Positions 1 through 64,000 of a stretch of 64,000 bases of DNA are shown piece after piece. Where the stretch lies: positions 187,133-251,132 of the IMG/VR virus record IMGVR_UViG_3300031417_000403, one strand, 5' to 3'. Positions within the stretch are counted from its first letter, which is position 1; each line of letters opens with the position of its first letter. Source of the stretch: a virus (taxonomy: Duplodnaviria; Heunggongvirae; Uroviricota; Caudoviricetes). The position numbers and the translations under genes were made by a program. A model generated the notes under the pieces. That model made no database searches and was not told the DNA's origin. It saw nothing but the letters and a program-made list of their open reading frames with translations.

Positions 1-14
1 CGACGGAGAGATTG

Positions 15-23
15 TGGTATAAT
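15..23 (+). promoter_or_regulatory. extended -10 promoter (tggtataat) of conserved promoter-RBS cassette
   Basis: followed ~25 nt later by ccggagaacaacATG. Confidence 0.5.
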
Positions 24-48
24 CTCTCTGTCACAACCGGAGAACAAC

Positions 49-186
49 ATGGATCAAACGATGGAATTCGAGTACGACGACATTGTCGAGGCTTACACCA
101 AAGCTGAAGAGTACACGCTGAAAGGTTACGAAGTAACCAAGCCGCGCCTGATCACCGGCAAGTACTGCATCACCGTGCAATCGTAA
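49..186 (+). CDS. small hypothetical protein (45 aa) immediately downstream of promoter-RBS cassette
   Basis: ATG at 49 preceded by tggtataat ... ccggagaacaac; ORF to TAA 184-186. Confidence 0.4.
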   Translation: MDQTMEFEYDDIVEAYTKAEEYTLKGYEVTKPRLITGKYCITVQS

Positions 187-419
187 TGCACGTCGGCCCA
201 GTCACAGCAGTTGCTGTGACACCGCTCCCACGCATTGTGCCACCTGAAACGATGGCACTCATGATGCAGGCGATGGGAACAAATTTGCCCCGGCCAGTGA
301 GCCGGGTTTTACCTTATCCGCGTCTTGAAGAACCAAGAATAAAAGCAATCGCGCCCATTGAGGCGTATCGTGAACAGATGCGCGAACCAACACAGCACTA
401 CATCGACGTGTACTGCTAA
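186..419 (+). CDS. hypothetical protein (77 aa)
   Basis: ORF track; TAATG stop-start overlap with upstream ORF. Confidence 0.35.
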
Positions 420-448
420 AGAATTCTTTTCACCTTAGGAGCATCACC

Positions 449-1726
449 ATGTCACGAGAACAACAAATCGCCGAACTGCAAAACGATTGGGAAACCAATC
501 CACGCTGGCAAGGCATCAAACGAAACTACACGGCAGAAGATGTCGTGAACCTCCGCGGCTCGCTTCAAATCGAGCACACACTCGCAAAGCGTGGCGCAGA
601 AAAACTCTGGACGCTTCTGCAAGACGAACCGTTCGTCAACGCACTCGGTGCATTGACCGGCAATCAAGCGATGCAGCAAGTCAAAGCTGGTCTCAAAGCA
701 ATCTACCTTTCCGGCTGGCAAGTTGCCGGCGACGCCAATCTCGCTGGCGAAATGTATCCGGACCAATCGCTGTATCCAGCGAACTCGGTGCCGATGGTCG
801 TCAAGCGCATCAACAACACGTTCCAACGTGCTGACCAGATTCAATGGGCAGAAGGCAAGAACGACATCGACTTCTTCGCGCCGATCGTCGCCGACGCTGA
901 AGCCGGTTTCGGTGGTGTGCTGAACGCTTTCGAACTGATGAAGTCGATGATCGAAGCTGGTGCATCCGGCGTTCACTTCGAAGACCAGTTGGCATCCGTC
1001 AAGAAGTGCGGTCACATGGGCGGCAAAGTCCTGGTGCCGACTCGCGAAGCCATCGAGAAGCTGAACGCTGCTCGACTCGCAGCAGACGTGATGGGAACTC
1101 CGACGCTGGTCATCGCACGCACCGACGCAGAAGCTGCTGACCTGTTGACGTCCGACATCGATCCGAACGACCGACCTTTCGTCGATGGTGAACGTACCGT
1201 CGAAGGTTTCTTCCGCGTTGCTGCTGGTCTCGAACAAGCAATCTCGCGTGGTCTCGCTTACGCACCGTATGCCGATCTGGTCTGGTGTGAAACCGGCAAG
1301 CCTGACCTGGCGTACGCCAAGCAGTTCGCCGATGCAATCCACGAGAAATTCCCGGGCAAGATGCTGGCATACAACTGCTCTCCATCGTTCAACTGGAAGA
1401 AAAACCTGGACGACGCGACGATCGCCAAGTTCCAGAAAGAACTCGGCGCGATGGGTTACAAGTTCCAATTCATCACGCTGGCTGGTTTCCACTCGCTGAA
1501 CTACGGCATGTTCAACCTCGCACACGGCTACGCACGTCGTCAGATGTCTGCGTTCGTCGAACTGCAAGAAGCGGAATTCGCCGCAGCAGACAAAGGCTTC
1601 ACGGCCGTCAAGCACCAGCGCGAAGTCGGTACTGGTTACTTCGATGCAGTGTCGCAAGCGATCCAGCAGAATCAAAGCTCGACAACTGCCCTGCACGGTT
1701 CGACTGAAGAAGAGCAGTTCAAGTAA
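449..1726 (+). CDS. aceA: isocitrate lyase
   Basis: 425 aa; ICL signature KKCGHMGGK; length typical; RBS aggagc upstream. Confidence 0.9.
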
Positions 1727-1754
1727 TAAACGCTGTACATTCTCCGTGGTTGCA

Positions 1755-1762
1755 GGTATAAT
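1755..1762 (+). promoter_or_regulatory. promoter -10 (ggtataat); 36-nt exact repeat of the 2591 cassette
   Basis: gcaggtataatgaacccatcaactacggagaatcaa. Confidence 0.55.
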
Positions 1763-1787
1763 GAACCCATCAACTACGGAGAATCAA

Positions 1788-1922
1788 ATGGCTGTCAAAT
1801 ATAATAAAGCCTTTTGTGTTGTTCTGATTTTATTGGCCCTCGTTGGAAATGATGGGGACGATGATCCGATACCTCCTGGAAACCGTATTAAAATTCCCTA
1901 TAAACGAAAGGAAATACAATGA
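1788..1922 (+). CDS. small hydrophobic/secreted protein (44 aa)
   Basis: ATG 25 nt after cassette gcaggtataatgaacccatcaactacggagaatcaa; hydrophobic N-terminus. Confidence 0.45.
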   Translation: MAVKYNKAFCVVLILLALVGNDGDDDPIPPGNRIKIPYKRKEIQ

Positions 1923-2566
1923 GCCAGCAGACGATGTCGACGCTTTTCCCCATTATTATTGTGGCAGTCATACTTTATTTTGTATTTGCCAGAAAATCAA
2001 GTGGAAGTAAAGGCACTTCTTCAAGTGCAGAAGCTTCGCTGTGGACCAATCGTCATATTGAATTTGTCAGCGAGCTGAAGAACCCATTATCTACTGCCCC
2101 ATTCCGAATGCAGCCCGGCCCAGCGATTCAACGTGGCGTTGTTCTCATGAAAAATGAAGAGCTCATTGTAGACGCCCCAGTAAAAATGTTTCGCACTGTA
2201 AAGACTGGTGCACAGTGGAAATCGGGGTCCCGTGGCGTCCGTGTAACGCCTGTGAAGGGTCTCAGCTTTAACGTAGGCGGATCGCGCGGCCGAATGCAAG
2301 CAACCTATTCTAGCGATATGGAATTGGGCTATTTCACCATGACGAATAAGCGACTGATTTTTACCGGTGATAATAATTTCCGCTTCGCCATTCCATTAAC
2401 GAAATTGGATAATGTGTCGAAAGACGAGTCCATTATTCACTTTGATGTAAAATCGCGTGACGTGCCAGATTTTGGTATTTGCTTTATCGACTCAGCTATC
2501 GCGACAATGTTTTCTTCGTTGCTTAGCGACGATCAGCAGTCGTTCAACTTTAATTTTATCGCATAA
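1919..2566 (+). CDS. membrane protein (N-terminal TM helix), unknown function
   Basis: 215 aa ORF, hydrophobic N-terminus PIIIVAVILYFVF. Confidence 0.55.
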   Translation: MSQQTMSTLFPIIIVAVILYFVFARKSSGSKGTSSSAEASLWTNRHIEFVSELKNPLSTAPFRMQPGPAIQRGVVLMKNEELIVDAPVKMFRTVKTGAQWKSGSRGVRVTPVKGLSFNVGGSRGRMQATYSSDMELGYFTMTNKRLIFTGDNNFRFAIPLTKLDNVSKDESIIHFDVKSRDVPDFGICFIDSAIATMFSSLLSDDQQSFNFNFIA

Positions 2567-2590
2567 CGCTGTGCTTTTCTAGCAGTTGCA

Positions 2591-2598
2591 GGTATAAT
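2591..2598 (+). promoter_or_regulatory. promoter -10 (ggtataat); exact repeat of the 1755 cassette
   Basis: identical 36-mer. Confidence 0.55.
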
Positions 2599-2625
2599 GA
2601 ACCCATCAACTACGGAGAATCAAAC

Positions 2626-2841
2626 ATGGCCAAGTATAACCGGATCAACAACAAAGGCACCTACAACTGCGAACTCTGCGGCAAGCTGACTCGTGACACT
2701 GGCCATGGTGAAGCAGACATCAACGAGGGCTACTGCAAGAAGTGCTATCTCGACTGCCTGATGGAAAACGCGTACAATGACTACGGTCCTGACTCCGAGC
2801 AGTACAAGAGCGCCAAGGCCGATTACGAGGCTTGCGAATGA
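2626..2841 (+). CDS. zinc-ribbon protein (CxxC...CxxC)
   Basis: 71 aa; CELCGK...CKKCYLDC; exact copy of upstream promoter cassette precedes it. Confidence 0.55.
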   Translation: MAKYNRINNKGTYNCELCGKLTRDTGHGEADINEGYCKKCYLDCLMENAYNDYGPDSEQYKSAKADYEACE

Positions 2842-3046
2842 GCATCTTGCTCTTCCGCTACGTTCGGCGGGCCAGCAAGAATCACAGCAGCCCGTCGCCG
2901 AAGACGCCGCTGTCCTTCGTCTGGAAGCTGTTGCCTTTCTTCATCGTGAAGGCAGCAGCAAAACGCTGGTGTCCGACAAAGCGTATCAACAACACGATGT
3001 ACGTCGAAGCATTTCCAAAAACCTTTATCTCGATTGGACCGGCCAA

Positions 3047-3346
3047 ATGAAAAAGTTCCTGATGAAACTGCTCGGCATCGAACCGGCTGACAAGAAGCTG
3101 GCACGGCTCGAAGCCAATCACGTGGTCAACAAGGAAAGCATCGACCGCGTGCAGAACTCGCTGGACCGTCTCGTGAAGATTCACGCAGAATACGTCGGCG
3201 ATGACGATCACAAACAGAAGATCGCCGAGCACATCGAGCTGGTCAAGAGCAAGCTGAAAGCTGCTCGCGCCACGTACGCCGAGAACGAAATTCTTCTCAA
3301 CCTGATTCGCAACACTCTCGAAGCAGAGAAGGGAATCTACGCATGA
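3047..3346 (+). CDS. hypothetical protein (start uncertain, possible GTG at 2969)
   Basis: C-terminal part of ORF 2777..3346; first ATG after upstream stop. Confidence 0.35.
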   Translation: MKKFLMKLLGIEPADKKLARLEANHVVNKESIDRVQNSLDRLVKIHAEYVGDDDHKQKIAEHIELVKSKLKAARATYAENEILLNLIRNTLEAEKGIYA

Positions 3347-3615
3347 CGCAATACACCATCGAACATCCGGGCCCGCGTCCGAAGTCGCTGTACGACAGCC
3401 ATGACATCTACGTCACCGTTGACGAAGAAGACGAAGTCGCTGTCGCCCAACTCGAAGCACTGATCCGCTATGGCGTGGTCGTGCGGCCATCAACCAAAGA
3501 AGAAGAGGACCACGTCTGGGGTCTGGAAGTGGAACTCGACTACGATGACCTCGATGTCGCTCGCCACTGGCCGGAAGAAGAAGGCGAGATTATCCTCGAA
3601 ATCAAGGACTGGTAA
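3343..3615 (+). CDS. acidic hypothetical protein (90 aa)
   Basis: ORF track, ATGA overlap. Confidence 0.5.
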   Translation: MTQYTIEHPGPRPKSLYDSHDIYVTVDEEDEVAVAQLEALIRYGVVVRPSTKEEEDHVWGLEVELDYDDLDVARHWPEEEGEIILEIKDW

Positions 3616-3616
3616 T

Positions 3617-3712
3617 ATGCGCAGAGGTGGCCGCGAGATGACTCGCAAAGAAGCACTTGGCTGCATTGCACTGAGTTTCCTGATCCTCATCATCGTTGCC
3701 ATTTTCAGCTAA
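3617..3712 (+). CDS. tiny membrane protein (31 aa)
   Basis: ATG at 3617, hydrophobic C-terminus LILIIVAIF. Confidence 0.3.
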   Translation: MRRGGREMTRKEALGCIALSFLILIIVAIFS

Positions 3713-3957
3713 TGCAATCACTCAAACATTCATGGATCGAAGTCATCGCCAACATCGGCTCTGGCTTCATTATTTCTGGACTCTTCCAGCAATTTGTAAT
3801 CACGCCACTGTTTCATCTGCAAACATCGACCAGCCAAAACATCGGCATCACGATTCTGTTTACGATCGTGTCAATCGTACGATCGATTCTGTGGCGTCGT
3901 TTCTTCAACCGGATAACCATCAGACACTATGAGCGCTCCAAACTTCGTGGCAATTAA
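3712..3957 (+). CDS. small membrane protein (81 aa, 2 TM)
   Basis: ORF track; hydrophobic segments. Confidence 0.45.
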   Translation: MQSLKHSWIEVIANIGSGFIISGLFQQFVITPLFHLQTSTSQNIGITILFTIVSIVRSILWRRFFNRITIRHYERSKLRGN

Positions 3958-4129
3958 ACGCTGGTTCAAAGAGAACCGGTCCGACATTCCGCAACATCAG
4001 ATCGATCGTTTCATCGACGAGCCGGCGTACGCGCTGCTCATGTCGGCATCGTTCGAAGCCGGTCGTGAATTCCAGCAACGCAATCCGGAAGCCGGCAAGT
4101 TCCTCGACTTCGGCGTGGAATACAAATGA
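3929..4129 (+). CDS. hypothetical protein (66 aa)
   Basis: ORF track. Confidence 0.45.
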   Translation: MSAPNFVAIKRWFKENRSDIPQHQIDRFIDEPAYALLMSASFEAGREFQQRNPEAGKFLDFGVEYK

Positions 4130-4677
4130 AGCATCCGACAACCGGCGAGTTTATGGTGCCGGTCTTTGACCACTACCATAACCAGCTTCGCACAATGATG
4201 ATTCTCGCGAAGCCAGAAGATGACGTGCCCTGCGTCATCGACGAACAAGGCACGTTCTGGGCGACAGCTAAAATCATGACGAAGCTCACTGGCGAGTATT
4301 ACTACATCGTCAACGAAGACTTCGACCCAATCATTCGCGTCAGCTACGAAGACGGCAAAGTCTACAAAGACGAACGCAGTGGCTGGGGTCGCACGCACAC
4401 CATTACGTTCGCCGACCTGGAAGACCTGGCAGCGAAATGGGAAGTGCCGTTTGACGTTGGCGCAGATTCGCAAGAGTTTGCAGAGACGGCTTACAAGCTG
4501 ATGACGGCAGAACATTTCCGTTATCACGGTCTCGACTACACGCGGTTCTTGCCAACACCATCGAACAAGTTCCTGCCATCATTGCCGGAACCAGAAGTCG
4601 ATGGTAATTACACAGCAGAGCAAATGCGCGCCTACGGCGAAGCATGCGCAAAAGCTGCACTAGACGAGTACAAGTGA
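4126..4677 (+). CDS. hypothetical protein (183 aa)
   Basis: ORF track, ATGA overlap. Confidence 0.55.
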   Translation: MKHPTTGEFMVPVFDHYHNQLRTMMILAKPEDDVPCVIDEQGTFWATAKIMTKLTGEYYYIVNEDFDPIIRVSYEDGKVYKDERSGWGRTHTITFADLEDLAAKWEVPFDVGADSQEFAETAYKLMTAEHFRYHGLDYTRFLPTPSNKFLPSLPEPEVDGNYTAEQMRAYGEACAKAALDEYK

Positions 4678-4700
4678 TGTACATTTCCGTAGAAGGTGGG

Positions 4701-4706
4701 TATAAT
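4701..4706 (+). promoter_or_regulatory. promoter -10 TATAAT
   Basis: gggtataatctttccatcgactacggagattcaaATG. Confidence 0.5.
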
Positions 4707-4731
4707 CTTTCCATCGACTACGGAGATTCAA

Positions 4732-4932
4732 ATGACCACTGTGTACGAAAACAAGAACAATCCCGAACTGAGCATCGTCAAGCTCGACGACAAAACGCTG
4801 CAAGATGGTGGCATCACCGTCACGGACGTCGGCGTCGGTTTCCTGGCGAAAGCCTGGAACGGCAAGGAAGTTTACATCGACGACGAGATGGTCAAGCAGA
4901 TGGTCATCATGATGCAGAACCGGAAAGACTGA
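4732..4932 (+). CDS. hypothetical protein (66 aa)
   Basis: ATG after cassette gggtataatctttccatcgactacggagattcaa. Confidence 0.5.
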   Translation: MTTVYENKNNPELSIVKLDDKTLQDGGITVTDVGVGFLAKAWNGKEVYIDDEMVKQMVIMMQNRKD

Positions 4933-5207
4933 TGAAGCTCTACATCGTCAACATCAAACGGCCGTGGAATCCGGTGGCCGTCCGCGATTACGAAATCAAG
5001 GTCTGCAAGAAGTCCGTGTGGGCTATTGCCAAGACCGGTCGTCGTTTTCTCCTGGGCGCCAGTGCTTTCCAAACTCTGGCGTCGGCTGAACGATGCCGTA
5101 CAGCGCTGCTCGAACAAATCCACAACAGCCAGTGGCAGAAGAACAACCGCCAATACGGATGGGCGGCAACTGATGCTGTGCTGCAACAAATGCAAACACT
5201 TCACTGA
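4932..5207 (+). CDS. hypothetical protein (91 aa)
   Basis: ATG overlapping upstream TGA. Confidence 0.45.
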   Translation: MKLYIVNIKRPWNPVAVRDYEIKVCKKSVWAIAKTGRRFLLGASAFQTLASAERCRTALLEQIHNSQWQKNNRQYGWAATDAVLQQMQTLH

Positions 5208-5208
5208 T

Positions 5209-5586
5209 ATGACATTCAAAGTTGGCGATGCCGTCATGCTCAGCAGCGACGGCAACACATTCGACACGTACCATGCATGGGCAGACCGCGCAGCGCACGT
5301 GCCGCTTTTCACGTACGGCGGATTGCCGGTTGTTGGCAAAGCGTATCGAATCACGCATGTCGGCGCCCACGAGTTCCAGCGTCCGAACAACACACCAATG
5401 CCGTTGTACGTGCTCGATCACGAGTTCATCGTCGGCGTTACCTACATGCATCACATAAAGGAAACAGCAGATGGGATACAAAGCGGAGACACCAAGTCCG
5501 GGAAAATTTCGAAGCCACGAACCGGTAAATGGGTGGCCGACGGTAATCATACGCACGTATCGCAGAACCCCGTCGGGTTTGGTTGA
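5209..5586 (+). CDS. hypothetical protein (126 aa; 3' end overlaps next gene, possible frameshift)
   Basis: ATG at 5209 after TGA of upstream gene. Confidence 0.4.
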   Translation: MTFKVGDAVMLSSDGNTFDTYHAWADRAAHVPLFTYGGLPVVGKAYRITHVGAHEFQRPNNTPMPLYVLDHEFIVGVTYMHHIKETADGIQSGDTKSGKISKPRTGKWVADGNHTHVSQNPVGFG

Positions 5587-5758
5587 AGACACGCTGCATC
5601 TGCAGACCGATCATCCACCTGCACTCGGTGAACACGTGCAGGGCCTTGACTTCGAGTACCACAAAGTGATCGAAGTCAAAAAGTCGTATCAAGAGCAAAG
5701 CCCGCCGGTGATTTACGTCACGTGCGAAAAGCCGCGTGATGGTTCGTTGAACTGCTAA
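5471..5758 (+). CDS. hypothetical protein (95 aa)
   Basis: strong RBS aaggaaacagcag before ATG. Confidence 0.5.
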   Translation: MGYKAETPSPGKFRSHEPVNGWPTVIIRTYRRTPSGLVEDTLHLQTDHPPALGEHVQGLDFEYHKVIEVKKSYQEQSPPVIYVTCEKPRDGSLNC

Positions 5759-5796
5759 AGTAGTGTGCAACAGTGGAGTCATTGGGTATAATGGCT

Positions 5797-5802
5797 TCAC
5801 TG
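5797..5802 (+). promoter_or_regulatory. promoter -10 TATAAT
   Basis: gggtataatggcttcactgacctactgcggaacgaacATG. Confidence 0.5.
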
Positions 5803-5820
5803 ACCTACTGCGGAACGAAC

Positions 5821-6441
5821 ATGGACTACGTCAACTTTCAATATCTGTTTCCACCTCGGCCCGAACTGAAGATTGCCAAGGAAAACCTTGGCTTCTATCA
5901 GAAGCGCGGTTACGTCGCACAGAAGAAAAAGAACGGTACGTGCACCGTGATCTTCGCAAAAGGCGATCAAGTCATCTTCAAGACCCGTCATCCTGAAATC
6001 GACAACGGCGACCATCGCATGTGGACGCCGCAGGAAGACCACATCAAATTCTTCTCCGGCTCTGAAGGCTGGAATGTCTTCGTCGCCGAACTGCTGCACA
6101 GCAAAGTTACTGGCGGCCCGAAACACGAACTGTTCATCTTCGATCAACTCGTCTCGAATGGCGTGTCGCTTGCCGGCACCACGTTCGGTTCGCGTATGAT
6201 AGCGATGATGAAAAAGTTCGGCGGTGTTTCCGAATCCGACCAGTATCGCATCGACGACCGCATCACGCTGGCGAAATGTTTTGGTGCTGGCTTCACGGCT
6301 CTGTTCGACAAGCTCGGCAAAGAAGACGAAGGCCTTGTGCTGAAAGACCCGAAAGCAATCTTGCTGCCGTGCCACAAAGCTGACTCCAACAAATCGTGGC
6401 AAGTCAAGTGCCGCATCCCTCACGCGAATTACTCGTTCTAA
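5821..6441 (+). CDS. minimal ATP-dependent polynucleotide ligase-like nucleotidyltransferase (206 aa)
   Basis: covalent nucleotidyltransferase motifs I KKKNGT, IV EGLVLK, V WQVKCR; promoter cassette upstream. Confidence 0.6.
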   Translation: MDYVNFQYLFPPRPELKIAKENLGFYQKRGYVAQKKKNGTCTVIFAKGDQVIFKTRHPEIDNGDHRMWTPQEDHIKFFSGSEGWNVFVAELLHSKVTGGPKHELFIFDQLVSNGVSLAGTTFGSRMIAMMKKFGGVSESDQYRIDDRITLAKCFGAGFTALFDKLGKEDEGLVLKDPKAILLPCHKADSNKSWQVKCRIPHANYSF

Positions 6442-6468
6442 ATACTTTGCACACTGCACAAATGTGTG

Positions 6469-6474
6469 TATAAT
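6469..6474 (+). promoter_or_regulatory. promoter extended -10 tgtgtataat
   Basis: TGn-TATAAT. Confidence 0.5.
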
Positions 6475-6499
6475 GGTTTATCAAATCAAGGATAGAATC

Positions 6500-6673
6500 A
6501 TGGCATCCGACTGGAAATACACCGCACACGAACTTCCGCCTGAACGCGTCGTGCTGGAAACCACCAACTCGCAAGGCGATGTCGGCACGCTGGTCCGTAT
6601 TGGCAATCTCTTCTTCATCGAAGACCTGTCGATGTACGTGTACTACGTGCCGAAGATGTGGAGAATCAAGTGA
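6500..6673 (+). CDS. hypothetical protein (57 aa)
   Basis: ATG after tgtgtataatgg ... aaggatagaatc. Confidence 0.45.
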   Translation: MASDWKYTAHELPPERVVLETTNSQGDVGTLVRIGNLFFIEDLSMYVYYVPKMWRIK

Positions 6674-7119
6674 CACTCCAAGACATCGTTGACCGGTTGA
6701 CTGCAGAGGGGTATACAAACTGCAGCATCTCAGGTTACAATATAATGCTGCCTGGCCGTGGCGAGATTGAACTCGCTTACGGCGAAGCAAAAATCTTCGA
6801 CGCAAAGTATGCGTGGCCGGATTATGGCGACCATCCATGCGTCAAAACCATCGACAAACTTTTTGAAGACGTTCACAAAACCTGGCCACTGGAACCGACA
6901 CCATGCGAACCCTCCTTGCCCGAATCCGAGAATTCCTCAACAGCCTCCCCAGCTGCGGAGGAAATTGTAATCAAGGACGCCGTCCTTGCGATTGCAACGG
7001 CGGAGGCTGCAAGCGATGATCCGGAAAATGACGAACCAGCAAGCGTGCAAGTTGGCGATCCGGCACCGTCTGTTTGTGTCGGGGTGGATGCTGAACGAAC
7101 AGCTACACAGGGGAGCTGA
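6658..7119 (+). CDS. hypothetical protein (153 aa, GTG start)
   Basis: ORF track. Confidence 0.45.
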   Translation: MENQVTLQDIVDRLTAEGYTNCSISGYNIMLPGRGEIELAYGEAKIFDAKYAWPDYGDHPCVKTIDKLFEDVHKTWPLEPTPCEPSLPESENSSTASPAAEEIVIKDAVLAIATAEAASDDPENDEPASVQVGDPAPSVCVGVDAERTATQGS

Positions 7120-7378
7120 CCACGAAGATGGCGTCAAGTTCGCCGCGGTCTATGAACTTGACGGTGTTCCCGTCGGCGTCACCGTAATCACACGATACGG
7201 CGACATCCAGGTTTTCGTTCGCAAGTCACTGCGTCGCAAAGGCATCGGCAGCGCGCTGATCGACTACGCCCGCAAAAATGCGGACGAATCATACGTCAAG
7301 CGCATGGACGCCGGCACTGGTTTGCTGAGCGGCAGCCGTGAATTCTGGCGCGCCAACAACGTCCGCATGTATGATTAA
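7088..7378 (+). CDS. GNAT-family acetyltransferase-like small protein
   Basis: motif VFVRKSLRRKGIGSALI (GNAT motif A); start uncertain (7016 or 7088). Confidence 0.45.
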   Translation: MLNEQLHRGADHEDGVKFAAVYELDGVPVGVTVITRYGDIQVFVRKSLRRKGIGSALIDYARKNADESYVKRMDAGTGLLSGSREFWRANNVRMYD

Positions 7379-7422
7379 GAAATATTTCTGTCGTGCATCA
7401 TACGTCAAGGTAGAATAGACGT

Positions 7423-7956
7423 ATGAAAAAACTGACCATAAACCAAAACCGTATCGAGATAGACGAAGCCTACATGCAGATGGCGGAAGTCTGGTCGAAA
7501 CGTTCCAAAGCCAATCGCCTTCAAGTTGGTGCGCTCATCGTCAAGAACGGGCGCATCATCTCGGACGGTTATAACGGCATGCCTGCCGGTGCAACTGGTG
7601 ATGATGACGTATGCGAAATCTACGATGACGCAGGCAATGTTGTCACTAAGCAAGAAGTCCTTCACGCTGAAGCCAATGCGATTCTGAAACTCGCAGCAGC
7701 TGGTGGCGGTTCCGAAGGCGCAACTCTGTACACCACTTACTCACCCTGCCCTGAATGCGCGAAGCTGATCGTCCAAGCGAAGATTGCCCGCGTTGTTTAC
7801 CGCAATCACTATCGCCTGCCTGAAGGCGTTGAACGTTTGGAGAAGCGTGGTGTACCATGTCATCAGCTCGTGAAACCACCAGTGAAGAATGCTTGCATGT
7901 GCGATCCAAAGTCGACCGCGTGCCGCAATCCACTGTGCTACGCAGTAGACCAATAA
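7423..7956 (+). CDS. cd: deoxycytidylate (dCMP) deaminase
   Basis: zinc-binding HAEANAI ... PCPECAKLI motifs; 177 aa. Confidence 0.85.
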   Translation: MKKLTINQNRIEIDEAYMQMAEVWSKRSKANRLQVGALIVKNGRIISDGYNGMPAGATGDDDVCEIYDDAGNVVTKQEVLHAEANAILKLAAAGGGSEGATLYTTYSPCPECAKLIVQAKIARVVYRNHYRLPEGVERLEKRGVPCHQLVKPPVKNACMCDPKSTACRNPLCYAVDQ

Positions 7957-7967
7957 AGAAATGCCCG

Positions 7968-8045
7968 ATGTGCGGCAGCGATAAGCACGAACTTAACGAC
8001 TGCCCAAAGTGGCAGAATGAGGAACCACCAAATGACGAAAGCTGA
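7968..8045 (+). CDS. micro-ORF with CCHC zinc-knuckle (CX2CX4HX4C)
   Basis: MCGSDKHELNDC pattern; 25 aa only. Confidence 0.2.
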   Translation: MCGSDKHELNDCPKWQNEEPPNDES

Positions 8046-8068
8046 TGTGCATTTCGAAATGACCATTG

Positions 8069-8074
8069 TATAAT
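8069..8074 (+). promoter_or_regulatory. promoter extended -10 ttgtataat
   Basis: TGn-TATAAT. Confidence 0.5.
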
Positions 8075-8103
8075 GGCTGAACTCAACCACACAAGGAAAC
8101 ATC

Positions 8104-8442
8104 ATGCCTGATTTCGTCGAACCCAATGACCACTTGGCCCGGTCCTCGATCCTGCGCCAAGTTTCGAACCACCGCGTGTCGTTCGATCCGTCGAAGAAAG
8201 CGCACTGCGAATCCCTCAAGTCGTTCCTCGAAACGGGACGCTGGGGCAACGTGATGTTCTATCCGGAATATCCGTACACCGACGTGCCGACCTACGTGCT
8301 TGCCAAGTTCGCGTGCCACGCACTGAAGGTCAAGCGCAAGACCAGCGCCGAGACGCAGCTGGAAAACGCGCGTCGTCAAGTAACACAACCCGTCCAACCA
8401 GTGGACCTCGCCGATGAACTCATTGAAGTCCCTCAAGTCTGA
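8104..8442 (+). CDS. hypothetical protein (112 aa)
   Basis: ATG after ttgtataatggctgaactcaaccacacaaggaaacatc. Confidence 0.55.
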   Translation: MPDFVEPNDHLARSSILRQVSNHRVSFDPSKKAHCESLKSFLETGRWGNVMFYPEYPYTDVPTYVLAKFACHALKVKRKTSAETQLENARRQVTQPVQPVDLADELIEVPQV

Positions 8443-8974
8443 GCTGAGCGACCGCAACCTCCGTTTCGACGGAGTGTCTGAGATAGAACCGGACCAGTTG
8501 GCCCGGTTTTTGCTTTTGGGAATTCCACCCAACAAGTTGCGCGTCACCTCTGAAACACCAGACATCGCCGAGTTCAACACGCAAGTGTCTGAACGCGAAC
8601 AGCTGTTGCCTGTTCAACAAGAGCCGATCAACCTCGACATGGGTTGGCAGCTACCTGAAGAGTATCAGAATCTCGATCTGCAAGAGTACATGGCCAAACA
8701 GTTCGAGAAGAACTGCCCGGCATCGTATACACCAGAGATGGTTGAGAAAGCCCTGGATCGTATCGTTGACGAACTTCAAGAAGTTGAAGCTCGTGGCATG
8801 GTACAATTTATGCAGACCGTCATCTACATCATTGACCAGTTGCGTGAGAACAATGTTCTGTGGGGAGTCGGGCGTGGTTCGTCTTGCGCTTCGTATCTTC
8901 TCTATCTCATTGGTTTGCACGTTGTCGATTGTGTTGTCTTGGACGTGCCGGCCGATGAATTCTTCCACGACTGA
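8414..8974 (+). CDS. hypothetical protein (186 aa)
   Basis: ORF track. Confidence 0.5.
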   Translation: MNSLKSLKSELSDRNLRFDGVSEIEPDQLARFLLLGIPPNKLRVTSETPDIAEFNTQVSEREQLLPVQQEPINLDMGWQLPEEYQNLDLQEYMAKQFEKNCPASYTPEMVEKALDRIVDELQEVEARGMVQFMQTVIYIIDQLRENNVLWGVGRGSSCASYLLYLIGLHVVDCVVLDVPADEFFHD

Positions 8975-8976
8975 TT

Positions 8977-9204
8977 ATGATTCCACAACTTCCACCGAAT
9001 TATTTCACAATCTCCGATGCACGCCAAGATGCGCTTGATGTGAGCTGGTTGAACGATCGTAGACACAGACATGAAACGTTGGTGTTGATCGAGAATCAGC
9101 TCGACCTGCTTCGCCGCTACGACAACTATCATCGGGCGACTTGCCCAGAACGAGAAGCCGCAAAGGCTGCTTTGCTGGCGAAGAAGCGACAACTCATCCC
9201 ATAA
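8977..9204 (+). CDS. hypothetical protein (75 aa)
   Basis: ORF track. Confidence 0.45.
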   Translation: MIPQLPPNYFTISDARQDALDVSWLNDRRHRHETLVLIENQLDLLRRYDNYHRATCPEREAAKAALLAKKRQLIP

Positions 9205-9275
9205 TCCGGTCTATAGAAAAAGAACTATAAATATAGTGTGCGCAACCAAGCGCCATTATCCGGAGACTACATACA

Positions 9276-9500
9276 ATGGGACAACTCATCAGAAGCGCCC
9301 GCGGCGAACTTATCGACTTCGAAATGCTCGCCATCAAACAACAACTCGCTTCGGCACCAGTGCCAAAAGCAGTTGAGCAACGGAAACAGGCCATCGATGC
9401 AAAGGACGGAGTGAAGTCTTCCGTCGCACCTGACATCGATTTCCTGGCAGTTTCCGCCGAGGCTGCAGAACAATCGGGCAAAGCAAAGCAGCGCAAGTAA
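9276..9500 (+). CDS. hypothetical protein (74 aa)
   Basis: RBS ggagactacatacaATG. Confidence 0.5.
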   Translation: MGQLIRSARGELIDFEMLAIKQQLASAPVPKAVEQRKQAIDAKDGVKSSVAPDIDFLAVSAEAAEQSGKAKQRK

Positions 9501-9534
9501 CACCATCCAGCAGGAAATACTCATAGGACATAGC

Positions 9535-9870
9535 ATGCCAACAATCGTACATCCCCTCAATGGTAACATCATGTTCCGGTTTCTCGACGAAACCGGAGGC
9601 GGCAAAGGTAAATTCACTGACCGAATCCTCGGCAGTGGCATTATCATTGCGCAAACCGATATGCAGCAAAAGCAACCTCGTTGGGGCGAGGTGCTTGCTG
9701 TAGGCCCTGAAGCATCTATCAAGGTCGGCGAATACATTCTCATCGAGGGCCTGATGTGGACGTACGGAACTGAAGTCGACGGTCAAAAGATGTGGAAAAC
9801 TGACGAGGACAAAATCATCTTCGTCACTGACGACATCAAACTCACCGAAGGTACGGAGTTCATCAAATGA
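9535..9870 (+). CDS. GroES-like co-chaperonin (Hsp10 family, T4 gp31-type role)
   Basis: PLNGNIMFRF...GIIIAQT...GEVLAVGP...GEYILIE resembles GroES core. Confidence 0.6.
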   Translation: MPTIVHPLNGNIMFRFLDETGGGKGKFTDRILGSGIIIAQTDMQQKQPRWGEVLAVGPEASIKVGEYILIEGLMWTYGTEVDGQKMWKTDEDKIIFVTDDIKLTEGTEFIK

Positions 9871-10346
9871 CCGAATACTATCCACACCCGCTGCTGGACA
9901 TGCCGAAAGAAGAATTGCTCGCCGGCATTCTCAGCAAAATTCTCGAAGTCAATCCAAGTCTGAAACTCGGCGAAGCATTACCACACAGCGGAGTCAAAGT
10001 CTGGGAAGGTAAGATCGTTCCAGAATATCTGGACAACGATCCGATTGTCAAGCTGGACTACACTGTGCCACATGTTGAACGTCCAAGCGCCGTACTCGAC
10101 AAATCGAAGTTGGTGAAGATTTACTTCGAAGACCCGCATTGCTTCGACGCATTCAAGGGACTGACCGGATACCTGCATCCGATCGCGTTGGACGTACCAC
10201 ATGCTGAATGGCTGAAAGCCAAGAAGCCTGGTGACGTCGTCAACCTGCACGACGCAGTCTGGTACACTTCACCGTATACCCTGACCAAAGAAGATTTTTC
10301 AAAACACTCCTACGCAACTTTCCGTTTCGCTATAAGCGCCCAATAA
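9867..10346 (+). CDS. hypothetical protein (159 aa)
   Basis: ORF track. Confidence 0.5.
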   Translation: MTEYYPHPLLDMPKEELLAGILSKILEVNPSLKLGEALPHSGVKVWEGKIVPEYLDNDPIVKLDYTVPHVERPSAVLDKSKLVKIYFEDPHCFDAFKGLTGYLHPIALDVPHAEWLKAKKPGDVVNLHDAVWYTSPYTLTKEDFSKHSYATFRFAISAQ

Positions 10347-10347
10347 A

Positions 10348-11631
10348 ATGTTCTTTATAATCCTTACTTTCGCAGCGGCACTTTTCATCGAGGGCCTTGG
10401 TTCTCTTGTTTCCGTCATCGGTATTTCTGCGCTGTTCGGAGCAAACCCAATCATAATCGCCCTTGCAATAGCTCTTGACGTTGGTAAGATTGTAACGGTT
10501 TCGCTTCTGTACACGCACTGGAAAACTTTACCGAGACTGATGAAGCCGTACGCTTTCGCTGCGGCAATAGTCACCATGATTATCACCTCGTCAGGTGCCG
10601 CAGGGTATTTGACGGGTGAATTCCAGAAGTCCATTATGGGCGCGAAGGAAGGCGACGTGAAAGTTGCCGTCATGAAAGAACAGCAAGCGAAATATGAACT
10701 TCGCAAGAAACAGATCGACGATCAGATTGCCGCGCTCCCAACAAAGACGACGGTCAATCAACGACTTCGACTGATCCGCAGTTTCCAGGCAGAACAGAAA
10801 GCGCTGGACAAGAAGATCGCAGACATCGACAAGCAATTGCCAGAAGCGCAGATCAAACAGATCGGCACGGAAGCGAAAGCGGGTCCGATCGTTGCTATCT
10901 CGAAAGGTCTCGATGTTCCAATGGAAAAGGCAGTGTCGTACGTCATCGCGATGATTATCTTCGTGTTTGACCCGCTCGCCATCTTCCTCATCATCGCTGG
11001 CAACTATCTGTGGGCTCGTCGCAAAGAAGAGAAGTTGGCAGAGAAGCAAGTGCCAGTTGTCGAACAAGAGCCGGCAAAGGTCGAGGTGTTTGATGAACCG
11101 CAACCTGAAGGTTTTCAAGAGTTCAAGCCAATGAAGGGAACTCACAGCGAACATCTGATCGACGAAGAAGCCGATAAAGTCGGTTCAGAGTTCCCAGCAA
11201 ATCCGAAGAAGAACGACGTGTTCTTCCATCCGGAACATCATCAGATGTACATCTTCAACGGCTTCGCATGGGAAGGTGCAAACACCCTCGCTGCAACGAG
11301 CGAAGCAGAAGACAAAGTCTGGTTGGAGAAAGCCGAGCAGGCTCGTGAAGAAGGTTATGTTGGCGACCCGATTCCAGAGACCAAGTACGAGAAGTACGAA
11401 GAGCCGAAAGAAACCTACGAGCAGACTGGCATCTTGAAACCGGTCAACGTGGAACTTCCTGAAATCGTTGTTGAACCCGATCGCTCGCAGTTCATCCCGA
11501 TGAAAGTCGCGCAAGTACCAATCCACCGCGAAGAGATTACACGCTCAACATTGGGCATTGTACAACCTGATCCAGCAACGATCGTCGACGCACATCGCAA
11601 TCCAGGTTTCCGTCCTTCAGCAAGAAAGTAA
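10348..11631 (+). CDS. membrane protein with N-terminal TM helices and coiled-coil/acidic C-terminal region (427 aa)
   Basis: hydrophobic N-terminus, second TM near residue 200, E/K-rich tail. Confidence 0.55.
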   Translation: MFFIILTFAAALFIEGLGSLVSVIGISALFGANPIIIALAIALDVGKIVTVSLLYTHWKTLPRLMKPYAFAAAIVTMIITSSGAAGYLTGEFQKSIMGAKEGDVKVAVMKEQQAKYELRKKQIDDQIAALPTKTTVNQRLRLIRSFQAEQKALDKKIADIDKQLPEAQIKQIGTEAKAGPIVAISKGLDVPMEKAVSYVIAMIIFVFDPLAIFLIIAGNYLWARRKEEKLAEKQVPVVEQEPAKVEVFDEPQPEGFQEFKPMKGTHSEHLIDEEADKVGSEFPANPKKNDVFFHPEHHQMYIFNGFAWEGANTLAATSEAEDKVWLEKAEQAREEGYVGDPIPETKYEKYEEPKETYEQTGILKPVNVELPEIVVEPDRSQFIPMKVAQVPIHREEITRSTLGIVQPDPATIVDAHRNPGFRPSARK

Positions 11632-11697
11632 AACCGTCTATGAAAACAGTGTATTATGGCATGTTATGTCTTTGCACTGTTGCAACCGGAGAAAAGT

Positions 11698-11892
11698 ATG
11701 AGTATGTTATTTGATTGGTTGGACGCTGCATCGCGCTGTGGTGATCGAGAAGTCGAACAAGCCGCACGCGTAATGAAAGACTATTACCAAGGCGTTCCGC
11801 CGAAACGAAAGACCGCGGAACAACGAGAACGCGAAGAAGTGCTTGCGCGTAGAATCCAACAACGTAAATGGCTTAACGAAGAGAACGACTAA
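11698..11892 (+). CDS. hypothetical protein (64 aa)
   Basis: ATG after gtattatgg -10-like and ccggagaaaagt RBS. Confidence 0.45.
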   Translation: MSMLFDWLDAASRCGDREVEQAARVMKDYYQGVPPKRKTAEQREREEVLARRIQQRKWLNEEND

Positions 11893-12803
11893 TGTTGAAA
11901 AAAGTTTGGGTTGAGAAATACCGTCCGCAATCCGTGTCACAGGTCATCGCGACTGATGAACACGACTACAAGACCTTCCAGCAGTATGTGACCGAAGGCG
12001 AGATTCCGAACCTGCTGCTTTACGGTGGACCTGGTACCGGCAAGTCTTCACTGTCGCTCGCACTGGTCAAAGACCTGAACGTCGATCGCAGTGACATTCT
12101 GAAGATCAACTGTTCGGACGAGAAGATCGAAGCCATGCGTGACAAGGTGAAAGCCTTCGCCATGACGATGCCGGTCGGCAAGTTCAAGATTGTTCGTCTC
12201 GAAGAGTTGGACGGTGTCGGACATGATGCGCAGAAGCTGTTGCGTGACCTGATGGAAGTCTCGTCGAGTTCGTGCCGCTTCATTGCGACATGCAACTACG
12301 TCAACACCATCATGACTCCGCTGCGCTCGCGATTCCAGGAGTTTGAATTCAAAGCTCCATCGAAAGACGAAGTCCTCATCAAGGCTGCCGAGATTCTGGA
12401 AGCCGAGAACATCGCATTCACTCTCGATGACCTCGAGAAAGTTGTTGCAGCTGGTTATCCCGACTTCCGCAAAGTCATCCAGCTGATGGAACAGTCCAGC
12501 AAGACCGGTAAGCTCGTCATCAAAGGTGCTGACTCCGCGAAAGACTGGAAGCTCGAACTGTTGCCGCTGATCGAAGCTGGTGAAATCAAAGCAGCACGCG
12601 ACGTCGTCTGCGCATCGGCCACTCGCGAAGAACTCGTCGACGTGTACCGGTTCTTGTACGACAACCTCCACCGCATGAAGAAGCTGAAGCGTCAAGACGA
12701 AGCTGTTGTGCTCATCGCGCAATATCAATACCAGCATGGATTCGTCGCTGACCCGGAACTGCAAGTCGCAGCGCTCTTCATCGAGATAGCCGCGTTGGTA
12801 TGA
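11892..12803 (+). CDS. sliding-clamp loader ATPase subunit (RFC/gp44-like)
   Basis: KYRPQ, Walker A GGPGTGKSS, DELD, SRF motifs typical of RFC small subunit/gp44. Confidence 0.8.
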   Translation: MLKKVWVEKYRPQSVSQVIATDEHDYKTFQQYVTEGEIPNLLLYGGPGTGKSSLSLALVKDLNVDRSDILKINCSDEKIEAMRDKVKAFAMTMPVGKFKIVRLEELDGVGHDAQKLLRDLMEVSSSSCRFIATCNYVNTIMTPLRSRFQEFEFKAPSKDEVLIKAAEILEAENIAFTLDDLEKVVAAGYPDFRKVIQLMEQSSKTGKLVIKGADSAKDWKLELLPLIEAGEIKAARDVVCASATREELVDVYRFLYDNLHRMKKLKRQDEAVVLIAQYQYQHGFVADPELQVAALFIEIAALV

Positions 12804-12928
12804 ACTGGCGGTGCCGTCTCGGTTTCCACGAGTGGACACCTTGGTGCGCACCCTTCAGCAAACGGTTCAACTCGCCGCTGGTGACAAGACGCCATTGTCC
12901 ACACTGCCAAAAAATTGAAGAGAGAAAC

Positions 12929-13142
12929 TATGTACACAGCATCATTTCCTGATGGAACAATTCATGCCATCAGACTCCCAACAAAAGTGTATGACGCGCT
13001 CATGCAGTTCGTAGATGCCGAAGGGGTCGTCGACGAAGCGGCCGGTCCCGTTTACGGAAATTACCTGATGTTCTCCGGATACAAGGTTAAAATATCTAAA
13101 TTCGAAGTAACACCTACCACCTACAAGGTTCGTATCGTATGA
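12929..13142 (+). CDS. hypothetical small protein (possible clamp-loader accessory)
   Basis: RBS aagagagaaactATG. Confidence 0.4.
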
Positions 13143-13633
13143 GTTTTGATTTGTTCCAGGGTTTGTCTGACCTGTCGAAACGTGACCTGCAATGGTACGC
13201 GAACCTGTCTGACGAAGACAAGAAAGCTGCTGCACCATTCGTCATCGCACGGTGGATGACTGGCACAAATGACCAAGCACAGCTCATCCGGATAAATACC
13301 TTCGTCAACCCATACCTCTTCTCGCTGGGTTCGGAGAAAGGTCTGTTGTTCTCGCTTTTGGCTGCGGCAGCGACTGGCAAGTCCAAACGTTACTCGTGGA
13401 TCAAAGCGCCGGGTATGAAGGCTGTGACGAAGTTACGGCTGGAAGCGATCAAACAATACTACGACATCTCGACACGCGAAGCAGTTGGTTATGCTGACGC
13501 TATCGATGCAGAAGATATTCTCGCCATGGCAGAGGAATGTGGGTGGGATAAAGAAGAGCTAGCTAAGCTAAAAAAAGAGGTCGGCGATGGATCGGGAAGC
13601 CCTAAGAAACCAAGCAGCGTCAAGAAGAAATAA
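13139..13633 (+). CDS. hypothetical protein (164 aa)
   Basis: ORF track. Confidence 0.5.
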   Translation: MSFDLFQGLSDLSKRDLQWYANLSDEDKKAAAPFVIARWMTGTNDQAQLIRINTFVNPYLFSLGSEKGLLFSLLAAAATGKSKRYSWIKAPGMKAVTKLRLEAIKQYYDISTREAVGYADAIDAEDILAMAEECGWDKEELAKLKKEVGDGSGSPKKPSSVKKK

Positions 13634-14345
13634 CGCTGTCCAAGAAGAAACACCATTACGAAAGGTGAAGTGGACTTGTGAGTTTTGTTCTCACGATTTC
13701 GCAAGCGAACGCACGTTCATGAAGCATCGTTGCCGTGAACGTGAACGCATCGACGAGCTGCGTGGCCCAGTAGGTCAAGCAGCGTACGCATACTACAGTG
13801 CGTGGATGCGTCTGAACAAGCGGTCTGTTCCGCCAATGGAAACGTTCGCATCATCAATCCTTTACAACGCCTTCATCAAGTTTGCAAACCACGTGAAGCG
13901 CGTCAACATGCCTAACCCAGATGGCTTCGTCAAAGCCATGGTTGAGAACGGCAACGTTCAACCAGTGCTGTGGTGCCGTGATAATGTTTATGCAATGTAC
14001 CTCCAGGGTTATGATAAGATCGTAAGCCCTACCACGCAGTTCGTCAATTCGCTCGATCTTGTAATGGAGTATGCGAAGGAATACGAGTGCGAGCCAAATC
14101 AAGTCTTCGAGCAGATCGGTGTTACGAAGATTCTTGATCTAGTGCAAAAACGAAAACTGTCTCCGTGGTTTCTGGTTTCTTCTACTGCGTTCCGTACGTA
14201 CATGAAGAGCCGGGAAGAAATGGAAGCAAACCGATTGGAAGGTGGCGTGCAGGTTGGCGCAATGATTATGCGCATTCAGCAGAGCCCAGAGAACATTGCG
14301 TTGTTCACAGAGTTCTCGAAGGCATGCAAGGAACTCGACCTATGA
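13587..14345 (+). CDS. hypothetical protein with C2H2-like zinc finger (CEFCSH...HRC)
   Basis: ORF track; start may be later. Confidence 0.45.
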   Translation: MDREALRNQAASRRNNAVQEETPLRKVKWTCEFCSHDFASERTFMKHRCRERERIDELRGPVGQAAYAYYSAWMRLNKRSVPPMETFASSILYNAFIKFANHVKRVNMPNPDGFVKAMVENGNVQPVLWCRDNVYAMYLQGYDKIVSPTTQFVNSLDLVMEYAKEYECEPNQVFEQIGVTKILDLVQKRKLSPWFLVSSTAFRTYMKSREEMEANRLEGGVQVGAMIMRIQQSPENIALFTEFSKACKELDL

Positions 14346-14578
14346 CTGGCCGCAAACTATTTGAGTCGATGGGCGATGATGCCAAGCGATTCTATTCCAA
14401 GGTTTTCAACACTGTTATTCTGAACGACTACGCCGTGAAGCGTGGTTGGTTCGATGTTCGCTTTTGCGAAAGTGATGACCCGACCTTGACAGCGCGATGG
14501 CAAGAAGCTGTTCCGCAGATTGTCATGTTGGTCAAGGTCGAGCAGGCAAAGAAAAAGAAGAAGGACGAAGATAAGTAA
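14342..14578 (+). CDS. hypothetical protein (78 aa)
   Basis: ATG overlapping upstream TGA. Confidence 0.4.
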   Translation: MTGRKLFESMGDDAKRFYSKVFNTVILNDYAVKRGWFDVRFCESDDPTLTARWQEAVPQIVMLVKVEQAKKKKKDEDK

Positions 14579-15153
14579 TGGACGTCGACATCGACACGGA
14601 CAAAACGAGGTTTGACCCAGCAAAAGTATTTCCGACCTGGCCACGTGCCATGATTCTGAAAGACGGCAAGCTGTCGCCACACCCGTGCGGTGTCTATCCG
14701 CAAAAGATCGCAACTGATCCGGTCACTGGGTTGGCGGCGATTCCGTACGATCAAGCCGAGGATTTCGGATACTTGAAAGTCGACTTCCTGAATCTGTCTG
14801 TTTACAAACACTTCAACTCGCGTGCTGAGATTGAAGAGCTGCTGAAGAAAGAACCTGATTGGTCGTTGCTCCAAGTGCCGTCCGCTCAAGAGAAAATCTT
14901 TCAGCTCGGCAAGCATGGCGATCTGCTCAGTGCACTGAAGCCGAAGTCGATTATGGAACTTGCCGATGTCATGGCATTGATCCGCCCAGCAAAGCGAATG
15001 TTCATTCCGCTTTACAAGAAGGACCGAGAGTCCGCCCGCAAAATTCTGTTCGCAAAAGACGAGACTGGCTATGCGTTCAAGAAATCACACGCACTGGCGT
15101 ATTCGTATGTTGTTCTTCTTCAGCTTCATCTGATTGAGCAAGGGCGGCTTTAG
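14578..15153 (+). CDS. DNA polymerase III alpha (DnaE)-like fragment (palm/finger region only), TAG-terminated next to a homing endonuclease
   Basis: LKVDFLNLS and GYAFKKSHALAYSYVVL match DnaE catalytic/finger motifs; only 191 aa; ends in rare TAG overlapping the GIY-YIG gene on the opposite strand. Confidence 0.5.
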   Translation: MDVDIDTDKTRFDPAKVFPTWPRAMILKDGKLSPHPCGVYPQKIATDPVTGLAAIPYDQAEDFGYLKVDFLNLSVYKHFNSRAEIEELLKKEPDWSLLQVPSAQEKIFQLGKHGDLLSALKPKSIMELADVMALIRPAKRMFIPLYKKDRESARKILFAKDETGYAFKKSHALAYSYVVLLQLHLIEQGRL

Positions 15154-15673
15154 CCTTACGGCGTACCCAAGCAGCTTTCAACGCTTCAGAGTTTTTACGA
15201 TTATGCTCGGCAGATTTCGGAACACCTTTGCGCTGAGATGAATATAATGCCAATGTTTCAGCGCTTGGTTTCTTTCCAAGATTTTTACCTATATTCGATT
15301 GTCGAAGTTTCTCGGCGTGCTCTGGTGTTTTCTTTCTGCCAGTGACTGTATTAGAAAGTTTAGTCTTTGCCTCTTCAGTCCATACTAAACCTTTTCCGCC
15401 TTCACCACCTGGTTTCAAGTTCATACAGTTTGGATCAGCTAACATTTCTGGCGTGATGAATTCTTCTTCGCGTTTGACCAACTCTTCGAGGCTTTCACAT
15501 TCTTCCAGTATTTCTCGTGCATGATTGCTTGAACCATATTTCTTTATGGACAACAAAATAATCTTACCGCTTCCCAAATACTTGTCATTCTTATTGTTGG
15601 TTGAATGTCGACCATAATAGAACTTGCCGGTTGTTAAGCATGTCGTCTTGTATAGTATGTGATATTTCTTCAT
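15077..15673 (-). CDS. GIY-YIG homing endonuclease (Seg-like)
   Basis: N-terminal KYHILYKTT...GKFYYGRHST...KYLGSG GIY-YIG motif; minus strand in a plus-strand gene array. Confidence 0.8.
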   Translation of the reverse strand: MKKYHILYKTTCLTTGKFYYGRHSTNNKNDKYLGSGKIILLSIKKYGSSNHAREILEECESLEELVKREEEFITPEMLADPNCMNLKPGGEGGKGLVWTEEAKTKLSNTVTGRKKTPEHAEKLRQSNIGKNLGKKPSAETLALYSSQRKGVPKSAEHNRKNSEALKAAWVRRKAKAALAQSDEAEEEQHTNTPVRVIS

Positions 15674-15776
15674 AAGTCCAGTCCGTTCAACTTGTTTATT
15701 TACTGTTACAAAATATTAGCAATGGTACAATATGTCTGTCGTTTATAAAGTTGTGTGCATTCGTAAATCGCTGGGA

Positions 15777-15782
15777 TATAAT
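15777..15782 (+). promoter_or_regulatory. promoter -10 TATAAT
   Basis: gggatataatcttctcatcgacttacggagaacaaaATG. Confidence 0.5.
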
Positions 15783-15808
15783 CTTCTCATCGACTTACGG
15801 AGAACAAA

Positions 15809-15946
15809 ATGATTACCGATCACCTGCATATGCCGAACATCGTTTTCATCGACGACGGTTTTGGAAATCTTATTAACGCACCGCTGGATCAGATGGAACG
15901 TAACTTCGCTCGCCTGATGCAGAACGACGAAGACGGAGAGGAATAA
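15809..15946 (+). CDS. small hypothetical protein (45 aa)
   Basis: ATG after gggatataatcttctcatcgacttacggagaacaaa. Confidence 0.35.
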   Translation: MITDHLHMPNIVFIDDGFGNLINAPLDQMERNFARLMQNDEDGEE

Positions 15947-15948
15947 TC

Positions 15949-16455
15949 ATGGCGGTAATCTTTCTTGTAGTGGAATCAGAAATCGACTACGACAGCGCGC
16001 ACGTTCGCAATGTCAAAGCGTTCACGAATTACATCGACGCAGAAACTCTGCGGTTCAATCTGCAGACGACGCAAGAACGCAAGAACGAAGTGCAGCACAA
16101 AGTTCGTGCTGAATACATTGCGTGGGAAAAAGAGAATCCAAGCCCGCAAGCACCAGTGCTGGGTGTAAGTCTCCCAAAATGGAAACCGAAGTGGGGCAGC
16201 AAAAAGAATGCCGATCCAGAAATTCTCGCAACGTTCCAAGCTGAAGAAGAACGCGTGCGTGCAATAGCACGTCAACACGCAGAAGAATTTTCTGTTGTGT
16301 ACAACGAGTGGGAACAGCGCGCTGTTGCCGTGACACGTCAGATGCTGGTGAAAGCTGGCTTGACGCAAGAAGAAGCGGATACTGTTGAATGCATTGGCCG
16401 TTATCTGAGCCAAACCGATTATGACTACGAAGTTGAAGAGGTGGAACTGGCATGA
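15949..16455 (+). CDS. hypothetical protein (168 aa)
   Basis: ORF track. Confidence 0.55.
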   Translation: MAVIFLVVESEIDYDSAHVRNVKAFTNYIDAETLRFNLQTTQERKNEVQHKVRAEYIAWEKENPSPQAPVLGVSLPKWKPKWGSKKNADPEILATFQAEEERVRAIARQHAEEFSVVYNEWEQRAVAVTRQMLVKAGLTQEEADTVECIGRYLSQTDYDYEVEEVELA

Positions 16456-16616
16456 GCGACGCTGAAGCAGAAACACTGCTTTGGATCATCGGGGCCTTCA
16501 TGGCCCTGCTGACACTTTTCTTCGGACTGTATTTGCTCGGCGACAGCGCGAGCTACAGCAGCTGTTCCGGCAAAGGCGGTAACAGCGATCCGGATAATCC
16601 GTGGCTGCAGTTATGA
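16452..16616 (+). CDS. small membrane protein (54 aa)
   Basis: TM LLWIIGAFMALLTLFFGLYLL. Confidence 0.4.
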   Translation: MSDAEAETLLWIIGAFMALLTLFFGLYLLGDSASYSSCSGKGGNSDPDNPWLQL

Positions 16617-16747
16617 CCGAAGAAGACGATCTGATGGACCCAGATTATCTGGACCATCTGTACATGTGCTATCTCGAAGCCGGCGGAGAAGGTGAGCCAA
16701 TGAACTTCGACGAATGGCTGGAAGAACACAAAAGAGAGAACCAATGA
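16613..16747 (+). CDS. small acidic protein (44 aa)
   Basis: ATGA overlaps. Confidence 0.3.
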   Translation: MTEEDDLMDPDYLDHLYMCYLEAGGEGEPMNFDEWLEEHKRENQ

Positions 16748-17754
16748 AAAAAGATATGTTCATGGTGACGTACGGCTCGAAGCTGTACGGCACGAATACA
16801 CCCACATCCGACACCGACGAAAAGGTTGTTTACCTTCCGTCGCTTTCCGACATGCTGCTCGGCAAGAAGCTGACGATCTTCAAAGAGCGTTTCGACGCGG
16901 AAGGCAATCGCATCGGCGATGGCTTCACGATGCCGGACAACGGTGTCGAGACCGAGTACTTCCCGCTGCAGACGTTCGTTCGCGACTTCGTCAACGGCCA
17001 GACGTACGCACTCGAGATGGCTTTCGCTTTCGCCGACCAGACGAGCGGTCCGCTGAACTATTCGCGAGAGATGGTTCGCGACATGATCGAGAAGTTCGCA
17101 AACGCCGAAGTCTATTCGATGGTTGGCTTCGCGATGAAGCAAACGTTCGACTACGTTCGTCGTGGTGAACGTCTGAACTCGGCACGTTACGTCCTGGAAA
17201 CCGTCGACAAAGCAATCGGCATCGTCGGCGCCGAGTCGCGTCTGTCCGATCAGCTGAACGCGGCTGAAACCGTTCTGGACTGGATCGCTCGCAATGCGAA
17301 TCTCGAAACGGAAGTGATGACCAATGGCAAGACGCCGCAAGACAGCCTCAAGCTGAACGGCCGCAATTACCTGGCATCGACGACGCTCGAGCATCTGCGT
17401 AACCAGGTCGTGAAGGTGATCGACAAGTTCGGCGATCGTACGAATGCCGCTGCTGAAACTGACGTCGACTTCAAGTCGCTGTCGCATGCTGTGCGCGTGT
17501 ATCAGCAAGCAATCGAACTGCTCGACACCGGCCGCATCACGTTCCCACGTCCGAACGCGGAATTCTTGCTGCGCGTCAAGCAAGGTAAAGAAGACCTCGA
17601 GCAAGTGAAACGTTTGCTGATGGCACTCGACGACGAAGTGCAAGACAAGATCAAGTCATCGACGATGCGCAAGAAGACGCCGGAACTTCAAGCAGAAGCC
17701 GAAGCATGGCTGCAAGACGTGCTGTTTGAGCTGTACAACATCGAAGTAAAATAA
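16744..17754 (+). CDS. Pol-beta-superfamily nucleotidyltransferase with helical C-terminal domain (cGAS/DncV-like motif spacing)
   Basis: GSKLYGTNTPTSDTD matches GS-x3-GT-x4-SD-x-D of pol-beta NTases with DncV-like spacing; 336 aa. Confidence 0.55.
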   Translation: MKKDMFMVTYGSKLYGTNTPTSDTDEKVVYLPSLSDMLLGKKLTIFKERFDAEGNRIGDGFTMPDNGVETEYFPLQTFVRDFVNGQTYALEMAFAFADQTSGPLNYSREMVRDMIEKFANAEVYSMVGFAMKQTFDYVRRGERLNSARYVLETVDKAIGIVGAESRLSDQLNAAETVLDWIARNANLETEVMTNGKTPQDSLKLNGRNYLASTTLEHLRNQVVKVIDKFGDRTNAAAETDVDFKSLSHAVRVYQQAIELLDTGRITFPRPNAEFLLRVKQGKEDLEQVKRLLMALDDEVQDKIKSSTMRKKTPELQAEAEAWLQDVLFELYNIEVK

Positions 17755-17809
17755 TTCGAAAAAAGTTCCATTAGCAGTGTACAGGTTTAGTGGTTAGGGG
17801 TATAATGAT

Positions 17810-17815
17810 TTCACT
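17810..17815 (+). promoter_or_regulatory. promoter -10 TATAAT upstream of H1-like gene
   Basis: ggggtataatgatttcactgacc. Confidence 0.55.
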
Positions 17816-17851
17816 GACCGGCAAACGCCGCTAAACTAAAGGAGAAACGAA

Positions 17852-18475
17852 ATGACCAACGCAACCAACGCCCTGAACCTGAACACCCTGAAACTGAACG
17901 TGCTCGTCTCGATGGTGAACGAACTCGGCGGCAGCGCTACGCTGAAGACCTTCTCGCAGCGTTCGAAAGCCGTCGAGCGCATCACCAAGCTGGCCGATGC
18001 CCAGAAGGTCGACCTGAACAGCTTCTTCGAAGCCGACGGCACCAAGCGCGTCGCTCCGGTCGTCGAAGCACCGGCCGCTGAAAAAGCTCCGAAGAAAGCC
18101 AAGACCCCGAAAGAGCCGAAAGCTCCGAAGGAACCGAAAATCTCGATCCGCTCGGTCGCTGAAGCCCTGCTGGTCAAGGTCGCCGAAAACGGCGAAGGTC
18201 TGAGCTACGAAGAAATCGTGGCTACGGTCAAGGAACAGTTCCCGGCTGCCAAGACCACCGTCGGCTGCCTGCGCTGGTACGCTGTCCGCATGCGCGAAGC
18301 TGGCACCGTCCTGCCGAAGCGCCCGCGCGCTAAGCAAGCTGCTGCTGGCGAACCGACTCCTCCGACCCCGGCTGTTCCGGCTGAAGCACCGACCGAAACC
18401 CCGGCTGCTGAACCGGTCGTCGAAACCCCGGCTGAAGTCGCACCGGCCGCAACTGAAGAAGTCGCTGCGGCCTAA
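17852..18475 (+). CDS. histone H1-like basic DNA-binding protein (AKP/PKE repeats)
   Basis: KKAKTPKEPKAPKEPK repeats and Ala/Pro/Glu-rich tail; GC-rich codon usage; strongest cassette ggggtataatga...aaaggagaaacgaaATG. Confidence 0.65.
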   Translation: MTNATNALNLNTLKLNVLVSMVNELGGSATLKTFSQRSKAVERITKLADAQKVDLNSFFEADGTKRVAPVVEAPAAEKAPKKAKTPKEPKAPKEPKISIRSVAEALLVKVAENGEGLSYEEIVATVKEQFPAAKTTVGCLRWYAVRMREAGTVLPKRPRAKQAAAGEPTPPTPAVPAEAPTETPAAEPVVETPAEVAPAATEEVAAA

Positions 18476-18487
18476 TCGGAAAACCAG

Positions 18488-18751
18488 ATGACGAGTGTCG
18501 AAGACATCTACCGCGTTACCCTCGAGCAGCTTGCTGAAGAGGGTAACGAAAAAGCCCGGCTGGCCTTGGCAATGGCAAAAAAGTTGCCGGTCAGCAACGG
18601 ATCACAAAACGCGATCTGCGAGCTGCAGGTTGCTGAGCGAGAGCTGAATGCTGCGATCGATCACAACTCCACGAAGTGGACGTCTGCAACGGATCGCGCA
18701 ATCGGCCGAGCCCATCAAGCGATCACGCGGGCGATCATTCAGATAAAGTGA
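18488..18751 (+). CDS. hypothetical protein (87 aa)
   Basis: ORF track. Confidence 0.45.
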   Translation: MTSVEDIYRVTLEQLAEEGNEKARLALAMAKKLPVSNGSQNAICELQVAERELNAAIDHNSTKWTSATDRAIGRAHQAITRAIIQIK

Positions 18752-19184
18752 CGGCGGGCTTTCGACGGAGCGTAACCTCCACACCCGCCGGAATCATGCT
18801 GACGCGACGACGTTTGACTTTAGGTGCAGCTGCAAGGTTGTACTTAAAGTCATTTCCGATTAGCCTTGTCACGTGAGCCAGTTCGAAGTTTTTGTAGATG
18901 CGGTTCGTGTGCATTGCCATACCGAGTCGCGAGAATTCGAACGACAGCGGATACGTGTACGATCCACGATAGAACCAAGCTGTAACAACAGTAATCAATT
19001 GCTGTAAGTCAATCCCTTCCTGTTGCGCAAAGTCAAGCACATACGCGCCGACCGAATCTTCCGTGATGTTATCCACGATCACGAGATAGTTCTCTTTCCT
19101 ATACTCCAAAACCGACAAGTAGCAAAAGTTGCCTGAGTCGCATGCATACTCGACAACCAGTGTGGGAATTTTCTTTTTACTCAA
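18735..19184 (-). CDS. hypothetical protein (149 aa), lone minus-strand gene (TTG start)
   Basis: RBS GGAG 7 nt upstream of TTG on minus strand; convergent with upstream gene. Confidence 0.45.
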   Translation of the reverse strand: MSKKKIPTLVVEYACDSGNFCYLSVLEYRKENYLVIVDNITEDSVGAYVLDFAQQEGIDLQQLITVVTAWFYRGSYTYPLSFEFSRLGMAMHTNRIYKNFELAHVTRLIGNDFKYNLAAAPKVKRRRVSMIPAGVEVTLRRKPAVTLSE

Positions 19185-19284
19185 GACGTTCTCCGACTGT
19201 AATTTTCTTTTTCATTGCGTTTCCTTTTGTGGTAGACTGCTGGGATATTTACGTCGATCAAGGCGTCATCTTCAACACGAAGCA

Positions 19285-19320
19285 GAAATATAGGCATTAG
19301 CTGACAAATAAGGAATTGCC
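19285..19320 (+). promoter_or_regulatory. conserved ~36-nt motif aaatataRgcattagctgacaaataaggaaNtgc (copy 1)
   Basis: near-identical to 51872..51907. Confidence 0.45.
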
Positions 19321-19467
19321 ATGAGATGGATCGCCGCACTCGTTGTTTTGATACTGATTGTAATCATTGCATCAACACCCATACGCACGCACAACCGTTC
19401 ATGCGAGCATCTGAAAAGATACCCAACATCGAATCTTTTAGTTCAGTGTTTATTCGGCTCAAGATGA
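19321..19467 (+). CDS. small membrane protein (48 aa)
   Basis: ATG directly after conserved motif aaatataggcattagctgacaaataaggaattgcc; TM AALVVLILIVIIAS. Confidence 0.35.
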   Translation: MRWIAALVVLILIVIIASTPIRTHNRSCEHLKRYPTSNLLVQCLFGSR

Positions 19468-19474
19468 TTCGTGA

Positions 19475-19480
19475 TACAAT
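19475..19480 (+). promoter_or_regulatory. promoter -10 variant TACAAT upstream of DNA ligase
   Basis: gtgatacaatagacccctaaccaaaccggagaacccATG. Confidence 0.45.
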
Positions 19481-19506
19481 AGACCCCTAACCAAACCGGA
19501 GAACCC

Positions 19507-20856
19507 ATGAATTTTGTAGAAGTCCTCAAAGAAGCCGAAGCCGCGAATGGTGCTGGCACCAAGAAAGCAATCCAAGCTGCGCTGGCGAAACTCGATCCGA
19601 CAGGCCGCGCGCTGATGCGCTATGCCATGGACCCGTATAAAGTCTTCGGCGTCAAGAAGTTCGATCGTCCTGCAAGCTACGCGCAGCAAGACCCCGCCGA
19701 TATTTCCCCGCTGTTCCAATTGCTCGACGACCTGGCCGACCGCAATCTGACTGGCGACGCAGCACGTGGTGCAGTTTCCCAAGCACTGTCGAACTTCACC
19801 GAAGAAACCGCAGCATACATCGAACGCGTGATCGACAAAGACCCGCGCGCCGGCTTCTCTGCCGATACCTTCAACAAGGTATGGAAAGACGACGAGACCA
19901 TCCCAACGTTCGAAGTCATGCTCGCCGACAAGTGCGAAGACACTGACGACTTCGAAAAGAACGTCACGTTCCCGTGTCTCGCCGACGTCAAGTACGACGG
20001 CCAACGTACCATCGCGCTCGTCCGCCTCGGCCGTCCGGTCGAATATCGTGCACGCTCCGGCAAAGAGATGGATCACCTTGCCGGCCTGTTCGACGCTGAA
20101 CTGCTGCTGATCCGCAACATCGTAGGCTACGACTTCGTGATGGACGGCGAATCGTTCGCATCGGACTTCACCGAAACCATCAACGCCAAGAAGACCGGCA
20201 ACGACAAAGCGAAAGCCAACCTGAAGCTGCACTGCTTCTTCATGATGCCACTGACGCACTGGATCGCGCAGAAGACCGACATCACGATGGAAGCCAATCG
20301 TCTGGCACTCGAAGAACTGCTGCCGCAAGTCCGCGCCAAGCTGAACCTCGATCAAGACGCACTGGGCGAAGCTGTTCAAGTCGAACCGAAAGTCATTCTG
20401 ACCGACAGCGCGATCGTCAACAACTACGCCGAGATGACCGCTCGCTGCAATCACGTCATCGATGACCTGAAGCAAGAAGGTCTGATCCTGAAAGAACTGC
20501 AGGCCGTCTACACCTGGGACCGTTCGTTTGCATGGTGCAAAGTGAAACGCTTCTACGACGTCGACGCCCGCATCGTAGGCTTCTACGCTGGTCGTCCGAA
20601 GACCCGTCTGGCCGATACCGTCGGCGGTGTCAACTGCGTGGCATTCCTCGAATCCGGCGAACGCGTCGAGTTCAACGTCGGTTCCGGCTTCAGCGACGAC
20701 GATCGTGCCGACATGAAAGCCAATCCGGAAAAATGGCTGAAGGCAACTGTCGTCATCAAGTATCAAGACGTCACGCGCTCGAAGAGCAAGGCCGTCGCAT
20801 CGCTGCGCTTCTGCACGTTCGAACGTATCCGCGACGACAAGCTGGTGGAAATCTAA
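19507..20856 (+). CDS. ATP-dependent DNA ligase
   Basis: motif I CLADVKYDGQR (KxDGxR), III FVMDGE, IV EGLILK, V WCKVKRFY; 449 aa. Confidence 0.9.
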   Translation: MNFVEVLKEAEAANGAGTKKAIQAALAKLDPTGRALMRYAMDPYKVFGVKKFDRPASYAQQDPADISPLFQLLDDLADRNLTGDAARGAVSQALSNFTEETAAYIERVIDKDPRAGFSADTFNKVWKDDETIPTFEVMLADKCEDTDDFEKNVTFPCLADVKYDGQRTIALVRLGRPVEYRARSGKEMDHLAGLFDAELLLIRNIVGYDFVMDGESFASDFTETINAKKTGNDKAKANLKLHCFFMMPLTHWIAQKTDITMEANRLALEELLPQVRAKLNLDQDALGEAVQVEPKVILTDSAIVNNYAEMTARCNHVIDDLKQEGLILKELQAVYTWDRSFAWCKVKRFYDVDARIVGFYAGRPKTRLADTVGGVNCVAFLESGERVEFNVGSGFSDDDRADMKANPEKWLKATVVIKYQDVTRSKSKAVASLRFCTFERIRDDKLVEI

Positions 20857-21132
20857 ATGAAGAAGCCACACCTGTCTTGGCTCATCAGCTTGCCGCATGC
20901 GTTGGCCATCATCAAAAAGATGAACCAGAAGAAACACCGTGATGCTGGATACTCATTTGAGTTGTCCGAGGTTGATGACCAATACAAGGTGTGGGCTACA
21001 GCGGATAAACGCTTCTACGGTAAATATTCATACGGCACTACAATCTACAAGATGGACATATTTTACGAGAAGCCAGATGAAACACCACAGCCAAACAAGA
21101 ATCGCGTCTCTAGTAGAATCCCTCGTAAGTAA
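20857..21132 (+). CDS. hypothetical protein (91 aa)
   Basis: ORF track. Confidence 0.45.
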   Translation: MKKPHLSWLISLPHALAIIKKMNQKKHRDAGYSFELSEVDDQYKVWATADKRFYGKYSYGTTIYKMDIFYEKPDETPQPNKNRVSSRIPRK

Positions 21133-21133
21133 T

Positions 21134-21442
21134 GTGATCGGCTTCTTTCTCACCGTCGCGGCACAACTGTTCATCTTCCCTGACCAGCAGTTCTCACAGA
21201 ACATTTTCTTCTCGTCAGTACTGCTGATCCTCCACATTATCCGCAGCTACCTGGTTCGCCGCGGATTCAACGCCTACGTTCTAGCAAAAGCCAAGAAAGC
21301 AAAGAAGTTGAAGAGGCAGCAACGTGCTGCATTGAAACGTCAACACAAAGAGCAGAAACAACATGAAAACCGCAAAGCAGTACAACGAAATGACGCAGAA
21401 AGCAGCATACCAGATTATGCGAGCGATGGCGGTCTTCAATAA
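21134..21442 (+). CDS. membrane protein with basic C-terminal tail (GTG start, uncertain)
   Basis: TM VIGFFLTVAAQLFIF then KAKKAKKLKRQQRAALKRQHKEQ. Confidence 0.3.
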   Translation: MIGFFLTVAAQLFIFPDQQFSQNIFFSSVLLILHIIRSYLVRRGFNAYVLAKAKKAKKLKRQQRAALKRQHKEQKQHENRKAVQRNDAESSIPDYASDGGLQ

Positions 21443-21611
21443 CGAACCAGAGCATATCCGCCAACAAGCTGAACAGATCATCATGCAACGCGTTCAGCTG
21501 ATGCGAGCCGGCAGTGGTGAAGTCATTGAAGGCGATCACCTCATCCGCGAGTTCGTTGAACCAGAACCAACACCTCCAGAAAATCCTGAGACTGACGATC
21601 CGGCACCATAA
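21363..21611 (+). CDS. hypothetical protein (82 aa)
   Basis: ORF track. Confidence 0.35.
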   Translation: MKTAKQYNEMTQKAAYQIMRAMAVFNNEPEHIRQQAEQIIMQRVQLMRAGSGEVIEGDHLIREFVEPEPTPPENPETDDPAP

Positions 21612-21641
21612 ATATCCTTGTCAACCAACAAGGAGGGGACC

Positions 21642-21827
21642 GTGAAACTGTATGACTTCTCCGTTTACGCCGCCAGGCGAGACGCGATGCGAAAAGAGAA
21701 AGCTGCTGCCGCACGCGTTGTGGAGGTGATGGACCATATTGAAGAACCCGGTTCCATAAAGCAACTCAAGCATTGTGTCGATGATTGGTTCACTTTACAT
21801 AGGAACGTTATAGAACACCAAGCATAA
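21642..21827 (+). CDS. hypothetical protein (61 aa, GTG start)
   Basis: strong RBS aaggagggg before GTG. Confidence 0.45.
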   Translation: MKLYDFSVYAARRDAMRKEKAAAARVVEVMDHIEEPGSIKQLKHCVDDWFTLHRNVIEHQA

Positions 21828-22690
21828 TGAAACCAAAATATATCAGAGTCCTTTCGGACCTACACTTGGAACAACTACTCGGTCAACGAGAGGAATTCTT
21901 AGCTAACAGCTTTGTACCGCCCGATCCACGCGACTCGGAAAGCGTACTTGTTCTTGCTGGTGACATCAGCTCGAAACCCGCACAACTCATTCCTTTCCTG
22001 GGCTGGCTCAAAGACCGGTTCATGCGAGTCATCTACATTCCAGGCAACCACGAATACTACGGCCACGAGTTTGCTTCGTGGGAACGTGCTGTTACTGAAG
22101 CACTCAAAGAAGCACCCAATATCAAATTCTGTGGCAACGATGTTGCTGTCGAGGAATTTGAAGGCGTCCGCTTCATCTTCGGTACTCTGTGGGGCGATGG
22201 TGGATCGACGCTTGCTGAACACGCAGACATCGGCCGCTACTTGAACGACTTCCGTCTTGCACGTGTTGGCGACAAGAAATTCACTGTCGCCGATATGAAA
22301 ACGATGTATCGTTCGCAGAAGAGCAAGATCAAAGCATTGCTGGAAACTCCGTTCGACGGCAAGACCGTTGTCGCGACCCATCACATGCCATCGTACCAAC
22401 TTTGCCATCCACGTTTCGGTGGCGCAATCAACGGTGGCTTCGCTTCGCACAGCGATGATTTGATGGGCGGTGAACACGCACCAGCAGTTTGGATTCACGG
22501 CCACACTCACGATACGATCGACCGCATTCTGCATGGTTGCCGCGTCGTCTGCAATCCATCGGGCTATCGTCAAGAGTACGGCACCATCTTCAATCTGTTC
22601 GGGCCGAAGTTCATCACGATCGAAAACATGCAGTACGTTGAGCCAGTGAAACCGATGTGGCATGCAACCCCGGAGAAAGTCAGTGAATAA
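21827..22690 (+). CDS. calcineurin-like metallophosphoesterase
   Basis: motifs RVLSDLH, LAGD, GNHEYY, GHTH; 287 aa. Confidence 0.8.
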   Translation: MKPKYIRVLSDLHLEQLLGQREEFLANSFVPPDPRDSESVLVLAGDISSKPAQLIPFLGWLKDRFMRVIYIPGNHEYYGHEFASWERAVTEALKEAPNIKFCGNDVAVEEFEGVRFIFGTLWGDGGSTLAEHADIGRYLNDFRLARVGDKKFTVADMKTMYRSQKSKIKALLETPFDGKTVVATHHMPSYQLCHPRFGGAINGGFASHSDDLMGGEHAPAVWIHGHTHDTIDRILHGCRVVCNPSGYRQEYGTIFNLFGPKFITIENMQYVEPVKPMWHATPEKVSE

Positions 22691-22700
22691 TGTGATTGAC

Positions 22701-23099
22701 ATGTTCAATCCAAAGAAGCCTCGGGAAGCTCCGCCTTCCATCGAGGCTCTTGCCGTACGTTGCACTGACCTTATCAATGAAAACTGGGAACGCTTCGCTC
22801 GCAACAATCGACTCAACGATTACTTTCTGTCATGCGTTCCATTGTGGGCGATGCCACAGCTGAACTATCTCTCAGACCTCAATGGCGTTTCGACAATTGA
22901 AAACAAACTCGGATTGTCGGTCGTCGTCAACGCGCCTGGAACATCACCATCATCGAAGCTCGGCTGGGTTGCCGGCTTCGAAATCAAAGGAGTGAAAGTC
23001 GAAACTCCAGTGATGATGTGTGAAGCGTACGCCAGGTGTTTCAACATTCTCCTTTTCCTCAAGCTGTCGCGCGAACTGACAAATCACGGCATCAACTGA
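22701..23099 (+). CDS. hypothetical protein (132 aa)
   Basis: ORF track, first ATG after upstream stop. Confidence 0.45.
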   Translation: MFNPKKPREAPPSIEALAVRCTDLINENWERFARNNRLNDYFLSCVPLWAMPQLNYLSDLNGVSTIENKLGLSVVVNAPGTSPSSKLGWVAGFEIKGVKVETPVMMCEAYARCFNILLFLKLSRELTNHGIN

Positions 23100-23134
23100 A
23101 ATGTTGGCGTGCAAGCAACATTGCGCGTGATAGA

Positions 23135-23674
23135 ATGCTTTCCATGCTAATCTTCTATAAAGAACTAACGATAGAAGAAGGTTTCGAAGTCCTCGAGAAA
23201 ACAAAGTACGACCGTCTTGTTGGCGGCCGACAAGTATCTCAATGCTCGGGCTGGAATCTTTTTCAAACATACAAAGGCAAACCAATCACGTGTTGGAAGT
23301 GCGGATGCGCTGCCGACCGATGGATTGCTGATCGTGGGCCGAAGCACATGGGAAATCCAGTGCTCAATTTGTACGGCATGCGATACGGCGAGTTGGTGCT
23401 GATGAATCGTGACCACATCATTCCAAAATCTTTGGGCGGTGTTGATGTTAACGAAAATCTGCGGCCTGCATGCGAAGTTTGTAACGGCGGACGCGGCAAC
23501 ACGCTGACGCCAGAAGACTTGCAATTCCGAAAGGATCATCCCGAGTTGATCAGCGAGCATCGACTCGAAGAAGGAAAGAAGTCTGCGCGCAAAGCAATCA
23601 AAGCGCACGAAGGACATCCGGAAGAACAAGCACGAATTGCATTGCCATTCGAAATGATTGGCGAACCACTTTAA
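23135..23674 (+). CDS. HNH homing endonuclease
   Basis: CWKCGC...NRDHIIPKSLGG...NLRPACEVCN HNH/zinc-finger motifs; promoter-like tagaatgctttcc overlaps start. Confidence 0.75.
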   Translation: MLSMLIFYKELTIEEGFEVLEKTKYDRLVGGRQVSQCSGWNLFQTYKGKPITCWKCGCAADRWIADRGPKHMGNPVLNLYGMRYGELVLMNRDHIIPKSLGGVDVNENLRPACEVCNGGRGNTLTPEDLQFRKDHPELISEHRLEEGKKSARKAIKAHEGHPEEQARIALPFEMIGEPL

Positions 23675-23684
23675 AGGAAATACC

Positions 23685-25088
23685 ATGGGACAACCAACAC
23701 AAGAAATCGCACAAGGCGGCTGGAAAGCTGAAGCTCTGAAAGACGGCATTGTCGTTACCAACGAAGAAGAAATGCAGGCATATCTTGAAGCTGATGCAAC
23801 TGCAGCCGAACAAGCTGAAGTGCTGCGTCGCCAACAACTCGTCGACGAAGCTGTGGCAGACGGCCGCAAGCTGGTGACTGTTCGTCAAATCACTTCGATC
23901 GAAGATATTCCTGGCGCCGACCTGATCAAGAAAGCAATGGTCGAAGGCTGGCCAGTCGTCGTAAAAGCCGGCGAGTTCAAAGTTGGCGACCTGTGCGTCT
24001 TCTTCGAGGTCGACTCGTACCTGCCAATGTCGGACGAACGTTTCAAGTTCCTCGAAAAGAACGCCATCAACTGGAACGACATTCCAGGTGCACGACTGAA
24101 AACGATTCGCCTGCGCAAGCAGCTGTCGCAAGGCCTCGCACTTCCGCTCGATGCGTTCCCGGAAATCATCGATCATCTGATCGGCCTGGGAATCGGGAAA
24201 AGCGAAGTCGAAAAAATTCGCGACATCAACTTCACTGGCCTGCTCGGCATCATGAAGTGGGACAAGCCTGTCAACGCACAACTGGCTGGCATGGCGAAGG
24301 GTAACTTCCCAACGTTCCTCCGCAAGTCGGACCAAGAACGTTGCCAGAACATGGGCTCGCAAATCTTCGGCTACGATGAAACCTTCTCGCCGGTTCCGGC
24401 AGAAGCCGTCGCTGCAATGTCGCAAGAAGACAAGGACGCCGCAATCGCTGCTGGTCGTATGCGCATGACCGGCGATGTACTGCAGTTCGTCCGTCCGCCG
24501 CAAGCAAGCCGCGACACTCGTTACGAAGTCACGCTGAAAATGGACGGCAGTTCGATGACCGTGTATCGTTACGGTGCCGGCGGCGAACCGCTGGAAGGCG
24601 TGTGCTCGCGTAACCTCGATCTGAAGATGGAAGGCAACGACGACAACGCCTTCGTGCAGATGGCGAACAGCGGTATTCTGCAAGTGCTGCGAAGCGTCGG
24701 TCAAGACATCGCACTTCAAGGCGAGCTGATGGGTCCTGGTATCCAAGGCAACCGCGAAGGTTTCAAGACCAATCGCTTCTTCGTCTACAACATCTTCGAC
24801 ATCGACAAAGGCGAGTTCATGACTCCGCGCGAGCGCAAGTCGCTGGTGGCAAAGATGAACAGCATTGCCCGCGTCGAGAACATCAACGTCGTGATCGAGC
24901 ATGTTCCGACCCTGCACTTTGGCGTCACGCTCGAAGAACTGGGCATCAAGAACATGGACGAACTGCTGCAGTTCGCCATTGGCCCAAGCATGAACAACAA
25001 CGTGCGTGAAGGCCTGGTGTTCAAAGCAATGGACGGTTCGCACCAGTTCAAGGCCATCAGCAACCTGTACCTCGAACAAGAAAAATGA
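23685..25088 (+). CDS. ATP-dependent RNA ligase (Rnl-type nucleotidyltransferase with N-terminal extension)
   Basis: motif I TLKMDGSS (KxDG), IV EGLVFK, V FKAISNLY; RBS aaaggaaatacc; 467 aa. Confidence 0.7.
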   Translation: MGQPTQEIAQGGWKAEALKDGIVVTNEEEMQAYLEADATAAEQAEVLRRQQLVDEAVADGRKLVTVRQITSIEDIPGADLIKKAMVEGWPVVVKAGEFKVGDLCVFFEVDSYLPMSDERFKFLEKNAINWNDIPGARLKTIRLRKQLSQGLALPLDAFPEIIDHLIGLGIGKSEVEKIRDINFTGLLGIMKWDKPVNAQLAGMAKGNFPTFLRKSDQERCQNMGSQIFGYDETFSPVPAEAVAAMSQEDKDAAIAAGRMRMTGDVLQFVRPPQASRDTRYEVTLKMDGSSMTVYRYGAGGEPLEGVCSRNLDLKMEGNDDNAFVQMANSGILQVLRSVGQDIALQGELMGPGIQGNREGFKTNRFFVYNIFDIDKGEFMTPRERKSLVAKMNSIARVENINVVIEHVPTLHFGVTLEELGIKNMDELLQFAIGPSMNNNVREGLVFKAMDGSHQFKAISNLYLEQEK

Positions 25089-25258
25089 AATGCGAGAACG
25101 GGTGTGACGACCGCGCAGAAGTCAGCTTTCAATATCTGACTTCTGCCGGTCCAATAAAGCTTTGCCTGTGTGGAGTTTGCGCTGTTGCTTGGTGGAACAA
25201 GTACAAGCATACTCCCGCAGGTGAAACTCTCATCATCGAAGATGCAATAGGAAAATGA
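25085..25258 (+). CDS. Cys-rich small protein (57 aa)
   Basis: CENGC...CLCGVC pattern. Confidence 0.4.
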   Translation: MKCENGCDDRAEVSFQYLTSAGPIKLCLCGVCAVAWWNKYKHTPAGETLIIEDAIGK

Positions 25259-25689
25259 TCGAAACACAAATCAGCCCTGACCTACTGACCGGGCTACGTG
25301 AGCGGGCACATTCGTTTGAAGCTGTCGTGATGCGATTGGATACGCCCAACAAAAATGGACGTACGTATCCAACTGACGTCATGGTCAACGCATTGGCTAA
25401 AGTTCAATACCCAGTGTTGGGTTGCTTCATGGATGATCTGAATCAAGGCTTCATTCCGTTGAATCACGTTTCCCATAAAGTGCTGGACATGCGTATCGAC
25501 GGCGACCAAGTGATTGCGAGGATTCTGATTCTGCCGGCGTTGCCGCATGGCAAAGTGCTGCAGTCAATATACGACTTGACCGGTGCCGACTTCCGCACTG
25601 CCGGTCAAGCGATGGTTGATCCTAATGGTGTTGTCACGCAATTCCACTTCCTCAGTATCGGCGCACTTCCGAAAGGTAAAGGCGCATAA
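25255..25689 (+). CDS. hypothetical protein (144 aa)
   Basis: ORF track. Confidence 0.5.
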   Translation: MIETQISPDLLTGLRERAHSFEAVVMRLDTPNKNGRTYPTDVMVNALAKVQYPVLGCFMDDLNQGFIPLNHVSHKVLDMRIDGDQVIARILILPALPHGKVLQSIYDLTGADFRTAGQAMVDPNGVVTQFHFLSIGALPKGKGA

Positions 25690-25717
25690 AGTACTTTACA
25701 TCCTGTTGGTCATTCGG

Positions 25718-25723
25718 TATAAT
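25718..25723 (+). promoter_or_regulatory. promoter -10 TATAAT
   Basis: ggtataatctctacatcaa shared with the 27237 copy. Confidence 0.5.
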
Positions 25724-25753
25724 CTCTACATCAACTGACCAACAGGACGCATC

Positions 25754-26122
25754 ATGAGCAAAGCATCGAAAGCAGCAACCATCCCCGTCACTCCGAAAAC
25801 CAGCAACCCTGCTTCGGTGTTCAGCTGGCTGTCCAAGCACTTCAACGTCACCAAACACGCTTTCCAATCGGACAGCAATCCGTTCTCCAATCGTTCGTAC
25901 AAGACCGGCGACATTCCGGCGGCCGACCGCCGTCTGCTCGTCGCATGGCTGGCTGCAAACCCCGATGTGTGGGAGCTGGCCGACGATGGCACGAGCTACC
26001 ACTGGAAACAAGGTGGCGTGCGCATCAACCTCGCCAAGTATGCTGATCCGGCGTACTCGAAGTATTTCTCCTTCACCTGCCCGAAGGCCGCCAAAGCATC
26101 GACCATCTCTTACTACGACTAA
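25754..26122 (+). CDS. hypothetical protein (122 aa)
   Basis: ATG after tcggtataatctctacatcaactgaccaacaggacgcatc. Confidence 0.55.
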   Translation: MSKASKAATIPVTPKTSNPASVFSWLSKHFNVTKHAFQSDSNPFSNRSYKTGDIPAADRRLLVAWLAANPDVWELADDGTSYHWKQGGVRINLAKYADPAYSKYFSFTCPKAAKASTISYYD

Positions 26123-26124
26123 TC

Positions 26125-27210
26125 ATGAACCAAACACTGATCTGGCTTCTTGTAATTCCGATTGTGCTTGCGCTGGTGTTGTACATCGCTGCACGCAACA
26201 AAGAAGAAGCGCCGATGTTCTCCGGCATCTACGCGGCGGTTGGTCTTACGCTGGTGTTGTCGTGCTTCTTCATCTCGACCGGCTCGAAAGTGTGGGACAC
26301 GGAAGTGCTCAACGGCAAAGTCGTTTCGAAAGATCGTGAGCACGGCACGTACGAAGAATCGTACGAATGCAGATGCCGGACGGTGTCGAGTGGAAGCGGC
26401 AAGAATAAAACCACCAGTCGTGTTTGCGACACGTGTTATCGAACCCATTACACCGTCGAGTGGAACGTCAACACGACTATTGGCGACTATCAAATCGACA
26501 AGCTCGACCGCACATCGCGAAGCGTCTATCATGAACCCGACCCGTCGCGATACACCGTCGTGCAAACTGGTGATCCAGCAGCGAAGACGCATCAATATAC
26601 GAACTACGTGCAGGCAGTTCCGAATTCTCTCTTCACACCGGCAGCGGCTGATTTGAAGAAGAAGTTCGCAGGTCTGATTCCGGCATATCCGGACAAGATT
26701 TACGATCTGTACAAGGTCGATCGTTTCCTCACGCCTGGTTGGAGCATTGCAGACACGGCAGCATGGAATGCTGACATCTCGAATATTCTGCGCGACCTCG
26801 GTCCGAAGAAGCAAGTGAATCTGATCGTCGTCGTGGCGAAGACGGATGATCCGAACTACGAGTATGCACTGCGCGATGCATGGGAAGGTGCAAACAAGAA
26901 CGACGTCGTGCTGATCGTTGGCAGCACGCAATATCCGAAGATCGACTTCGTGCGTGTGTTGAGCTGGACCAAGAACGAAACGTTCAAAGTACAACTGCGC
27001 GATGCAGTGATGGACAAAGGCACGATCGACCGTTCGCTGGTGACCATGTGCGCATCGCAGATAGAACAGAACTTCGTTCGTCGTCAGATGAAAGAATTCG
27101 AGTATCTGAGCGGCGAAATCGATCCGCCTGATTGGCTCGTCACAACGCTGATTGCTCTGCTGATCGTTGGCGCAGTCGGTACGTACGTCTTCATCCAAAA
27201 GCGAAAATAA
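26125..27210 (+). CDS. membrane protein with N- and C-terminal TM anchors (361 aa)
   Basis: hydrophobic termini, Cys-cluster CRCRT...CDTC. Confidence 0.55.
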   Translation: MNQTLIWLLVIPIVLALVLYIAARNKEEAPMFSGIYAAVGLTLVLSCFFISTGSKVWDTEVLNGKVVSKDREHGTYEESYECRCRTVSSGSGKNKTTSRVCDTCYRTHYTVEWNVNTTIGDYQIDKLDRTSRSVYHEPDPSRYTVVQTGDPAAKTHQYTNYVQAVPNSLFTPAAADLKKKFAGLIPAYPDKIYDLYKVDRFLTPGWSIADTAAWNADISNILRDLGPKKQVNLIVVVAKTDDPNYEYALRDAWEGANKNDVVLIVGSTQYPKIDFVRVLSWTKNETFKVQLRDAVMDKGTIDRSLVTMCASQIEQNFVRRQMKEFEYLSGEIDPPDWLVTTLIALLIVGAVGTYVFIQKRK

Positions 27211-27236
27211 GCCTGTACAAGAATTAGAATCCGCCG

Positions 27237-27242
27237 TATAAT
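27237..27242 (+). promoter_or_regulatory. promoter -10 TATAAT
   Basis: cgtataatctctacatcaa. Confidence 0.5.
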
Positions 27243-27275
27243 CTCTACATCAAAACTCTTTCGGAAACAAACAAA

Positions 27276-27854
27276 ATGAAACTGAAACGTCAACAAGGTT
27301 CGGGTCTGGTAACTGGTCTGGTCGTCGCTGGTGTCTTCGGCGCGGTACTGCTCGGAGTCGGTGCAAGCTACTTCAGCGCGGCATCGTACGGTAACCGCAC
27401 CGAGCAGCAGCTGAAGGCGAAGTATAGCGACAACGAGAACGTCCTGTCGTCCGGCTATCAGCAACTGAAAGGCGTCGCCGGCGTGACCAAGATGGCCACG
27501 CAAGATCAGATTGATCTGTTCAAGGCAGCAGTGACCGGCCGCTACGGTGCCGACGGCTCGAAGGCCGTGTTCCAATCGATCACCGAGCAAAACCCGGTGC
27601 AGGACCCGCAGCTGTATCGCAAGGTGCAGCAAGTCGTCGAATCGACGCAGAAAGAATTCCAGGTTTCGCAGACGCAGATGCTCGACATCAAGCGTTCGTA
27701 CGAGACCGCGCTCGGTTCGCCGTGGCAAGGCTTCTGGCTCGGTGTCGCCGGTTATCCGAAGATCGACCTGAACAAGTACGTCATCATCTCGAGCGAAGGC
27801 GCGAGCGAAGCGTTCCGCACCAAGAAACAAGCAGCGCCGGACTTCGGCCGTTAA
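27276..27854 (+). CDS. LemA-family membrane protein
   Basis: N-terminal TM plus LemA-like GNRTEQQLKAKYSD...ATQDQIDLFKAAVTGRY pattern. Confidence 0.55.
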   Translation: MKLKRQQGSGLVTGLVVAGVFGAVLLGVGASYFSAASYGNRTEQQLKAKYSDNENVLSSGYQQLKGVAGVTKMATQDQIDLFKAAVTGRYGADGSKAVFQSITEQNPVQDPQLYRKVQQVVESTQKEFQVSQTQMLDIKRSYETALGSPWQGFWLGVAGYPKIDLNKYVIISSEGASEAFRTKKQAAPDFGR

Positions 27855-27869
27855 TCAAAGGACAACATC

Positions 27870-28565
27870 ATGGCATTCGGTAATCTCCTCAGCGGACTGA
27901 AGAACTCGCTGTTCGAAAGCGACGGTTCGCAACCTGCAGCAGAAGCCCCGCAAGGGGCGCCGCAACAGCAGCAAGCCCCGGCGCAAACTCCACGACCGGC
28001 AACGACCGTCGGCAGTGGCATGTCGTTCTCGGCGCCGACCGCCGTCAACCAAGAAATGGTGGCGGCAATTCGCAAGCAAACGATGGGCCGCAACACTGCG
28101 CTCACGGCTCTGATGAACGCGGCAGATCAACTCGCCGACGTGATTCCCGATCCGACGATGCGACTGAAGGCGGCACAGAAAACTGCCGGCGCAGGTCGTG
28201 CAGCTAAGGAATTCGCTGACGCAGTGACGATTCACTTGGCCGACGTCGACGCTGCAGAGATGTCTTTCGGCCAAGCACTGGAAGGCAAGATCAAGTCGGA
28301 AGTCGGCGGACTGAAAGCACAAGCTGGTCAAGCTGAAGCTGCAGTGAACGCCGCCAACAACGAAATCCAAAGTCTGCAGCAACGCATCGCGACGCTGCAG
28401 CAACAGACGATCGAGCAGACGACCGCACTGCACAATTTCAATGCGCAAGCCGCGTCGAAAGAAGCAGAACTGCGTCAAGCTGAGGTAGAATTCAAAGCTG
28501 CCGCAGCACACGTCCGCAACGAACTGAACGGCCACAAAGCAACCATTCTCTCCACCCTCGGCTAA
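27870..28565 (+). CDS. coiled-coil protein (Q/A-rich), unknown
   Basis: 231 aa, heptad-rich C-terminal half. Confidence 0.5.
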   Translation: MAFGNLLSGLKNSLFESDGSQPAAEAPQGAPQQQQAPAQTPRPATTVGSGMSFSAPTAVNQEMVAAIRKQTMGRNTALTALMNAADQLADVIPDPTMRLKAAQKTAGAGRAAKEFADAVTIHLADVDAAEMSFGQALEGKIKSEVGGLKAQAGQAEAAVNAANNEIQSLQQRIATLQQQTIEQTTALHNFNAQAASKEAELRQAEVEFKAAAAHVRNELNGHKATILSTLG

Positions 28566-28577
28566 AAAGGAAAAGCC

Positions 28578-29609
28578 ATGTCGACTAACGAATTCAAACC
28601 AAAATCCTTCTGGGAACGTCCGGAAGGTACGACCGGTATGTTTGCCATCGGGCTCGGAGTGGTGGCAGCATACTTCTCGCTGGACTTCCTCACGCGGCTG
28701 TTCGGCAAGATCATCAACCTGCTGGGCCAAGGCATCGCGATCACGGTGCTCGGCGCGATCCTCTTCGGGCTCATCATGATCCTGACGAACAGCAAGTTCC
28801 AAACGCTGATCGCGTACGGGTTCAAGAGCGTGATGCGAAAGATCACCGGCGCCTTCGTCGAAATCGATCCGATCGGCATCATGAAGTCGTACATCGACGA
28901 TCTGAAGTCCAAACGCGGCATCATGGAAGAATCCATCGCGAAGCTGCGAGGACAAGTACAGGTCTGCAAGAAACAAGTCGAGCAGAACGACATCGAGTAC
29001 GAAAAGCAGATGTCCACGTTCAAGGTCGCGCATGAAAAAGGTCTGGGCTCTGCTGCAACCGTCGCATCGCGTCAAGCCGGCCGACTCGAGAAGTTGAACA
29101 AGGAATCGCTGAAGCCGCTGCTGTTGCAGATGGAAGTCCACCTCAAAGCGCTGATGAAATACTACGAAGTGACTGGCACCGTCATCGACGACCTGCACAA
29201 CGAAGTGAAGGCGCAAGAGATGCAGCGCAAGATGATTCAAGAATCGTACTCGGCCATGTCGACTGCGAAGAAGATTCTGATGGGCGGCACCGATCAACGC
29301 GAGCTGTTCGACCAAGCGATGGAATATGTCGTCAACGACTACGGCATGAAGATGGGCGAAATCGAGAACTTCATCGAGAACTCGAAAGGTTTCGTCGAAG
29401 GCCTGGACCTGCAAAACGGCGTGTACGAAGCCGATGCACTGAAGAAGCTGCAAGAGTGGGAAAACAAAGCTGACTCGATCCTGCTCGGCAACCACAAACA
29501 GCAGATGCTGGAACAGAGCACGTACGACTCGACTCTGTACAACGGCATCGGCCAACCGGCTGCTCAGCAGTTCGACTACAGCCAACTATTGAACAAAAAA
29601 GATCAATAA
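28578..29609 (+). CDS. membrane-anchored coiled-coil protein (possibly TelA/PspA-like)
   Basis: TM hairpin at N-terminus then long helical region; 343 aa. Confidence 0.45.
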   Translation: MSTNEFKPKSFWERPEGTTGMFAIGLGVVAAYFSLDFLTRLFGKIINLLGQGIAITVLGAILFGLIMILTNSKFQTLIAYGFKSVMRKITGAFVEIDPIGIMKSYIDDLKSKRGIMEESIAKLRGQVQVCKKQVEQNDIEYEKQMSTFKVAHEKGLGSAATVASRQAGRLEKLNKESLKPLLLQMEVHLKALMKYYEVTGTVIDDLHNEVKAQEMQRKMIQESYSAMSTAKKILMGGTDQRELFDQAMEYVVNDYGMKMGEIENFIENSKGFVEGLDLQNGVYEADALKKLQEWENKADSILLGNHKQQMLEQSTYDSTLYNGIGQPAAQQFDYSQLLNKKDQ

Positions 29610-29677
29610 TTTCTGTACCAATGATGAACTGTTCATCATTGGTGTCTCATGCTGTCTAACTTGAAAATGGAAATAAA

Positions 29678-30436
29678 ATGAAAACTCGTCTTATTACAGC
29701 TGTTAGCCTTGCAATTGTCTGCAGTGGCTGCGCTAATCTTCACACATACACTGCATCAAAACCAGCAGATGGAAATACAACGCTGGTATTCAAGCAAGGT
29801 GTCGGAACACTGGCATCATCAGAACCAGAAGGCGACATCGTGATTTATCCAACGTTTCGACTGTTGAATTCAGGTGCCATTCCAACGTTCAGCATTTACT
29901 ACATGAATAAGACTGACAAGCCGGTCGATTTTTCAAACGCCAACGTGAAAGTATTCTGGCGAGGTGCACAAGTTGGCCTCTACACGTTCGAAGAACGTAC
30001 TGCTGAAATCCGTAGCAATAAAATGAAAGCCCAAATTCTGATGGCCGTTGTCGGCGGTGTAGCAGCGGCATCTGCTGCGCACTCGGCATCGCACCAAACA
30101 ACAACGTACAACGCCTACGGTCGTAATGGTTGGATCGGCGGCGGCCAAATCAATACGTACAATCCTGCCGCTGGTATGCTGGCTGCTGGTACTGTTGGCG
30201 CAGCAACTGGTGTAAGCATCAATCAAATTGAACGGTACGCAGCAAACGACGAAGTTCGCGCACAAGCATTGCTGCAACAAAACACTGTATTGCCACAAGC
30301 CAATGTCGACGCGCAACTGATGGTAAAAAACTGCTGTGATGACAATGTGACCGCCAATGATGAAATGCGGTTTGAAGTCACTGTCGGCGGTAAAACAAAA
30401 ACGTTCGCTTTCAACCGCAATACAATCAAGCAATAA
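29678..30436 (+). CDS. lipoprotein (AT-richer gene)
   Basis: lipobox LAIVCSGC; 252 aa. Confidence 0.55.
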   Translation: MKTRLITAVSLAIVCSGCANLHTYTASKPADGNTTLVFKQGVGTLASSEPEGDIVIYPTFRLLNSGAIPTFSIYYMNKTDKPVDFSNANVKVFWRGAQVGLYTFEERTAEIRSNKMKAQILMAVVGGVAAASAAHSASHQTTTYNAYGRNGWIGGGQINTYNPAAGMLAAGTVGAATGVSINQIERYAANDEVRAQALLQQNTVLPQANVDAQLMVKNCCDDNVTANDEMRFEVTVGGKTKTFAFNRNTIKQ

Positions 30437-30464
30437 AAATCAACACGAAATTCGTCGATGGGTG

Positions 30465-30470
30465 TATAAT
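30465..30470 (+). promoter_or_regulatory. promoter extended -10 ggtgtataat
   Basis: TGn-TATAAT. Confidence 0.45.
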
Positions 30471-30547
30471 GCACTCATCGGCTCTTTTTAGTAACCGAAA
30501 ACCTAAAGTCTGACAGGGCTTAGTTTATTAACTTTGAAGGAAATTAA

Positions 30548-32200
30548 ATGAAACTCAAACCTTTGCCAAAAGCAATTCTGGTCGCAGTCGTTCTCGCTGG
30601 TGTCGGCTTCGGCGTTCACACCGCGATGAATAAAGGCTACTTCAAGTCGCGCGCTACGATCGAAGCATCCGTGCCGGACAAGATCGACCTCCCAACTGCA
30701 GCTGCAAACCAGACCGCGTCGACCGGCACCATCACCACTGCAGCAGTGAACTCGCACGAAACCATCCGCGTCAAGACCCTCGCATGGAACGCGACGGCCG
30801 GCATGCACTACGCCAACGGCGACGCCGACACGACCTCCGATTCGCTGATGGCGAAGCGTGGCCTGAAGGTCAACATCCGTCGCGAAGACGACTACAGCAA
30901 GATGATCGCCGATCTGGCATCGTTCGCCAAAGACAACTCGACCGGCGTGCACTTCGTCGTCATCATGGGCGACGGCTATCCGGCATTCGTCAAGGGCGCC
31001 AACGACGCACTGAAGCCGTTCGACCAATCCGTCGAAGTGGTGGGCGCACTGGGCTACAGCCGCGGCGAAGACAAGTGCATCATCGACAAGAATGCACGTC
31101 CGCAGGGTTCGCTGATTGCTGGCGTGCTCGGCGATGGCGACATCAACATCTGCATCAAGTATGCGGCCGACAACGGCATCAAGGTCAACTCCGATCCGAA
31201 GACCTACGATCCGGAAGCGATGAACTTCGTGGGCGTTTCGTCCTTCACCGACGGCGACGAGAAGTTCATCGCTGGCGCAAGCGACCGCGGCCATCCGATC
31301 AACGGTACCGCAACCTGGACCCCGGGCGATGTCAAAGTTGCAACGAAGCGCGGCAACATCAAGGTGCTGGCGTCGACGAAAGAATACGCATGGCAGATGC
31401 CGGCCGTCGTGATCGGCAATAAGAAGTGGATGGCTGCACACCCGAACGAGGTGAAGGCTTTCCTGGCGGCAGCATTCGAAGGCGGTGAAGCAGTTCGCAG
31501 CAGCGATCAAGCACTGCTGAAAGCCGGCGCGGTCGAAGCCAAGGTGTATGGCGAAGGCGATGCGAACTACTGGGCCAAGTACTTCAAGGGCACGACTGAA
31601 AACGGCGTATCGCTCGGCGGCTCGACCACGAACGGACTCGCAGACAATGCGTTCTTGTTCGGCCTGAAAGGCGCCGACAACCTGTACAAGAAAGTGTACA
31701 ACGTGTACGGCAACATCGCGGTCAAGTACTTCCCGGACAACCTGCCGAAGCTGATTCCGTACGATCAAGTTGTGAACACCTCGTATCTCGAGGGCCTGCT
31801 GCAGAACTCGAACGTGAGCGTCGAATCGGCTGCTACGCCGACGTACGGTGGCCAGAAGTCCGAGGTCGTCGGTAACAAGTCGTACAGCATCGAGTTCGAC
31901 ACCGGCAAGACGACCTTCAAGCCGGCATCGATCGCTGTGCTGAACGAGCTGCTGGACCAGATCGCTGTCTCGGGCCTGTCGGTGCAAATCAACGGTCACA
32001 CCGACAGCAAGGGTAATCCGGAAGCAAACCTGGCCCTGTCGAAGAAGCGTGCTGAAGCAGTGGCGAACTTCCTCCGCGCGAATGCGCCGAGCAACTTCCC
32101 GGCCGAGCGTATCTCGACCCGCGGCTTCGGCGACACGCAGCCGATCGGTTCGGATGCTCAGAACCGCCGCGTGGAAATTGTGTTGTACTCCACGAAGTAA
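30548..32200 (+). CDS. membrane-anchored periplasmic solute-binding-like domain fused to C-terminal OmpA-like peptidoglycan-binding domain
   Basis: N-terminus paralogous to the 36706 gene; C-terminus NGHTDSKGNPEANLALSKKRAEAV (OmpA_C motif); 550 aa. Confidence 0.6.
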   Translation: MKLKPLPKAILVAVVLAGVGFGVHTAMNKGYFKSRATIEASVPDKIDLPTAAANQTASTGTITTAAVNSHETIRVKTLAWNATAGMHYANGDADTTSDSLMAKRGLKVNIRREDDYSKMIADLASFAKDNSTGVHFVVIMGDGYPAFVKGANDALKPFDQSVEVVGALGYSRGEDKCIIDKNARPQGSLIAGVLGDGDINICIKYAADNGIKVNSDPKTYDPEAMNFVGVSSFTDGDEKFIAGASDRGHPINGTATWTPGDVKVATKRGNIKVLASTKEYAWQMPAVVIGNKKWMAAHPNEVKAFLAAAFEGGEAVRSSDQALLKAGAVEAKVYGEGDANYWAKYFKGTTENGVSLGGSTTNGLADNAFLFGLKGADNLYKKVYNVYGNIAVKYFPDNLPKLIPYDQVVNTSYLEGLLQNSNVSVESAATPTYGGQKSEVVGNKSYSIEFDTGKTTFKPASIAVLNELLDQIAVSGLSVQINGHTDSKGNPEANLALSKKRAEAVANFLRANAPSNFPAERISTRGFGDTQPIGSDAQNRRVEIVLYSTK

Positions 32201-32256
32201 GCTGATGTACAATAGGGAGACCTCCGGGTTTCCCTAATTTTCTTTCAGGACTCAAC

Positions 32257-32448
32257 ATGCTTATCATTCTCGGCTACATCGTTCTCGGCATCGTCATCTA
32301 CAACGTTCCGTCGATGATCGCTCTGCTTCGACTCCACAACAACGGCCATCGCATCGTCATGATGAACATGGTACTCGGTTGGACCATCGTCGGCTGGTTC
32401 ACTGCACTGTTCTGGTCGCTACAATCTCCGACGGCTGACTACAAATGA
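32257..32448 (+). CDS. imm: superinfection immunity (Imm-family) membrane protein
   Basis: NMVLGWTIVGWFTALFWSL matches Imm_superinfect family core; 63 aa, 2 TM. Confidence 0.55.
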   Translation: MLIILGYIVLGIVIYNVPSMIALLRLHNNGHRIVMMNMVLGWTIVGWFTALFWSLQSPTADYK

Positions 32449-32585
32449 ACCAAGCGTTCTACGAGCATGCGAAGAAAATCATAGAGAATCTGACTGTTGA
32501 AGAGCTCTATGAAGCACTCACAAAAGCCGGCATCGACGTGACGGTTCGACAATATCCAGAACCCGAGAAAAAGGACGAAGAATGA
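32445..32585 (+). CDS. small hypothetical protein (46 aa)
   Basis: ATGA overlap. Confidence 0.3.
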   Translation: MNQAFYEHAKKIIENLTVEELYEALTKAGIDVTVRQYPEPEKKDEE

Positions 32586-32824
32586 AAGCAAGTCTGATAG
32601 TATTAGCTTTGATCGCTGCAAGTCTTTCGGCCTGCATGCGTAAGGAAAGGCCGGAACCGCAGCCGACCAATGCTGCCAACGTGAAGATCGTAAGCGTAGA
32701 ACCGGGTAACTATAATGTTTACCAACACTGCATCAAGGGCGTCGCTTACCTCACGTATTCGAAAACCATCATCGTTCAAGTGACCGAAGATGGTAAACCT
32801 CAGACATGTGTGGTGTCGCCATGA
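32582..32824 (+). CDS. small lipoprotein (80 aa)
   Basis: lipobox LSAC. Confidence 0.5.
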   Translation: MKASLIVLALIAASLSACMRKERPEPQPTNAANVKIVSVEPGNYNVYQHCIKGVAYLTYSKTIIVQVTEDGKPQTCVVSP

Positions 32825-33027
32825 CCAAAACCAAACGTAAGACCAAGCAAGACAAGCTGGACCAAGAAGCTCGTACCAGAATCATTGCATCGCTAAATAA
32901 TTTCTTCTCCGACTTGAACGAAATCAGTAATGACACTGGTTACGACATTCCGGACTTGCACTACAACAGCTTGTCGGTTCTGCATCGTGAACTGTGCGAG
33001 CAGAGGGAGAAACATGATGCTGCATAA
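32821..33027 (+). CDS. hypothetical protein (68 aa)
   Basis: ATG overlapping upstream TGA. Confidence 0.4.
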   Translation: MTKTKRKTKQDKLDQEARTRIIASLNNFFSDLNEISNDTGYDIPDLHYNSLSVLHRELCEQREKHDAA

Positions 33028-33235
33028 ACTTTCCGACTGGTACGACAGCCTGCACGAGCCATACCGCTTCTTCACGTTCATCTACTTTGTGTTCGGTGCA
33101 TTCTTCCCGTTCGCAATGGCGATGTTCACGTTCGACGCCAAGATTATCTTCTGGCCGTACGTGTTCGCGACGTTGGGCATGCTGCATCTCGCGTTCTTCT
33201 ACTCATTTGCCATCTACCGGGCAACTCGAAAGTAA
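33014..33235 (+). CDS. small membrane protein (73 aa)
   Basis: two hydrophobic helices. Confidence 0.45.
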   Translation: MMLHKLSDWYDSLHEPYRFFTFIYFVFGAFFPFAMAMFTFDAKIIFWPYVFATLGMLHLAFFYSFAIYRATRK

Positions 33236-33237
33236 AA

Positions 33238-34026
33238 ATGTTCAACTCACTGTTTACACCTTTTTATGCTGGGCGCAAGTTCAGCATCAAGTTTCTTGCA
33301 GCCTTTCAACTCGTGGTTCTCGCGGTTGTATGGGTTCTGTTGCCGGCAAGCAGTGGTATTCCGTCGCCATCGGCAATCGCCTCCGCGTGGAACGACCTTG
33401 CACTGAAGCAAGGTCTTCTGCTGGAACTCTTTAAGTCCGTAGCCGTGATCTGGGAAGCGCTCATCCTGTCAGCGTTAATTTCCTTCGGCGCTGCCTACCT
33501 CACAACTGCGGACTTCTTTAAACCTGGAGCAACGTTCATCGCGTCGCTCCGATTCCTCGGCTTCGCCGGTCTGACGTTCCTCTTCACACTGTGGGTTGGC
33601 GGAAATGGTTCGCACCTGAAACTGGCCATGTTGACGTTCGGCATGACTGTGTTCTTGATGCGGTCGACCGTGGACGAAATCAAAGCGATTCCATTGGAGT
33701 CCATCGACTACGCTCGATCGCTGGGCATGAACGGATGGCACATCACATATGAAATCGGTGTGTTGGGTCGACTGCATGTGATGCTGGACCTGCTCCGCCA
33801 AAATGCGGCAATCGGCTGGACGCTGATCGTGATGGTTGAATCGTACGTCCGCAGCGATGGTGGTATCGGTGCTCTGCTGGCGGTGCAAGCAAAGTACTTC
33901 AACCTGCCGGCCGTGTTCGCGATTCAACTGACGATTCTCGCGTATGGTATCATTCAAGATATGTTGCTTGATCTGCTGCGCGCCACCGTCTGCCCTTACA
34001 CCAATCTAAACCGGAGTGATCGATAA
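33238..34026 (+). CDS. ABC transporter permease (binding-protein-dependent, SsuC/TauC/NrtB-like)
   Basis: 6 TM pattern with EAA-like loop ESIDYARSLGMNGWHITYEIGVLGRLHVML. Confidence 0.75.
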   Translation: MFNSLFTPFYAGRKFSIKFLAAFQLVVLAVVWVLLPASSGIPSPSAIASAWNDLALKQGLLLELFKSVAVIWEALILSALISFGAAYLTTADFFKPGATFIASLRFLGFAGLTFLFTLWVGGNGSHLKLAMLTFGMTVFLMRSTVDEIKAIPLESIDYARSLGMNGWHITYEIGVLGRLHVMLDLLRQNAAIGWTLIVMVESYVRSDGGIGALLAVQAKYFNLPAVFAIQLTILAYGIIQDMLLDLLRATVCPYTNLNRSDR

Positions 34027-34427
34027 TGGATCGCAAAATTGCACTGAAGTGGGCACGTGCCCTTGAAAGCGGCGAGTATGGCCAAACAACCGGCGCACTG
34101 CGTGAAGGCAACAAGTTCTGTTGTCTTGGTGTCCTCTGCAATCTGCATGCTCAAGCACATCCAGAAATTGCAAAGGACGAAACTGACCCAGAGAAATACA
34201 TGGGCAAAGAAGGCGAGCTGCCGGAACAAGTGATGCACTGGGCCGGCATGCGATCCGATAATGGAAAAATCGGTGATGGCGTGAGACTCAAAGTCCGCGA
34301 CAAGAAGAGCCACAGTCAAGACGAGATGACAGAATACATTCGCGATCTGATCGATCTGAATGACCATTACGAATTCGACTTCCCAAAGATCGCGAAAGTA
34401 ATTCGCGAACATTCCGACAAACTGTGA
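34026..34427 (+). CDS. hypothetical protein (133 aa)
   Basis: ORF track. Confidence 0.5.
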   Translation: MDRKIALKWARALESGEYGQTTGALREGNKFCCLGVLCNLHAQAHPEIAKDETDPEKYMGKEGELPEQVMHWAGMRSDNGKIGDGVRLKVRDKKSHSQDEMTEYIRDLIDLNDHYEFDFPKIAKVIREHSDKL

Positions 34428-34450
34428 TGTGCAAGAAATAGGTTACGAAG

Positions 34451-34456
34451 TATAAT
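34451..34456 (+). promoter_or_regulatory. promoter -10 TATAAT
   Basis: gtataatggcttcgtaacc. Confidence 0.45.
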
Positions 34457-34497
34457 GGCTTCGTAACCTAACTGCACAGGAGATTAAAGGCTAACCA

Positions 34498-34791
34498 ATG
34501 TCATTTCCAATTCGCCCACTGGGCCCAAAAGACGTCGTGAAGAGCGGCATTCCCGAATTTGTCATCGAAGCGGTCAACGAACTCATCAGTGAGAAGTACA
34601 ACGATAGTTCGTTCGTCATTCGTCAGAACGAAGTGAAGGATCGCATCATGTCGAAGACCACACAGGACTTCGACTGGGAATGGCTCAACTTCGAAAAAAT
34701 TTACCGCGACGCAGGGTGGTACGTCGAATACGACAAACCCGCTTACTGCGAAAGCTACGAAGCATTTTTCAAATTTACTCCGAAAAGATAA
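34498..34791 (+). CDS. hypothetical protein (97 aa)
   Basis: ATG after gtataatggcttcgtaacc...ggagattaaaggctaacc. Confidence 0.5.
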   Translation: MSFPIRPLGPKDVVKSGIPEFVIEAVNELISEKYNDSSFVIRQNEVKDRIMSKTTQDFDWEWLNFEKIYRDAGWYVEYDKPAYCESYEAFFKFTPKR

Positions 34792-34794
34792 AAC

Positions 34795-35649
34795 ATGAGT
34801 TCGAATACCGCTAAAAGCCCCAACGTCCTGCTGTATGGTATTGCAGGTCTCGTCATCATCGCCATCGCCACGTTCTTCCTCGTGTGGCTGTTGGCCATGC
34901 GAACCGAGACCGTGGAACCCGGCCACGAGCTGGTCATCATCGACAAGCCGTACTTCTTCGGCTCCAGCGGTGTACGCGATGAAACCCTGAAGCAAGGTCG
35001 TATTCTGCTGTTCCGAACGTCGGACGTCGAGCCGGTACGAATGACACCGCAATCATACAACGTCAAGTTCGACGACCTGTCGTCGGCAGACAACATCTTG
35101 CTGGACTTCGAATCCACGATCCAGTTCAAGATTACCGACGCGAAAGTGCTGGTGAGCAAGTTCGGATCGAAGGATTGGTTCGTCAACAACTTGCAACGCC
35201 AATACATGTCGATCGTGCGCGAGGCTGTCAAGAAGGAAACCATGACGGACATGATGTCCAATGCTGAAACGTCGACACGTGTTGACACCTACGTTACCGA
35301 TGCGCTGCAAAAGCTCGTGGCGGAAAGCAAGTTGCCAATCGCGATTCTCGGCGTTACGCTGGGTCGTGCGAAGCCGAACGACAACGTCTTGCTGCAGATG
35401 AACGAGACCGCTGCTCAACAGCAACGTAACAAGACGTTGATCGCCGCGACCGCTGCAGAAGAACAACGTGCGAAAGAGCAGACCGCAAAGGCCGCAGCTG
35501 ACAACGCGTACCGTAACGCGCTGGGCATGAACAGCGAGCAGTTCATCCAACTCGAAGCCATCAAGCGTTACTCCGAAGCCTGTGCCAAGTCGGAACGCTG
35601 CATCGTGACTCCGGGCATGGGCACCAACGTGCTGGTAACTGGAAAGTAA
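34795..35649 (+). CDS. SPFH/band-7 (stomatin/HflK-like) membrane protein
   Basis: N-terminal TM, SPFH core, Ala/Gln/Glu-rich coiled-coil tail. Confidence 0.65.
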   Translation: MSSNTAKSPNVLLYGIAGLVIIAIATFFLVWLLAMRTETVEPGHELVIIDKPYFFGSSGVRDETLKQGRILLFRTSDVEPVRMTPQSYNVKFDDLSSADNILLDFESTIQFKITDAKVLVSKFGSKDWFVNNLQRQYMSIVREAVKKETMTDMMSNAETSTRVDTYVTDALQKLVAESKLPIAILGVTLGRAKPNDNVLLQMNETAAQQQRNKTLIAATAAEEQRAKEQTAKAAADNAYRNALGMNSEQFIQLEAIKRYSEACAKSERCIVTPGMGTNVLVTGK

Positions 35650-35650
35650 A

Positions 35651-36448
35651 ATGGAATACAAACTCGAAGAACGCATGCTGACCATCACTGGTCTTGGCTT
35701 GTCGTACGGTAACAAAGTCATCTTGCGCGACATCAACCTCGTGATCGACAACGTGGTACGACCGGGGCTGAATCAAGGCCAGTGCGTCGCGCTGCTCGGA
35801 CCGTCCGGCTGTGGCAAGACGCAGCTGTTCCGATGCATCGCCGGTCTGCAACGACCGACGCTCGGCACGATCGAGTTTGGCGAAATCGAAGAAGGAAAAA
35901 TCGGCAAAGCGCCGGAGCCCGGAAGTGTTGGTGTTGTGCAGCAAGCATATCCGCTGTTGCAACACCGCACCATCATGGGCAACCTAACGCTCGTCTGCAA
36001 AGACAAGAAGAGGGTTGTCGAGATGCTGACTCGTTTCGGCCTGCAAGATCATGGCGACAAGTATCCAGTGCAGTTGTCTGGTGGTCAACGTCAACGCGTT
36101 GCCATCATTCAACAGATGCTGATTTCCGACCGTCACTTCTTGTTGATGGACGAACCGTTCTCCGGTCTCGACATCATCGCAAAAGACAAGGTGTGCGATC
36201 TGATCAACGAAGTGAATCTCGTTGATGAACTGAACACGACCATCTTCACTACACACGATCTAGAATCCGCGATTCAAATCGCCGACACGATCTGGGTGAT
36301 GGGTCGTGAAGAAGGAAAACCCGGCGCGACGATCGTCAAGATATACGATCTGAAAGCCATGGGCCTTGCGTGGCAGCCCAACGTGACGAAGCATCCAATG
36401 TTCGTGCCACTGCTGAACGAGCTGCACGATTTGTTTCATACTCTGTAA
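35651..36448 (+). CDS. ABC transporter ATP-binding protein
   Basis: Walker A GPSGCGKT, signature LSGGQRQRVAI, Walker B LLMDEPFSGLD. Confidence 0.85.
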   Translation: MEYKLEERMLTITGLGLSYGNKVILRDINLVIDNVVRPGLNQGQCVALLGPSGCGKTQLFRCIAGLQRPTLGTIEFGEIEEGKIGKAPEPGSVGVVQQAYPLLQHRTIMGNLTLVCKDKKRVVEMLTRFGLQDHGDKYPVQLSGGQRQRVAIIQQMLISDRHFLLMDEPFSGLDIIAKDKVCDLINEVNLVDELNTTIFTTHDLESAIQIADTIWVMGREEGKPGATIVKIYDLKAMGLAWQPNVTKHPMFVPLLNELHDLFHTL

Positions 36449-36478
36449 TCTGCTGTGTACAAATCCGGTACCACAGGC

Positions 36479-36484
36479 TATAAT
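36479..36484 (+). promoter_or_regulatory. promoter -10 TATAAT
   Basis: ggctataatagcttcacataaccaaacggagtttgaATG. Confidence 0.5.
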
Positions 36485-36511
36485 AGCTTCACATAACCAA
36501 ACGGAGTTTGA

Positions 36512-36694
36512 ATGAACACGAAAAGTCAGAACATCGAAAATCAGATCGATGACGCGCTCGAAGCAGGCGATGCCAATAAGCTGGACTTGGCGTTGCGTGC
36601 ACAGTATCACTTCCAGTGCCGCGGCATGTCGGTAAGTACCGAAGGCCACGAGTACGATTTGGTCAAGACCATTGACCCGAACTTCTACGGATAA
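36512..36694 (+). CDS. small hypothetical protein (60 aa)
   Basis: ATG after ggctataatagcttcacataaccaaacggagtttga. Confidence 0.4.
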   Translation: MNTKSQNIENQIDDALEAGDANKLDLALRAQYHFQCRGMSVSTEGHEYDLVKTIDPNFYG

Positions 36695-36705
36695 GGACCA
36701 ACATC

Positions 36706-37815
36706 ATGGCAAAGCTCAAAGCTCTCCCAAAAGCACTGATCGTCGCAGCAATCGTCGGCGCCGCCGGTTTCGGCGCGTACAAGTTCATGCCGAAGCATGA
36801 CAAGACCGAAGTGGCCGAAACGAAAGACGCCGAAGTCGCGGCAGCACCGGAAGTTCAACGTGGCGATCCCGTCGCACCGCGTGAAGAACTGCCGACGCGT
36901 GAACCCGCAAGCGTGAACGCGGTACCATCCGAATCCTCGCTCGAAGTCGCAAACGGCCAGAAACTTCCTGGCGCCGGCATCGCGTCCGGCCAGAAGACCG
37001 GCACCAACTATCCGATGGTCGAAGACATCATCAAGGTCTGCTCGACGCCGGATTACCCGCTGCGCAACGTCATCACCAACGGTTCCGTCGACAACATCAA
37101 CAAGATTTACACCGACAAGAACTCGCAGTTCGGCATCATTCAAGAAGATGCGCTGGACTACCAACGCAAGATCGATCCGAAGATGATGTCGCGCGTCGTC
37201 GCAGTCTTCCCGTTCTTCTCGGTCGAAGTCCACGCCATCGCCAAGAACGGCGCACCGATCAACTCGCTGGCTGACATGGCCGGCAAGCGCGTAGTGGAAG
37301 GTCCGGAAGGTTCCGGCACGTGGGTTACCGTGCAGCTCATCAAGCAGATGACCGGCATCAAGTGGAACACTGTGTCCGGCAACCTGTCGCAGAAAGACGG
37401 TCTCGCTGCAGTGCAACGTGGCGACGCCGACGTCGAGTTCATCGTGGCCGGTCAACCGATCACGGTGCTGACGACCGCCAAAGGCATCAAGCTGGTGCCG
37501 CTGAGCAATCCGACGCTCGACAAGTACGGGTACTACACGAAGACGTCGCTGGCATCGCACACGTACGGCTTCCAAGGCGACGCTGTGCCGACGTACAAGG
37601 TCAACAACGTGCTGGCCACGTTCGCGTACAAGAACCAGTACCAGAAGGAAATCGGTACGCTCGTCAGCTGCATCACGAAAAACGTGGACAACCTGCAAGC
37701 TGATGGTCATCCGAAATGGCGTGACGTCGATCCGCTCGACATCGAACGGGTGAACTGGCCTGTGCATCCGGCCGCACTGGCCGCAATCAAACGTGAAGCG
37801 AAAGGTCGTAAATAA
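36706..37815 (+). CDS. membrane-anchored periplasmic solute-binding protein (TAXI/NMT1-like fold)
   Basis: N-terminal anchor paralogous to the 30548 gene; GQKTGTNYPM resembles TAXI GxTGG-YYP motif. Confidence 0.6.
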   Translation: MAKLKALPKALIVAAIVGAAGFGAYKFMPKHDKTEVAETKDAEVAAAPEVQRGDPVAPREELPTREPASVNAVPSESSLEVANGQKLPGAGIASGQKTGTNYPMVEDIIKVCSTPDYPLRNVITNGSVDNINKIYTDKNSQFGIIQEDALDYQRKIDPKMMSRVVAVFPFFSVEVHAIAKNGAPINSLADMAGKRVVEGPEGSGTWVTVQLIKQMTGIKWNTVSGNLSQKDGLAAVQRGDADVEFIVAGQPITVLTTAKGIKLVPLSNPTLDKYGYYTKTSLASHTYGFQGDAVPTYKVNNVLATFAYKNQYQKEIGTLVSCITKNVDNLQADGHPKWRDVDPLDIERVNWPVHPAALAAIKREAKGRK

Positions 37816-38315
37816 TGTCCGACGAACGAATCATCTTCGTCATCCACACCAACGCGTACGCTGGCAATTTCGAGCGTGAGCTGTGCGCGTACATCACCGG
37901 CCAAGTCGGTGATTGCGGTGTGGGTGAAGACCTGGCAAGCGACTTCCTCGACGAAGTCGGCGATGAACAAGCTGATCTGTTCGCAGACATCATCGGCGTC
38001 GCGCCCGATGATGGGCGCTGCGACAGGCCGTGCAAAATCTACCCGACGCCCGGTCGTCTCAACAACGGCATGGGCACGCACTTCGACGCGGCTGAAGATC
38101 AAAAGGGTTTTCCGGCTTACGAGTCGGTCGCGATCTACTTCGACGAGATGCCGTCCGACGAGCAGTTCGATCTGATGAAGGATCGCACGATGCAGTACGC
38201 GAAGTCGGTGTACAATCGCAAGTCGTACTACAAAGACCGCGAACCGCTCGTCATCAAAGGTTTCGAACTGATCGTCGAAACCACGGAAGTCAAGCAACTC
38301 CGCAAAGCCATGTAA
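37815..38315 (+). CDS. hypothetical acidic protein (166 aa)
   Basis: ORF track. Confidence 0.5.
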   Translation: MSDERIIFVIHTNAYAGNFERELCAYITGQVGDCGVGEDLASDFLDEVGDEQADLFADIIGVAPDDGRCDRPCKIYPTPGRLNNGMGTHFDAAEDQKGFPAYESVAIYFDEMPSDEQFDLMKDRTMQYAKSVYNRKSYYKDREPLVIKGFELIVETTEVKQLRKAM

Positions 38316-38333
38316 CACGAAAGGAAGTCATCC

Positions 38334-39149
38334 ATGAAGAAGCTGTTTGTTACTCTGTTGTGGATGATTTCAGCGACGTGTTCTGCCGCGAAGTTCAACT
38401 CACAGTCAGTGTTCGTTATTGAAGACGGTGGTCAAGTGTTGTTCGAAAAACAACCTGACCTCGTCAGCCCAATCGCGTCACTGACAAAACTCATGACTGC
38501 AATGGTAGTGCTGGACGCACATCAGAACATGCAGGAAATAATTACGATTCAACAGTCTGATGTCGATGAAATCAAGCACAGCATGTCACGTGTTCGTGTT
38601 GGTTGGCAGATGACACGAGCAGAGGCGTTGGAACTCGCGCTGATGCACTCCGACAACAGAGCTGCAACTGCACTGGGCAGAACGTATCCAAGCGGACTAC
38701 CAGCATTCCAAGAAGCAATGCGAGCGAAAATCGCAGCATTGGGACTTCGCGGAACATCGATTGTAGAACCATCCGGACTCTCGCCAAGCAATGTATCCAC
38801 CGCACGTGATCTTGCCATCATCGCAATAGCGGCATCAGCATATCCAGACATCACCCGCATCACCACGACCGAATTGGTTCAAATCCACGGTACAAATTTC
38901 AAGAACACCAACAGATTAGTTGGCGCAAACGGCTGGGACATTCGTCTGTCAAAGACTGGTTACATCGAAGAATCAGGTCGATGCTTTGTCATGAGAATCG
39001 TCGCTGCTGGTAAAACTGCAACCATCGTCTTGCTCAATGCTGGATCGAGTTCAGCTCGCATGCAAGATGCGTGGACAATCCGTCGCGCAATCACTGGCGA
39101 ACCCTCACCGAAGCCGCAGAAGCACAAGAAGAAAAAGCGTCGCAAATAG
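38334..39149 (+). CDS. D-alanyl-D-alanine carboxypeptidase/endopeptidase (low-MW PBP, S11 family), secreted
   Basis: signal peptide; SxxK SLTK, SxN HSDN, KTG LSKTG motifs; TAG stop. Confidence 0.75.
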   Translation: MKKLFVTLLWMISATCSAAKFNSQSVFVIEDGGQVLFEKQPDLVSPIASLTKLMTAMVVLDAHQNMQEIITIQQSDVDEIKHSMSRVRVGWQMTRAEALELALMHSDNRAATALGRTYPSGLPAFQEAMRAKIAALGLRGTSIVEPSGLSPSNVSTARDLAIIAIAASAYPDITRITTTELVQIHGTNFKNTNRLVGANGWDIRLSKTGYIEESGRCFVMRIVAAGKTATIVLLNAGSSSARMQDAWTIRRAITGEPSPKPQKHKKKKRRK

Positions 39150-39172
39150 TATGCGTACACGGTGCATCAAGG

Positions 39173-39178
39173 TATAAT
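39173..39178 (+). promoter_or_regulatory. promoter -10 TATAAT
   Basis: ggtataatctttcaccacataggaaacatcATG. Confidence 0.5.
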
Positions 39179-39200
39179 CTTTCACCACATAGGAAACATC

Positions 39201-39851
39201 ATGTCGAAGAAACTCTACGTATCATCAGCAGTGCAAGTCGCACTGCTGCGAGATGTCCTCATTCCCGAAATGTCCACTGGCTTCTGGAAAGACCATCGTC
39301 CGGCGGATCATGCTGCGCAATGGGTCGGTCTCGAAATCCTCGTGTCGGAAGACTCAAAGCTGGGACCAGTCAACTGGGTTGCACCGCGTCTGTACAACTT
39401 CATCAATCCGGAATTTCTGCGGCCGGAGGCTGATGGCATTCCGGAAAAGAAACAACTGTCGCGTATGGAAAAGCGATTGGTCGACGTCGCACAATCTGTG
39501 AAGTCGTCGAGCAACCTGCGTTCGGTCAAGAAAGAACTGATCGAGCTGTCGCACATCATCAGCGGCCGTTTGACGGATGCGAATGTAAATCCGACGAAAG
39601 CCAACCGTGGCAACAACAAGCATGGTACAATTCAAGAAAGCGTATCGAAGGCAAAGGCCGCAGTCAAGAAAGCTGCGACCGCTGTCAAGAAGCCAGCAGT
39701 AAAGAAACCATCGGTCAACACCGTTACGGTAACGAGAATGCCGGACGGATCGATCGTGAAGCGCGTGGCTGTTGTTCGCGCCGATCCATTTGCAGCGCTC
39801 ACGGGCAATGCAACCATCACAACTGAAATCGAAACCATCGAAGGAGCATAA
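39201..39851 (+). CDS. hypothetical protein with basic AKK repeats (216 aa)
   Basis: ATG after ggtataatctttcaccacataggaaacatc. Confidence 0.5.
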   Translation: MSKKLYVSSAVQVALLRDVLIPEMSTGFWKDHRPADHAAQWVGLEILVSEDSKLGPVNWVAPRLYNFINPEFLRPEADGIPEKKQLSRMEKRLVDVAQSVKSSSNLRSVKKELIELSHIISGRLTDANVNPTKANRGNNKHGTIQESVSKAKAAVKKAATAVKKPAVKKPSVNTVTVTRMPDGSIVKRVAVVRADPFAALTGNATITTEIETIEGA

Positions 39852-39852
39852 C

Positions 39853-40119
39853 ATGGGCTGCTACGTCAATCCGGACAACGAAACCAAAGAAGCATTCCTG
39901 CAACGTGAAGGCCGCCGTGTCAGCGTGGTCGACGCGGCAATCACCGAGACAGAAATGCCGGTCTGCCTCGTGAACAACGGCTTCTTCACCGCTGCTGCCG
40001 TCGGCTTCAGCGAAGACGAAATCGCTACGTTCGCTCGTCCAGACGGCCGTCCGAAAACCTGGTTCATGGTCGAGCAATCGAAGTTGCTGCAAGTCAGCGA
40101 CCTGGCCGACTTCGTCTAA
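39853..40119 (+). CDS. hypothetical protein (88 aa)
   Basis: ATG 2 nt after upstream TAA. Confidence 0.45.
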   Translation: MGCYVNPDNETKEAFLQREGRRVSVVDAAITETEMPVCLVNNGFFTAAAVGFSEDEIATFARPDGRPKTWFMVEQSKLLQVSDLADFV

Positions 40120-40121
40120 TC

Positions 40122-40589
40122 ATGGGCATCTATCAAAGCGGAACCGCGCTGTTGTCCGTCGAGAAAGATGGCGACGATGACAGCTCAAGCAGTCTGTACG
40201 TCTCGATCAATTGCCTGAGTGGCATTGACAAGAACGACTACGGCGGCCAAGACTGGTTGCAACGTTCGACCAGCGAACTCGCTGCGTTCTGCGACTGGTT
40301 GCCGCCACAATGCTATCGCATGAAACATGGCGACAAGATCGTCATGAAGGTTCGCTTCGAGCAAAGTTTCTGGCGTGGCGATGGCTACACGACTGACGAT
40401 GACGAAGAGCTGATCTTCGAGCACGTGAAGACGCTGTACAAGTCGCGTGGCGAAGACGAGTCGCGCCGGCAGCGCAAACGTTATTACCGGCAGAAGTCGC
40501 CACTGAAGTACGGCGGCAAAATCAAACCATCCAAGAAACAATTATTGGAAATGGGTTACACCGAATCTGAAATGGTACATTTCACATGA
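40122..40589 (+). CDS. hypothetical protein (155 aa)
   Basis: ORF track. Confidence 0.5.
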   Translation: MGIYQSGTALLSVEKDGDDDSSSSLYVSINCLSGIDKNDYGGQDWLQRSTSELAAFCDWLPPQCYRMKHGDKIVMKVRFEQSFWRGDGYTTDDDEELIFEHVKTLYKSRGEDESRRQRKRYYRQKSPLKYGGKIKPSKKQLLEMGYTESEMVHFT

Positions 40590-40786
40590 GTCCAGCAAAA
40601 TTCGAAACAATTCAAGCCGCCCTTCAATTGCAGGGCGACATCAAGGTTCGCCTGGAAAAGATGGGCTTCGGCGTCACTGCTGACCGCATCTCGTGCGACA
40701 TCATGGACATGGTCCTGAAGAGCGACGCGGTGAAGCCGGAAATCAAAGCAATCTACATGGAAATCGAAAATGGCATTGCCACCTGA
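40586..40786 (+). CDS. hypothetical protein (66 aa)
   Basis: ORF track. Confidence 0.4.
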   Translation: MSPAKFETIQAALQLQGDIKVRLEKMGFGVTADRISCDIMDMVLKSDAVKPEIKAIYMEIENGIAT

Positions 40787-40970
40787 ACAATTTGTGTACA
40801 CCGGCTACGGGTGTCCCAACACCGAGATGTGGACGCGTCGTGCTGCGTTTGAAGAAGCGCATCCCGACCTGAACCACTTCATGAAGAAGGACGCCCCGCA
40901 TTACGCGAATCATAACACCCGTATCGCGTACACCAAGTGGGAAGACGAGACGTTCAACGTCGAAAAATAA
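40770..40970 (+). CDS. hypothetical protein (66 aa)
   Basis: ORF track. Confidence 0.4.
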   Translation: MALPPEQFVYTGYGCPNTEMWTRRAAFEEAHPDLNHFMKKDAPHYANHNTRIAYTKWEDETFNVEK

Positions 40971-41058
40971 AACCACGGACTTATGTTCGTGGTACTATAA
41001 ATACTCTCGTGAAGCGATAGACGCTTCCACAGTTCACCGCCCACTCGAGGAGCTCGAA

Positions 41059-42282
41059 ATGGCACACAGCGAAATCAAGACGCGTAAGCGTCTGACGGTC
41101 TTCATTGGCCGTTTCCAACCGTTCCATAATGGTCACGCCCATATACTGGAACAGGCAATTGAATCTTCGGACAAAGTCCTGGTACTCGTCGGAAGTGCAT
41201 TCATCGCCCGCAACATTAAGAATCCGTTTACGTTCAGCGAACGTTTCGACATGATTAACGCTTGGGTTCTTCAGAACTATCTGACGACTGACAAGTGGCC
41301 TATCATCAAGCCGGTGGTTGACCAATACAATACCCCAAAGTGGTTGCAGTTGGTTCAAGAAACCGTCGATGCGACCATCAAAGAAGTTGGCTGGAAAGCC
41401 AGCGAAGTTGATGTCGCCATCACTGGCGCCGATCGTGATTCGACAACGTGGTATCTCAATTCATTTCCTCAATACATCAGCGACCTCAAACCAGCAATCG
41501 ATGCTGGCGAAGGGCTGTCTGCATCGAAACTTCGTCATCGTCTGTTCAGCGACAACTTCGGTGGTGCAGCCAACTGGCTTGATGTGCCGCTGACGACCGT
41601 GAACTTCCTTCGCCAATTTCATGGCACGAAGGAATTCGAAACGCTTCGTGAAGAGTACGAGTTCAACGTCAAGTACAAGAATCCGCACGCACCACTGCTC
41701 AAGGCGATCCTTGACTTCGTGCCTCACCGCTATCACGAGAAGATCGTCGACATCTTCGACTCGTGGCTCGCGAAGCAATACGACCGCACGTACGTCACGG
41801 CCGACGCCTGCATTATCCAGTCCGGCCACGTGCTTGTTGTTCGTCGCGGTGCACTGCCTGGTAAAGGTCTGATCGCTCTGCCTGGCGGCTTCGTCAAAAG
41901 TAATCAGACGCTGCTGCTCGCCGCAATCGCAGAAGCGATCGAAGAAACTGGTCTAAAGCTGGCTGACGGAAAGAACTGGCGGAAGATCACCGAAGCAATT
42001 CTGCGCGGCTCGTTGGTTGCTACGCGGAACTTCGACGATCCGAACCGCAGTCTTCGTGGTCGTACGTTCACGACTTGCCACCTCTTCCGTCTCGATGATA
42101 CGAAGCCGTTGCCGATCGTGAAAGGCCAATACTTCCCAATCGAAGATATTGGTGTTGATGGTGTAGTGGAAACTGAAGATGCTTTCTTCATGCCAATCTC
42201 TGTTGCTCTGGCAAATCCTGAATGGTGGTTTGAAGACCATCATATCATGCTGAGCACGATGCTCGGTTTGATTAAAGATTAA
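41059..42282 (+). CDS. nadM: bifunctional NMN adenylyltransferase / Nudix ADP-ribose pyrophosphatase (NadM-type)
   Basis: N-terminal GRFQPFHNGH (HxGH nucleotidyltransferase), C-terminal Nudix box GGFVKSNQTLLLAAIAEAIEETG. Confidence 0.8.
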   Translation: MAHSEIKTRKRLTVFIGRFQPFHNGHAHILEQAIESSDKVLVLVGSAFIARNIKNPFTFSERFDMINAWVLQNYLTTDKWPIIKPVVDQYNTPKWLQLVQETVDATIKEVGWKASEVDVAITGADRDSTTWYLNSFPQYISDLKPAIDAGEGLSASKLRHRLFSDNFGGAANWLDVPLTTVNFLRQFHGTKEFETLREEYEFNVKYKNPHAPLLKAILDFVPHRYHEKIVDIFDSWLAKQYDRTYVTADACIIQSGHVLVVRRGALPGKGLIALPGGFVKSNQTLLLAAIAEAIEETGLKLADGKNWRKITEAILRGSLVATRNFDDPNRSLRGRTFTTCHLFRLDDTKPLPIVKGQYFPIEDIGVDGVVETEDAFFMPISVALANPEWWFEDHHIMLSTMLGLIKD

Positions 42283-42314
42283 ACTAACGCTGTACATTGG
42301 AGTCATTACAGGCT

Positions 42315-42320
42315 ATAATG
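42315..42320 (+). promoter_or_regulatory. promoter -10 TATAAT
   Basis: ggctataatgtactcac. Confidence 0.45.
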
Positions 42321-42384
42321 TACTCACTTAAACGGATACGCCTCGAATCCAAAAATTATCGGGGTACTCTCAAGGAGAATAACA

Positions 42385-43206
42385 ATGAATGCAATGACTA
42401 ACTTTGGTGCAAACATGCCGGGCGGCGAAAAGTTCATGGACCGCATCTTCCGTCGCGCACCAGGCGTGGTGTGGGACATGATGACCGGTAAGGTCGGCGT
42501 GCAAACGAAAGAAGGCATCGCGACCTTCGCCGGCGAAGGCGACGACGCACAAGTCGAAATCAACCTGTTCGACCAGTTCGGCATGGAAGTTCCGGCGTTC
42601 GCCCAATCGACCCCAATCTCGGCCGTCAACGTCGGCGACCTGATCTACTTCGGCGCCGGCGATCGTCCGGGCTGGATCATCGAAATCAAGCGTGGCGTGA
42701 AGCCGACCGGCAGCTCGACCCCGACCAAAGCGAAGCGTCAAACCGCCGCTACTCGCGCACAAGCTGCAGCTGGTCCTGACCCGCTGGGCCTGCAACCGGC
42801 GACCGCCATCGACAGCAACAACGTGCAGTTCGTGCTGATGAAGACCGACGGCCAGCGTACCACCTGGAAACCACCGAAGGTCACGATGCTGGGCATGGGC
42901 TCGGACGGCGTGATGGTCATCCGCTCGCTGCTGACCATGCTGCCGGGCGGTCACAACGACCTGCAAGGCATGCAGAGCAACATGATGATGATGATGCAAC
43001 TGTCGGCCATGAACGGCGGCGAAGGCGGCCCGGACATGGAAAAACTGATGCCCCTGATGCTGATGGGCGCCATGGGCGGTAACAACGGCGGCGGCAACAT
43101 GATGCAGACCATGATGATGATGCAGATGATGGGCGGCGGTGGCAACCTGTTCGGCGGCAGCAACAAGACCAGCGGCAACGGTCCGAAAGGCCCTTTCAAT
43201 CGCTGA
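42385..43206 (+). CDS. Met/Gly-rich low-complexity protein (273 aa)
   Basis: MMMMMQ, GGNNGGGNMMQTMMMMQMMGGGG repeats; GC-rich. Confidence 0.5.
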   Translation: MNAMTNFGANMPGGEKFMDRIFRRAPGVVWDMMTGKVGVQTKEGIATFAGEGDDAQVEINLFDQFGMEVPAFAQSTPISAVNVGDLIYFGAGDRPGWIIEIKRGVKPTGSSTPTKAKRQTAATRAQAAAGPDPLGLQPATAIDSNNVQFVLMKTDGQRTTWKPPKVTMLGMGSDGVMVIRSLLTMLPGGHNDLQGMQSNMMMMMQLSAMNGGEGGPDMEKLMPLMLMGAMGGNNGGGNMMQTMMMMQMMGGGGNLFGGSNKTSGNGPKGPFNR

Positions 43207-43301
43207 CCGACGACAGCGATTGGGATGCGAAGTTCCACTCGGGACTTCGCAGTCTGACTAGTGCAGAGCGGACAACGCTCTCACCGATCACAATCGTCGG
43301 G

Positions 43302-43673
43302 ATGCGGTTTTACAACGGAGCACACGATTACATCCACCGTGCGTCGAAGCTCGACGTGTTCGACCAGTGTTTGTATTTGGTGCCCGAGCAAGACAACAAG
43401 TACGACACCAATGCAGTGATGCTGCATAACGGTAAGATGAAACTCGGCAGCGTCGAAGCAAGCGATGCCGCACGAGTGAAGCGATTGCTTCAAGAGTGGA
43501 AAGACCAAAATGGCGGCGGCATTACCGGCGAAGACGTAATCGTGGTAAGATGTGACCCTCTGTACGTCGATCCGCAAACCTTTGAATTCAAAGGATCGGT
43601 AAAAGTTCGCGGCATGTATCGTGTAAACGAACGTCTCGCTCGTAAGTTTTCAAACAAACATCGGAAGGATTAA
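43302..43673 (+). CDS. HIRAN-domain protein
   Basis: YLVPEQDNKYDTNAVMLH...KLGSV resembles HIRAN core. Confidence 0.5.
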   Translation: MRFYNGAHDYIHRASKLDVFDQCLYLVPEQDNKYDTNAVMLHNGKMKLGSVEASDAARVKRLLQEWKDQNGGGITGEDVIVVRCDPLYVDPQTFEFKGSVKVRGMYRVNERLARKFSNKHRKD

Positions 43674-43676
43674 ATC

Positions 43677-44594
43677 ATGGGTAACGCACGCTGGGATCAA
43701 GACAACTACCGCTCGTACGCGAAGAGTACCGACTACGTCAACAAACCGCGCGAGCAAGTCTTCTCGCACAAGGTCGCCGAAAAGCTCGATCCACGTAACG
43801 TGAAGGTCGGCAAAGGCGATCGCGTCGGCCTGCAACTGCGCGAATCGATCATCTCGGACGAGAATCCGAATCCGACGCCGATCATCCTCGGCCTGGACGT
43901 GACCGGCTCCATGGGCGCCGTCGCAGAACAAATCGCCAAGGTCGAGCTGCCGAAGCTGATGACCGAAATCCACGCCACCGGTATCGTCAGCGATCCGCAC
44001 GTCATGTTCCACGCGATCGACGACGTGTTCGCACAAGGTCACGGCGCCCTGCAGGTGTCGTACTTCGAGCCGGACCTGAAGATCGTCGAGCAGCTGCGTC
44101 AGATGTGGCTGGTCGCCAACGGCGGCGGTAACGGCTCCGAGTCGTACGACCTGTCGTGGTACTTCGCCGGTCGCTACACCTATCTCGAGTCGTACGAAAA
44201 GCAAAACCGCAAAGGTTTCCTGTTCACCTTCGGCGACGAGCCGGCACCGTTCCAGACCGTTCGCAAGAGCGACCTGCGCACCATCTTCGGCCCGGGCGAC
44301 TACGAAGACACTCCGCCGGCAGCAAGCCTGAAGGCTGCGCAAGAGAAATACAACGTGTTCCACGTCGTGATCGAGACCGGCGGCCGTTCGAGCCGTGGCA
44401 CTCGCCAAAGCTGGATCGACATGCTGGGCCCGAACGCGATCTTCGTCAAGGACACTTCGGTGCTGACCGAAGTCGTGCTGGCCACGATGGCAATCGCACA
44501 AGGCGCCGACATGCACGCGGTCATCGCTGAATCGAAAGTGAAGGACGCACTGCGCTACGCGTTCAGCACTGCACTCGGCGAAGAAGGCATCTAA
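43677..44594 (+). CDS. von Willebrand factor type A (vWA) domain protein
   Basis: MIDAS motif ILGLDVTGSMG (DxSxS). Confidence 0.65.
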   Translation: MGNARWDQDNYRSYAKSTDYVNKPREQVFSHKVAEKLDPRNVKVGKGDRVGLQLRESIISDENPNPTPIILGLDVTGSMGAVAEQIAKVELPKLMTEIHATGIVSDPHVMFHAIDDVFAQGHGALQVSYFEPDLKIVEQLRQMWLVANGGGNGSESYDLSWYFAGRYTYLESYEKQNRKGFLFTFGDEPAPFQTVRKSDLRTIFGPGDYEDTPPAASLKAAQEKYNVFHVVIETGGRSSRGTRQSWIDMLGPNAIFVKDTSVLTEVVLATMAIAQGADMHAVIAESKVKDALRYAFSTALGEEGI

Positions 44595-44595
44595 A

Positions 44596-44796
44596 ATGGA
44601 CGGCTGGGACGGTTGGTCACGACCCCAGCTGCCTCCACCGAAAACAACGGTCACCGAATATTTCGCGACTCGAAAGCCAAAAGATACTTGGCCTGACGAG
44701 TTTCGCGAGATAGTTTGGGATCGTGGAATGCCACATGAGTCGCGTGAACGTATCACACGCGACGATCCGCGGTGGAACGAAGCCGAGACAATTTAA
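44596..44796 (+). CDS. hypothetical protein (66 aa)
   Basis: ORF track. Confidence 0.4.
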   Translation: MDGWDGWSRPQLPPPKTTVTEYFATRKPKDTWPDEFREIVWDRGMPHESRERITRDDPRWNEAETI

Positions 44797-44831
44797 AGAT
44801 GTACACGAATGGACCGATGTAGTATAATTGG

Positions 44832-44837
44832 TCCATT
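44832..44837 (+). promoter_or_regulatory. promoter -10 TATAAT
   Basis: gtataattggtcc. Confidence 0.45.
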
Positions 44838-44856
44838 CTTCTTTTGGAGCAACACA

Positions 44857-45117
44857 ATGAATGATTTCCTGCGGCATATCTTTGCTGAAGTAGTTGGCAC
44901 TGCCCGTGATGAAATGTCGAACAACGGCTGCAACGATTACCCAATCAAAGTGAACGACGCGAATCGCGAAGATGTTCGCGCGCTCTGCGTAGAGTATGCG
45001 CAAGACGATGACGAACTCGAATCGCTGCTCGAACAGCTGGACGAAGGAAAGGTTTACTTCCAAGACTGGTGCATTCTCGACATGCTGATCAACCGCCTGA
45101 AGGAGGGCAAGCTGTGA
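44857..45117 (+). CDS. hypothetical acidic protein (86 aa)
   Basis: ATG after gtataattggtccattcttcttttggagcaacaca. Confidence 0.45.
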   Translation: MNDFLRHIFAEVVGTARDEMSNNGCNDYPIKVNDANREDVRALCVEYAQDDDELESLLEQLDEGKVYFQDWCILDMLINRLKEGKL

Positions 45118-45290
45118 TCGTTCCATACATTCTCACGATGGTGTTTACCGTCGGCATGAGCCAAGGTGGTGTGGCAACCCTGAAGGTCGAGTACAACTCG
45201 CAGGCCACATGCAACGCCGCCATGGAAGCAAACCGTGAAAGTCTGCGTGGTCAGGCTTCGATCGTACTCGCAACCTGCACGAAAAAATAA
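45114..45290 (+). CDS. small secreted/hydrophobic protein (GTG start, uncertain)
   Basis: ORF track. Confidence 0.3.
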   Translation: MIVPYILTMVFTVGMSQGGVATLKVEYNSQATCNAAMEANRESLRGQASIVLATCTKK

Positions 45291-45300
45291 GGAAATCAAC

Positions 45301-46530
45301 ATGTCGAAATCTATCGCAGTTATCGGCGCCGGTTATGGCGACGAAGGCAAAGGCCTTGCAACCGACTTCTTCTCGCGTCACTACAATGCAGCCATGGTGG
45401 CTCGCGGCAATGGTGGCGCACAAGCTGGTCACACTGTCGTCGATGGCGATAAGCGACATGTCTTCGGCCACGTCGGCTCCGGCGCGTTCGCTGGTGTTCC
45501 AACGTATCTGAGTTCCGGCTTCATCGCGAATCCGTACATGCTCAATCGTGAGCTGAAAGAACTCGGCACTCGCCAACGCGTCTACATCTCGCCCAACAGC
45601 CGCGTCACCACGTACTACGACATGGCCATCAACTCGCTGATCGAAATCAAGCGCGGTGCGGCACGTCATGGTTCGTGCGGCATGGGCATCAACGAGACCG
45701 TCACGCGTGATCTGGCCGGCTACCATCTCGACATGGCAACCATCAAAGGCAGCGAGTTCGGTATCGCACAAGCCCTGCAGAAAATTCGCGGTCAATGGGT
45801 TCCGAAGCGTATGCAGGAACTCGGCCTGAACAAAGCTGACTTCGAAGGCAACGAAGACGCAATGCGTTTCTTCGAGTACTTCGACGAAACCCAAACGCAA
45901 GTCGAAGACCTGATGCACTATGGCGACATCATGTCGCTGCAGAATCCGAAGTTGTTCCTTGGACAAGATGATGTCGTGGTCGTCGAAGGCGCACAAGGCC
46001 TGATGCTCGACGAATTCCTTGGCGACTTCCCGCACGTCACGCGTTCCGTTACTGGTCTCGCATCGTCGATCCGCGCTGCAGCTGAATGCGGTCGCACGTC
46101 GATCCGTCCAGTGTACATGACTCGTTCGTACGCGACGCGTCACGGTGCCGGCGAACTGCTGTACGAAGGCGCAACCATCACCGACAAAGAACTGGTCGAC
46201 AAGACCAACGTCGACAACCAATGGCAAGGCTCGATCCGTTACGCTCCGCTGAATCTGCATGCGCTCGCATGGTATATCCGCGAAGACATGAAGCGTGGCC
46301 AACACGTTGCACAGCTGTTCGGTGTCGAGGTTCTTCAGCCGAAGCTGTTTGTGACCTGCCTCGACCAACTCGACGAGCACGTGACGATCGTCACCCGCAA
46401 CAAGGACATGCTCAAGCTGAAGTCGGTGAAGCTGCTGGCGTACATCGAAAAAGTCATGGGCATCGAAGTCTGTGCTGCATCGTACGGTCCGTCGGCTGCT
46501 GATGTTCAACTCCTCCACGAAGTACTGTAA
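45301..46530 (+). CDS. purA: adenylosuccinate synthetase (PurA-like; PurZ not excluded)
   Basis: P-loop GYGDEGKG, GGAQAGHTV, EGAQGLMLDEFLGDFPHVTRS match PurA motifs; 409 aa. Confidence 0.75.
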   Translation: MSKSIAVIGAGYGDEGKGLATDFFSRHYNAAMVARGNGGAQAGHTVVDGDKRHVFGHVGSGAFAGVPTYLSSGFIANPYMLNRELKELGTRQRVYISPNSRVTTYYDMAINSLIEIKRGAARHGSCGMGINETVTRDLAGYHLDMATIKGSEFGIAQALQKIRGQWVPKRMQELGLNKADFEGNEDAMRFFEYFDETQTQVEDLMHYGDIMSLQNPKLFLGQDDVVVVEGAQGLMLDEFLGDFPHVTRSVTGLASSIRAAAECGRTSIRPVYMTRSYATRHGAGELLYEGATITDKELVDKTNVDNQWQGSIRYAPLNLHALAWYIREDMKRGQHVAQLFGVEVLQPKLFVTCLDQLDEHVTIVTRNKDMLKLKSVKLLAYIEKVMGIEVCAASYGPSAADVQLLHEVL

Positions 46531-46538
46531 GGAAAATC

Positions 46539-47102
46539 ATGGAACAAATTTATCTGAGCCGTCGCAATCTGATGACGCTGCTGTCCAAACTGGATCGTCA
46601 AGCTGCCGGCGAATCGACGTCGTGCACGGTCGTCAAGTATCGAAACCCGGGCGATCCGTACATTCAAACAATGGACTCGATTGCCGTCACGGCAATTCCG
46701 GACGACGAGTATTACGTTGCTCGTCAACCAGGTCCAATGCATCAACGTGACGAAGAAGCCATGAAGGCTGATCCGCTCGAATTGGTGGCGTATGTGTATC
46801 TGAGCGAGTTGCCGCTGGGTCATCACCTCTATACTGGCGAGCCAGTTGGCCAGGGTGCGCGTGACATCTTCGGCATGGATGATCTGGATAAAACGCCAGC
46901 AACGATCATCATCACCGCGCCGGAAGACACGTACTCCATTTCGGATTCGTTCTGGCGCGGTTTGCTGGAAGACAGCCTGAACAAACTTGGCAACAAAGAA
47001 TCAGCCCATCGCAAGCTGAAGTTTGCGGGTCCGCGTCAATTCCAGGACTCGTTCCAGGGCTACATCGTCCGCCACTTCCTTTCGCGAGGTCTGCAAAAAT
47101 GA
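46539..47102 (+). CDS. hypothetical protein (187 aa)
   Basis: RBS aaggaaaatc. Confidence 0.5.
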   Translation: MEQIYLSRRNLMTLLSKLDRQAAGESTSCTVVKYRNPGDPYIQTMDSIAVTAIPDDEYYVARQPGPMHQRDEEAMKADPLELVAYVYLSELPLGHHLYTGEPVGQGARDIFGMDDLDKTPATIIITAPEDTYSISDSFWRGLLEDSLNKLGNKESAHRKLKFAGPRQFQDSFQGYIVRHFLSRGLQK

Positions 47103-47494
47103 AATTCGATTACATGAATGAAGCCGTGGACGAGTTGTGCTATGCCATGGTGAACAACCCAGGCCGGTTCAGTGTTGGCGTCCACACGATGACCGACACC
47201 AAGACCGGCGTCGAATATTGGATTTCCACAACTGGTGGAAGTGGAATTACCGATACCTGGAATGGCCGTAGCAATAACACTGTTTTCTCGTACGAGCAAG
47301 GCAAACGTCTCAGGGACGCGTTTACACAAATGCGGGAAATCAAGGCTAGCAACGCACAACAGCGAATCTTGAACGCTTCGCAGAAAACAGACGACAACGA
47401 GGGCGGTAGCGACTTTCCGATCATGCTAGTTATCTGCGGTGTTCTGTTGCTGATCTGCATCATAACTATGCTTTTGACAACAGTTGCGCGTTAA
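47099..47494 (+). CDS. hypothetical protein with C-terminal TM (131 aa)
   Basis: ORF track. Confidence 0.5.
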   Translation: MKFDYMNEAVDELCYAMVNNPGRFSVGVHTMTDTKTGVEYWISTTGGSGITDTWNGRSNNTVFSYEQGKRLRDAFTQMREIKASNAQQRILNASQKTDDNEGGSDFPIMLVICGVLLLICIITMLLTTVAR

Positions 47495-47529
47495 GGCATA
47501 AATAACTGATCCAACAATTAGGATCAACT

Positions 47530-47874
47530 ATGAAACTGCACGAAATCCGCGGCTCCTCGAAGCGTAAAGATAGCTCCAACAATACTAAGAATGTCACCAT
47601 CGACTCATACAACATGGGTGAGATGAAACTCAAGGTGACTTTCGACTACGAAGCTGGATTCAGCGATCGCCATGGTGACAACTCGTCATTTGACGAGAAT
47701 CATCCAGAACAGTTCATGATTACCAAGATTGAATTGGCTGCACCGCTCACGATCGAAGATTTTGAAGGGGAAGAGAAAACCTATCCAAAAGGAACCAACG
47801 TCGACGATCTGCCTGATTGGAACGATCGGAAAGATACTGACCTTGTTCTCGATGAACTGTACGGGAAGAAATAA
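47530..47874 (+). CDS. hypothetical protein (114 aa)
   Basis: ORF track. Confidence 0.5.
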   Translation: MKLHEIRGSSKRKDSSNNTKNVTIDSYNMGEMKLKVTFDYEAGFSDRHGDNSSFDENHPEQFMITKIELAAPLTIEDFEGEEKTYPKGTNVDDLPDWNDRKDTDLVLDELYGKK

Positions 47875-47876
47875 TC

Positions 47877-48173
47877 ATGCCTAACGCAGTCGTCAAAAGT
47901 TACGCCAAGGAAACTGGGCTATCAGCGGATCATATCGAACGCTGGTGGAAAGAGGCTGAAGAACAAGCCTCAAAGAAGTTCAAGAAGAGCGACCCTCGCT
48001 TCTATGCCTACGTCAACGGGATCGTTGAGAAACGTGGAAAGCTCGTACATGGCAAGAAGAGAAAAAAGAAACGCACGAATGAGGACGGGTCCGTCTTCAC
48101 GTTTAAATGTTTCTTAGCTGAGGAGCGCAATGATGGGAACGAAGAACAAAGCCCAGGAGACGCAGGAACCTGA
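47877..48173 (+). CDS. hypothetical protein (98 aa)
   Basis: ORF track. Confidence 0.5.
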   Translation: MPNAVVKSYAKETGLSADHIERWWKEAEEQASKKFKKSDPRFYAYVNGIVEKRGKLVHGKKRKKKRTNEDGSVFTFKCFLAEERNDGNEEQSPGDAGT

Positions 48174-48324
48174 AGTTCAAGGTTACTGCCCAGGTTGTGA
48201 TGAACCACGGATCGACAATTGGATTTGGCACAAGCCGTGCTGCCCATACGATCCTGGGGACAACTGCGACGATTCAGAAAAGAGTGTGAAATTTCTCGGC
48301 ATCCGAGGTAAAATAGAACCGTAA
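48130..48324 (+). CDS. Cys-rich small protein (64 aa)
   Basis: CPGCD...CCPYDPGDNCDD. Confidence 0.35.
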   Translation: MMGTKNKAQETQEPEVQGYCPGCDEPRIDNWIWHKPCCPYDPGDNCDDSEKSVKFLGIRGKIEP

Positions 48325-48329
48325 CAAAT

Positions 48330-48450
48330 CAGTGAACGCCTTCACTGAAGAACTTTGGACGTTGCTGCAGCAACGCGCTCGGGCGAGTGATTGCCTGCCC
48401 CTACTTTATAGGAAGTAGGACTTCAAAGCTCTTCAGTGAAGGCGTTCTGC
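48330..48450 (+). other. complex multi-hairpin structured element (nested inverted repeats)
   Basis: outer 17-20 bp inverted repeat cttcactgaagaac / gctcttcagtgaag with inner palindromes gttgctgcagcaac and cctactttataggaagtagg. Confidence 0.4.
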
Positions 48451-48472
48451 ATTCCCCTCAGGAGACAGGCAA

Positions 48473-48937
48473 ATGTCAGCATCACTTGTAGCAAGCGTCA
48501 CTCTCGCGGCCTTAATCGCAATGCCGGGAGTGGCCACGCCACAGACCGCTGCACCGCTGATTACTCCCGCCTGGTCCAACGTGGTTGACCAACCAAACTT
48601 CAAAATCGACATCGACACCAAGTCCGTAAAGCTGATCGTCCGCCACAATGGATTCGAACTGCTGTCACGTTTGAAGATGGACTTCGGAACACCATTTGCA
48701 ATTTCCGGTAAAACAAAGCTCGGTGCTTACTACGTCAATGAAGTAGCAGCGAAATGCAATGATGACACGTTCAACATCGAGAAGTCGACAGTGTACGCGT
48801 CCGACGGTGAAGTGCTGGCAACCGGCACCAATATTGCATCCATCAAGAATCCAAAGAACACCGGCAGTTTTGTCACTGTGTGGTTGCATCTCGCGTGCAG
48901 CAAATTCAAAGGCAAGAAGCCACCAACAATTATTTGA
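48473..48937 (+). CDS. secreted protein with signal peptide (154 aa)
   Basis: N-terminal signal LAALIAMPGVATPQTAAP; RBS ggagacagg. Confidence 0.55.
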   Translation: MSASLVASVTLAALIAMPGVATPQTAAPLITPAWSNVVDQPNFKIDIDTKSVKLIVRHNGFELLSRLKMDFGTPFAISGKTKLGAYYVNEVAAKCNDDTFNIEKSTVYASDGEVLATGTNIASIKNPKNTGSFVTVWLHLACSKFKGKKPPTII

Positions 48938-49001
48938 GTTCGGCTGTGTGCAAGCTGTGATGGTTCGGGTAGAATATCTCTACTGAATCACGGAGCGCAA
49001 A

Positions 49002-49292
49002 ATGAAAAACGTCAACGTCCTCGAAGCAGAATGCAAAGAAATCAAGTTCCCGAGTCTCAAGTGGGACAAAGAACGCAAGACTTACGACGATGTCGAAGTC
49101 AGCTGCGATTGCTTCGTGAAGAACGGCGTGCTCATGGTGACGAGCGATGACGGTCTCGGTGCGATCGACTACTACGGCGAGTTCCGCGGTGGTTACTCGT
49201 ACATCGACCCGAAGCTGGAAGCATTCGCGAAGGCGAACGGTTGCTTCTGGGAATGGAACAACCCGTCGAGCATCTCGCTCCACGAAGCCTGA
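49002..49292 (+). CDS. hypothetical protein (96 aa)
   Basis: ORF track. Confidence 0.5.
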   Translation: MKNVNVLEAECKEIKFPSLKWDKERKTYDDVEVSCDCFVKNGVLMVTSDDGLGAIDYYGEFRGGYSYIDPKLEAFAKANGCFWEWNNPSSISLHEA

Positions 49293-49322
49293 AAAAGGCT
49301 GTGCAAGACAGTGTGAACCGGG

Positions 49323-49328
49323 TATAAT
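49323..49328 (+). promoter_or_regulatory. promoter -10 TATAAT immediately upstream of suppressor tRNA
   Basis: gggtataatgattccactgaacg, same subclass as the 17810 and 55991 copies. Confidence 0.55.
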
Positions 49329-49362
49329 GATTCCACTGAACGAAACAGGCAGTACAGATTAA

Positions 49363-49438
49363 GCCTCGTTAGCTCAACTGGCAGAGTGGCGGTCTCTAAA
49401 ACCGAGGGTTGCGGGTTCGATCCCCGCACGGGGCACCA
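49363..49438 (+). tRNA. amber suppressor tRNA, anticodon CUA (tRNA-Trp-like anticodon arm), CCA encoded
   Basis: cloverleaf: acceptor gcctcgt/acggggc, anticodon arm gcggt CTCTAAA accga, T-arm gcggg ttcgatc cccgc. Confidence 0.7.
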
Positions 49439-49455
49439 GAATTTAGGAGCAGTAC

Positions 49456-49680
49456 ATGAAGGGCTGGGGCGCACAAGACGATTTTCAAGCACAGATCGAG
49501 CAGACGGTAAAAGACCGTCGCGCAGTTCTCGAATCGATCTTGTCGGCGCCGGGCAAAGCAAAATGCGAAGATTGCGACCAGCCGATTCCTGAACTGCGAC
49601 GTGAAGCATACCCATCCTGCACTCGTTGTGTAGGATGTCAGTCGGAACACGAAGGCGGATACTTCATTCGTCGTCGTTAA
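49456..49680 (+). CDS. TraR/DksA-family C4 zinc-finger protein
   Basis: CEDCDQPIPELRREAYPSCTRCVGC. Confidence 0.5.
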   Translation: MKGWGAQDDFQAQIEQTVKDRRAVLESILSAPGKAKCEDCDQPIPELRREAYPSCTRCVGCQSEHEGGYFIRRR

Positions 49681-49709
49681 TTTTGTAGTCAACTTTAAAG
49701 GAACTGAAC

Positions 49710-49892
49710 ATGACCGTCAATACCCGTGAACTGAACGACCGCGCCCGCCACCTGCTGAGCACCGGCAACACGAAGGAATCGGCCGCTCGCAAGCTGAGCG
49801 CCGAGTTCGCTGCTTCGGCCTACGTCAGCAAGGGCAAGCTGTTCGCCACCTTCCTCGACGAAGGCAAGCCGACGACCCGCACGCTCGGCTAA
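49710..49892 (+). CDS. hypothetical protein (60 aa)
   Basis: ORF track; RBS aaaggaactgaac. Confidence 0.4.
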   Translation: MTVNTRELNDRARHLLSTGNTKESAARKLSAEFAASAYVSKGKLFATFLDEGKPTTRTLG

Positions 49893-49925
49893 CGCGGCCT
49901 GGACCTCGCAAGAGGTTCCACATAA

Positions 49926-50042
49926 CTGGATTAGCTCAGTGGGAGAGCGGCGTGCAGCGGCACGTGATACCGAAACCGATACAGCATTCTCGTGTGAATG
50001 TTCCCTACGGTTAGCGTCATTGGTTCGAATCCAATATCCAGT
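49926..50042 (+). tRNA. tRNA-like gene (117 nt) with ~40-nt insertion between D-arm and T-arm; anticodon undetermined
   Basis: acceptor actggat/atccagt, D-arm gctcagtgggagagc, T-arm attgg ttcgaat ccaat; internal hairpin cgtgc agcg gcacg. Confidence 0.35.
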
Positions 50043-50238
50043 TATGTGACGAATGCGTAAGCTAATACGCGAAACTTGTGGTTGTGATACAGACCGGAGA
50101 AGCGGTTCATAAGGGTGGACGCATACAACTCTTCCTTGGCGTCCGAAGCTGCCTCATGAAAGTGAGATGCGGGATTCCTGATAAAGTATCACATGCCGGG
50201 ATTAGCTCCGGCCGTCACTGAACTTAACGGAGGATGAC

Positions 50239-50412
50239 GTGGACCATGAAGTGCGAGTGCAACAGTTGATCAACAGCGGACTTACGCCTGCTCAAGCTCG
50301 GCGAGAAGCCAGAGCAGAGCGAGCAGAACTTCGCGCTGAAGCACGAGCATCGAAGGCGAACGTGAGACTCGGCATTTCGATTTTCAACCTGATCGCAAGA
50401 ATTTTCAAATGA
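50239..50412 (+). CDS. small hypothetical protein (GTG start)
   Basis: RBS ggagga before GTG. Confidence 0.3.
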   Translation: MDHEVRVQQLINSGLTPAQARREARAERAELRAEARASKANVRLGISIFNLIARIFK

Positions 50413-50571
50413 CGCGTGAACAAGAACTGGAGGCAATGGTCGAACGACTGGTTGCCGCAATGAAAGAAGCCCACAATGTGGGCTGTGTGGATCACCTCGA
50501 TTGCTGCGATGATGGCGGCGAGTTCTGGTATGGAGCAATCGAGGATGCTAAGGCTTTGCTGAAGCGTTAAT
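50410..50571 (+). CDS. small hypothetical protein (53 aa)
   Basis: ATGA overlap. Confidence 0.3.
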
Positions 50572-50830
50572 CGTCGTCTTCTACCCCGTCGTCATGCTTC
50601 TGGAAGTGTTTGTCGATTTCCTTCCAGAGTTTGTCTTCGGGTGTACCGGCTGGTGCGGAGAAGTATCCGACTGAAACGAATTTGCCGTTACGCTTTTTGT
50701 AACCTTTGAACTTGACACGTTTCTTGCCGTTGTCCGTATATTCTTCAACGTTCTTGACCTTGTAGAATGACGGATCGCCAAGACCCTTGATTTCCTCGTT
50801 CAGTTGAATTAGTTCTTTAAGTAGGCTCAC
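50567..50830 (-). CDS. hypothetical protein (87 aa, GTG start) on minus strand
   Basis: RBS aggat 7 nt before GTG on minus strand. Confidence 0.4.
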   Translation of the reverse strand: MSLLKELIQLNEEIKGLGDPSFYKVKNVEEYTDNGKKRVKFKGYKKRNGKFVSVGYFSAPAGTPEDKLWKEIDKHFQKHDDGVEDDD

Positions 50831-50879
50831 GTAATATCCTGTTTGTGTTAGAATCGAATCAGGTATTTATGGAACACGC

Positions 50880-51260
<381 letters not shown>

Positions 51261-51271
51261 TAGGATATATC

Positions 51272-51631
51272 ATGCATAAGCTCTAGATTTCCAAACCGCA
51301 AAAGACGTACCTCTACACCATCTCGCGCCGAGACCTCCCACTCGCGCAACAGGCTATTCAAGCCGGCCACGCTGCCGTTGAACACGCCTACACGTATGGC
51401 CGACCAGTGGATCACCACCCGTCGTACATTCACCTCACGATCAAAAACAAGTCGCAACTTGAATCGCTCCGCCAGAAGCTGAACGATGCAGGCATTCCTA
51501 CAGCCGAATTTCACGAGCCGTACCAGGAATGGGGACTGACCGCGATCGCATGCATCCTCACCGAAGACCAACGACATTTGACAAAGGGCTTGCAGCTCTG
51601 GCGTCTGCCTACCCAAGGAGAACAGCAATGA
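51272..51631 (+). CDS. PTH2-family peptidyl-tRNA hydrolase with in-frame TAG at codon 5 (requires amber suppression)
   Basis: ATG 51272, TAG 51284-51286, then TISRRDLPLAQQAIQAGHAAVEHAY (PTH2 N-terminal motif) with no in-frame start before GTG 51407; C-terminal LTIKNKSQLESLRQKLNDAGIP...GLTAIACIL matches PTH2 fold. Confidence 0.5.
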
Positions 51632-51870
51632 ACCTCAACCAAGCCGAGGCGATTGCCTCCCTGTATCAAGAACTGATCGAGTCGATCGACAAGTCGAGAA
51701 TCACTCCGCCAATCTTTGGCTGGGGAACTGGTACGTTTGAAGAGAAACATATCCAATCGATTTCCATGGAAGACGGGCAGATCAAAGTCCATTGGAGTCG
51801 TTACATGGGTTGCGGCGATTACGATACCGACGACACGTACCACGCTCTGCATACGCTGTTCGACTAACAA
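51628..51870 (+). CDS. hypothetical protein (80 aa)
   Basis: ATGA overlap. Confidence 0.45.
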
Positions 51871-51871
51871 G

Positions 51872-51907
51872 AAATATAAGCATTAGCTGACAAATAAGGA
51901 AATGCAA
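51872..51907 (+). promoter_or_regulatory. conserved ~36-nt motif (copy 2) preceding ATG-...-TAG leader of HD gene
   Basis: aaatataagcattagctgacaaataaggaaatgcaa. Confidence 0.45.
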
Positions 51908-51943
51908 ATGAACGCTCATCACCTCTAGGTTCTCCGCGAAAAG

Positions 51944-52468
51944 ATGTCGTCGTGTAGTCAGTCGAAGGGTCAAACGATCCTCCAGCATGGCGAAGCCGTT
52001 GCGGCCCGATACAAAGACCTCATTGGCGAACAGAAAATGGAATGGCGACTGCCGGACTGGTTCGATCTGGATTACCTGCTGCCACTCTGCCCACCGGCAG
52101 AAATCATGGAGCAGTACCACATCTACCACGATTGCGGCAAGCCGTATTGTGTAACCGTTGACGATGAAGGTCGCCAACACTTTCCAGACCACGCGCGCAT
52201 CAGCGCAGCGATCTGGCGAGTCAACGGCGGAAGTGAGCAGATCGCCGAACTCATCCAGCGAGATATGGACATGCACACGATCAAGCCAGCGGACGCTGCT
52301 GGATACGATCGCATGGACCTCGCACCAGCACTTCTGCTCACGGCACTCAGTGAACTTCATGCCAACGCTGAAATGTTCGGAGGTATTGAAAGCACGTCTT
52401 TCAAGATCAAATTCAAGGCACTCAACAAAGTCGGTCGTAACATCATCAACAAACTTAAAGGAAACTAA
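51944..52468 (+). CDS. HD-domain phosphohydrolase (possible N-terminal extension from ATG 51902 through in-frame TAG 51926)
   Basis: H...HD...H...H...D pattern (LQHGE, IYHDCGKP, PDHARI, DMHTIK); upstream leader MQMNAHHL-TAG in frame. Confidence 0.5.
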   Translation: MSSCSQSKGQTILQHGEAVAARYKDLIGEQKMEWRLPDWFDLDYLLPLCPPAEIMEQYHIYHDCGKPYCVTVDDEGRQHFPDHARISAAIWRVNGGSEQIAELIQRDMDMHTIKPADAAGYDRMDLAPALLLTALSELHANAEMFGGIESTSFKIKFKALNKVGRNIINKLKGN

Positions 52469-52470
52469 TC

Positions 52471-52770
52471 ATGACGAACTTCAACTCCAAAGAAACCTAC
52501 CTGGCTGCCCGCGCTGAATGGAAAGCTAACTACAATCGCCTGACGGAAGAATCGCGCAAGCTGCGTCAAGAATTCAAGGACGCTGCGAGCCTGTTCGGCA
52601 AGACGTCGTACCGCGATCACACCGCATACTGGGCTAACTATCGTGCGGCTGAAGCTCTGCGCGAACAGCGCGATGCACTCCGCCGCGAAGCCAACGTAGC
52701 ACTGGCTGATCTGTTCGCGATGAAGGAAGAAGCGGCAGCACAGTGGGAAGCTGCTCGCGCTCTGGCATAA
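52471..52770 (+). CDS. hypothetical helical protein (99 aa)
   Basis: ORF track. Confidence 0.5.
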   Translation: MTNFNSKETYLAARAEWKANYNRLTEESRKLRQEFKDAASLFGKTSYRDHTAYWANYRAAEALREQRDALRREANVALADLFAMKEEAAAQWEAARALA

Positions 52771-52809
52771 CGCGAAAAATGACATTTCGGCAACAGTAAA
52801 TAGAATATA

Positions 52810-52852
52810 ATTCTGGATGCTGTTGCCGTACTGTAACATTGTTATTTTGTCA
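52810..52852 (+). terminator. hairpin cggcaacag...ctgttgccg followed by T-rich tract
   Basis: 9-bp inverted repeat with 23-nt loop then gtactgtaacattgttattttg. Confidence 0.35.
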
Positions 52853-52871
52853 ACGTTGACGAGATTCATGG

Positions 52872-52877
52872 TACAAT
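52872..52877 (+). promoter_or_regulatory. promoter -10 variant TACAAT
   Basis: catggtacaatggttc. Confidence 0.4.
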
Positions 52878-52914
52878 GGTTCTTTGGCATCTAACCATCA
52901 CTAAAGGACCTATC

Positions 52915-53223
52915 ATGAAACGAGAAAAAGAAGTTGTCGAACGACTGTGGTACAAGGCAAAGCTGTCGCCGGTTGCGGCTGGACTATTCACTGACGCTTT
53001 CTACCCAACACCAAAACGTGGGACGGGAGCGCAGTATGTTTTCTTCACGCAGATCGACACAACTCCGAGCCAGCAAAAGGTTATCATCGCATCCAAGCTA
53101 AACGAAGCTGGACTGCGCATGATGACACGTGACCTGGCTCAGAAATGCCTCATCCCTGGCGACAAGGCAACTAAAGCGGAAATGGCTCAGTTGAACGAGC
53201 TGTCCAAAAATCTCAAGCTCTAA
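52915..53223 (+). CDS. hypothetical protein (102 aa)
   Basis: ATG after ggtacaatggttc...aaggacctatc. Confidence 0.5.
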   Translation: MKREKEVVERLWYKAKLSPVAAGLFTDAFYPTPKRGTGAQYVFFTQIDTTPSQQKVIIASKLNEAGLRMMTRDLAQKCLIPGDKATKAEMAQLNELSKNLKL

Positions 53224-53239
53224 ACTTTGAAAGAAAACA

Positions 53240-53416
53240 ATGGCCACATTGAAAATTAAAATTCAGCCTTTTGAAATACCTGAACACGTTTACATCGAAG
53301 TTCCTGGTGATGCTGCACCTGTTGCAGTCGCGCTTGGGGAACTCGACGAAGACACTCTCAGCACCATGATCGAAGAATTTGTTGCCGGCATCATGGCAAA
53401 GACGGGGCGCGAATGA
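53240..53416 (+). CDS. small hypothetical protein (58 aa)
   Basis: ORF, ATGA overlap with next. Confidence 0.35.
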   Translation: MATLKIKIQPFEIPEHVYIEVPGDAAPVAVALGELDEDTLSTMIEEFVAGIMAKTGRE

Positions 53417-53715
53417 CTTCCATCGTCCAGATTCTCATCGACAAGTGGGAAGGTAACCCATCCGGCCTTCGCGAGGATTACCGCAACAAGCTCAAGCATG
53501 GTAGCTGGATTGTCGAGTTCACGAAGAAAGACGGTACACCAGCCGTCATGGAGTGCACTCTTGACGAAAGGCTTCTGCCTGAATCGGAACGAGAACTCGA
53601 AGCTCGCACCGAACAAAATCACCTCCTCCACGTCTACTCGCTCGACCGTCAGGGTTGGCGCAGCTTCATCGTTGACAACGTCAAAGCATTTTACCGTAAG
53701 CCTGACGTATCATGA
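53413..53715 (+). CDS. hypothetical protein (100 aa)
   Basis: ORF track. Confidence 0.5.
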   Translation: MTSIVQILIDKWEGNPSGLREDYRNKLKHGSWIVEFTKKDGTPAVMECTLDERLLPESERELEARTEQNHLLHVYSLDRQGWRSFIVDNVKAFYRKPDVS

Positions 53716-54056
53716 CTGACGCATTCAATAACATTCTGACAAAGCGCAAGAAGTTGAAAGAAGAACTCATCGCCAAGTACGGCGAAAACTTCGATCAGCC
53801 AGCGCGCATCATCCGCGTACTCGACGCGGAAGAGCAAGTCATTCGCCAATGGCTTGAAGAACTGAAACCGGAAATCATGGCCATCCAAGGACCGGGTCCG
53901 CTCGGCGATGATGAACCGTACTACGGTGCGATTGGCGGCGGAGTGACATACAGCTTCACGCCAACAGGTCTCGGCTACATTCTCGTAGTCAAAGAAGCAA
54001 CCACTGGAAAAGAACTCAACGTCACGCAAGCGCTTGACTGGTACTTTTTCGACTAA
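53712..54056 (+). CDS. hypothetical protein (114 aa)
   Basis: ORF track. Confidence 0.5.
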   Translation: MTDAFNNILTKRKKLKEELIAKYGENFDQPARIIRVLDAEEQVIRQWLEELKPEIMAIQGPGPLGDDEPYYGAIGGGVTYSFTPTGLGYILVVKEATTGKELNVTQALDWYFFD

Positions 54057-54071
54057 TCAAGGAAACACATA

Positions 54072-54398
54072 ATGCAAATCAAAGGTATCAAACTCACAAC
54101 CGGCGACGAGCTGGTGGCAAAGGTCGTGTCGGAAAATCCTGATGGCACTCTGACTGTGCAAGACCCGCTCATGATGGTTATGCAGATCGTGCCGAAGTCC
54201 AAAGAAAATCCTGAAGGCGGAATGGTCTGTCAGTTCTATCCATGGACCATCATCAACGAAGGCGACATCGTTCTGCAAACTGCAGGCATCATGGCCCACT
54301 ACGCAGTGCCACGCGACGTTGAACAATCTTACAACCAAAACACGAGCGGTCTTCAGATCGTATCGGGCGCAGCGGCACAGCAAATCCTTCATGGCTAA
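54072..54398 (+). CDS. hypothetical protein (108 aa)
   Basis: RBS aaggaaacacataATG. Confidence 0.5.
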   Translation: MQIKGIKLTTGDELVAKVVSENPDGTLTVQDPLMMVMQIVPKSKENPEGGMVCQFYPWTIINEGDIVLQTAGIMAHYAVPRDVEQSYNQNTSGLQIVSGAAAQQILHG

Positions 54399-54630
54399 TA
54401 CCGAAATGACGTTGCCGGAAATCTTCGTCCAGCTGCCTGAAGAAATTCAGGCAGCGCTCGAATCCGCATTGGAGCGAAGCACGTTGCCGCTCGATCCAAC
54501 AAAGAGCGAAATATTCGTGGCAACGGAAGTGGTTGTGTTTGACCTGAAGTATCGTTTTCCGATGGCTTCTCAACGAGTGGTAGAATTGCTCGACATGGTT
54601 CCACAAGCGGTTGCAAATCTTCTGTCTTGA
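54392..54630 (+). CDS. hypothetical protein (79 aa)
   Basis: ORF track. Confidence 0.4.
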
Positions 54631-54668
54631 TAAATAGAACCATTGTCGTTCAATAATCCAGGATTCAA

Positions 54669-55325
54669 ATGAAACTCACAGACCTCGTTGTACAAGAAGC
54701 AGCTCCACTCGGAGATGACCCAGTTGAACTCAAAGACGTTGTCGAGTTCTTCCCGTCACAATACAAGAAAGCAATCAAGGCCTTCGCAAAGAAAGGTCGC
54801 CTTCGTTTCGGTGGCGACGAACTGTTCACATCGGATGGTGAACACGGTCCTGCACTGGATGACGCAATCCGTGTTGCCCAGCGTTTCCTGAAACACGAAC
54901 CGATCAATGTCGAAGTTGAGTTCAACACGGCTGGAACTGATCTTCCGGAACCAAGCGACCGATCATTCGAAATCGAATGCGATGTAGAAGAGTCAACCCC
55001 AGTATGGGTTGGCTATGACACGAAGCAGGATATGCTTCTGCTCGGGTTTGACGTCTGGATCGGTGACAACGAGTTCAACGACGAATGGGACAACAAGTTC
55101 GAAGATGCATTCGGTGAAGGCTTTGACCAGGACAATGAAGACCACGACAAGGTGTTCGACAAAGCCTGGAAGACGTTCAGCAACGGGCAAATGTTCTACG
55201 GAGCAATTGTCCAGGTGAATGCTGGCGGCCACGCTGAAATGGAAATGCCGATCATGGATGGCGGATTCTACCGTGGCCCATTCAAGCACCTCAGCAAAAC
55301 CAACGTGATCGAACTGAACGGTTAA
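54669..55325 (+). CDS. acidic hypothetical protein (218 aa)
   Basis: ORF track. Confidence 0.55.
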   Translation: MKLTDLVVQEAAPLGDDPVELKDVVEFFPSQYKKAIKAFAKKGRLRFGGDELFTSDGEHGPALDDAIRVAQRFLKHEPINVEVEFNTAGTDLPEPSDRSFEIECDVEESTPVWVGYDTKQDMLLLGFDVWIGDNEFNDEWDNKFEDAFGEGFDQDNEDHDKVFDKAWKTFSNGQMFYGAIVQVNAGGHAEMEMPIMDGGFYRGPFKHLSKTNVIELNG

Positions 55326-55327
55326 TC

Positions 55328-55561
55328 ATGACTCCAGAAGAGCGTATCGCAGAACTTGAAAAAGAAGTGAAGTGCCTGACCCGGCTAGTAAAGGAGATGG
55401 CAGCTCGCGAGAAAGTAACTACGGCCAGGTTAGCATCGGTCGCACGTGAGCACGCTTCTACTGCCAAGGACGTGAAAGCCCTTGACACTGCTGCAAGAAA
55501 ATCTGATGCGAAGATTGCACAGGTTCATGCATCAGTCCAACGTGTAGCAAATTCGCGTTGA
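55328..55561 (+). CDS. hypothetical coiled-coil protein (77 aa)
   Basis: ORF track. Confidence 0.45.
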   Translation: MTPEERIAELEKEVKCLTRLVKEMAAREKVTTARLASVAREHASTAKDVKALDTAARKSDAKIAQVHASVQRVANSR

Positions 55562-55760
55562 AGAAAATATGGAAGTTTTGAAAATTCCCATATATAACTC
55601 TACTATGACAAACAAACTGAAGGAACTATCTTCCGTGAAAACTCTCTCCACCCTCGCCTTGCTGACATCACTCCCTTCGGGTAGTGGGTATGTCTGCGCG
55701 CCTGCGGTGTACGGTAGTATGAGGTCCCTGATGTAAGTTCAGTCGATAGACTAGAATCCA

Positions 55761-55796
55761 AAAGGGACCCAACGCGAGTTTGGTCCCTTTTTCTTT
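55761..55796 (+). terminator. Rho-independent terminator
   Basis: aaagggacc caacgcgagttt ggtcccttt followed by ttctttat. Confidence 0.6.
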
Positions 55797-55835
55797 ATGG
55801 TTCAAAAAAAGTTGTACAAGTTTAGATTGACCTGG

Positions 55836-55841
55836 TAGAAT
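55836..55841 (+). promoter_or_regulatory. promoter TAGAAT-GCTTTCCTCG subclass (tandem 1 of 3 upstream of tRNA array)
   Basis: ggtagaatgctttcctcg. Confidence 0.5.
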
Positions 55842-55913
55842 GCTTTCCTCGACTGACTGATCGCGACAGCGAAAAGCCGGTTGCAAAAAGATGTACAAGT
55901 TCGGAAAACATGT

Positions 55914-55919
55914 TATAAT
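55914..55919 (+). promoter_or_regulatory. promoter TATAAT-GCTTTCCTCG subclass (tandem 2 of 3)
   Basis: tgttataatgctttcctcg. Confidence 0.55.
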
Positions 55920-55990
55920 GCTTTCCTCGTTTGACGAAACAAACTGAGTGATGAACGAAAAATAAATCACACAGACTTCGAAAAACACGG

Positions 55991-55996
55991 TATAAT
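55991..55996 (+). promoter_or_regulatory. promoter ggtataatgatt subclass (tandem 3 of 3)
   Basis: cggtataatgattaaaacc. Confidence 0.5.
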
Positions 55997-56359
55997 GATT
56001 AAAACCAAACTGCACAAAACGCTGCAGTACGAAACTGGTCTTTAACAATTTAGATGCCAACAGCTCACGCTGAAAGCAACAAGAGTTCCTGGATGTGCTG
56101 ACGCACCGATGGATGAAACCTCAATGCTGTGAACGTCGCAGTAAGCCCGTCAGGGCGAGACGAACAGTTATAGGGGCCGTACACAGTATGGTTGATTAGT
56201 AGTTTTGTCGTTCGCGACCGAATGTCAATCGTTACCTACATAATGGCCATAAAGCTACTTGTCGCCACTTCAGCGTGAGCAAAACTGAACTGTTAGCAAA
56301 ACGTTACCCGTACGACGCTTTAGTCTATGCGGATACTTAGTACCCTAACAGTTCGATTT

Positions 56360-56435
56360 GGTTCCTTAGCTCAGCTGGTAGAGCGGATGCCTTACAAGCA
56401 TTAGGTCGCAGGTTCGACTCCTGCAGGAACCACCA
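56360..56435 (+). tRNA. tRNA-Val (anticodon TAC), CCA encoded
   Basis: acceptor ggttcct/aggaacc, anticodon loop cttacaa. Confidence 0.8.
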
Positions 56436-56448
56436 AATCAATATGCAC

Positions 56449-56535
56449 TGTCGATAGTTCAAGTGGTAAGAACAGCTATACATTAGCGCATGAAAGGTTC
56501 AACTCCTTTCTCGCACAGTGCATATTGATTTGGTA
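56449..56535 (+). repeat. 12-bp inverted repeat (caatatgcactg/cagtgcatattg) enclosing a degenerate tRNA-like core
   Basis: core has D-arm gttc aagtggtaa gaac and T-arm aaagg ttcaact ccttt but no valid anticodon arm. Confidence 0.45.
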
Positions 56536-56633
56536 CACTGGAATGGTAAACATGGCCGAGTAAATCGGCCGGTGTGAGACGGACAGATAAAGCTGCGACG
56601 CTTTTAACAGTGTGCTTTAAATTCGTTGTGATG

Positions 56634-56639
56634 TATAAT
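56634..56639 (+). promoter_or_regulatory. promoter extended -10 tgtataat
   Basis: TGn-TATAAT. Confidence 0.5.
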
Positions 56640-56662
56640 TCTCTCATCAACTGGAGAATATT

Positions 56663-56887
56663 ATGGCAGACGTCAGGGTAACAGCAGCATTCGCACAAGC
56701 GATTGATCTTACGATCGAAAAGTTTTCGGATCACTTCGACGGCAAAGCTGAACAAGTAAAACGTCTGCTTCACGCAGACATGACCAAGTTTGAAATTGCG
56801 GCAGCGCTTCAATGTGCTGGCGTAAAAAATCAAAGCGATCTTGCACAAGCAATTCTGAATTGTGCTCGTCGAATTTTGAAGTGGTAA
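56663..56887 (+). CDS. hypothetical protein (74 aa)
   Basis: ATG after tgtataattctctcatcaactggagaatatt. Confidence 0.45.
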   Translation: MADVRVTAAFAQAIDLTIEKFSDHFDGKAEQVKRLLHADMTKFEIAAALQCAGVKNQSDLAQAILNCARRILKW

Positions 56888-56895
56888 CACATTTT

Positions 56896-56978
56896 GTACG
56901 TCCTATCCTTGGAGAGATAAGCTGCCTGTAAAGCAGTGGCCTTTGGCTGAACTGGTTCGATTCCAGTGGCGTGCACCA
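56896..56978 (+). tRNA. tRNA-Tyr-like (anticodon GTA, long variable arm), CCA encoded; acceptor with 2 G-U pairs
   Basis: anticodon arm gctgc ctgtaaa gcagt; variable ggcctttggctga; T-arm actgg ttcgatt ccagt. Confidence 0.5.
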
Positions 56979-57091
56979 TAATCAAAGCGTACTCTTGTAG
57001 TCCCGTCCATCAGGACGACCCGAATCGCGTGGACAAAGGGAACTCAATGAGTTTAGTGTAAGCAGCACACTTGAGTGCGCTTTGATTATGG
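56976..57091 (+). repeat. 14-bp inverted repeat (ccataatcaaagcg/cgctttgattatgg) bridging the 3' end of one tRNA and the 5' end of the next
   Basis: arms overlap CCA of upstream tRNA and first G residues of downstream tRNA; ~88-nt interior with hairpins. Confidence 0.45.
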
Positions 57092-57160
57092 GGTGTTTAC
57101 AGGGGTAGGCGCTGCACTTGCACTGCGGTAGGAGGGGTTCGAGTCCCCTACGCTCCACCA
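57090..57160 (+). tRNA. short tRNA-Ala-like (anticodon TGC, G3-U70), reduced D-arm, CCA encoded
   Basis: acceptor ggggtgt/acgctcc with G3-U70; anticodon arm ctgca cttgcac tgcgg; T-arm agggg ttcgagt cccct; only 71 nt. Confidence 0.45.
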
Positions 57161-57165
57161 GATTT

Positions 57166-57239
57166 GCCCGCGTAGCTCAATGGCAGAGCGCTGCATTGAC
57201 ATTGCAGATACAGTGGTCCGATTCCACTCGTGGGTACCA
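57166..57239 (+). tRNA. tRNA-Val (anticodon GAC)
   Basis: acceptor gcccgcg/cgtgggt, anticodon arm ctgca ttgacat tgcag. Confidence 0.7.
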
Positions 57240-57336
57240 GAATTCGCGAAGCTACGTAGCAATACGTGGCCAGACACAGCACGATGAAGAACGTTGAAAA
57301 AATACGAGTTAGTCGTCGGAGTGCTGTGACAGATAT

Positions 57337-57428
57337 GGAGGATAGGCTGCAAGGTGCAGACGCGGACTTGAAATCCGTCCCACTGGGGCCAACCCTCGGT
57401 GAGGGTTCGATTCCTTTATCCTCCGCCA
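57337..57428 (+). tRNA. tRNA-Ser (anticodon TGA), long variable arm
   Basis: acceptor ggaggat/atcctcc G73; anticodon arm gcgga cttgaaa tccgt. Confidence 0.75.
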
Positions 57429-57450
57429 AGTTTATATTTTGGAGAATGTG

Positions 57451-57687
57451 ATGGACGCAAAAACGCTGTTCAAGAAGTTACGCTTCGACGCGGAGTTCGG
57501 TACCAGTGAAGATACTCCGCGACCGATCATGACACATGGATCGCAAAGTCGTCAATCAGATTTTGCCACAGGCAAACGCCCAGGGCGTTTTGCACATCTC
57601 ACGAACGACTACATCGACAGTCTGTCCGATGCAGAACTCGAACGTGAAATGGTAACGTTTATCTATCGCTGTTTTCAACAGCGGTAA
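57451..57687 (+). CDS. hypothetical protein (78 aa)
   Basis: RBS ggaga before ATG. Confidence 0.45.
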   Translation: MDAKTLFKKLRFDAEFGTSEDTPRPIMTHGSQSRQSDFATGKRPGRFAHLTNDYIDSLSDAELEREMVTFIYRCFQQR

Positions 57688-57694
57688 CGAATTT

Positions 57695-57770
57695 GGGGGA
57701 TTAGCTCAGCTGGGAGAGCGGGTGCTTTGCAAGCATCAGGTCAACGGTTCGATCCCGTTATCCTCCACCA
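57695..57770 (+). tRNA. tRNA-Ala (anticodon TGC)
   Basis: canonical; G3-U70; loop tttgcaa. Confidence 0.85.
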
Positions 57771-57957
57771 AGTTTGCTGTATACGTTATGGACAAAAGAC
57801 GATCGTAATTCGATTGTGAAGGACGTGCGTGTACAGCGATCAAACGCAGGGTGCCAGTTTAGGCCGGATTAAAAAATCCCTGGATGGCTCGTCGATTTCC
57901 GCTTGACCGAGTACCGTATTAGAGACGTGGTCACCTCTAATAGCTATTGACCACTAT

Positions 57958-58097
57958 GGAGTTGTAGGGAATTGGAAAACCCACGTAAACATCGATTGCA
58001 AATCTTTGTTGTTTCTACAACCGCTCGCTAATTGGTTATCCACTGTAAATGGCGCGCCTCTGGCTTAGGTAGGTTCGAATCCTACCCAACTCCACCA
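57958..58097 (+). tRNA. long tRNA-like gene A (140 nt): tRNA acceptor/D/T arms plus ~65-nt conserved insertion (ATTGGTTATCCACT-GTA-AAT)
   Basis: acceptor ggagttg/caactcc, D-arm ggg aattggaaaa ccc, T-arm gtagg ttcgaat cctac, CCA; interior paralogous to the 59423 and 61502 genes. Confidence 0.45.
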
Positions 58098-58105
58098 GAA
58101 TTCTT

Positions 58106-58179
58106 GCGGGTATAGCTCAATGGTAGAGCTGAAGCCTTCCAAGCTTAAGACTGGGGTTCGATTCCCCATACCCGCTCCA
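58106..58179 (+). tRNA. tRNA-Gly (anticodon TCC)
   Basis: acceptor gcgggta/tacccgc U73; loop cttccaa. Confidence 0.8.
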
Positions 58180-58284
58180 TCATTTAAGGTCTTTGACGGA
58201 CTAGTCATCCGCTGTGGCGAAATACCGGTAGACTGCTGGAAAAGTAGTTATACACGACTTCACCCTAAGACACTGGGTGTTGAA

Positions 58285-58375
58285 GCAGAGACCTCAAATG
58301 ATGGAACCGTTGTTAATTGGTTATCAGGTGAAATACTGGCTTCGGTCAGTTAGAGGGTGTCGAATCCGCTCAGAC
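58285..58375 (+). repeat. degenerate copy of the ATTGGTTATC insertion module
   Basis: gaaccgttgttaattggttatcaggtgaaatactgg...gggtgtcgaatcc. Confidence 0.35.
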
Positions 58376-58491
58376 CGTGAAAACGGTTGCCTCTCAGAGG
58401 ACATTACCGATTGACGCTTTTTGTTCCTCTCTTTTTCGAGTGTTGGTGAGCTGGACATTTTGTTACCCAGTCGAACACTCTTTTTAACAAT

Positions 58492-58570
58492 GCCCACGTA
58501 CGCAATTTGGCAAAGCGGCGATGCTCAAAACATCGTGATTCTGCCGGTTCGACTCCGGCCGTGGGTACCA
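58492..58570 (+). tRNA. tRNA with anticodon CAA but short variable arm (non-canonical for Leu)
   Basis: acceptor gcccacg/cgtgggt, anticodon arm cgatg ctcaaaa catcg, T-arm gccgg ttcgact ccggc. Confidence 0.5.
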
Positions 58571-58575
58571 ACAAT

Positions 58576-58658
58576 GCGCCAGTAGATAATGTGAATTGGT
58601 ACAACTGACTCGTTTAGAGCGAGTAACCTTGTGGGTTCGAGTCCCACCTGGCGCACCA
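58576..58658 (+). tRNA. tRNA with anticodon TAG, enlarged D region and short variable arm (non-canonical for Leu)
   Basis: acceptor gcgccag/ctggcgc, anticodon arm actcg tttagag cgagt, T-arm gtggg ttcgagt cccac. Confidence 0.5.
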
Positions 58659-58670
58659 AACAAAAGTGAT

Positions 58671-59126
58671 ATGAAGAATATAACCGATGAAATGCTGACT
58701 GAAGCAGTAGCAGCGAGCACGACGTTCCGCGAAGTGCTTCGCAAGCTCGGCATCAAAGAAGCAGGCGGATCGCACGGCCACTATACGCGTCGTGCTAAAA
58801 ACCTCGGTCTCGACATGAGTCACATGCTCGGTAAGTCTTCATCATCTGGTAAGATTAGCCACAAACGAAAATATGCTGCAGACATTCTTGTGAAGCGAGA
58901 AAGCGGCGGTCGAGCAAAAGCAGAACAGCTTGTCAGAAGTTTGTTGGAAATTGGTAGGAAACATGAGTGTGAGAAATGCGGACAACTGCCTGAATGGCAC
59001 GGTCATCCACTGACGCTTGACGTCGATCACATCAATGAAGATTGGCTGGACGATCGTGCTGAGAACTTGCGGTTCTTGTGCCCGAACTGCCATAGTCAGT
59101 TAAGCAGACGTTTGATTCAAAAATAA
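58671..59126 (+). CDS. HNH homing endonuclease
   Basis: LDVDHINEDWLDDRAENLRFLCPNCH. Confidence 0.7.
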   Translation: MKNITDEMLTEAVAASTTFREVLRKLGIKEAGGSHGHYTRRAKNLGLDMSHMLGKSSSSGKISHKRKYAADILVKRESGGRAKAEQLVRSLLEIGRKHECEKCGQLPEWHGHPLTLDVDHINEDWLDDRAENLRFLCPNCHSQLSRRLIQK

Positions 59127-59127
59127 A

Positions 59128-59170
59128 ATTCAGCTTGTCGAAGAACAGTGTATAATGCTTGCTCTTCGAC
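59128..59170 (+). promoter_or_regulatory. 12-bp hairpin (gcttgtcgaaga/tcttcgacaagc) with -10 gtgtataatgctt in its loop
   Basis: terminator-like stem with TATAATGCTT subclass promoter inside. Confidence 0.45.
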
Positions 59171-59191
59171 AAGCTTTGAGAATACTTAGTT

Positions 59192-59262
59192 GCGGGTAGG
59201 GCCTGGTCACCAGCAGGGTCTCATAAGCCTTCGCCATCACACGTTCGAATCGTGTACCCGCT
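59192..59262 (+). pseudogene. tRNA-like pseudogene (CAT anticodon loop, defective D-arm, no CCA)
   Basis: acceptor gcgggta/tacccgc, anticodon arm agggt ctcataa gcctt, T-arm cacg ttcgaat cgtg. Confidence 0.3.
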
Positions 59263-59422
59263 ACTAAGTGTTTTTAAGAATGCTCGGCCGTACTTAATGC
59301 GGCACGCTTGAAATGAAGCCACGCATGACTGCCCACCGCGAAAGCGGTGCAAGGAGGAAGGTTGTGGTAGCAAGCATCAGCGATGGATAGTGATCCATTA
59401 CGAACTGCTAGAGTTCGACAAT

Positions 59423-59553
59423 TGAGGTGTAGTGTAAGGGTTAGCACGCGAAAAACATCGATCGCGCATTTTTGTTCAGCAATGAACCGCCCTGTGATTG
59501 GTTATCCACTCATAAAGGCGAAGATCCGGTTCGAGTCCGGACGACCTCAGCCA
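59423..59553 (+). tRNA. long tRNA-like gene B (131 nt) with conserved insertion (ATTGGTTATCCACT-CAT-AAAGG)
   Basis: acceptor tgaggtg/gacctca, D-arm gtg taagggttag cac, T-arm tccgg ttcgagt ccgga, CCA; D-stem covaries with gene A. Confidence 0.45.
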
Positions 59554-59574
59554 AGTTTATTGTGAAGCTGTCAT

Positions 59575-59700
59575 CCAAAATAGTAACCGCTTGCTTATTG
59601 GTTATCTACTTTTACTATGATGAAAAACCGAGAGGGTTCGATTCCCTTAATGTGCAGTGGTCAAGGGCACAATTCCCGATAGCTACTTTTGTTGCTATTT
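59575..59700 (+). repeat. 5'-truncated degenerate copy of the long tRNA-like gene
   Basis: aaccgcttgcttattggttatctacttttactatg...gagggttcgattccctt. Confidence 0.35.
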
Positions 59701-59722
59701 TGAATGACAGTTTCTGTTTTAT

Positions 59723-59797
59723 CGGAGTGTAGTCCAGTGGTAGGTCGCATGGTTTGGGACCATGAACTCGCAGGTTCGATTCCTGCCACTCCGACCA
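59723..59797 (+). tRNA. tRNA-Pro (anticodon TGG), copy 1
   Basis: acceptor cggagtg/cactccg, anticodon arm catgg tttggga ccatg. Confidence 0.8.
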
Positions 59798-60165
59798 ATT
59801 TATGGAGGATGCTATGACATCGCTAAACGCAACAAGGGTCAACCACGTACGTCTGTAAACGGCGTCAGTAAGAAATTCAAACGGATGGCGGAGTTATACA
59901 AATACTTCGCTCGACATTGGACAGGGTTAGACTTCAGCGATGAAGCATTACTCGAAATGTTCAACAGCGAATCTTATGGCACGAGAGTGAATCCGAAAAA
60001 CGGATACCTCATCGGCAAAGGTTACTTGAACATGACAGTGACATCCTGGAAAGAAGACATTGCACTCGGCACCTTGTTTGTCAAGGAACTGTATGCTGAT
60101 GGAAATTTTCCAGAATGGTGGCTCGACGGAATCTTCCAAGATTCGCCGGGCTACAAAGATAGAAT
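59798..60165 (+). mobile_element. insertion between duplicated tRNA-Pro genes carrying one ORF (59884..60175)
   Basis: both copies begin atcggagtgtagtccagtggtaggtcg; the ORF ends with TAG inside copy 2. Confidence 0.4.
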
Positions 60166-60175
60166 CGGAGTGTAG
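59884..60175 (+). CDS. hypothetical protein (97 aa) carried on the inter-tRNA-Pro insertion
   Basis: first in-frame ATG after tRNA copy 1; TAG stop. Confidence 0.35.
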
Positions 60176-60240
60176 TCCAGTGGTAGGTCGTCTGGTTTGG
60201 GACCAGAAACTCGGGTGTTCGATTCACCCCACTCCGACCA
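60166..60240 (+). tRNA. tRNA-Pro (anticodon TGG), copy 2
   Basis: acceptor cggagtg/cactccg, anticodon arm tctgg tttggga ccaga. Confidence 0.8.
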
Positions 60241-60245
60241 ACTTA

Positions 60246-60321
60246 GGCGAGGTAGCTCAGCGATTAGAGCGGCCGTCATTGCGACGGAGGTACGGTGGTT
60301 CAAATCCACCCCTCGCCACCA
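60246..60321 (+). tRNA. atypical tRNA (probable anticodon TTG, with A33 and C37)
   Basis: acceptor ggcgagg/cctcgcc, anticodon region gccgt cattgcg acgga, T-arm ggtgg ttcaaat ccacc. Confidence 0.45.
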
Positions 60322-60355
60322 AGAATTCGCGTTGATAGACGTATAAATACCCTCT

Positions 60356-60862
60356 TTGAGGAGCGTCTATCAAATGGCAAGAAATAAAATTGAAGTAACG
60401 AAAGAACAAATTGAATGGGCTTTAACGCAAAGTAATTCTGCGAAAGCTGCTTCAGATGTGATAGGATTATCCTTTATGACGTTCAAGCGACGTTGTAAAG
60501 AGTTTGGCTTGTACGCACCGAATCAAGGTTTGAAAGGTACGAAGAAGCCAAATCCAAAGTGGGAGATTCCACTTGAAAAGATTTTCAGCAACGAACACTT
60601 CATGACTGGCGCTGCCATCAAGAAGAAAATGTTGAAAGCAGGATTATGGACCGACGAGTGTTCCGAATGCAAACAGCCGCCCATGTGGAACGGCAAGAAG
60701 CTAGTTTTGCAGGTAGATCATATCGACGGTGATAAAACGAACAACGCGCAATCCAACCTCAGATTGCTATGTCCAAACTGCCATACGCAGACACATACCT
60801 TTTCGAAGGGCAAGTTCAGAACCAAAGCGGTTGTGGCGGAACTGGTAGACGCGTTAGGTTGA
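60356..60862 (+). CDS. HNH homing endonuclease (3' end overlaps tRNA-Leu)
   Basis: LQVDHIDGDKTNNAQSNLRLLCPNCH. Confidence 0.7.
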   Translation: MRSVYQMARNKIEVTKEQIEWALTQSNSAKAASDVIGLSFMTFKRRCKEFGLYAPNQGLKGTKKPNPKWEIPLEKIFSNEHFMTGAAIKKKMLKAGLWTDECSECKQPPMWNGKKLVLQVDHIDGDKTNNAQSNLRLLCPNCHTQTHTFSKGKFRTKAVVAELVDALG

Positions 60863-60913
60863 GGGCCTAATGCCCGAAAGGGCGTGTGGGTTCGAGTCCC
60901 ATCATCCGCACCA
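60827..60913 (+). tRNA. tRNA-Leu (anticodon GAG)
   Basis: class II; anticodon arm ttagg ttgaggg cctaa; variable tgcccgaaagggcg. Confidence 0.75.
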
Positions 60914-61103
60914 GAATATGGTGTAAGAACTTGTTCATGTGCGAGTACGTGTAACTGCCATCAGTCCGGTTATGCTTCCGACGCCTTGACTGTTCAACAG
61001 AGGACTAGTGCGGTACAATGGGAAATGCATAGGTTGGTAGCCGTCGCATATACTCCTCGTACTCAGGAGAATCTGATTGAGACAACATGAACAAACGAAC
61101 AAT

Positions 61104-61178
61104 GTCGCGTTAGCCCAGTGGTAAGGTCACGGATTGCAAATCCGATGTTCGGGGGTTCGATTCCCTCACGCGACTCCA
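61104..61178 (+). tRNA. tRNA-Cys (anticodon GCA)
   Basis: acceptor gtcgcgt/acgcgac U73; loop ttgcaaa. Confidence 0.75.
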
Positions 61179-61184
61179 AGTTTG

Positions 61185-61250
61185 ACAACCGACATGCATT
61201 GGTTATCTCGGAAAAATCTCCGATGCAAACTCTTTTGTTGTCATATAATT
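61185..61250 (+). repeat. degenerate ATTGGTTATC module fragment
   Basis: caaccgacatgcattggttatctcggaaaaatctccgatgc. Confidence 0.35.
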
Positions 61251-61252
61251 AT

Positions 61253-61354
61253 GCAGTGCCCATTGTCTGGGTGTAATGTCAGTCTGGTAGACGGCCTTGT
61301 TTGGAACGAGGAGGGCGCTGGTTCAAATCCAGCCACCCAGACAATGGGCACTGC
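61253..61354 (+). repeat. 21-bp perfect inverted repeat (gcagtgcccattgtctgggtg / cacccagacaatgggcactgc) enclosing a tRNA-like core
   Basis: inner 7 bp of each arm form the acceptor stem of the enclosed tRNA-like gene. Confidence 0.5.
61267..61341 (+). tRNA. tRNA-Pro-like (TGG loop) embedded in a 21-bp extended stem, no CCA
   Basis: acceptor ctgggtg/cacccag, anticodon arm ccttg tttggaa cgagg, T-arm gctgg ttcaaat ccagc. Confidence 0.4.
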
Positions 61355-61418
61355 GAATGAGTAAGTCCACATGAGATGACGCGTCGTCTCTTAACGGGTA
61401 TTGCCGGGTGGCAACTAT

Positions 61419-61493
61419 GCAGGTGTAGCTCAGCGGTAGAGTCTTTCGTTGCCAACGAAAATGTCGAGGGTTCGAATCCCTTCACCTGCTCCA
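61419..61493 (+). tRNA. tRNA-Gly (anticodon GCC)
   Basis: acceptor gcaggtg/cacctgc U73; arm tttcg ttgccaa cgaaa. Confidence 0.8.
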
Positions 61494-61501
61494 GTTTTAA
61501 T

Positions 61502-61638
61502 GTAGAGGTAGCTCAGTCTGGCAGAGCGACCGCCTCGTCGAAAGACACCTGTTTGCGCAACTTGTTGACAAACGTCAACCGAATGTGAATAGTTATCCAA
61601 GCAGTATGTCGTAGGTTCGAATCCTACCCTCTACACCA
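61502..61638 (+). tRNA. long tRNA-like gene C (137 nt) with variant insertion (AATAGTTATCCAAGCAGTATG)
   Basis: acceptor gtagagg/cctctac, D-arm gctc agtctggc agagc, T-arm gtagg ttcgaat cctac, CCA; internal hairpin gttgac aaac gtcaac. Confidence 0.45.
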
Positions 61639-61644
61639 AACCCG

Positions 61645-61690
61645 CTTGCAGCGTGCTGCAAGCTCGCTCCTGAACACGAGCGCTTTCAAA
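61645..61690 (+). terminator. tandem hairpins (cttgcagc gt gctgcaag; gctcg...cgagc)
   Basis: two perfect stems followed by ctttcaaaaagg. Confidence 0.35.
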
Positions 61691-61701
61691 AAGGTTCCGA
61701 T

Positions 61702-61787
61702 GCGGGTATAGCTCAGATGGTAGAGCACTTGACTTCCAATCAAGAGGCGAATAGTTTACGCAGGTTCGAATCCTGTTACCCGCTCCA
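61702..61787 (+). tRNA. tRNA-Gly (anticodon TCC) with ~11-nt insertion in variable region
   Basis: acceptor gcgggta/tacccgc U73, arm cttga cttccaa tcaag, variable aggcgaatagtttacg. Confidence 0.6.
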
Positions 61788-61898
61788 TATCAAAGCCCAC
61801 TGAATAGTGGTTGCGTCGAAAGACGGCAAGAATTCAACGCCTGCAGCGTGACCTCGCCCATTCGTGGTCAAGTGAATTCATTCAGTAGGCTTTGATAT
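61788..61898 (+). repeat. ~20-bp imperfect inverted repeat (atatcaaagcccactgaat / attcagtaggctttgatat) enclosing ~70 nt, abutting tRNA-Ser
   Basis: inverted-repeat arms directly seen; interior hairpins cgtc gaaa gacg. Confidence 0.45.
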
Positions 61899-61988
61899 GG
61901 AAGTATGGCAGAGTGGTCTATCGCGCCATCTTGGAAAGGTGGTGACTGGTAAAAAGGTCCGTGAGTTCGAATCTCACTACTTCCGCCA
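61899..61988 (+). tRNA. tRNA-Ser (anticodon GGA)
   Basis: class II, G73; arm ccatc ttggaaa ggtgg. Confidence 0.8.
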
Positions 61989-61995
61989 AAAATAC

Positions 61996-62086
61996 GGGGA
62001 TATGGGCAAATTCTGGTAAAGTCGCCACGTTCAGACCGTGGAGCCGCGAAAGCGTATTGTGGGTTCGAATCCCACTATCCCCACCA
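61996..62086 (+). tRNA. tRNA-Leu (anticodon CAG)
   Basis: class II; arm ccacg ttcagac cgtgg. Confidence 0.8.
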
Positions 62087-62096
62087 AGTTTCAATG

Positions 62097-62171
62097 CCCG
62101 AGGTAGCTCAGCGGTAGAGCAGGCTCCGTTATGGGAGCTGTGCGCTGGTTCGAATCCAGCCCTTAGGCCCA
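62097..62171 (+). tRNA. atypical tRNA (C3-A70 mismatch; 6- or 8-nt anticodon loop gttatg; TAT/Ile candidate)
   Basis: acceptor cccgagg/ccttagg, stem gctcc/ggagc enclosing gttatg, T-arm gctgg ttcgaat ccagc. Confidence 0.4.
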
Positions 62172-62193
62172 AGTTTTTATTGGGAGTTGTTAT

Positions 62194-62476
62194 GAAGCTA
62201 CGCAACATCTATCTCGGCTTCAAGGATCAACTGCCTTTAAGCCGCATGTGGCGGAACGTACGGAAAGGCGGGTTCGGTTGCTTCTGGCATCCACGAACAC
62301 ACGAACGATCTGACGGCCAGCCAAAAATAATGTACAATACCAGAGCTAGTGCAGTGAAAGCTGCGGCAGCGATGGAAAAGAAAACGGGTAACGCGTTCGG
62401 TAAATGGAAGTGCTGGCGATGCGATGGTTATCACATCGGCAAGAACTCTCCAAGCAACAACGAACAAGCACCGTAA
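62194..62476 (+). CDS. hypothetical Cys/Trp-rich protein (94 aa)
   Basis: RBS gggag before ATG; 5' ORF extension overlapping tRNAs is an artefact. Confidence 0.45.
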
Positions 62477-62483
62477 AGATTTT

Positions 62484-62559
62484 GCCGGTTTAGCTCATCT
62501 GGTAGAGCACTTGATTTGTAATCATGGGGTGGCGGGTTCGAGTCCTGCAACCGGCACCA
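62484..62559 (+). tRNA. tRNA-Thr (anticodon TGT)
   Basis: acceptor gccggtt/aaccggc; loop tttgtaa. Confidence 0.75.
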
Positions 62560-62565
62560 AGTTTC

Positions 62566-62639
62566 GCCCCACTAGTTCAATGGTAGAACAGGAGCTTTGT
62601 AACCTTCAAACGTCAGTTCGATTCTGTCGTGGGGCACCA
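62566..62639 (+). tRNA. tRNA with TGT anticodon loop (second Thr-like; C31-C39 mismatch)
   Basis: acceptor gccccac/gtggggc; arm ggagc tttgtaa ccttc. Confidence 0.5.
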
Positions 62640-62815
62640 AGTTAAGAAGAGGCGTCGTGGAAAGCAAGGTCTCAGGCATGGGATTCGGACACGATTGACG
62701 GATGGACTGTTCCCGGTGCACCGGCGCATTAAACAGATGATGGCGTAGCGACCATCCCTTTTCTTGCAAGTTCAAATGACAGCATAAATAGTCTACACAA
62801 AATGTGAGGACGTGT

Positions 62816-62821
62816 TATAAT
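62816..62821 (+). promoter_or_regulatory. promoter TATAAT-GCTTTC subclass upstream of toxin-antitoxin pair
   Basis: tgttataatgctttcattg. Confidence 0.5.
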
Positions 62822-62850
62822 GCTTTCATTGACAGACAACGAGGTACACC

Positions 62851-63030
62851 ATGGCTAACAAAACTACTCTGATCGCTGAAGTCGCACTGCGCGAAGCTAT
62901 CGAAGCAGATGACAGTGGCCTGGACAAAGAAGTGCTTTTCGAAGCTGTGCAAGTCAAAGAAGAAGACTTGTCGGCGCCGGTTGATGGTGCGACTCTTCTG
63001 ATGCAGTTGGCGCAGGAAGGTCTTCTGTGA
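62851..63030 (+). CDS. small acidic protein, putative antitoxin
   Basis: ATG after gttataatgctttcattgacagacaacgaggtacacc; overlaps toxin start (GTGA). Confidence 0.45.
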   Translation: MANKTTLIAEVALREAIEADDSGLDKEVLFEAVQVKEEDLSAPVDGATLLMQLAQEGLL

Positions 63031-63371
63031 AAGTAGAATTTCGACGTAGTCAGCTGTTCAATCAGACGCTGGCGAAGCACAAAGGTATCGCAAATAAACT
63101 TGCTGAATTCATTCAGTTCAAGACGAACGATCCTATGGCAAGATTTGGAAAGAAGGACCAGCACTTTGCTGGTGGCGACTTGGGCGAGACTGGGTTAATC
63201 CATGCTCACTTGACGAACGACATCAGCGTATTGTATCGCCGATCAGGACGAGACCCAACGTACATCGACCTGATAGCATTGCTGACGCATGATGATTTGG
63301 GAACGGGTAATCCGCCGAATCAGAAGCAGCAACGCAAGATGGCGAAAGTGTTGAGCAATGAAAAGGTTTAA
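63027..63371 (+). CDS. RelE/ParE-superfamily toxin (YafQ-like)
   Basis: GLIHAHLTNDISVLYRRSGRDPTYIDLIALLTHDDL resembles YafQ C-terminal catalytic region. Confidence 0.5.
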   Translation: MKVEFRRSQLFNQTLAKHKGIANKLAEFIQFKTNDPMARFGKKDQHFAGGDLGETGLIHAHLTNDISVLYRRSGRDPTYIDLIALLTHDDLGTGNPPNQKQQRKMAKVLSNEKV

Positions 63372-63379
63372 AGATCAAT

Positions 63380-63453
63380 CGCGGGGTAGTGTAAGTGGTG
63401 GCACATCGGGCTCATAATCCGAAAGACTGGTTCGATTCCAGCGACCGCAACCA
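63380..63453 (+). tRNA. initiator tRNA-fMet (anticodon CAT)
   Basis: cgcgggg...gaccgca-A-CCA with C1-A72 mismatch; anticodon arm tcggg ctcataa tccga. Confidence 0.65.
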
Positions 63454-63456
63454 AAT

Positions 63457-63623
63457 TTGTTGTTAGTGTAGTGGCCCATCACGCTCTAGCAGGGTAGGTA
63501 GACTGTTCAATTCAGCTCACGGTTAATGATCCCATCGGGTCGCATGCAACCCACACTCGATCAACCGGCATGGTGACCGTAAATCCGCATAGAGAAACGC
63601 TGGTTCGAATCCAGCACGACAAA
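63457..63623 (+). tRNA. long tRNA-like gene D (167 nt): ~100-nt insertion within anticodon-stem region, no CCA
   Basis: acceptor ttgttgt/acgacaa, D-arm gtg tagtggcccat cac, T-arm gctgg ttcgaat ccagc; long-range pairing ctcta (63486) with tagag (63598). Confidence 0.4.
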
Positions 63624-63633
63624 TGAAGAACAT

Positions 63634-63723
63634 GGAGAATTAACTATTCAGGGAATAGGACCGCCTGCTAAGCGGATCGCCTGGCTTCGGTCGGGTACGG
63701 TTCGAGTCCGTAGTTCTCCGCCA
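63634..63723 (+). tRNA. tRNA-Ser (anticodon GCT)
   Basis: class II, G73; loop ctgctaa. Confidence 0.75.
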
Positions 63724-63800
63724 AGTTGTAGCAAATGTTGTGGCCTGTCAGGTAAGCCCCTCACGATACTGTTAAATGCGTGGAAGCTGGCAACGAATTT

Positions 63801-63890
63801 GGAGGATAGGTATGCTGGGCATTAACGACTCTCGAAAGGTCGCCCGCTTGGTGTTCCCAGGCGATGGTTCGATTCCATTATCCTCCGCCA
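63801..63890 (+). tRNA. tRNA-Ser (anticodon CGA)
   Basis: class II, G73; arm cgact ctcgaaa ggtcg. Confidence 0.75.
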
Positions 63891-63897
63891 TTACACT

Positions 63898-63982
63898 GGG
63901 TCGTGAGCAGCACTGGCGACTGCAGCGGACTGTAAATCCGCCGCCTCTGGCATACTTGGTTCGACTCCAAGACGACCCACCA
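63898..63982 (+). tRNA. tRNA-Tyr (anticodon GTA)
   Basis: class II; arm gcgga ctgtaaa tccgc; acceptor gggtcgt/acgaccc. Confidence 0.8.
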
Positions 63983-64000
63983 GAAAGAGCAACCCGTTGA

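What the first reader, a model, noticed from the sequence alone, without database searches (positions are those of the whole stretch)
57958..61638. Family of 131-140-nt tRNA-like genes with a conserved ~60-nt internal insertion (motif ATTGGTTATC): candidate intron-containing tRNAs or a new ncRNA family
Three genes (57958-58097, 59423-59553, 61502-61638) each have a valid acceptor stem, D-arm, T-arm and CCA. Between the D-arm and T-arm each carries homologous extra sequence: cg(t/a)aaacatcgat..tttgtt, then a covarying hairpin (gttg tttcta caac in A, gttc agcaat gaac in B), then (a/g)attggttatccact-NNN-aa(a/t)ggcg. The variable triplets sit in anticodon-loop-like contexts: ctGTAaa in gene A and ctCATaa in gene B. 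The D-stems also covary between A and B (ggg/ccc versus gtg/cac). At least three degenerate copies of the module lie nearby (58285, 59575, 61185). Standard bacterial group I tRNA introns are much larger. Several RNA ligases and an HD-domain enzyme are encoded in this window, which invites the question of a phage-encoded tRNA splicing or maturation route.
Basis: seen in the sequence. Interest (0 to 1): 0.85.

Follow-up and report, generated by a model that had tools for sequence, protein, structure and literature searches.

The report
Phage tRNA genes carrying Y-RNA modules
The "introns" in these three phage tRNA-like genes are most likely the stem that binds the Ro60 protein in bacterial and phage Y RNAs, so the genes are a rearranged form of known tRNA-mimicking Y RNAs rather than spliced tRNAs.

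Summary
Genes A (57958-58097), B (59423-59553) and C (61502-61638) are tRNA-shaped, end in CCA, and carry a homologous 54-60-nt insert. The insert folds into two helices around a conserved internal loop. On 14 homologues, 97.8% of cells pair, 5 pairs show compensatory changes, and 0 of 500 shuffles do as well.

The three "degenerate copies" are intact. They hold the same module in circularly permuted order.

The intron reading is not supported. The module matches the Ro60/Rsr-binding module of YrlA-type Y RNAs:
- an outer helix
- an NCG(AA) motif
- a second helix
- a conserved UUAUC
- a YUUGUU strand

Eight of the 119 viral loci fetched only for ATTGGTTATC plus a T-loop encode full-length Ro60 (TROVE plus vWA). 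In 79 phage Ro60 loci, GGTTAYC occurs 305 times on the Ro60 strand and 55 times on the other. Rfam's YrlA model aligns end to end with relatives, below its threshold.

Ordinary phage YrlAs have the same anticodon stem split at 28/29. A-C differ in topology: the acceptor end is open and the Ro60 stem is capped. Six Ro60 loci hold this form too.

No Ro60 gene was found in this phage lineage, so the partner is inferred. Verdict: new variant of a known kind.

The parts
57958..58097 (+). Gene A: a tRNA-ended Y RNA-like gene. It has a class II Tyr-type body, anticodon loop ctGTAaa and an encoded CCA. The anticodon stem is split as cg (57984-57985) plus cca (58040-58042), pairing with tggcg.
   Evidence: Sequence; covariance model R1 hit at 64.2 bits; orthologues in L337, L335, L269 and L136.
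57986..58039 (+). Ro60-type module inside A. In order: linker TAAAC; helix P1 5' strand ATCGATTGC (57991-57999); loop AAATCTTT; capped helix P2 GTTG/CAAC (58008-58021); CG motif (58022-58023); P1 3' strand G(C)TAATTGGT (58027-58036); then TAT.
   Evidence: Alignment A2 and pair counts; comparison with the Rfam YrlA consensus.
59423..59553 (+). Gene B: a tRNA-ended Y RNA-like gene with loop ctCATaa and an encoded CCA. The module lies at 59451-59505: P1 is ATCGATCGC / GTGATTGGT and P2 is GTTC agcaat GAAC.
   Evidence: R1 hit at 64.7 bits; relatives in L275/L267, L323 and L326.
61502..61638 (+). Gene C: a tRNA-ended Y RNA-like gene with the module (61537-61596) in the anticodon loop, between ctc and ccaa. 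P1 is CCTGTTTGC / GTGAATAG and P2 is GTTGAC aaac GTCAAC. It has the motif AACCGAAUG, the best match in the window to GNCGAAN0-1G.
   Evidence: Rfam tRNA hit at 50.2 bits with a 64-nt insertion; R1 hit at 47.8 bits; relatives in L325, L338, L274, L187 and L323.
58303..58427 (+). RNA D: a Y RNA in the ordinary topology. The outer helix is ggaac / gttcc. It reads AACCG, then P1 ttgttaATTGG / CCGATTGAC, then UUAUC. The inner domain of about 80 nt holds a degenerate T-arm-like element and two hairpins.
   Evidence: architecture read by eye against the YrlA consensus.
59569..59709 (+). RNA E: a Y RNA in the ordinary topology. It has a 19-bp outer stem, AACCG, and P1 gcttATTGG / CCGATAGC. The inner tRNA-like domain has a T arm (59632-59648) followed directly by a D arm (59652-59670), with no acceptor stem.
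   Evidence: It aligns collinearly (68% mean column identity) with the Y RNA that ends about 130 nt upstream of the Ro60 gene in L424, and with E-type RNAs in L323, L325, L136 and L137.
61183..61243 (+). RNA F: a minimal, YrlB-like Y RNA placed right after tRNA-Cys. The outer stem is tgacaac / gttgtca. It reads CG, then P1 catgcATTGG / CCGATGC capped by a 17-nt loop, then J3 aaactcTTTT.
   Evidence: homologues follow tRNAs in L137; a similar minimal Y RNA lies directly upstream of Ro60 in L424.

Best explanation
A, B and C are Y RNA-like noncoding RNAs of the YrlA kind: a tRNA mimic joined to a Ro60/Rsr-binding stem. They are built in a circularly permuted order.

In ordinary YrlA, the RNA ends sit in the Ro60-binding stem and the 'acceptor' stem is closed by a loop. 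In A-C the acceptor stem is open, like a real tRNA with an encoded CCA. The Ro60-binding stem is closed by a small hairpin and projects from the anticodon arm.

D, E and F are ordinary-topology Y RNAs from the same set.

Likely mechanism (inferred from the family, not shown here):
- The RNAs are cut out of the tRNA-array transcript by the tRNA end-processing enzymes.
- They fold into an L-shaped tRNA-like body.
- The module binds a ring-shaped Ro60 protein, encoded either elsewhere in the 375-kb phage genome or by the host.
- The tRNA-like part acts as the tether or gate that links Ro60 to other factors such as PNPase. This is how YrlA, Yrn1 and the Thermus phage phiLo Yrl RNAs are described.

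The insert is not removed.
For: Structure:
- The insert is a conserved two-helix module. On 14 homologues, 97.8% of cells pair, 5 of 13 pairs show changes on both sides, and 0 of 500 shuffles match this. Slid controls pair in 57% of cells or fewer.

One module, three topologies:
- It is inserted in tRNAs (A-C and about 30 distinct relatives).
- It stands alone (F).
- It closes a tRNA-like domain (D, E).

Link to Ro60:
- Of the 119 viral loci fetched only for ATTGGTTATC plus GGTTCGA, 8 encode a full-length Ro60 (29-38% identity to human Ro60, E 1e-41 to 1e-113).
- Pfam confirms TROVE plus vWA_Ro60 in four such proteins.
- In 79 phage Ro60 loci, GGTTA[TC]C occurs 305 times on the Ro60 strand against 55 on the other. 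In 181 cases a T-loop follows, and the sites shown lie within about 2 kb upstream of Ro60, most of them within 1 kb.

Match to YrlA:
- Rfam YrlA (RF02553) aligns over positions 1-114 of 114 to two relatives in L232, at 34 bits and E 7e-6 in a 421-nt search.
- Its consensus maps onto the module part by part: outer helix to P2, the gCGAAUG motif to AACCG(AAUG), helix 2 to P1, the conserved UA to UUAUC, and AcUuGu to YUUGUU.
- L121, whose YrlA lies 70 nt upstream of Ro60, reads AACCGAAG...ATTGGTTATC and so bridges the two forms.
- Ordinary phage YrlAs show the same 28/29 split anticodon stem-loop as A and B, for example L346.

The tRNA-ended form at Ro60 loci:
- It occurs 0.15-0.7 kb from Ro60 in L420 (R1 hit at 30.8 bits, E 2e-4), L430, L452, L474, L486 and L138/L400.

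Precedent:
- M. smegmatis YrlA is cut by RNase P in its acceptor stem and receives CCA while bound to Rsr (PMC4201824).
- Phage phiLo Ro60 binds phage Y-like RNAs and host PNPase (PMC12135203).
Against: - No Ro60 gene lies in the 64-kb window, in the 10 kb downstream, or in 337 kb held from this phage lineage.
- The lineage's large IMG/VR contigs are absent from the Ro60-positive contigs that were listed. Two of those lists show only the best 80 of 379 and of 426 Ro60-positive stretches, and the third covers one peptide variant.
- The published motif GNCGAAN0-1G is only partly kept. AACCG is invariant, but CGAA survives only in C.
- No Rfam YrlA match in the window reaches the gathering score, and E gives no match at all.
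- The anticodon stems reassemble to exactly 5 bp with 7-nt loops, and C-type relatives keep NCC anticodons. Selection for decoding after splicing would also predict both features.
- Ro60 binding, transcription and RNA ends are all untested.
Confidence: 0.75

Rival explanations
1. Protein-dependent intervening sequences. The module is an intron signal: a nuclease cuts both linkers, and a phage RNA ligase seals the nick left in the anticodon stem (A, B) or loop (C), producing functional tRNAs. The permuted copies would then give circular RNAs.
For: - Exon ends reassemble into 5-bp anticodon stems with 7-nt loops in most of the roughly 30 genes.
- A and L335 differ by a compensatory change across the junction, at pair 28-42 (G-C to C-G).
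- C-type genes keep N-C-C anticodons.
- The window encodes an RNA ligase with an N-terminal OB domain, and an RlaP nucleotidyltransferase.
Against: - The same split stem occurs in ordinary Ro60-adjacent YrlAs. Characterised YrlAs are stable, unspliced, Ro60-bound RNAs (PMC4201824).
- Stand-alone modules such as F have nothing to splice.
- The distance from helix to junction varies: 4-11 nt on the 5' side, and 3 or 4 nt on the 3' side.
- I saw no bulge-helix-bulge motif, and no splicing endonuclease among the ORFs scanned.
- No insert-free orthologue was found.
- About 7 of 19 distinct loops carry A34, a non-U33 or C37.
- Near-identical bodies carry different anticodons: GTC against GTT, and CAT against CTT.
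Confidence: 0.1
2. The same module, but bound by a partner other than Ro60. Examples would be a phage RNA-repair enzyme, or tRNA-shaped decoys for host anticodon nucleases with the module serving as a handle.
For: - No Ro60 was found in this lineage.
- The CGAA motif is degenerate in five of the six window copies.
- The anticodon loops are diverse and tRNA-like (CAT, GTA, GTT, GTC, TAC, TTC, CTT, NCC), as expected if the loop is displayed to something that reads it.
- RNA ligase, RlaP, a metallophosphatase and an SPFH protein are encoded in the window.
Against: - E-type and F-type orthologues sit directly upstream of Ro60 in L424.
- Bona fide Ro60 loci show the same motif variability, for example GUCGUA, GUCGAU and GUCGCC in L431.
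- No candidate alternative binding protein was identified.
Confidence: 0.1
3. Self-cleaving or self-splicing ribozyme. The circularly permuted forms resemble the way hammerhead and twister ribozymes occur.
For: - Three topologies of one small fold.
- Conserved unpaired nucleotides (UUAUC, an A-rich linker, UUUGUU).
- F lies immediately 3' of a tRNA.
Against: - No match to any Rfam ribozyme family.
- No pseudoknot or known catalytic core.
- The association with Ro60 genes and the YrlA alignment explain the conservation.
Confidence: 0.03

Closest known systems
YrlA-type bacterial and phage Y RNAs (Rfam RF02553; Chen et al. 2014, PMC4201824; structure preprint 10.1101/312249)
   Same: - A modular design: a Ro60/Rsr-binding stem (outer helix, NCGAA-type motif, second helix, conserved UA) joined to a tRNA-like domain with T arm, D arm and acceptor-like stem.
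- The module emerges from the anticodon-stem position.
- They occur in phages, often several per locus and interspersed with tRNAs.
- Window RNAs D, E and F share the ordinary topology.
   Different: - A-C are circularly permuted: the RNA ends lie at a 7-bp acceptor stem with encoded CCA, and the Ro60 stem is capped by a 4-6-nt loop.
- A-C keep a complete anticodon stem-loop.
- The motif is AACCG(N) rather than GNCGAA.
- They are not within 4 kb of a Ro60 gene.
- They score below Rfam's gathering threshold.
[quoted passage not shown]
   Same: A Ro60-bound tRNA mimic with an open 7-bp acceptor stem and a CCA tail. This is functionally the nearest precedent for A-C.
   Different: In M. smegmatis this state arises by cleavage of a closed acceptor loop, which gives a two-piece RNA. 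In A-C it is encoded directly as a single piece, with CCA in the gene.
Thermus phage phiLo Ro60 with its Yrl1 and Yrl2 RNAs (PMC12135203)
   Same: Phage-encoded Y-like RNAs with a stem, an internal loop and a CGAA motif. They bind the phage Ro60 and recruit host PNPase.
   Different: The phiLo RNAs lie just upstream of the phage Ro60 gene. The parts of the paper I read do not describe a tRNA-like domain for them.
Intron-containing and circularly permuted tRNA genes of archaea and Cyanidioschyzon merolae (bulge-helix-bulge dependent; PMC3978253, PMC4090602)
   Same: tRNA genes interrupted in the anticodon arm, or arranged with the 3' half before the 5' half, with a structured element at the junction.
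   Different: - No bulge-helix-bulge motif.
- No splicing endonuclease seen.
- The element is a Ro60-type module also found without any exons.
- No evidence of excision.
Bacterial and phage group I introns in tRNA genes (PMC3984707)
   Same: An insertion in the anticodon region of a tRNA gene in a phage-type genome, with homing-type HNH genes nearby.
   Different: The insert is 54-60 nt against more than 200 nt. It has no P3-P9 core and no Rfam intron match. The insertion sites are 27/28 to 29/30 and 34/35.

Membership tests
YrlA / Y RNA-like (RF02553) | A stem carrying the Ro60-binding motif GNCGAAN0-1G on the strand that leads into the tRNA-like domain. | tested here: inconclusive
   All six window copies have an invariant AACCG at the equivalent position. 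Only C reads AACCGAAUG, which matches CGAAUG. Motif variability of the same kind is seen in genuine Ro60 loci.
YrlA / Y RNA-like (RF02553) | A tRNA-like domain with a T arm, a D arm with GG, and an acceptor-like stem. | tested here: met
   A-C have full cloverleaf elements. E has T and D arms but no acceptor stem. D is degenerate. F has none, which makes it YrlB-like.
YrlA / Y RNA-like (RF02553) | Encoded within about 4 kb of a Ro60/TROVE gene on the same strand. | tested here: not met
   No Ro60 lies in the window, in the 10 kb downstream, or in 337 kb of lineage sequence. Homologues elsewhere are adjacent to Ro60: L424, L121, L420, L430, L452 and L138/L400.
YrlA / Y RNA-like (RF02553) | Reaches the Rfam gathering score of 69 bits. 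| tested here: not met
   The window gives only partial hits of 24.7 and 18.3 bits at T arms, and none for E. Relatives in L232, L222 and L121 score 34-35 bits, with full-length alignments in L232 and L222.
YrlA / Y RNA-like (RF02553) | RNA ends in the Ro60-binding stem, with the acceptor-like stem closed by a loop. | tested here: not met
   Met for D, E and F. Not met for A, B and C, which have the opposite arrangement.
YrlA / Y RNA-like (RF02553) | Bound by Ro60/Rsr in vivo. | not testable with these tools
   Needs co-immunoprecipitation or a gel-shift assay.
Protein-spliced (bulge-helix-bulge) tRNA introns | Two 3-nt bulges separated by a 4-bp helix at the splice sites. | tested here: not met
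   Inspection of the junctions in A-C and about 30 relatives shows both junctions on one strand of a three-way junction, with linkers of 4-11 nt and 3-4 nt.
Group I tRNA introns | A conserved catalytic core, more than 200 nt, and a U before the 5' splice site. | tested here: not met
   The insert is 54-60 nt. There is no Rfam intron hit. The 5' exon ends in G or C.
tRNA (RF00005) | A contiguous cloverleaf detected by tRNA finders. | tested here: inconclusive
   Only C is found, at 50.2 bits with a 64-nt insertion. ARAGORN finds none of A-C.

The most novel reading that the evidence does not exclude
The Ro60-type module could double as an excisable element. After cleavage at the two linkers, a phage RNA ligase would reseal the anticodon arm, so that A-C mature into working tRNAs (Tyr, CAT-type and Gly-NCC). 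Ro60-adjacent permuted copies would then give circular tRNA-like RNAs. That would be the first protein-dependent tRNA splicing system in the bacterial or phage world, and it would tie Ro60 and Y RNAs to tRNA biogenesis.
Probability: 0.08. Interest if true: 0.9.

Novelty: new variant of a known kind. Interest (0 to 1): 0.5.

Why it matters
Y RNAs and Ro60 are conserved from bacteria to humans, yet it is still unclear what the tRNA-like half of bacterial Y RNAs does.

Three points follow from this finding:
- **A natural open-ended form.** Here the Ro60-binding stem is grafted into complete tRNA genes with a free CCA end and an anticodon loop. Ordinary phage YrlAs keep the same anticodon stem split at 28/29. 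Together these argue that YrlAs derive from tRNA genes. They also provide one-piece versions of the 'open acceptor plus CCA' state so far seen only after RNase P cleavage in M. smegmatis.
- **A testable question.** It becomes possible to ask whether such RNAs are aminoacylated, and whether they bring Ro60 to tRNA-binding machinery.
- **An annotation gap.** tRNA finders and Rfam's YrlA model miss this topology. Jumbo-phage tRNA arrays probably hide many Y RNAs that look like broken or intron-bearing tRNAs.

Tried and rejected
- **Viral pattern scans.** ATTGGTTATCCACT alone gave only chance hits. A scan with a wrong gap length was nearly all chance hits, although it showed stand-alone modules after tRNAs.
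- **D-loop idea.** ATTGGTTATC is also an ordinary tRNA D-loop sequence, which produced many false hits. I dropped the D-loop-mimic idea once helix P1 was supported by compensatory changes.
- **Alternative pairing** of AACCG or GACUGA with UGGUU. It fails in copies where P1 keeps pairing through compensatory changes (L232 M4, window C).
- **Bulge-helix-bulge, RNase P/Z-type and RNase III-type excision schemes.** None fits the junction geometry.
- **Ribozyme classes** (hammerhead, twister, pistol, hatchet, HDV-like, hairpin). No Rfam hit and no shared core.
- **Isolate phages.** No nucleotide relative of the region or of gene B in 50,697 records.
- **Bacterial and archaeal species genomes.** All 12 pattern matches were spurious.
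- **Insert-free orthologues.** None found.
- **Automated virtual splicing.** Too noisy when the 5' cut was left free, and the script crashed part-way. I read the junctions by eye instead.
- **An independent model built from canonical Ro60-adjacent modules permuted in silico.** MAFFT misaligned the 5' strand, so I did not build it.
- **Looking for Ro60 in this phage lineage.** tblastn and three contig lists gave nothing. This is not conclusive.
- **Literature searches** for phage tRNA introns, permuted tRNAs in phages, or tRNA-ended Y RNAs. Nothing relevant was found in the held library. The 2020 Annual Review on bacterial Ro60 was not available.

Full report
**1. The observation**

The window is part of a 375,421-bp contig from an ENA metagenome assembly. 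All genes lie on the + strand. From about 56 kb onward it holds a large tRNA array: 26 ARAGORN tRNAs, interspersed with HNH endonuclease ORFs.

Each has a 7-bp acceptor stem, a D arm, a T arm and an encoded CCA.
- ARAGORN reports none of the three.
- Rfam's tRNA model reports only C, at 50.2 bits with a 64-nt insertion in the anticodon arm.
- ATTGGTTATC occurs exactly five times, all on the + strand between 58.0 and 61.2 kb. No shuffle out of 100 reaches the observed count.
- A search for AACCG...(ATTGG/ATAG)TTATC finds exactly six sites in the tRNA array: A, D, B, E, F and C.

**2. Anatomy of the insert**

In A and B the insert splits the 5' strand of the anticodon stem between nt 28 and 29.
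- A reads ...ccc a cg | TAAAC...GGTTAT | cca ctGTAaa tggcg.
- B reads ...gcac g cg | AAAAAC...GGTTAT | cca ctCATaa aggcg.
- In C the insert lies in the anticodon loop: accgc ctc | ... | ccaa gcagt.

I aligned 14 homologues from this window and from IMG/VR contigs. The insert has five parts:
- helix P1, (C)ATCGATYGC paired with G-YRATTGGT, which brings the two junctions together
- an asymmetric internal loop, with nnnTTT(T) on the 5' side and CG plus 3-4 nt on the 3' side
- a short capped helix P2 (GTTG...CAAC)
- a 5' A-rich linker
- a 3' TAT(C) linker

Pair counting supports this structure:

| Measure | Result |
|---|---|
| Cells that pair | 97.8% |
| Pairs with changes on both sides | 5 of 13 |
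| Shuffles reaching the observed values | 0 of 500 |
| Pairing in slid controls | 57% or less |

A covariance model built from this alignment (R1) recovers A at 64.2 bits, B at 64.7 bits and C at 47.8 bits. It also finds about 30 distinct relatives in viral and metagenome contigs. A pattern scan of 185,579 bacterial and archaeal species genomes gave 12 matches, and none of them is a true copy by R1.

**3. One module, three topologies**

The 'degenerate copies' are intact modules in circularly permuted order.
- **F (61183-61243)** has P2 open and P1 capped by a 17-nt loop. It starts 5 nt after the CCA of tRNA-Cys.
- **E (59569-59709)** has a 19-bp open outer stem. Its P1 closes a domain made of a T arm followed directly by a D arm.
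- **D (58303-58427)** is similar, with a degenerate inner domain.

A second lineage (L232, L222, L209) carries arrays of such RNAs. Its junction reads GACTGA ... CGGTTATC ... CCGAT ... ACTTGTT. One member encloses a complete tRNA in 3'-half then 5'-half order, with a 7-bp acceptor stem closed by a 5-nt loop.

**4. What the module is**

It hit full-length orthologues (29-38% identity, E 1e-41 to 1e-113) in L121, L145, L183, L205, L206, L209, L222, L231 and L301.
- Eight of these nine lie among the 119 loci that had been fetched only because they contain ATTGGTTATC followed by GGTTCGA.
- Pfam confirms TROVE plus vWA_Ro60 in four such proteins.

Using six phage Ro60 sequences as the query, 379 IMG/VR stretches encode Ro60. 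In the 79 best new loci:
- GGTTA[TC]C occurs 305 times on the Ro60 strand and 55 times on the other strand.
- In 181 cases a T-loop follows within 160 nt.
- The sites shown lie within about 2 kb upstream of Ro60, most within 1 kb.

Rfam's YrlA model (RF02553) aligns over its full length (1-114) to two L232 RNAs, at 34 bits and E 7e-6 in a 421-nt search. This is below the gathering score of 69. The consensus is acggCgaAUGCuuggGgaaCUAcgcc ... ggcguAuGuucCccaaAaAcUuGucGccg. It maps onto my module as follows:

| YrlA consensus element | Module element |
|---|---|
| Outer helix | P2 |
| GNCGAAN0-1G motif of Chen et al. (PMC4201824) | End of P2 plus the CG loop |
| Second helix | P1 |
| Conserved UA (the kink in preprint 10.1101/312249) | UUAUC |
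| AcUuGu | YUUGUU |

Two loci bridge the window form and the canonical form.
- L121 has a YrlA 70 nt upstream of Ro60 that reads AACCGAAG...ATTGGTTATC.
- L424 has an E-type RNA with GGCCGAAGG...ATTGGTTATC and a minimal F-type RNA, about 130 nt and 40 nt upstream of Ro60. Its E-type RNA aligns collinearly with window E.

**5. Why this is not an intron**

Ordinary Ro60-adjacent YrlAs show the same split anticodon stem as A and B. L346 is an example...GGTTAC | CCA ctgttaa TGG ag ... D arm a ct | tatc CCGGTC. The anticodon stem interrupted at 28/29 is therefore a built-in feature of this RNA family. Characterised YrlAs are stable, Ro60-bound RNAs.

Further points against splicing:
- The junctions vary: 27/28, 28/29, 29/30 and 34/35, after TTAT or after TTATC.
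- The 5' linker is 4-11 nt long.
- I saw no bulge-helix-bulge motif.
- No insert-free orthologue exists in the held loci.
- About 7 of 19 distinct anticodon loops carry A34, a non-U33 or C37.
- Near-identical bodies carry different anticodons: GTC in L167 against GTT in L336, and CAT in B against CTT in L323.

Points that keep splicing alive at low probability:
- The stems reassemble to 5 bp with 7-nt loops.
- There is a compensatory change across the junction between A and L335.
- C-type genes keep NCC anticodons.
- The window encodes an RNA ligase (PF21189 OB domain plus PF09414) and an RlaP nucleotidyltransferase.

**6. What is new**

A-C have the opposite circular permutation from described YrlAs. 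The ends lie at the acceptor stem with an encoded CCA, and the Ro60 stem is capped.

This tRNA-ended form is not peculiar to this window. It lies 0.15-0.7 kb from Ro60 in:
- L420 (R1 hit at 30.8 bits, E 2e-4, about 0.6 kb upstream)
- L430, L452, L474 and L486
- L138/L400

The nearest precedent is M. smegmatis YrlA. RNase P cleaves it in its 7-bp acceptor stem, and it gains CCA while bound to Rsr. I found no description of the one-piece permuted form in the papers available to me. The 2020 review was not held.

**7. Mechanism and caveats**

- **Shown here:** the structure, the homology chain to YrlA, and the genomic association of the module with Ro60 across phages.
- **Inferred:** that window RNAs A-F bind a Ro60 protein and act as tether or gate RNAs. 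This is the role described for the RYPER complexes and for the phiLo Ro60-Yrl-PNPase complex.

The main weakness is that I found no Ro60 gene in this lineage.
- None lies in the window, in the 10 kb downstream, or in 337 kb of related sequence.
- The lineage's 340-370-kb IMG/VR contigs are absent from the Ro60-positive contigs that were listed. Those lists are incomplete.
- The CGAA part of the motif survives only in C. Genuine Ro60 loci show similar variability.

I therefore put the Y RNA reading at about 0.75 overall. Homology of the module to the YrlA Ro60-binding stem is more secure than Ro60 binding in this particular phage.

**8. Verdict**

The intron interpretation is not supported. The genes are a circularly permuted, tRNA-ended variant of a known ncRNA family. 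They sit beside three ordinary-topology members in a jumbo-phage tRNA array that standard tRNA and Rfam scans do not recognise.

Noticed in passing
window 49363-49438: A tRNA with a CTA anticodon (ARAGORN calls it 'Pyl'; Rfam tRNA 60.3 bits). It is an amber-suppressor-type tRNA set apart from the main array.
   Followed up: no
window 61702-61787: tRNA-Gly(TCC) carrying a 12-nt insertion in the variable region (Rfam alignment). The insertion is unrelated to the Y RNA module.
   Followed up: no
window 58671-59126, 60374-60862, 23036-23674: HNH endonuclease ORFs. Two of them sit between tRNA and Y RNA genes, which looks like free-standing homing endonucleases in the array.
   Followed up: partly
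window 16714-17754, 21827-22690, 23658-25088, 34795-35649: An RNA-repair-type gene set: an RlaP nucleotidyltransferase, a metallophosphatase, an RNA ligase with an N-terminal OB domain, and an SPFH/Band 7 protein. A separate ATP-dependent DNA ligase lies at 19507-20856.
   Followed up: partly
window 8414-8974 and 14578-15153: DNA polymerase III alpha domains (NTPase and finger) appear as separate short ORFs several kb apart, which suggests a split or interrupted gene.
   Followed up: no
window ~58438-58487: A terminator-like hairpin (gagtgtt...aacactc followed by TTTTT) immediately downstream of Y RNA D, inside the array.
   Followed up: no
window 449-1726, 45235-46530, 38334-39149: Auxiliary metabolic genes in a phage context: isocitrate lyase, adenylosuccinate synthetase and a D-Ala-D-Ala carboxypeptidase.
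   Followed up: no
L232 minus strand 1583-3180 (IMG/VR contig; Ro60 3-6 kb away in the related L222 and L209): An array of at least nine Y RNA modules in tandem with GACTGA...CGGTTATC...CCGAT...ACTTGTT junctions. One (2195-2335) encloses a complete tRNA in permuted order, with a 7-bp acceptor stem closed by a 5-nt loop and a reassembled anticodon stem cc+cac/gtggg.
   Followed up: partly
L346 768, L348 2602 and many other loci among L345-L423: Canonical phage YrlAs next to Ro60 keep a 7-nt anticodon-like loop on a stem split 2+3 by the Ro60 module (for example CCA ctgttaa TGG ag, with ct after the D arm). The 2014 paper labels a 'V' arm in its figures, and this may be the same hairpin. Whether this split stem has been noted before is unknown to me.
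   Followed up: partly
window 62097-62171, 57090-57160, 58576-58658: Oddly shaped tRNA calls in the array: a two-base 'anticodon', a 71-nt Ala with an unusual anticodon position, and an 83-nt Val. They could be further non-standard tRNA-like RNAs.
   Followed up: no

Follow-up and report, generated by a model that had tools for sequence, protein, structure and literature searches.

The closest described counterpart of the element analyzed here is an RNA of phage T5. The T5 record AY543070.1 carries rna2 as a misc_RNA of 125 nt at 32959-33083, described there as a 'tRNA-like stable RNA with unknown functions', and the annotated 125 nt cover a whole tRNA-like frame together with an insert. The same record also lists rna1, rna2H, rna3, rnaIV and rnaI. 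The literature yielded no description of the structure, distribution or function of RNA2, and the Rfam 15 scans turned up no family for RNA2-type RNA. Phage T4 has rnaC and rnaD (species 1 and 2, NC_000866), which are, like RNA2, small stable RNAs encoded in a phage tRNA cluster. T5 RNA2 has been an orphan RNA of a model phage for decades, and it proves to be widespread, structurally distinctive and mostly unannotated in more than 400 genomes.

The window, by which we mean the whole 64,000-nt stretch of DNA that was analyzed, comes from a jumbo phage of 375 kb, and deposited phages include no close relative of it. On the + strand at 63457-63623 there is a tRNA-like gene of 167 nt that encloses a large insert, 101 nt long (63489-63589), between the two strands of an anticodon-like stem. 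The first-pass annotation had described a gene of this length with an acceptor stem containing one G-U pair, a D arm and a T arm, CTCTA pairing with TAGAG around an insert without an ORF, and no encoded CCA. All of that description holds. The sequence is as stated, the helices covary in six loci, no frame of the insert contains a usable ORF, and the letters that follow the element are ATGAAG, where most of the tRNAs adjoining it have an encoded CCA. The parts of the element are collected in Table 1.

Table 1. Parts of the tRNA-like element and its insert, in positions of the window
Feature	Position	Strand	Basis or remark
Acceptor stem, 5' strand, TTGTTGT	63457..63463	+	Pairs with 63616-63622, one G-U
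D arm, GTGT-AGTGGCCCA-TCAC	63466..63482	+	G18G19-like GG in loop
Anticodon-like stem, 5' strand, CTCTA	63484..63488	+	Pairs with 63590-63594
5' junction strand, GCA	63489..63491	+	Alignments A1, A2
Helix P2, 5' strand, GGGT	63492..63495	+	Partner ATCC 63583-63586
Helix P2' (two pairs), 5' strand, GG	63497..63498	+	Partner CC 63577-63578
Internal second T-arm-like hairpin, GACTG-TTCAATT-CAGCT	63501..63517	+	Covariation, T-loop rule
Extra hairpin, 48 nt, lineage-specific	63520..63567	+	Alignments A1, A2
Conserved single strand, GCATGGTGA	63568..63576	+	AUGG unchanged in 12/12 representatives (A2)
CC (P2' 3' strand), GTAA internal-loop strand, ATCC (P2 3' strand)	63577..63586	+	
3' junction strand, GCA	63587..63589	+	AUA in Acj9 and AB1I1T, otherwise invariant
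Anticodon-like stem, 3' strand, TAGAG	63590..63594	+	Covariation
Variable loop AAAC and canonical T arm, GCTGG-TTCGAAT-CCAGC	63595..63615	+	T arm 63599-63615
Acceptor stem, 3' strand, ACGACAA, and discriminator A63623	63616..63623	+	

Routine finders pass over 63457-63623: it was skipped by default ARAGORN and by an Rfam scan at gathering thresholds, and a permissive Rfam scan of 63300-63800 (E ≤ 10) found nothing at the locus. Thermodynamic folding gives z-scores that are not significant, with an energy like that of shuffled sequence, so the support for structure comes from covariation and not from folding energy. RNAfold offered an alternative helix, ACUGU/AUGGU, in place of the T-like hairpin of the insert, which was set aside in view of the covariation of the T-like stem and the unchanging AUGG.

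Relatives of the locus were found with the 114-aa ORF at 63027-63371 as the anchor for synteny, giving copies in L002/L016, L009 and L010/L011. A single pattern scan of metagenomes added one new member, L015, and the remaining hits of that scan were a near-duplicate of L002 and 7 chance matches, several of them within the same coding gene. Exact-pattern scans of IMG/VR using the tRNA 3' end, the 3' block and the 5' block returned L002 only. In the cultured jumbo relative RsoM2USA, the element was not found in the 48 kb tested, and in the relatives L001 and L021 an ORF stands where the element would be. A search for an uninterrupted orthologue by D-arm pattern led to L023, where a comparable Met-X-Ser setting holds a tRNA-like gene whose loop, TGACCGGTTAAA, has 12 nt; an ordinary tRNA-Val (L024) has this D arm as well, so the homology of L023 to the element is unproven.

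Across the six homologous loci, the cloverleaf helices exhibit two-sided changes at every one of the 5 anticodon-stem pairs (the versions being CTCTA/TAGAG, CCCCA/TGGGG, CCTCT/AGAGG and TCGCT/AGCGA), at 4 of the 7 acceptor pairs, at 2 of the 4 D-stem pairs and at 2 pairs of the stem of the canonical T arm, whose loop is the tRNA consensus. In the cloverleaf frame 95.6% of paired cells are satisfied, versus 29-44% when the 3' partners are slid. The flanks of the insert are near-invariant among the jumbo copies, reading (A)GGGTWGG..ACTGTTCRATTCAG and GCATGGTGACCGTAAWTCCGCA, and the size variation is in a hairpin at mid-insert, which has 48 nt in the window and L010, about 23 nt in L009, and is absent from L002 and L015. 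Identity within the jumbo group is 90% in the insert core versus 64% in the tRNA frame. A conserved insert inside a covarying frame argues that the locus is under selection, being neither a pseudogene nor a rapidly drifting intron.

The version in L002, from which the hairpin is missing, gave the link to the T5 RNA. A search with its 65-nt minimal version and a relaxed E-value hit 207 phage records in GenBank, the alignments covering 83-91% of the query with an identity of about 80%, and the version from Salmonella phage S113 matches 427 GenBank records. These are mostly T5-like Demerecviridae, and also include Acinetobacter phages, namely the T4-like 133 and Acj9 and AB1I1T, which has 62.6 kb. 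In nearly all of the matching records, the site of the element is unannotated or overlaid by a 'hypothetical protein'. IMG/VR and a collection with one genome for each bacterial or archaeal species were scanned by pattern, and filtering by our own covariance model left phage contigs only, namely T5-like contigs, L034 (164 kb) and L070 (167 kb, binned as 'bacterium'); 9 of the 10 hits in the genome collection were chance matches. Three very different phage groups carry RNA2: T5-like siphophages, T4-like Acinetobacter phages and phages of 160-375 kb.

A tool to ask if the jumbo sequences join this family is the covariance model R1, for which the training set was limited to six members from T5-like and Acinetobacter phages, the jumbo sequences being left out, and in which four helices were specified. 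R1 scores L002 at 72.4 bits (E = 2e-14) and L015 at 64.7 bits (E = 1e-12), both above the held-out phiR2-01 at 46.8 bits (E = 1.6e-08), followed by L009 at 37.8 bits (E = 1.9e-06), the window at 63483-63615 with 32.6 bits (E = 3e-5) and L010 at 31.4 bits (E = 5.5e-05). The element is the top hit in the window, where ordinary tRNAs score no higher than 19.2 bits, and its lower score is attributed to the 48-nt extra hairpin. That hairpin is also absent from the T5-like and Acinetobacter phages, and the copies that lack it, L002 and L015 included, have a linker GAAA(G) or GCAU instead. The window copy has the collinear core of the family, running through stem, J, GGGY, N, G-N, T-like hairpin, AUGG strand, N-C, GUAA, RUCC, GCA and stem, and continuing at the 3' end with a short variable loop and then the canonical T arm (alignment A2, 12 representatives). 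Like the T5-like, Acinetobacter and other jumbo members, it is encoded by a phage within a tRNA cluster. The sequence evidence makes the window element very probably a member of the T5 RNA2 family. T5 rna2 was already recorded as a stable RNA, and the window copy is a new and divergent member. Over the 12 representatives, identity is 75% in the insert core versus 37% in the frame, and between jumbo and T5-like members it is about 72% versus about 27%.

With R1 matching across these groups, the idea of a pseudogene, in which a tRNA gene was inactivated by a mobile or junk insertion, can be dealt with. Standard tRNA finders do skip the locus, it has no encoded CCA, unlike its neighbors, and HNH homing endonuclease genes are present within the tRNA array. 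However, every helix of the frame was kept by compensatory changes after the insertion, the insert covaries in its own right and is common to T5-like, T4-like and jumbo phages as a conserved sequence, and its borders exhibit no target-site duplications or terminal inverted repeats. Together with the R1 matches, the covariation of frame and insert effectively refutes a pseudogene. Decay in related genomes, which the first-pass annotation named as what would overturn its claim, is not what the related loci exhibit, as they keep their helices by compensatory changes.

For the conserved part of the insert, pairs were counted on alignment A2 with its 12 representatives. The comparison shows a conserved domain of about 55 nt that continues the anticodon-like stem where an anticodon loop would be, and that consists of P2, a GUAA internal loop, a 2-bp helix, and a junction holding a second T-arm-like hairpin and the AUGG strand; in the window copy the 48-nt hairpin is added in this junction. 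The stem of the internal T-like hairpin is closed by an invariant G-C and has two-sided changes at 4 of its 5 pairs. The hairpin loop is UUCRAKU and varies only where the T-loops of tRNAs vary (R57 and 59), the T-loop rule of tRNAs being U-U-C-R-A-N-N. By loop pattern and closing G-C, the internal hairpin is thus a T-arm by tRNA rules. The second pair of P2' is G-C in 5 sequences, A-U in 4 and U-A in 3. The last pair of P2 (GGGY/RUCC) is U-A in 8 and C-G in 2, with repeated switching between the two within T5-like phages. Over the core helices 95.3% of cells are paired, versus 76% for shuffles and 18-51% for slid partners. The invariant single-stranded parts are AUGG, GUAA (AUAA in one member) and UCC. 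The AUGG strand may be the D-loop-like partner of the internal T-loop, a contact that would involve only bases that never vary.

The outer frame is another matter. Acj133, Acj9, AB1I1T and L070 have no normal acceptor stem or D arm. In Acj133 the next tRNA starts 4 nt 3' of the T arm of the element, and the 5' part consists of 13-16 nt, ACCWWGGWGGAAG, that form no D arm; Acj9, AB1I1T and L070 are similar. The tRNA frame therefore appears from these sequences to be dispensable in some lineages. The insertion-like part is the conserved core of the RNA, and the putatively functional one, complete with a second T-loop hairpin.

Our preferred reading is that the locus is likely the jumbo-phage orthologue of T5 rna2, a tRNA-like stable non-coding RNA and not an intron-bearing tRNA gene. 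That its full-length RNA is unspliced we consider quite likely, by analogy with the database annotation of T5 rna2. The reading to be weighed against this is an intron-containing tRNA-Arg(CCG), in which an insert of 94-101 nt is removed between positions 31 and 32 to leave a 73-nt tRNA reading CGG, either through nucleases of the host or the phage and then the phage RNA ligase, or else through self-catalysis. The intron mode of ARAGORN agrees with it, calling tRNA-Arg(CCG) with a 94-nt intron at 33/34 in the window and also calling tRNA-Arg(CCG) for the L002 and L010 copies, and the Rfam tRNA model takes the minimal versions at 44.8 and 38.2 bits with a 55-57-nt insertion in the anticodon loop. 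The form without the insert folds as a cloverleaf. Jumbo phages and L034 keep a complete and clearly selected frame that could still serve as a tRNA, UCCGCA at the 3' junction hardly varies, like an anticodon loop (in the window ATCC and GCA make up a would-be loop AUCCGCA), and no other tRNA-Arg was found in the approximately 25 kb of array examined. The window also encodes an RNA ligase (23658-25085) and a calcineurin-like phosphoesterase (21827-22687), and has a weak RlaP-like match, and the first two could reseal a cut anticodon loop. RNA repair modules such as T4 Pnkp/Rnl1 are common anti-anticodon-nuclease equipment of large phages, so the ligase and the phosphoesterase are not specific evidence for splicing.

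Several kinds of evidence go the other way. T5 rna2 is annotated as a stable RNA of 125 nt with the insert included, and the insert is better conserved than the exons would be, unlike a protein-spliced intron. Compared with an elongator tRNA, the jumbo group does have all four helices of the cloverleaf, covarying, but a 7-nt anticodon loop with U33 and a purine at 37 is not what excision would produce: the loop would be WUCCGCA, with C, a pyrimidine, at position 37 and A, U or G at position 32, and no CCA is encoded. A20 in the D loop is not conserved. In Acj9 and AB1I1T the loop would be RUCCAUA. The frame is not conserved through the family, as seen in the T5-like, Acinetobacter and L070 members, and with no normal acceptor stem or D arm, and a tRNA starting 4 nt on in Acj133, the Acinetobacter members cannot be tRNA precursors. 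Nor are the T5-like members recognized as tRNAs; ARAGORN in intron mode called none of the T5-like or Acinetobacter versions, and the Rfam tRNA model did not call T5 rna2. The 5' junction varies among members in length and sequence (GCA, GCAU, GCUA, ACGA, GCGA, CCGA, CCU), so that no precise 5' splice site is set by sequence, and there is no group I, BHB or ribozyme signature. We therefore find a tRNA-Arg(CCG) precursor unlikely. The first-pass annotation was correct about a real, selected tRNA-like gene with an insertion in its anticodon stem, and the part of its interpretation that is not supported is the intron, spliced out to leave a tRNA of about 75 nt, given an insert better conserved than its frame and possessing covarying helices of its own.

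Known ways for an insert to leave a tRNA were also compared directly. A group I intron is expected to have the P3-P9 core, a G-binding site, a length of at least some 200 nt, U at -1 and G as its last base. Rfam has no intron hit here at E ≤ 10, the minimal insert has 48-55 nt, A or U precedes it, and its last base would be A, leaving in place the earlier judgment that the insert is too small for group I. A BHB (bulge-helix-bulge) intron, the protein-spliced type of archaea and eukaryotes, is expected to have a 4-bp helix between two bulges of 3 nt each, one on either strand. The 4-bp GGGU/AUCC is present, but its outer side is unpaired on both strands (J5' of 3-4 nt, and GCA), its inner side has the unpaired GUAA on the 3' strand, and mapping onto BHB by hand failed. 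Another thought is that the tRNA frame houses a small ribozyme of a new kind, self-cleaving or self-splicing, in the form of the conserved domain. A compact, strongly conserved core of about 55 nt with a variable peripheral hairpin is a pattern typical of small ribozymes, and the domain is placed where cleavage would split or release tRNA halves. When stretches of 200-500 nt from three versions were subjected to cmscan with all of Rfam 15 at E ≤ 10, however, the hits were tRNA and noise only, with hammerhead, HDV-like/theta, twister, twister-sister, pistol, hatchet and hairpin unmatched. Hand mapping of the core onto hammerhead or HDV-like topology failed too, and the T5 RNA is described in its annotation as stable at full length. 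Hence, a ribozyme is highly improbable.

There is one version of the intron idea that would make use of the domain itself. In the jumbo phages and L034, the RNA2 domain might be a small, conditionally removed intervening element that locks a tRNA-Arg(CCG). P2 base-pairs the nucleotides of would-be anticodon-loop positions 32-35, so the anticodon would be paired and hidden from anticodon nucleases until a cut-and-reseal reaction, for which the phage RNA ligase and phosphoesterase could be used. If true, the tRNA would be switchable and proof against nucleases, and its intron would represent a new class for bacterial viruses, though we think this version very unlikely.

Returning to the preferred reading of a stable RNA2-type RNA, the surroundings give an indication of how it may be expressed. 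The element is within a dense tRNA array with 26 ARAGORN calls on the + strand and 26-29 tRNA calls overall. Upstream, 7 nt away, is a tRNA(CAU) at 63381-63449 that is called by Rfam only, and downstream, 10 nt away, is a tRNA-Ser(GCT). A promoter-like site at 62792-62821 lies 3' of a terminator-like hairpin at 62739-62756, and by this layout the element is probably co-transcribed with ORF59, ORF114, the tRNA(CAU) and the downstream tRNAs. The window contains another interrupted tRNA-like gene at 61502-61638 that the first-pass annotation had missed; T5 rna1, rna2H, rna3 and rnaIV match the window's other interrupted tRNA-like genes in T arms only. For the 114-aa protein encoded upstream, there is no Pfam hit and no homology to T5.067, located upstream of rna2 in T5, and no conserved protein neighbor was found for the element. 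Family members are mostly in tRNA clusters, with L034 having no other tRNA within 10 kb.

Transcription of the RNA would be shared with the tRNA array and might start at the promoter-like site; tRNA-processing enzymes would cut it out owing to its own tRNA-like frame or to the flanking tRNAs, and it would accumulate without splicing. Its internal T-loop would dock on the AUGG strand in the way the T-loop of a tRNA docks on G18-G19 of the D-loop, giving the molecule a second elbow at its anticodon end. Such a non-decoding tRNA mimic might occupy or divert a factor that recognizes tRNA, such as a host nuclease that attacks tRNAs or an enzyme that processes or modifies them. What suggests a mimic is the tRNA shape, the second elbow capping the anticodon end, the phage-only occurrence, and the role of tRNA clusters in countering defenses, but the decoy role is a guess that we would sooner doubt than rely on. 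Phage tRNA clusters have been found to counter tRNA-targeting bacterial defenses (PMC11464382; bioRxiv 10.1101/2023.03.15.532788), and now that they are recognized as such counter-measures an RNA in these clusters is timely to consider. T5 stays viable after deletions in its tRNA region, and that of T5Mos, 30661-38625, covers rna2 (PMC11464382), so any function of RNA2 must be conditional. T5 is a tractable model phage for the structural model. A practical point for annotation is that RNA2 loci are at risk of being miscalled as tRNA-Arg(CCG) by tRNA finders in intron mode.

Among the known systems, YrlA RNAs, which are bacterial and resemble Y RNAs, are larger non-decoding RNAs with tRNA-like acceptor, D and T elements as a module, and some are found in phages. 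The element has no Rfam match to YrlA (E ≤ 10), its extra domain replaces the anticodon loop and holds a second T-loop hairpin, and an Rsr/Ro gene was not noticed near it. T4 rnaC has a canonical T arm, and its R1 score of 14 bits (E = 0.54) reflects that arm. There is no collinear core similarity to rnaC or rnaD, for which blastn-short finds the T-arm consensus only, so on present sequence comparison the T4 RNAs are analogous and not demonstrably homologous. The tRNA introns of bacterial group I and of archaeal or eukaryotic BHB type resemble the element in interrupting the anticodon region and in having anticodon-side nucleotides that pair with the insert. The element differs from group I introns in being far smaller, at 55-101 nt, and in the absence of their core, and from BHB introns in the unpaired flanks of its 4-bp helix on the 3' side, which are not 3-4-3. 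It differs from both in that the insert outdoes the frame in conservation and the homologous T5 RNA is reported as stable at full length.

T5 rna2 itself is the nearest match, sharing with the window copy a collinear acceptor, D arm, anticodon-like stem, GGGY, T-like hairpin, GUAA, RUCC, GCA, short variable loop and T arm. The T-like loop of T5 rna2 is UUCGAUU, it has an (G)AAUGG strand, it lacks CCA, and it too is in a tRNA cluster. The AUGG-bearing strand is GAAUGGUUCUC in T5 versus GCAUGGUGACC in the window, and T5 has GAAAG where the window has the 48-nt hairpin. In the frame, T5 rna2 has CG at positions 8-9 and a 5-bp D stem, whereas the window copy has U8-A9 and a 4-bp D stem, which makes the frame of the window copy more tRNA-like than that of T5.

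The array holds a second interrupted tRNA-like gene, absent from the list in the first-pass annotation, in which the acceptor (GTAGAGG/CCTCTAC), D arm and T arm are all intact and CCA is encoded. It scores 50.2 bits with the Rfam tRNA model. Its anticodon loop holds an insertion of ~60-66 nt that includes the hairpin GTTGAC-AAAC-GTCAAC, and the intron mode of ARAGORN calls Gly(CCC), interrupted by an intron of 60 nt. This insert has no features in common with the RNA2 domain, the conserved folded part within the anticodon-like stem of the RNA2-type gene, and is without a match among GenBank phages. The D and T arms of the 121-nt tRNA-like gene are normal, and its anticodon and variable region is disordered. 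Run in intron mode, ARAGORN assigns it Arg(GCG), a long variable arm and an intron of 27 nt; the gene's matches to GenBank phages are limited to the T-arm end. Three tRNAs of the array, at 49363-49438, 62097-62171 and 63381-63449, are also out of the ordinary, as the table details. The T5 cluster that contains rna2 also has rna3, rnaIV, rna2H and rna1, stable or tRNA-like RNAs annotated as of unknown function, which are covered in Rfam by tRNA-type models at most. Their likeness to the other interrupted genes of the window stops at the T arm.

Features discussed in this part, with coordinates in the window or internal to the sequence fetched for comparison
Feature	Location	Strand	Remarks
RlaP-like nucleotidyltransferase	window 16714-17751	+	weak match; repair cluster
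ATP-dependent DNA ligase	window 19507-20853	+	repair cluster
Calcineurin-like phosphoesterase	window 21827-22687	+	repair cluster
RNA ligase	window 23658-25085	+	PF09414 plus PHA02142 OB domain; repair cluster
Amber-suppressor-type tRNA	window 49363-49438	+	anticodon CUA; ARAGORN label 'Pyl'
tRNA-like gene, 121 nt	window 49924-50044	+	acceptor ACTGGAT/ATCCAGT
HNH homing-endonuclease gene	window 58596-59126	+	between tRNA genes of array
HNH homing-endonuclease gene	window 60356-60862	+	between tRNA genes of array
Second interrupted tRNA-like gene	window 61502-61638	+	
tRNA, 6-nt anticodon loop	window 62097-62171	+	ARAGORN '???', anticodon 'ta'; Rfam 42.2 bits
Small ORF, 59 aa	window 62851-63030	+	overlaps 114-aa ORF
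Small ORF, 114 aa	window 63027-63371	+	overlaps 59-aa ORF
tRNA(CAU)	window 63381-63449	+	irregular acceptor stem; called by Rfam only, 36.2 bits
tRNA-like gene	L023 7586-7663 (reverse-complement coordinates)		IMGVR_UViG_3300029288_000008, 85.5 kb
RNA2-type member, Acinetobacter phage Acj9	L030 about 580-690		
RNA2-type member, phage AB1I1T	L032 about 795-900		
rna3	L031 (T5, AY543070.1) 1586-1658		annotated
rnaIV	L031 2595-2697		annotated
rna2H	L031 3556-3727		annotated
rna1	L031 4891-5034		annotated

A tRNA-like gene in the IMG/VR sequence L023, flanked by tRNA-Met(CAU) and tRNA-Ser(CGA), has a D arm and AAAC variable loop identical to those of the jumbo RNA2-type genes. Its 12-nt anticodon loop, TGACCGGTTAAA, resembles the invariant TGACCG-T-AAA of the RNA2-type insert. 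Model R1, built from T5-like and Acinetobacter phage members, leaves it unmatched at E <= 1. The gene could be a short relative, or the likeness could be coincidental.

In the Acj9 and AB1I1T members, P2, the GGGY/RUCC helix of the insert, opens with an A-C pair, and AUA replaces GCA in the junction that follows this helix. CCAU in these phages could form with the invariant AUGG a perfect alternative 4-bp helix, AUGG/CCAU, rivaling P2, which hints at two mutually exclusive conformations.

Directly upstream of the RNA2-type element, and downstream of a promoter-like site (62792-62821), are the 59-aa and 114-aa ORFs, arranged like a toxin-antitoxin pair and kept together in relatives including the Ralstonia jumbo phage RsoM2USA (40% identity); neither of the 2 is matched in Pfam.

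The nucleic-acid repair cluster (16714-25085) probably serves to repair tRNA and RNA. The embedded HNH genes may have spread array segments horizontally, the RNA2-type gene included, and in having such genes lodged among its tRNA genes the array resembles the tRNA clusters of T5 and T4.
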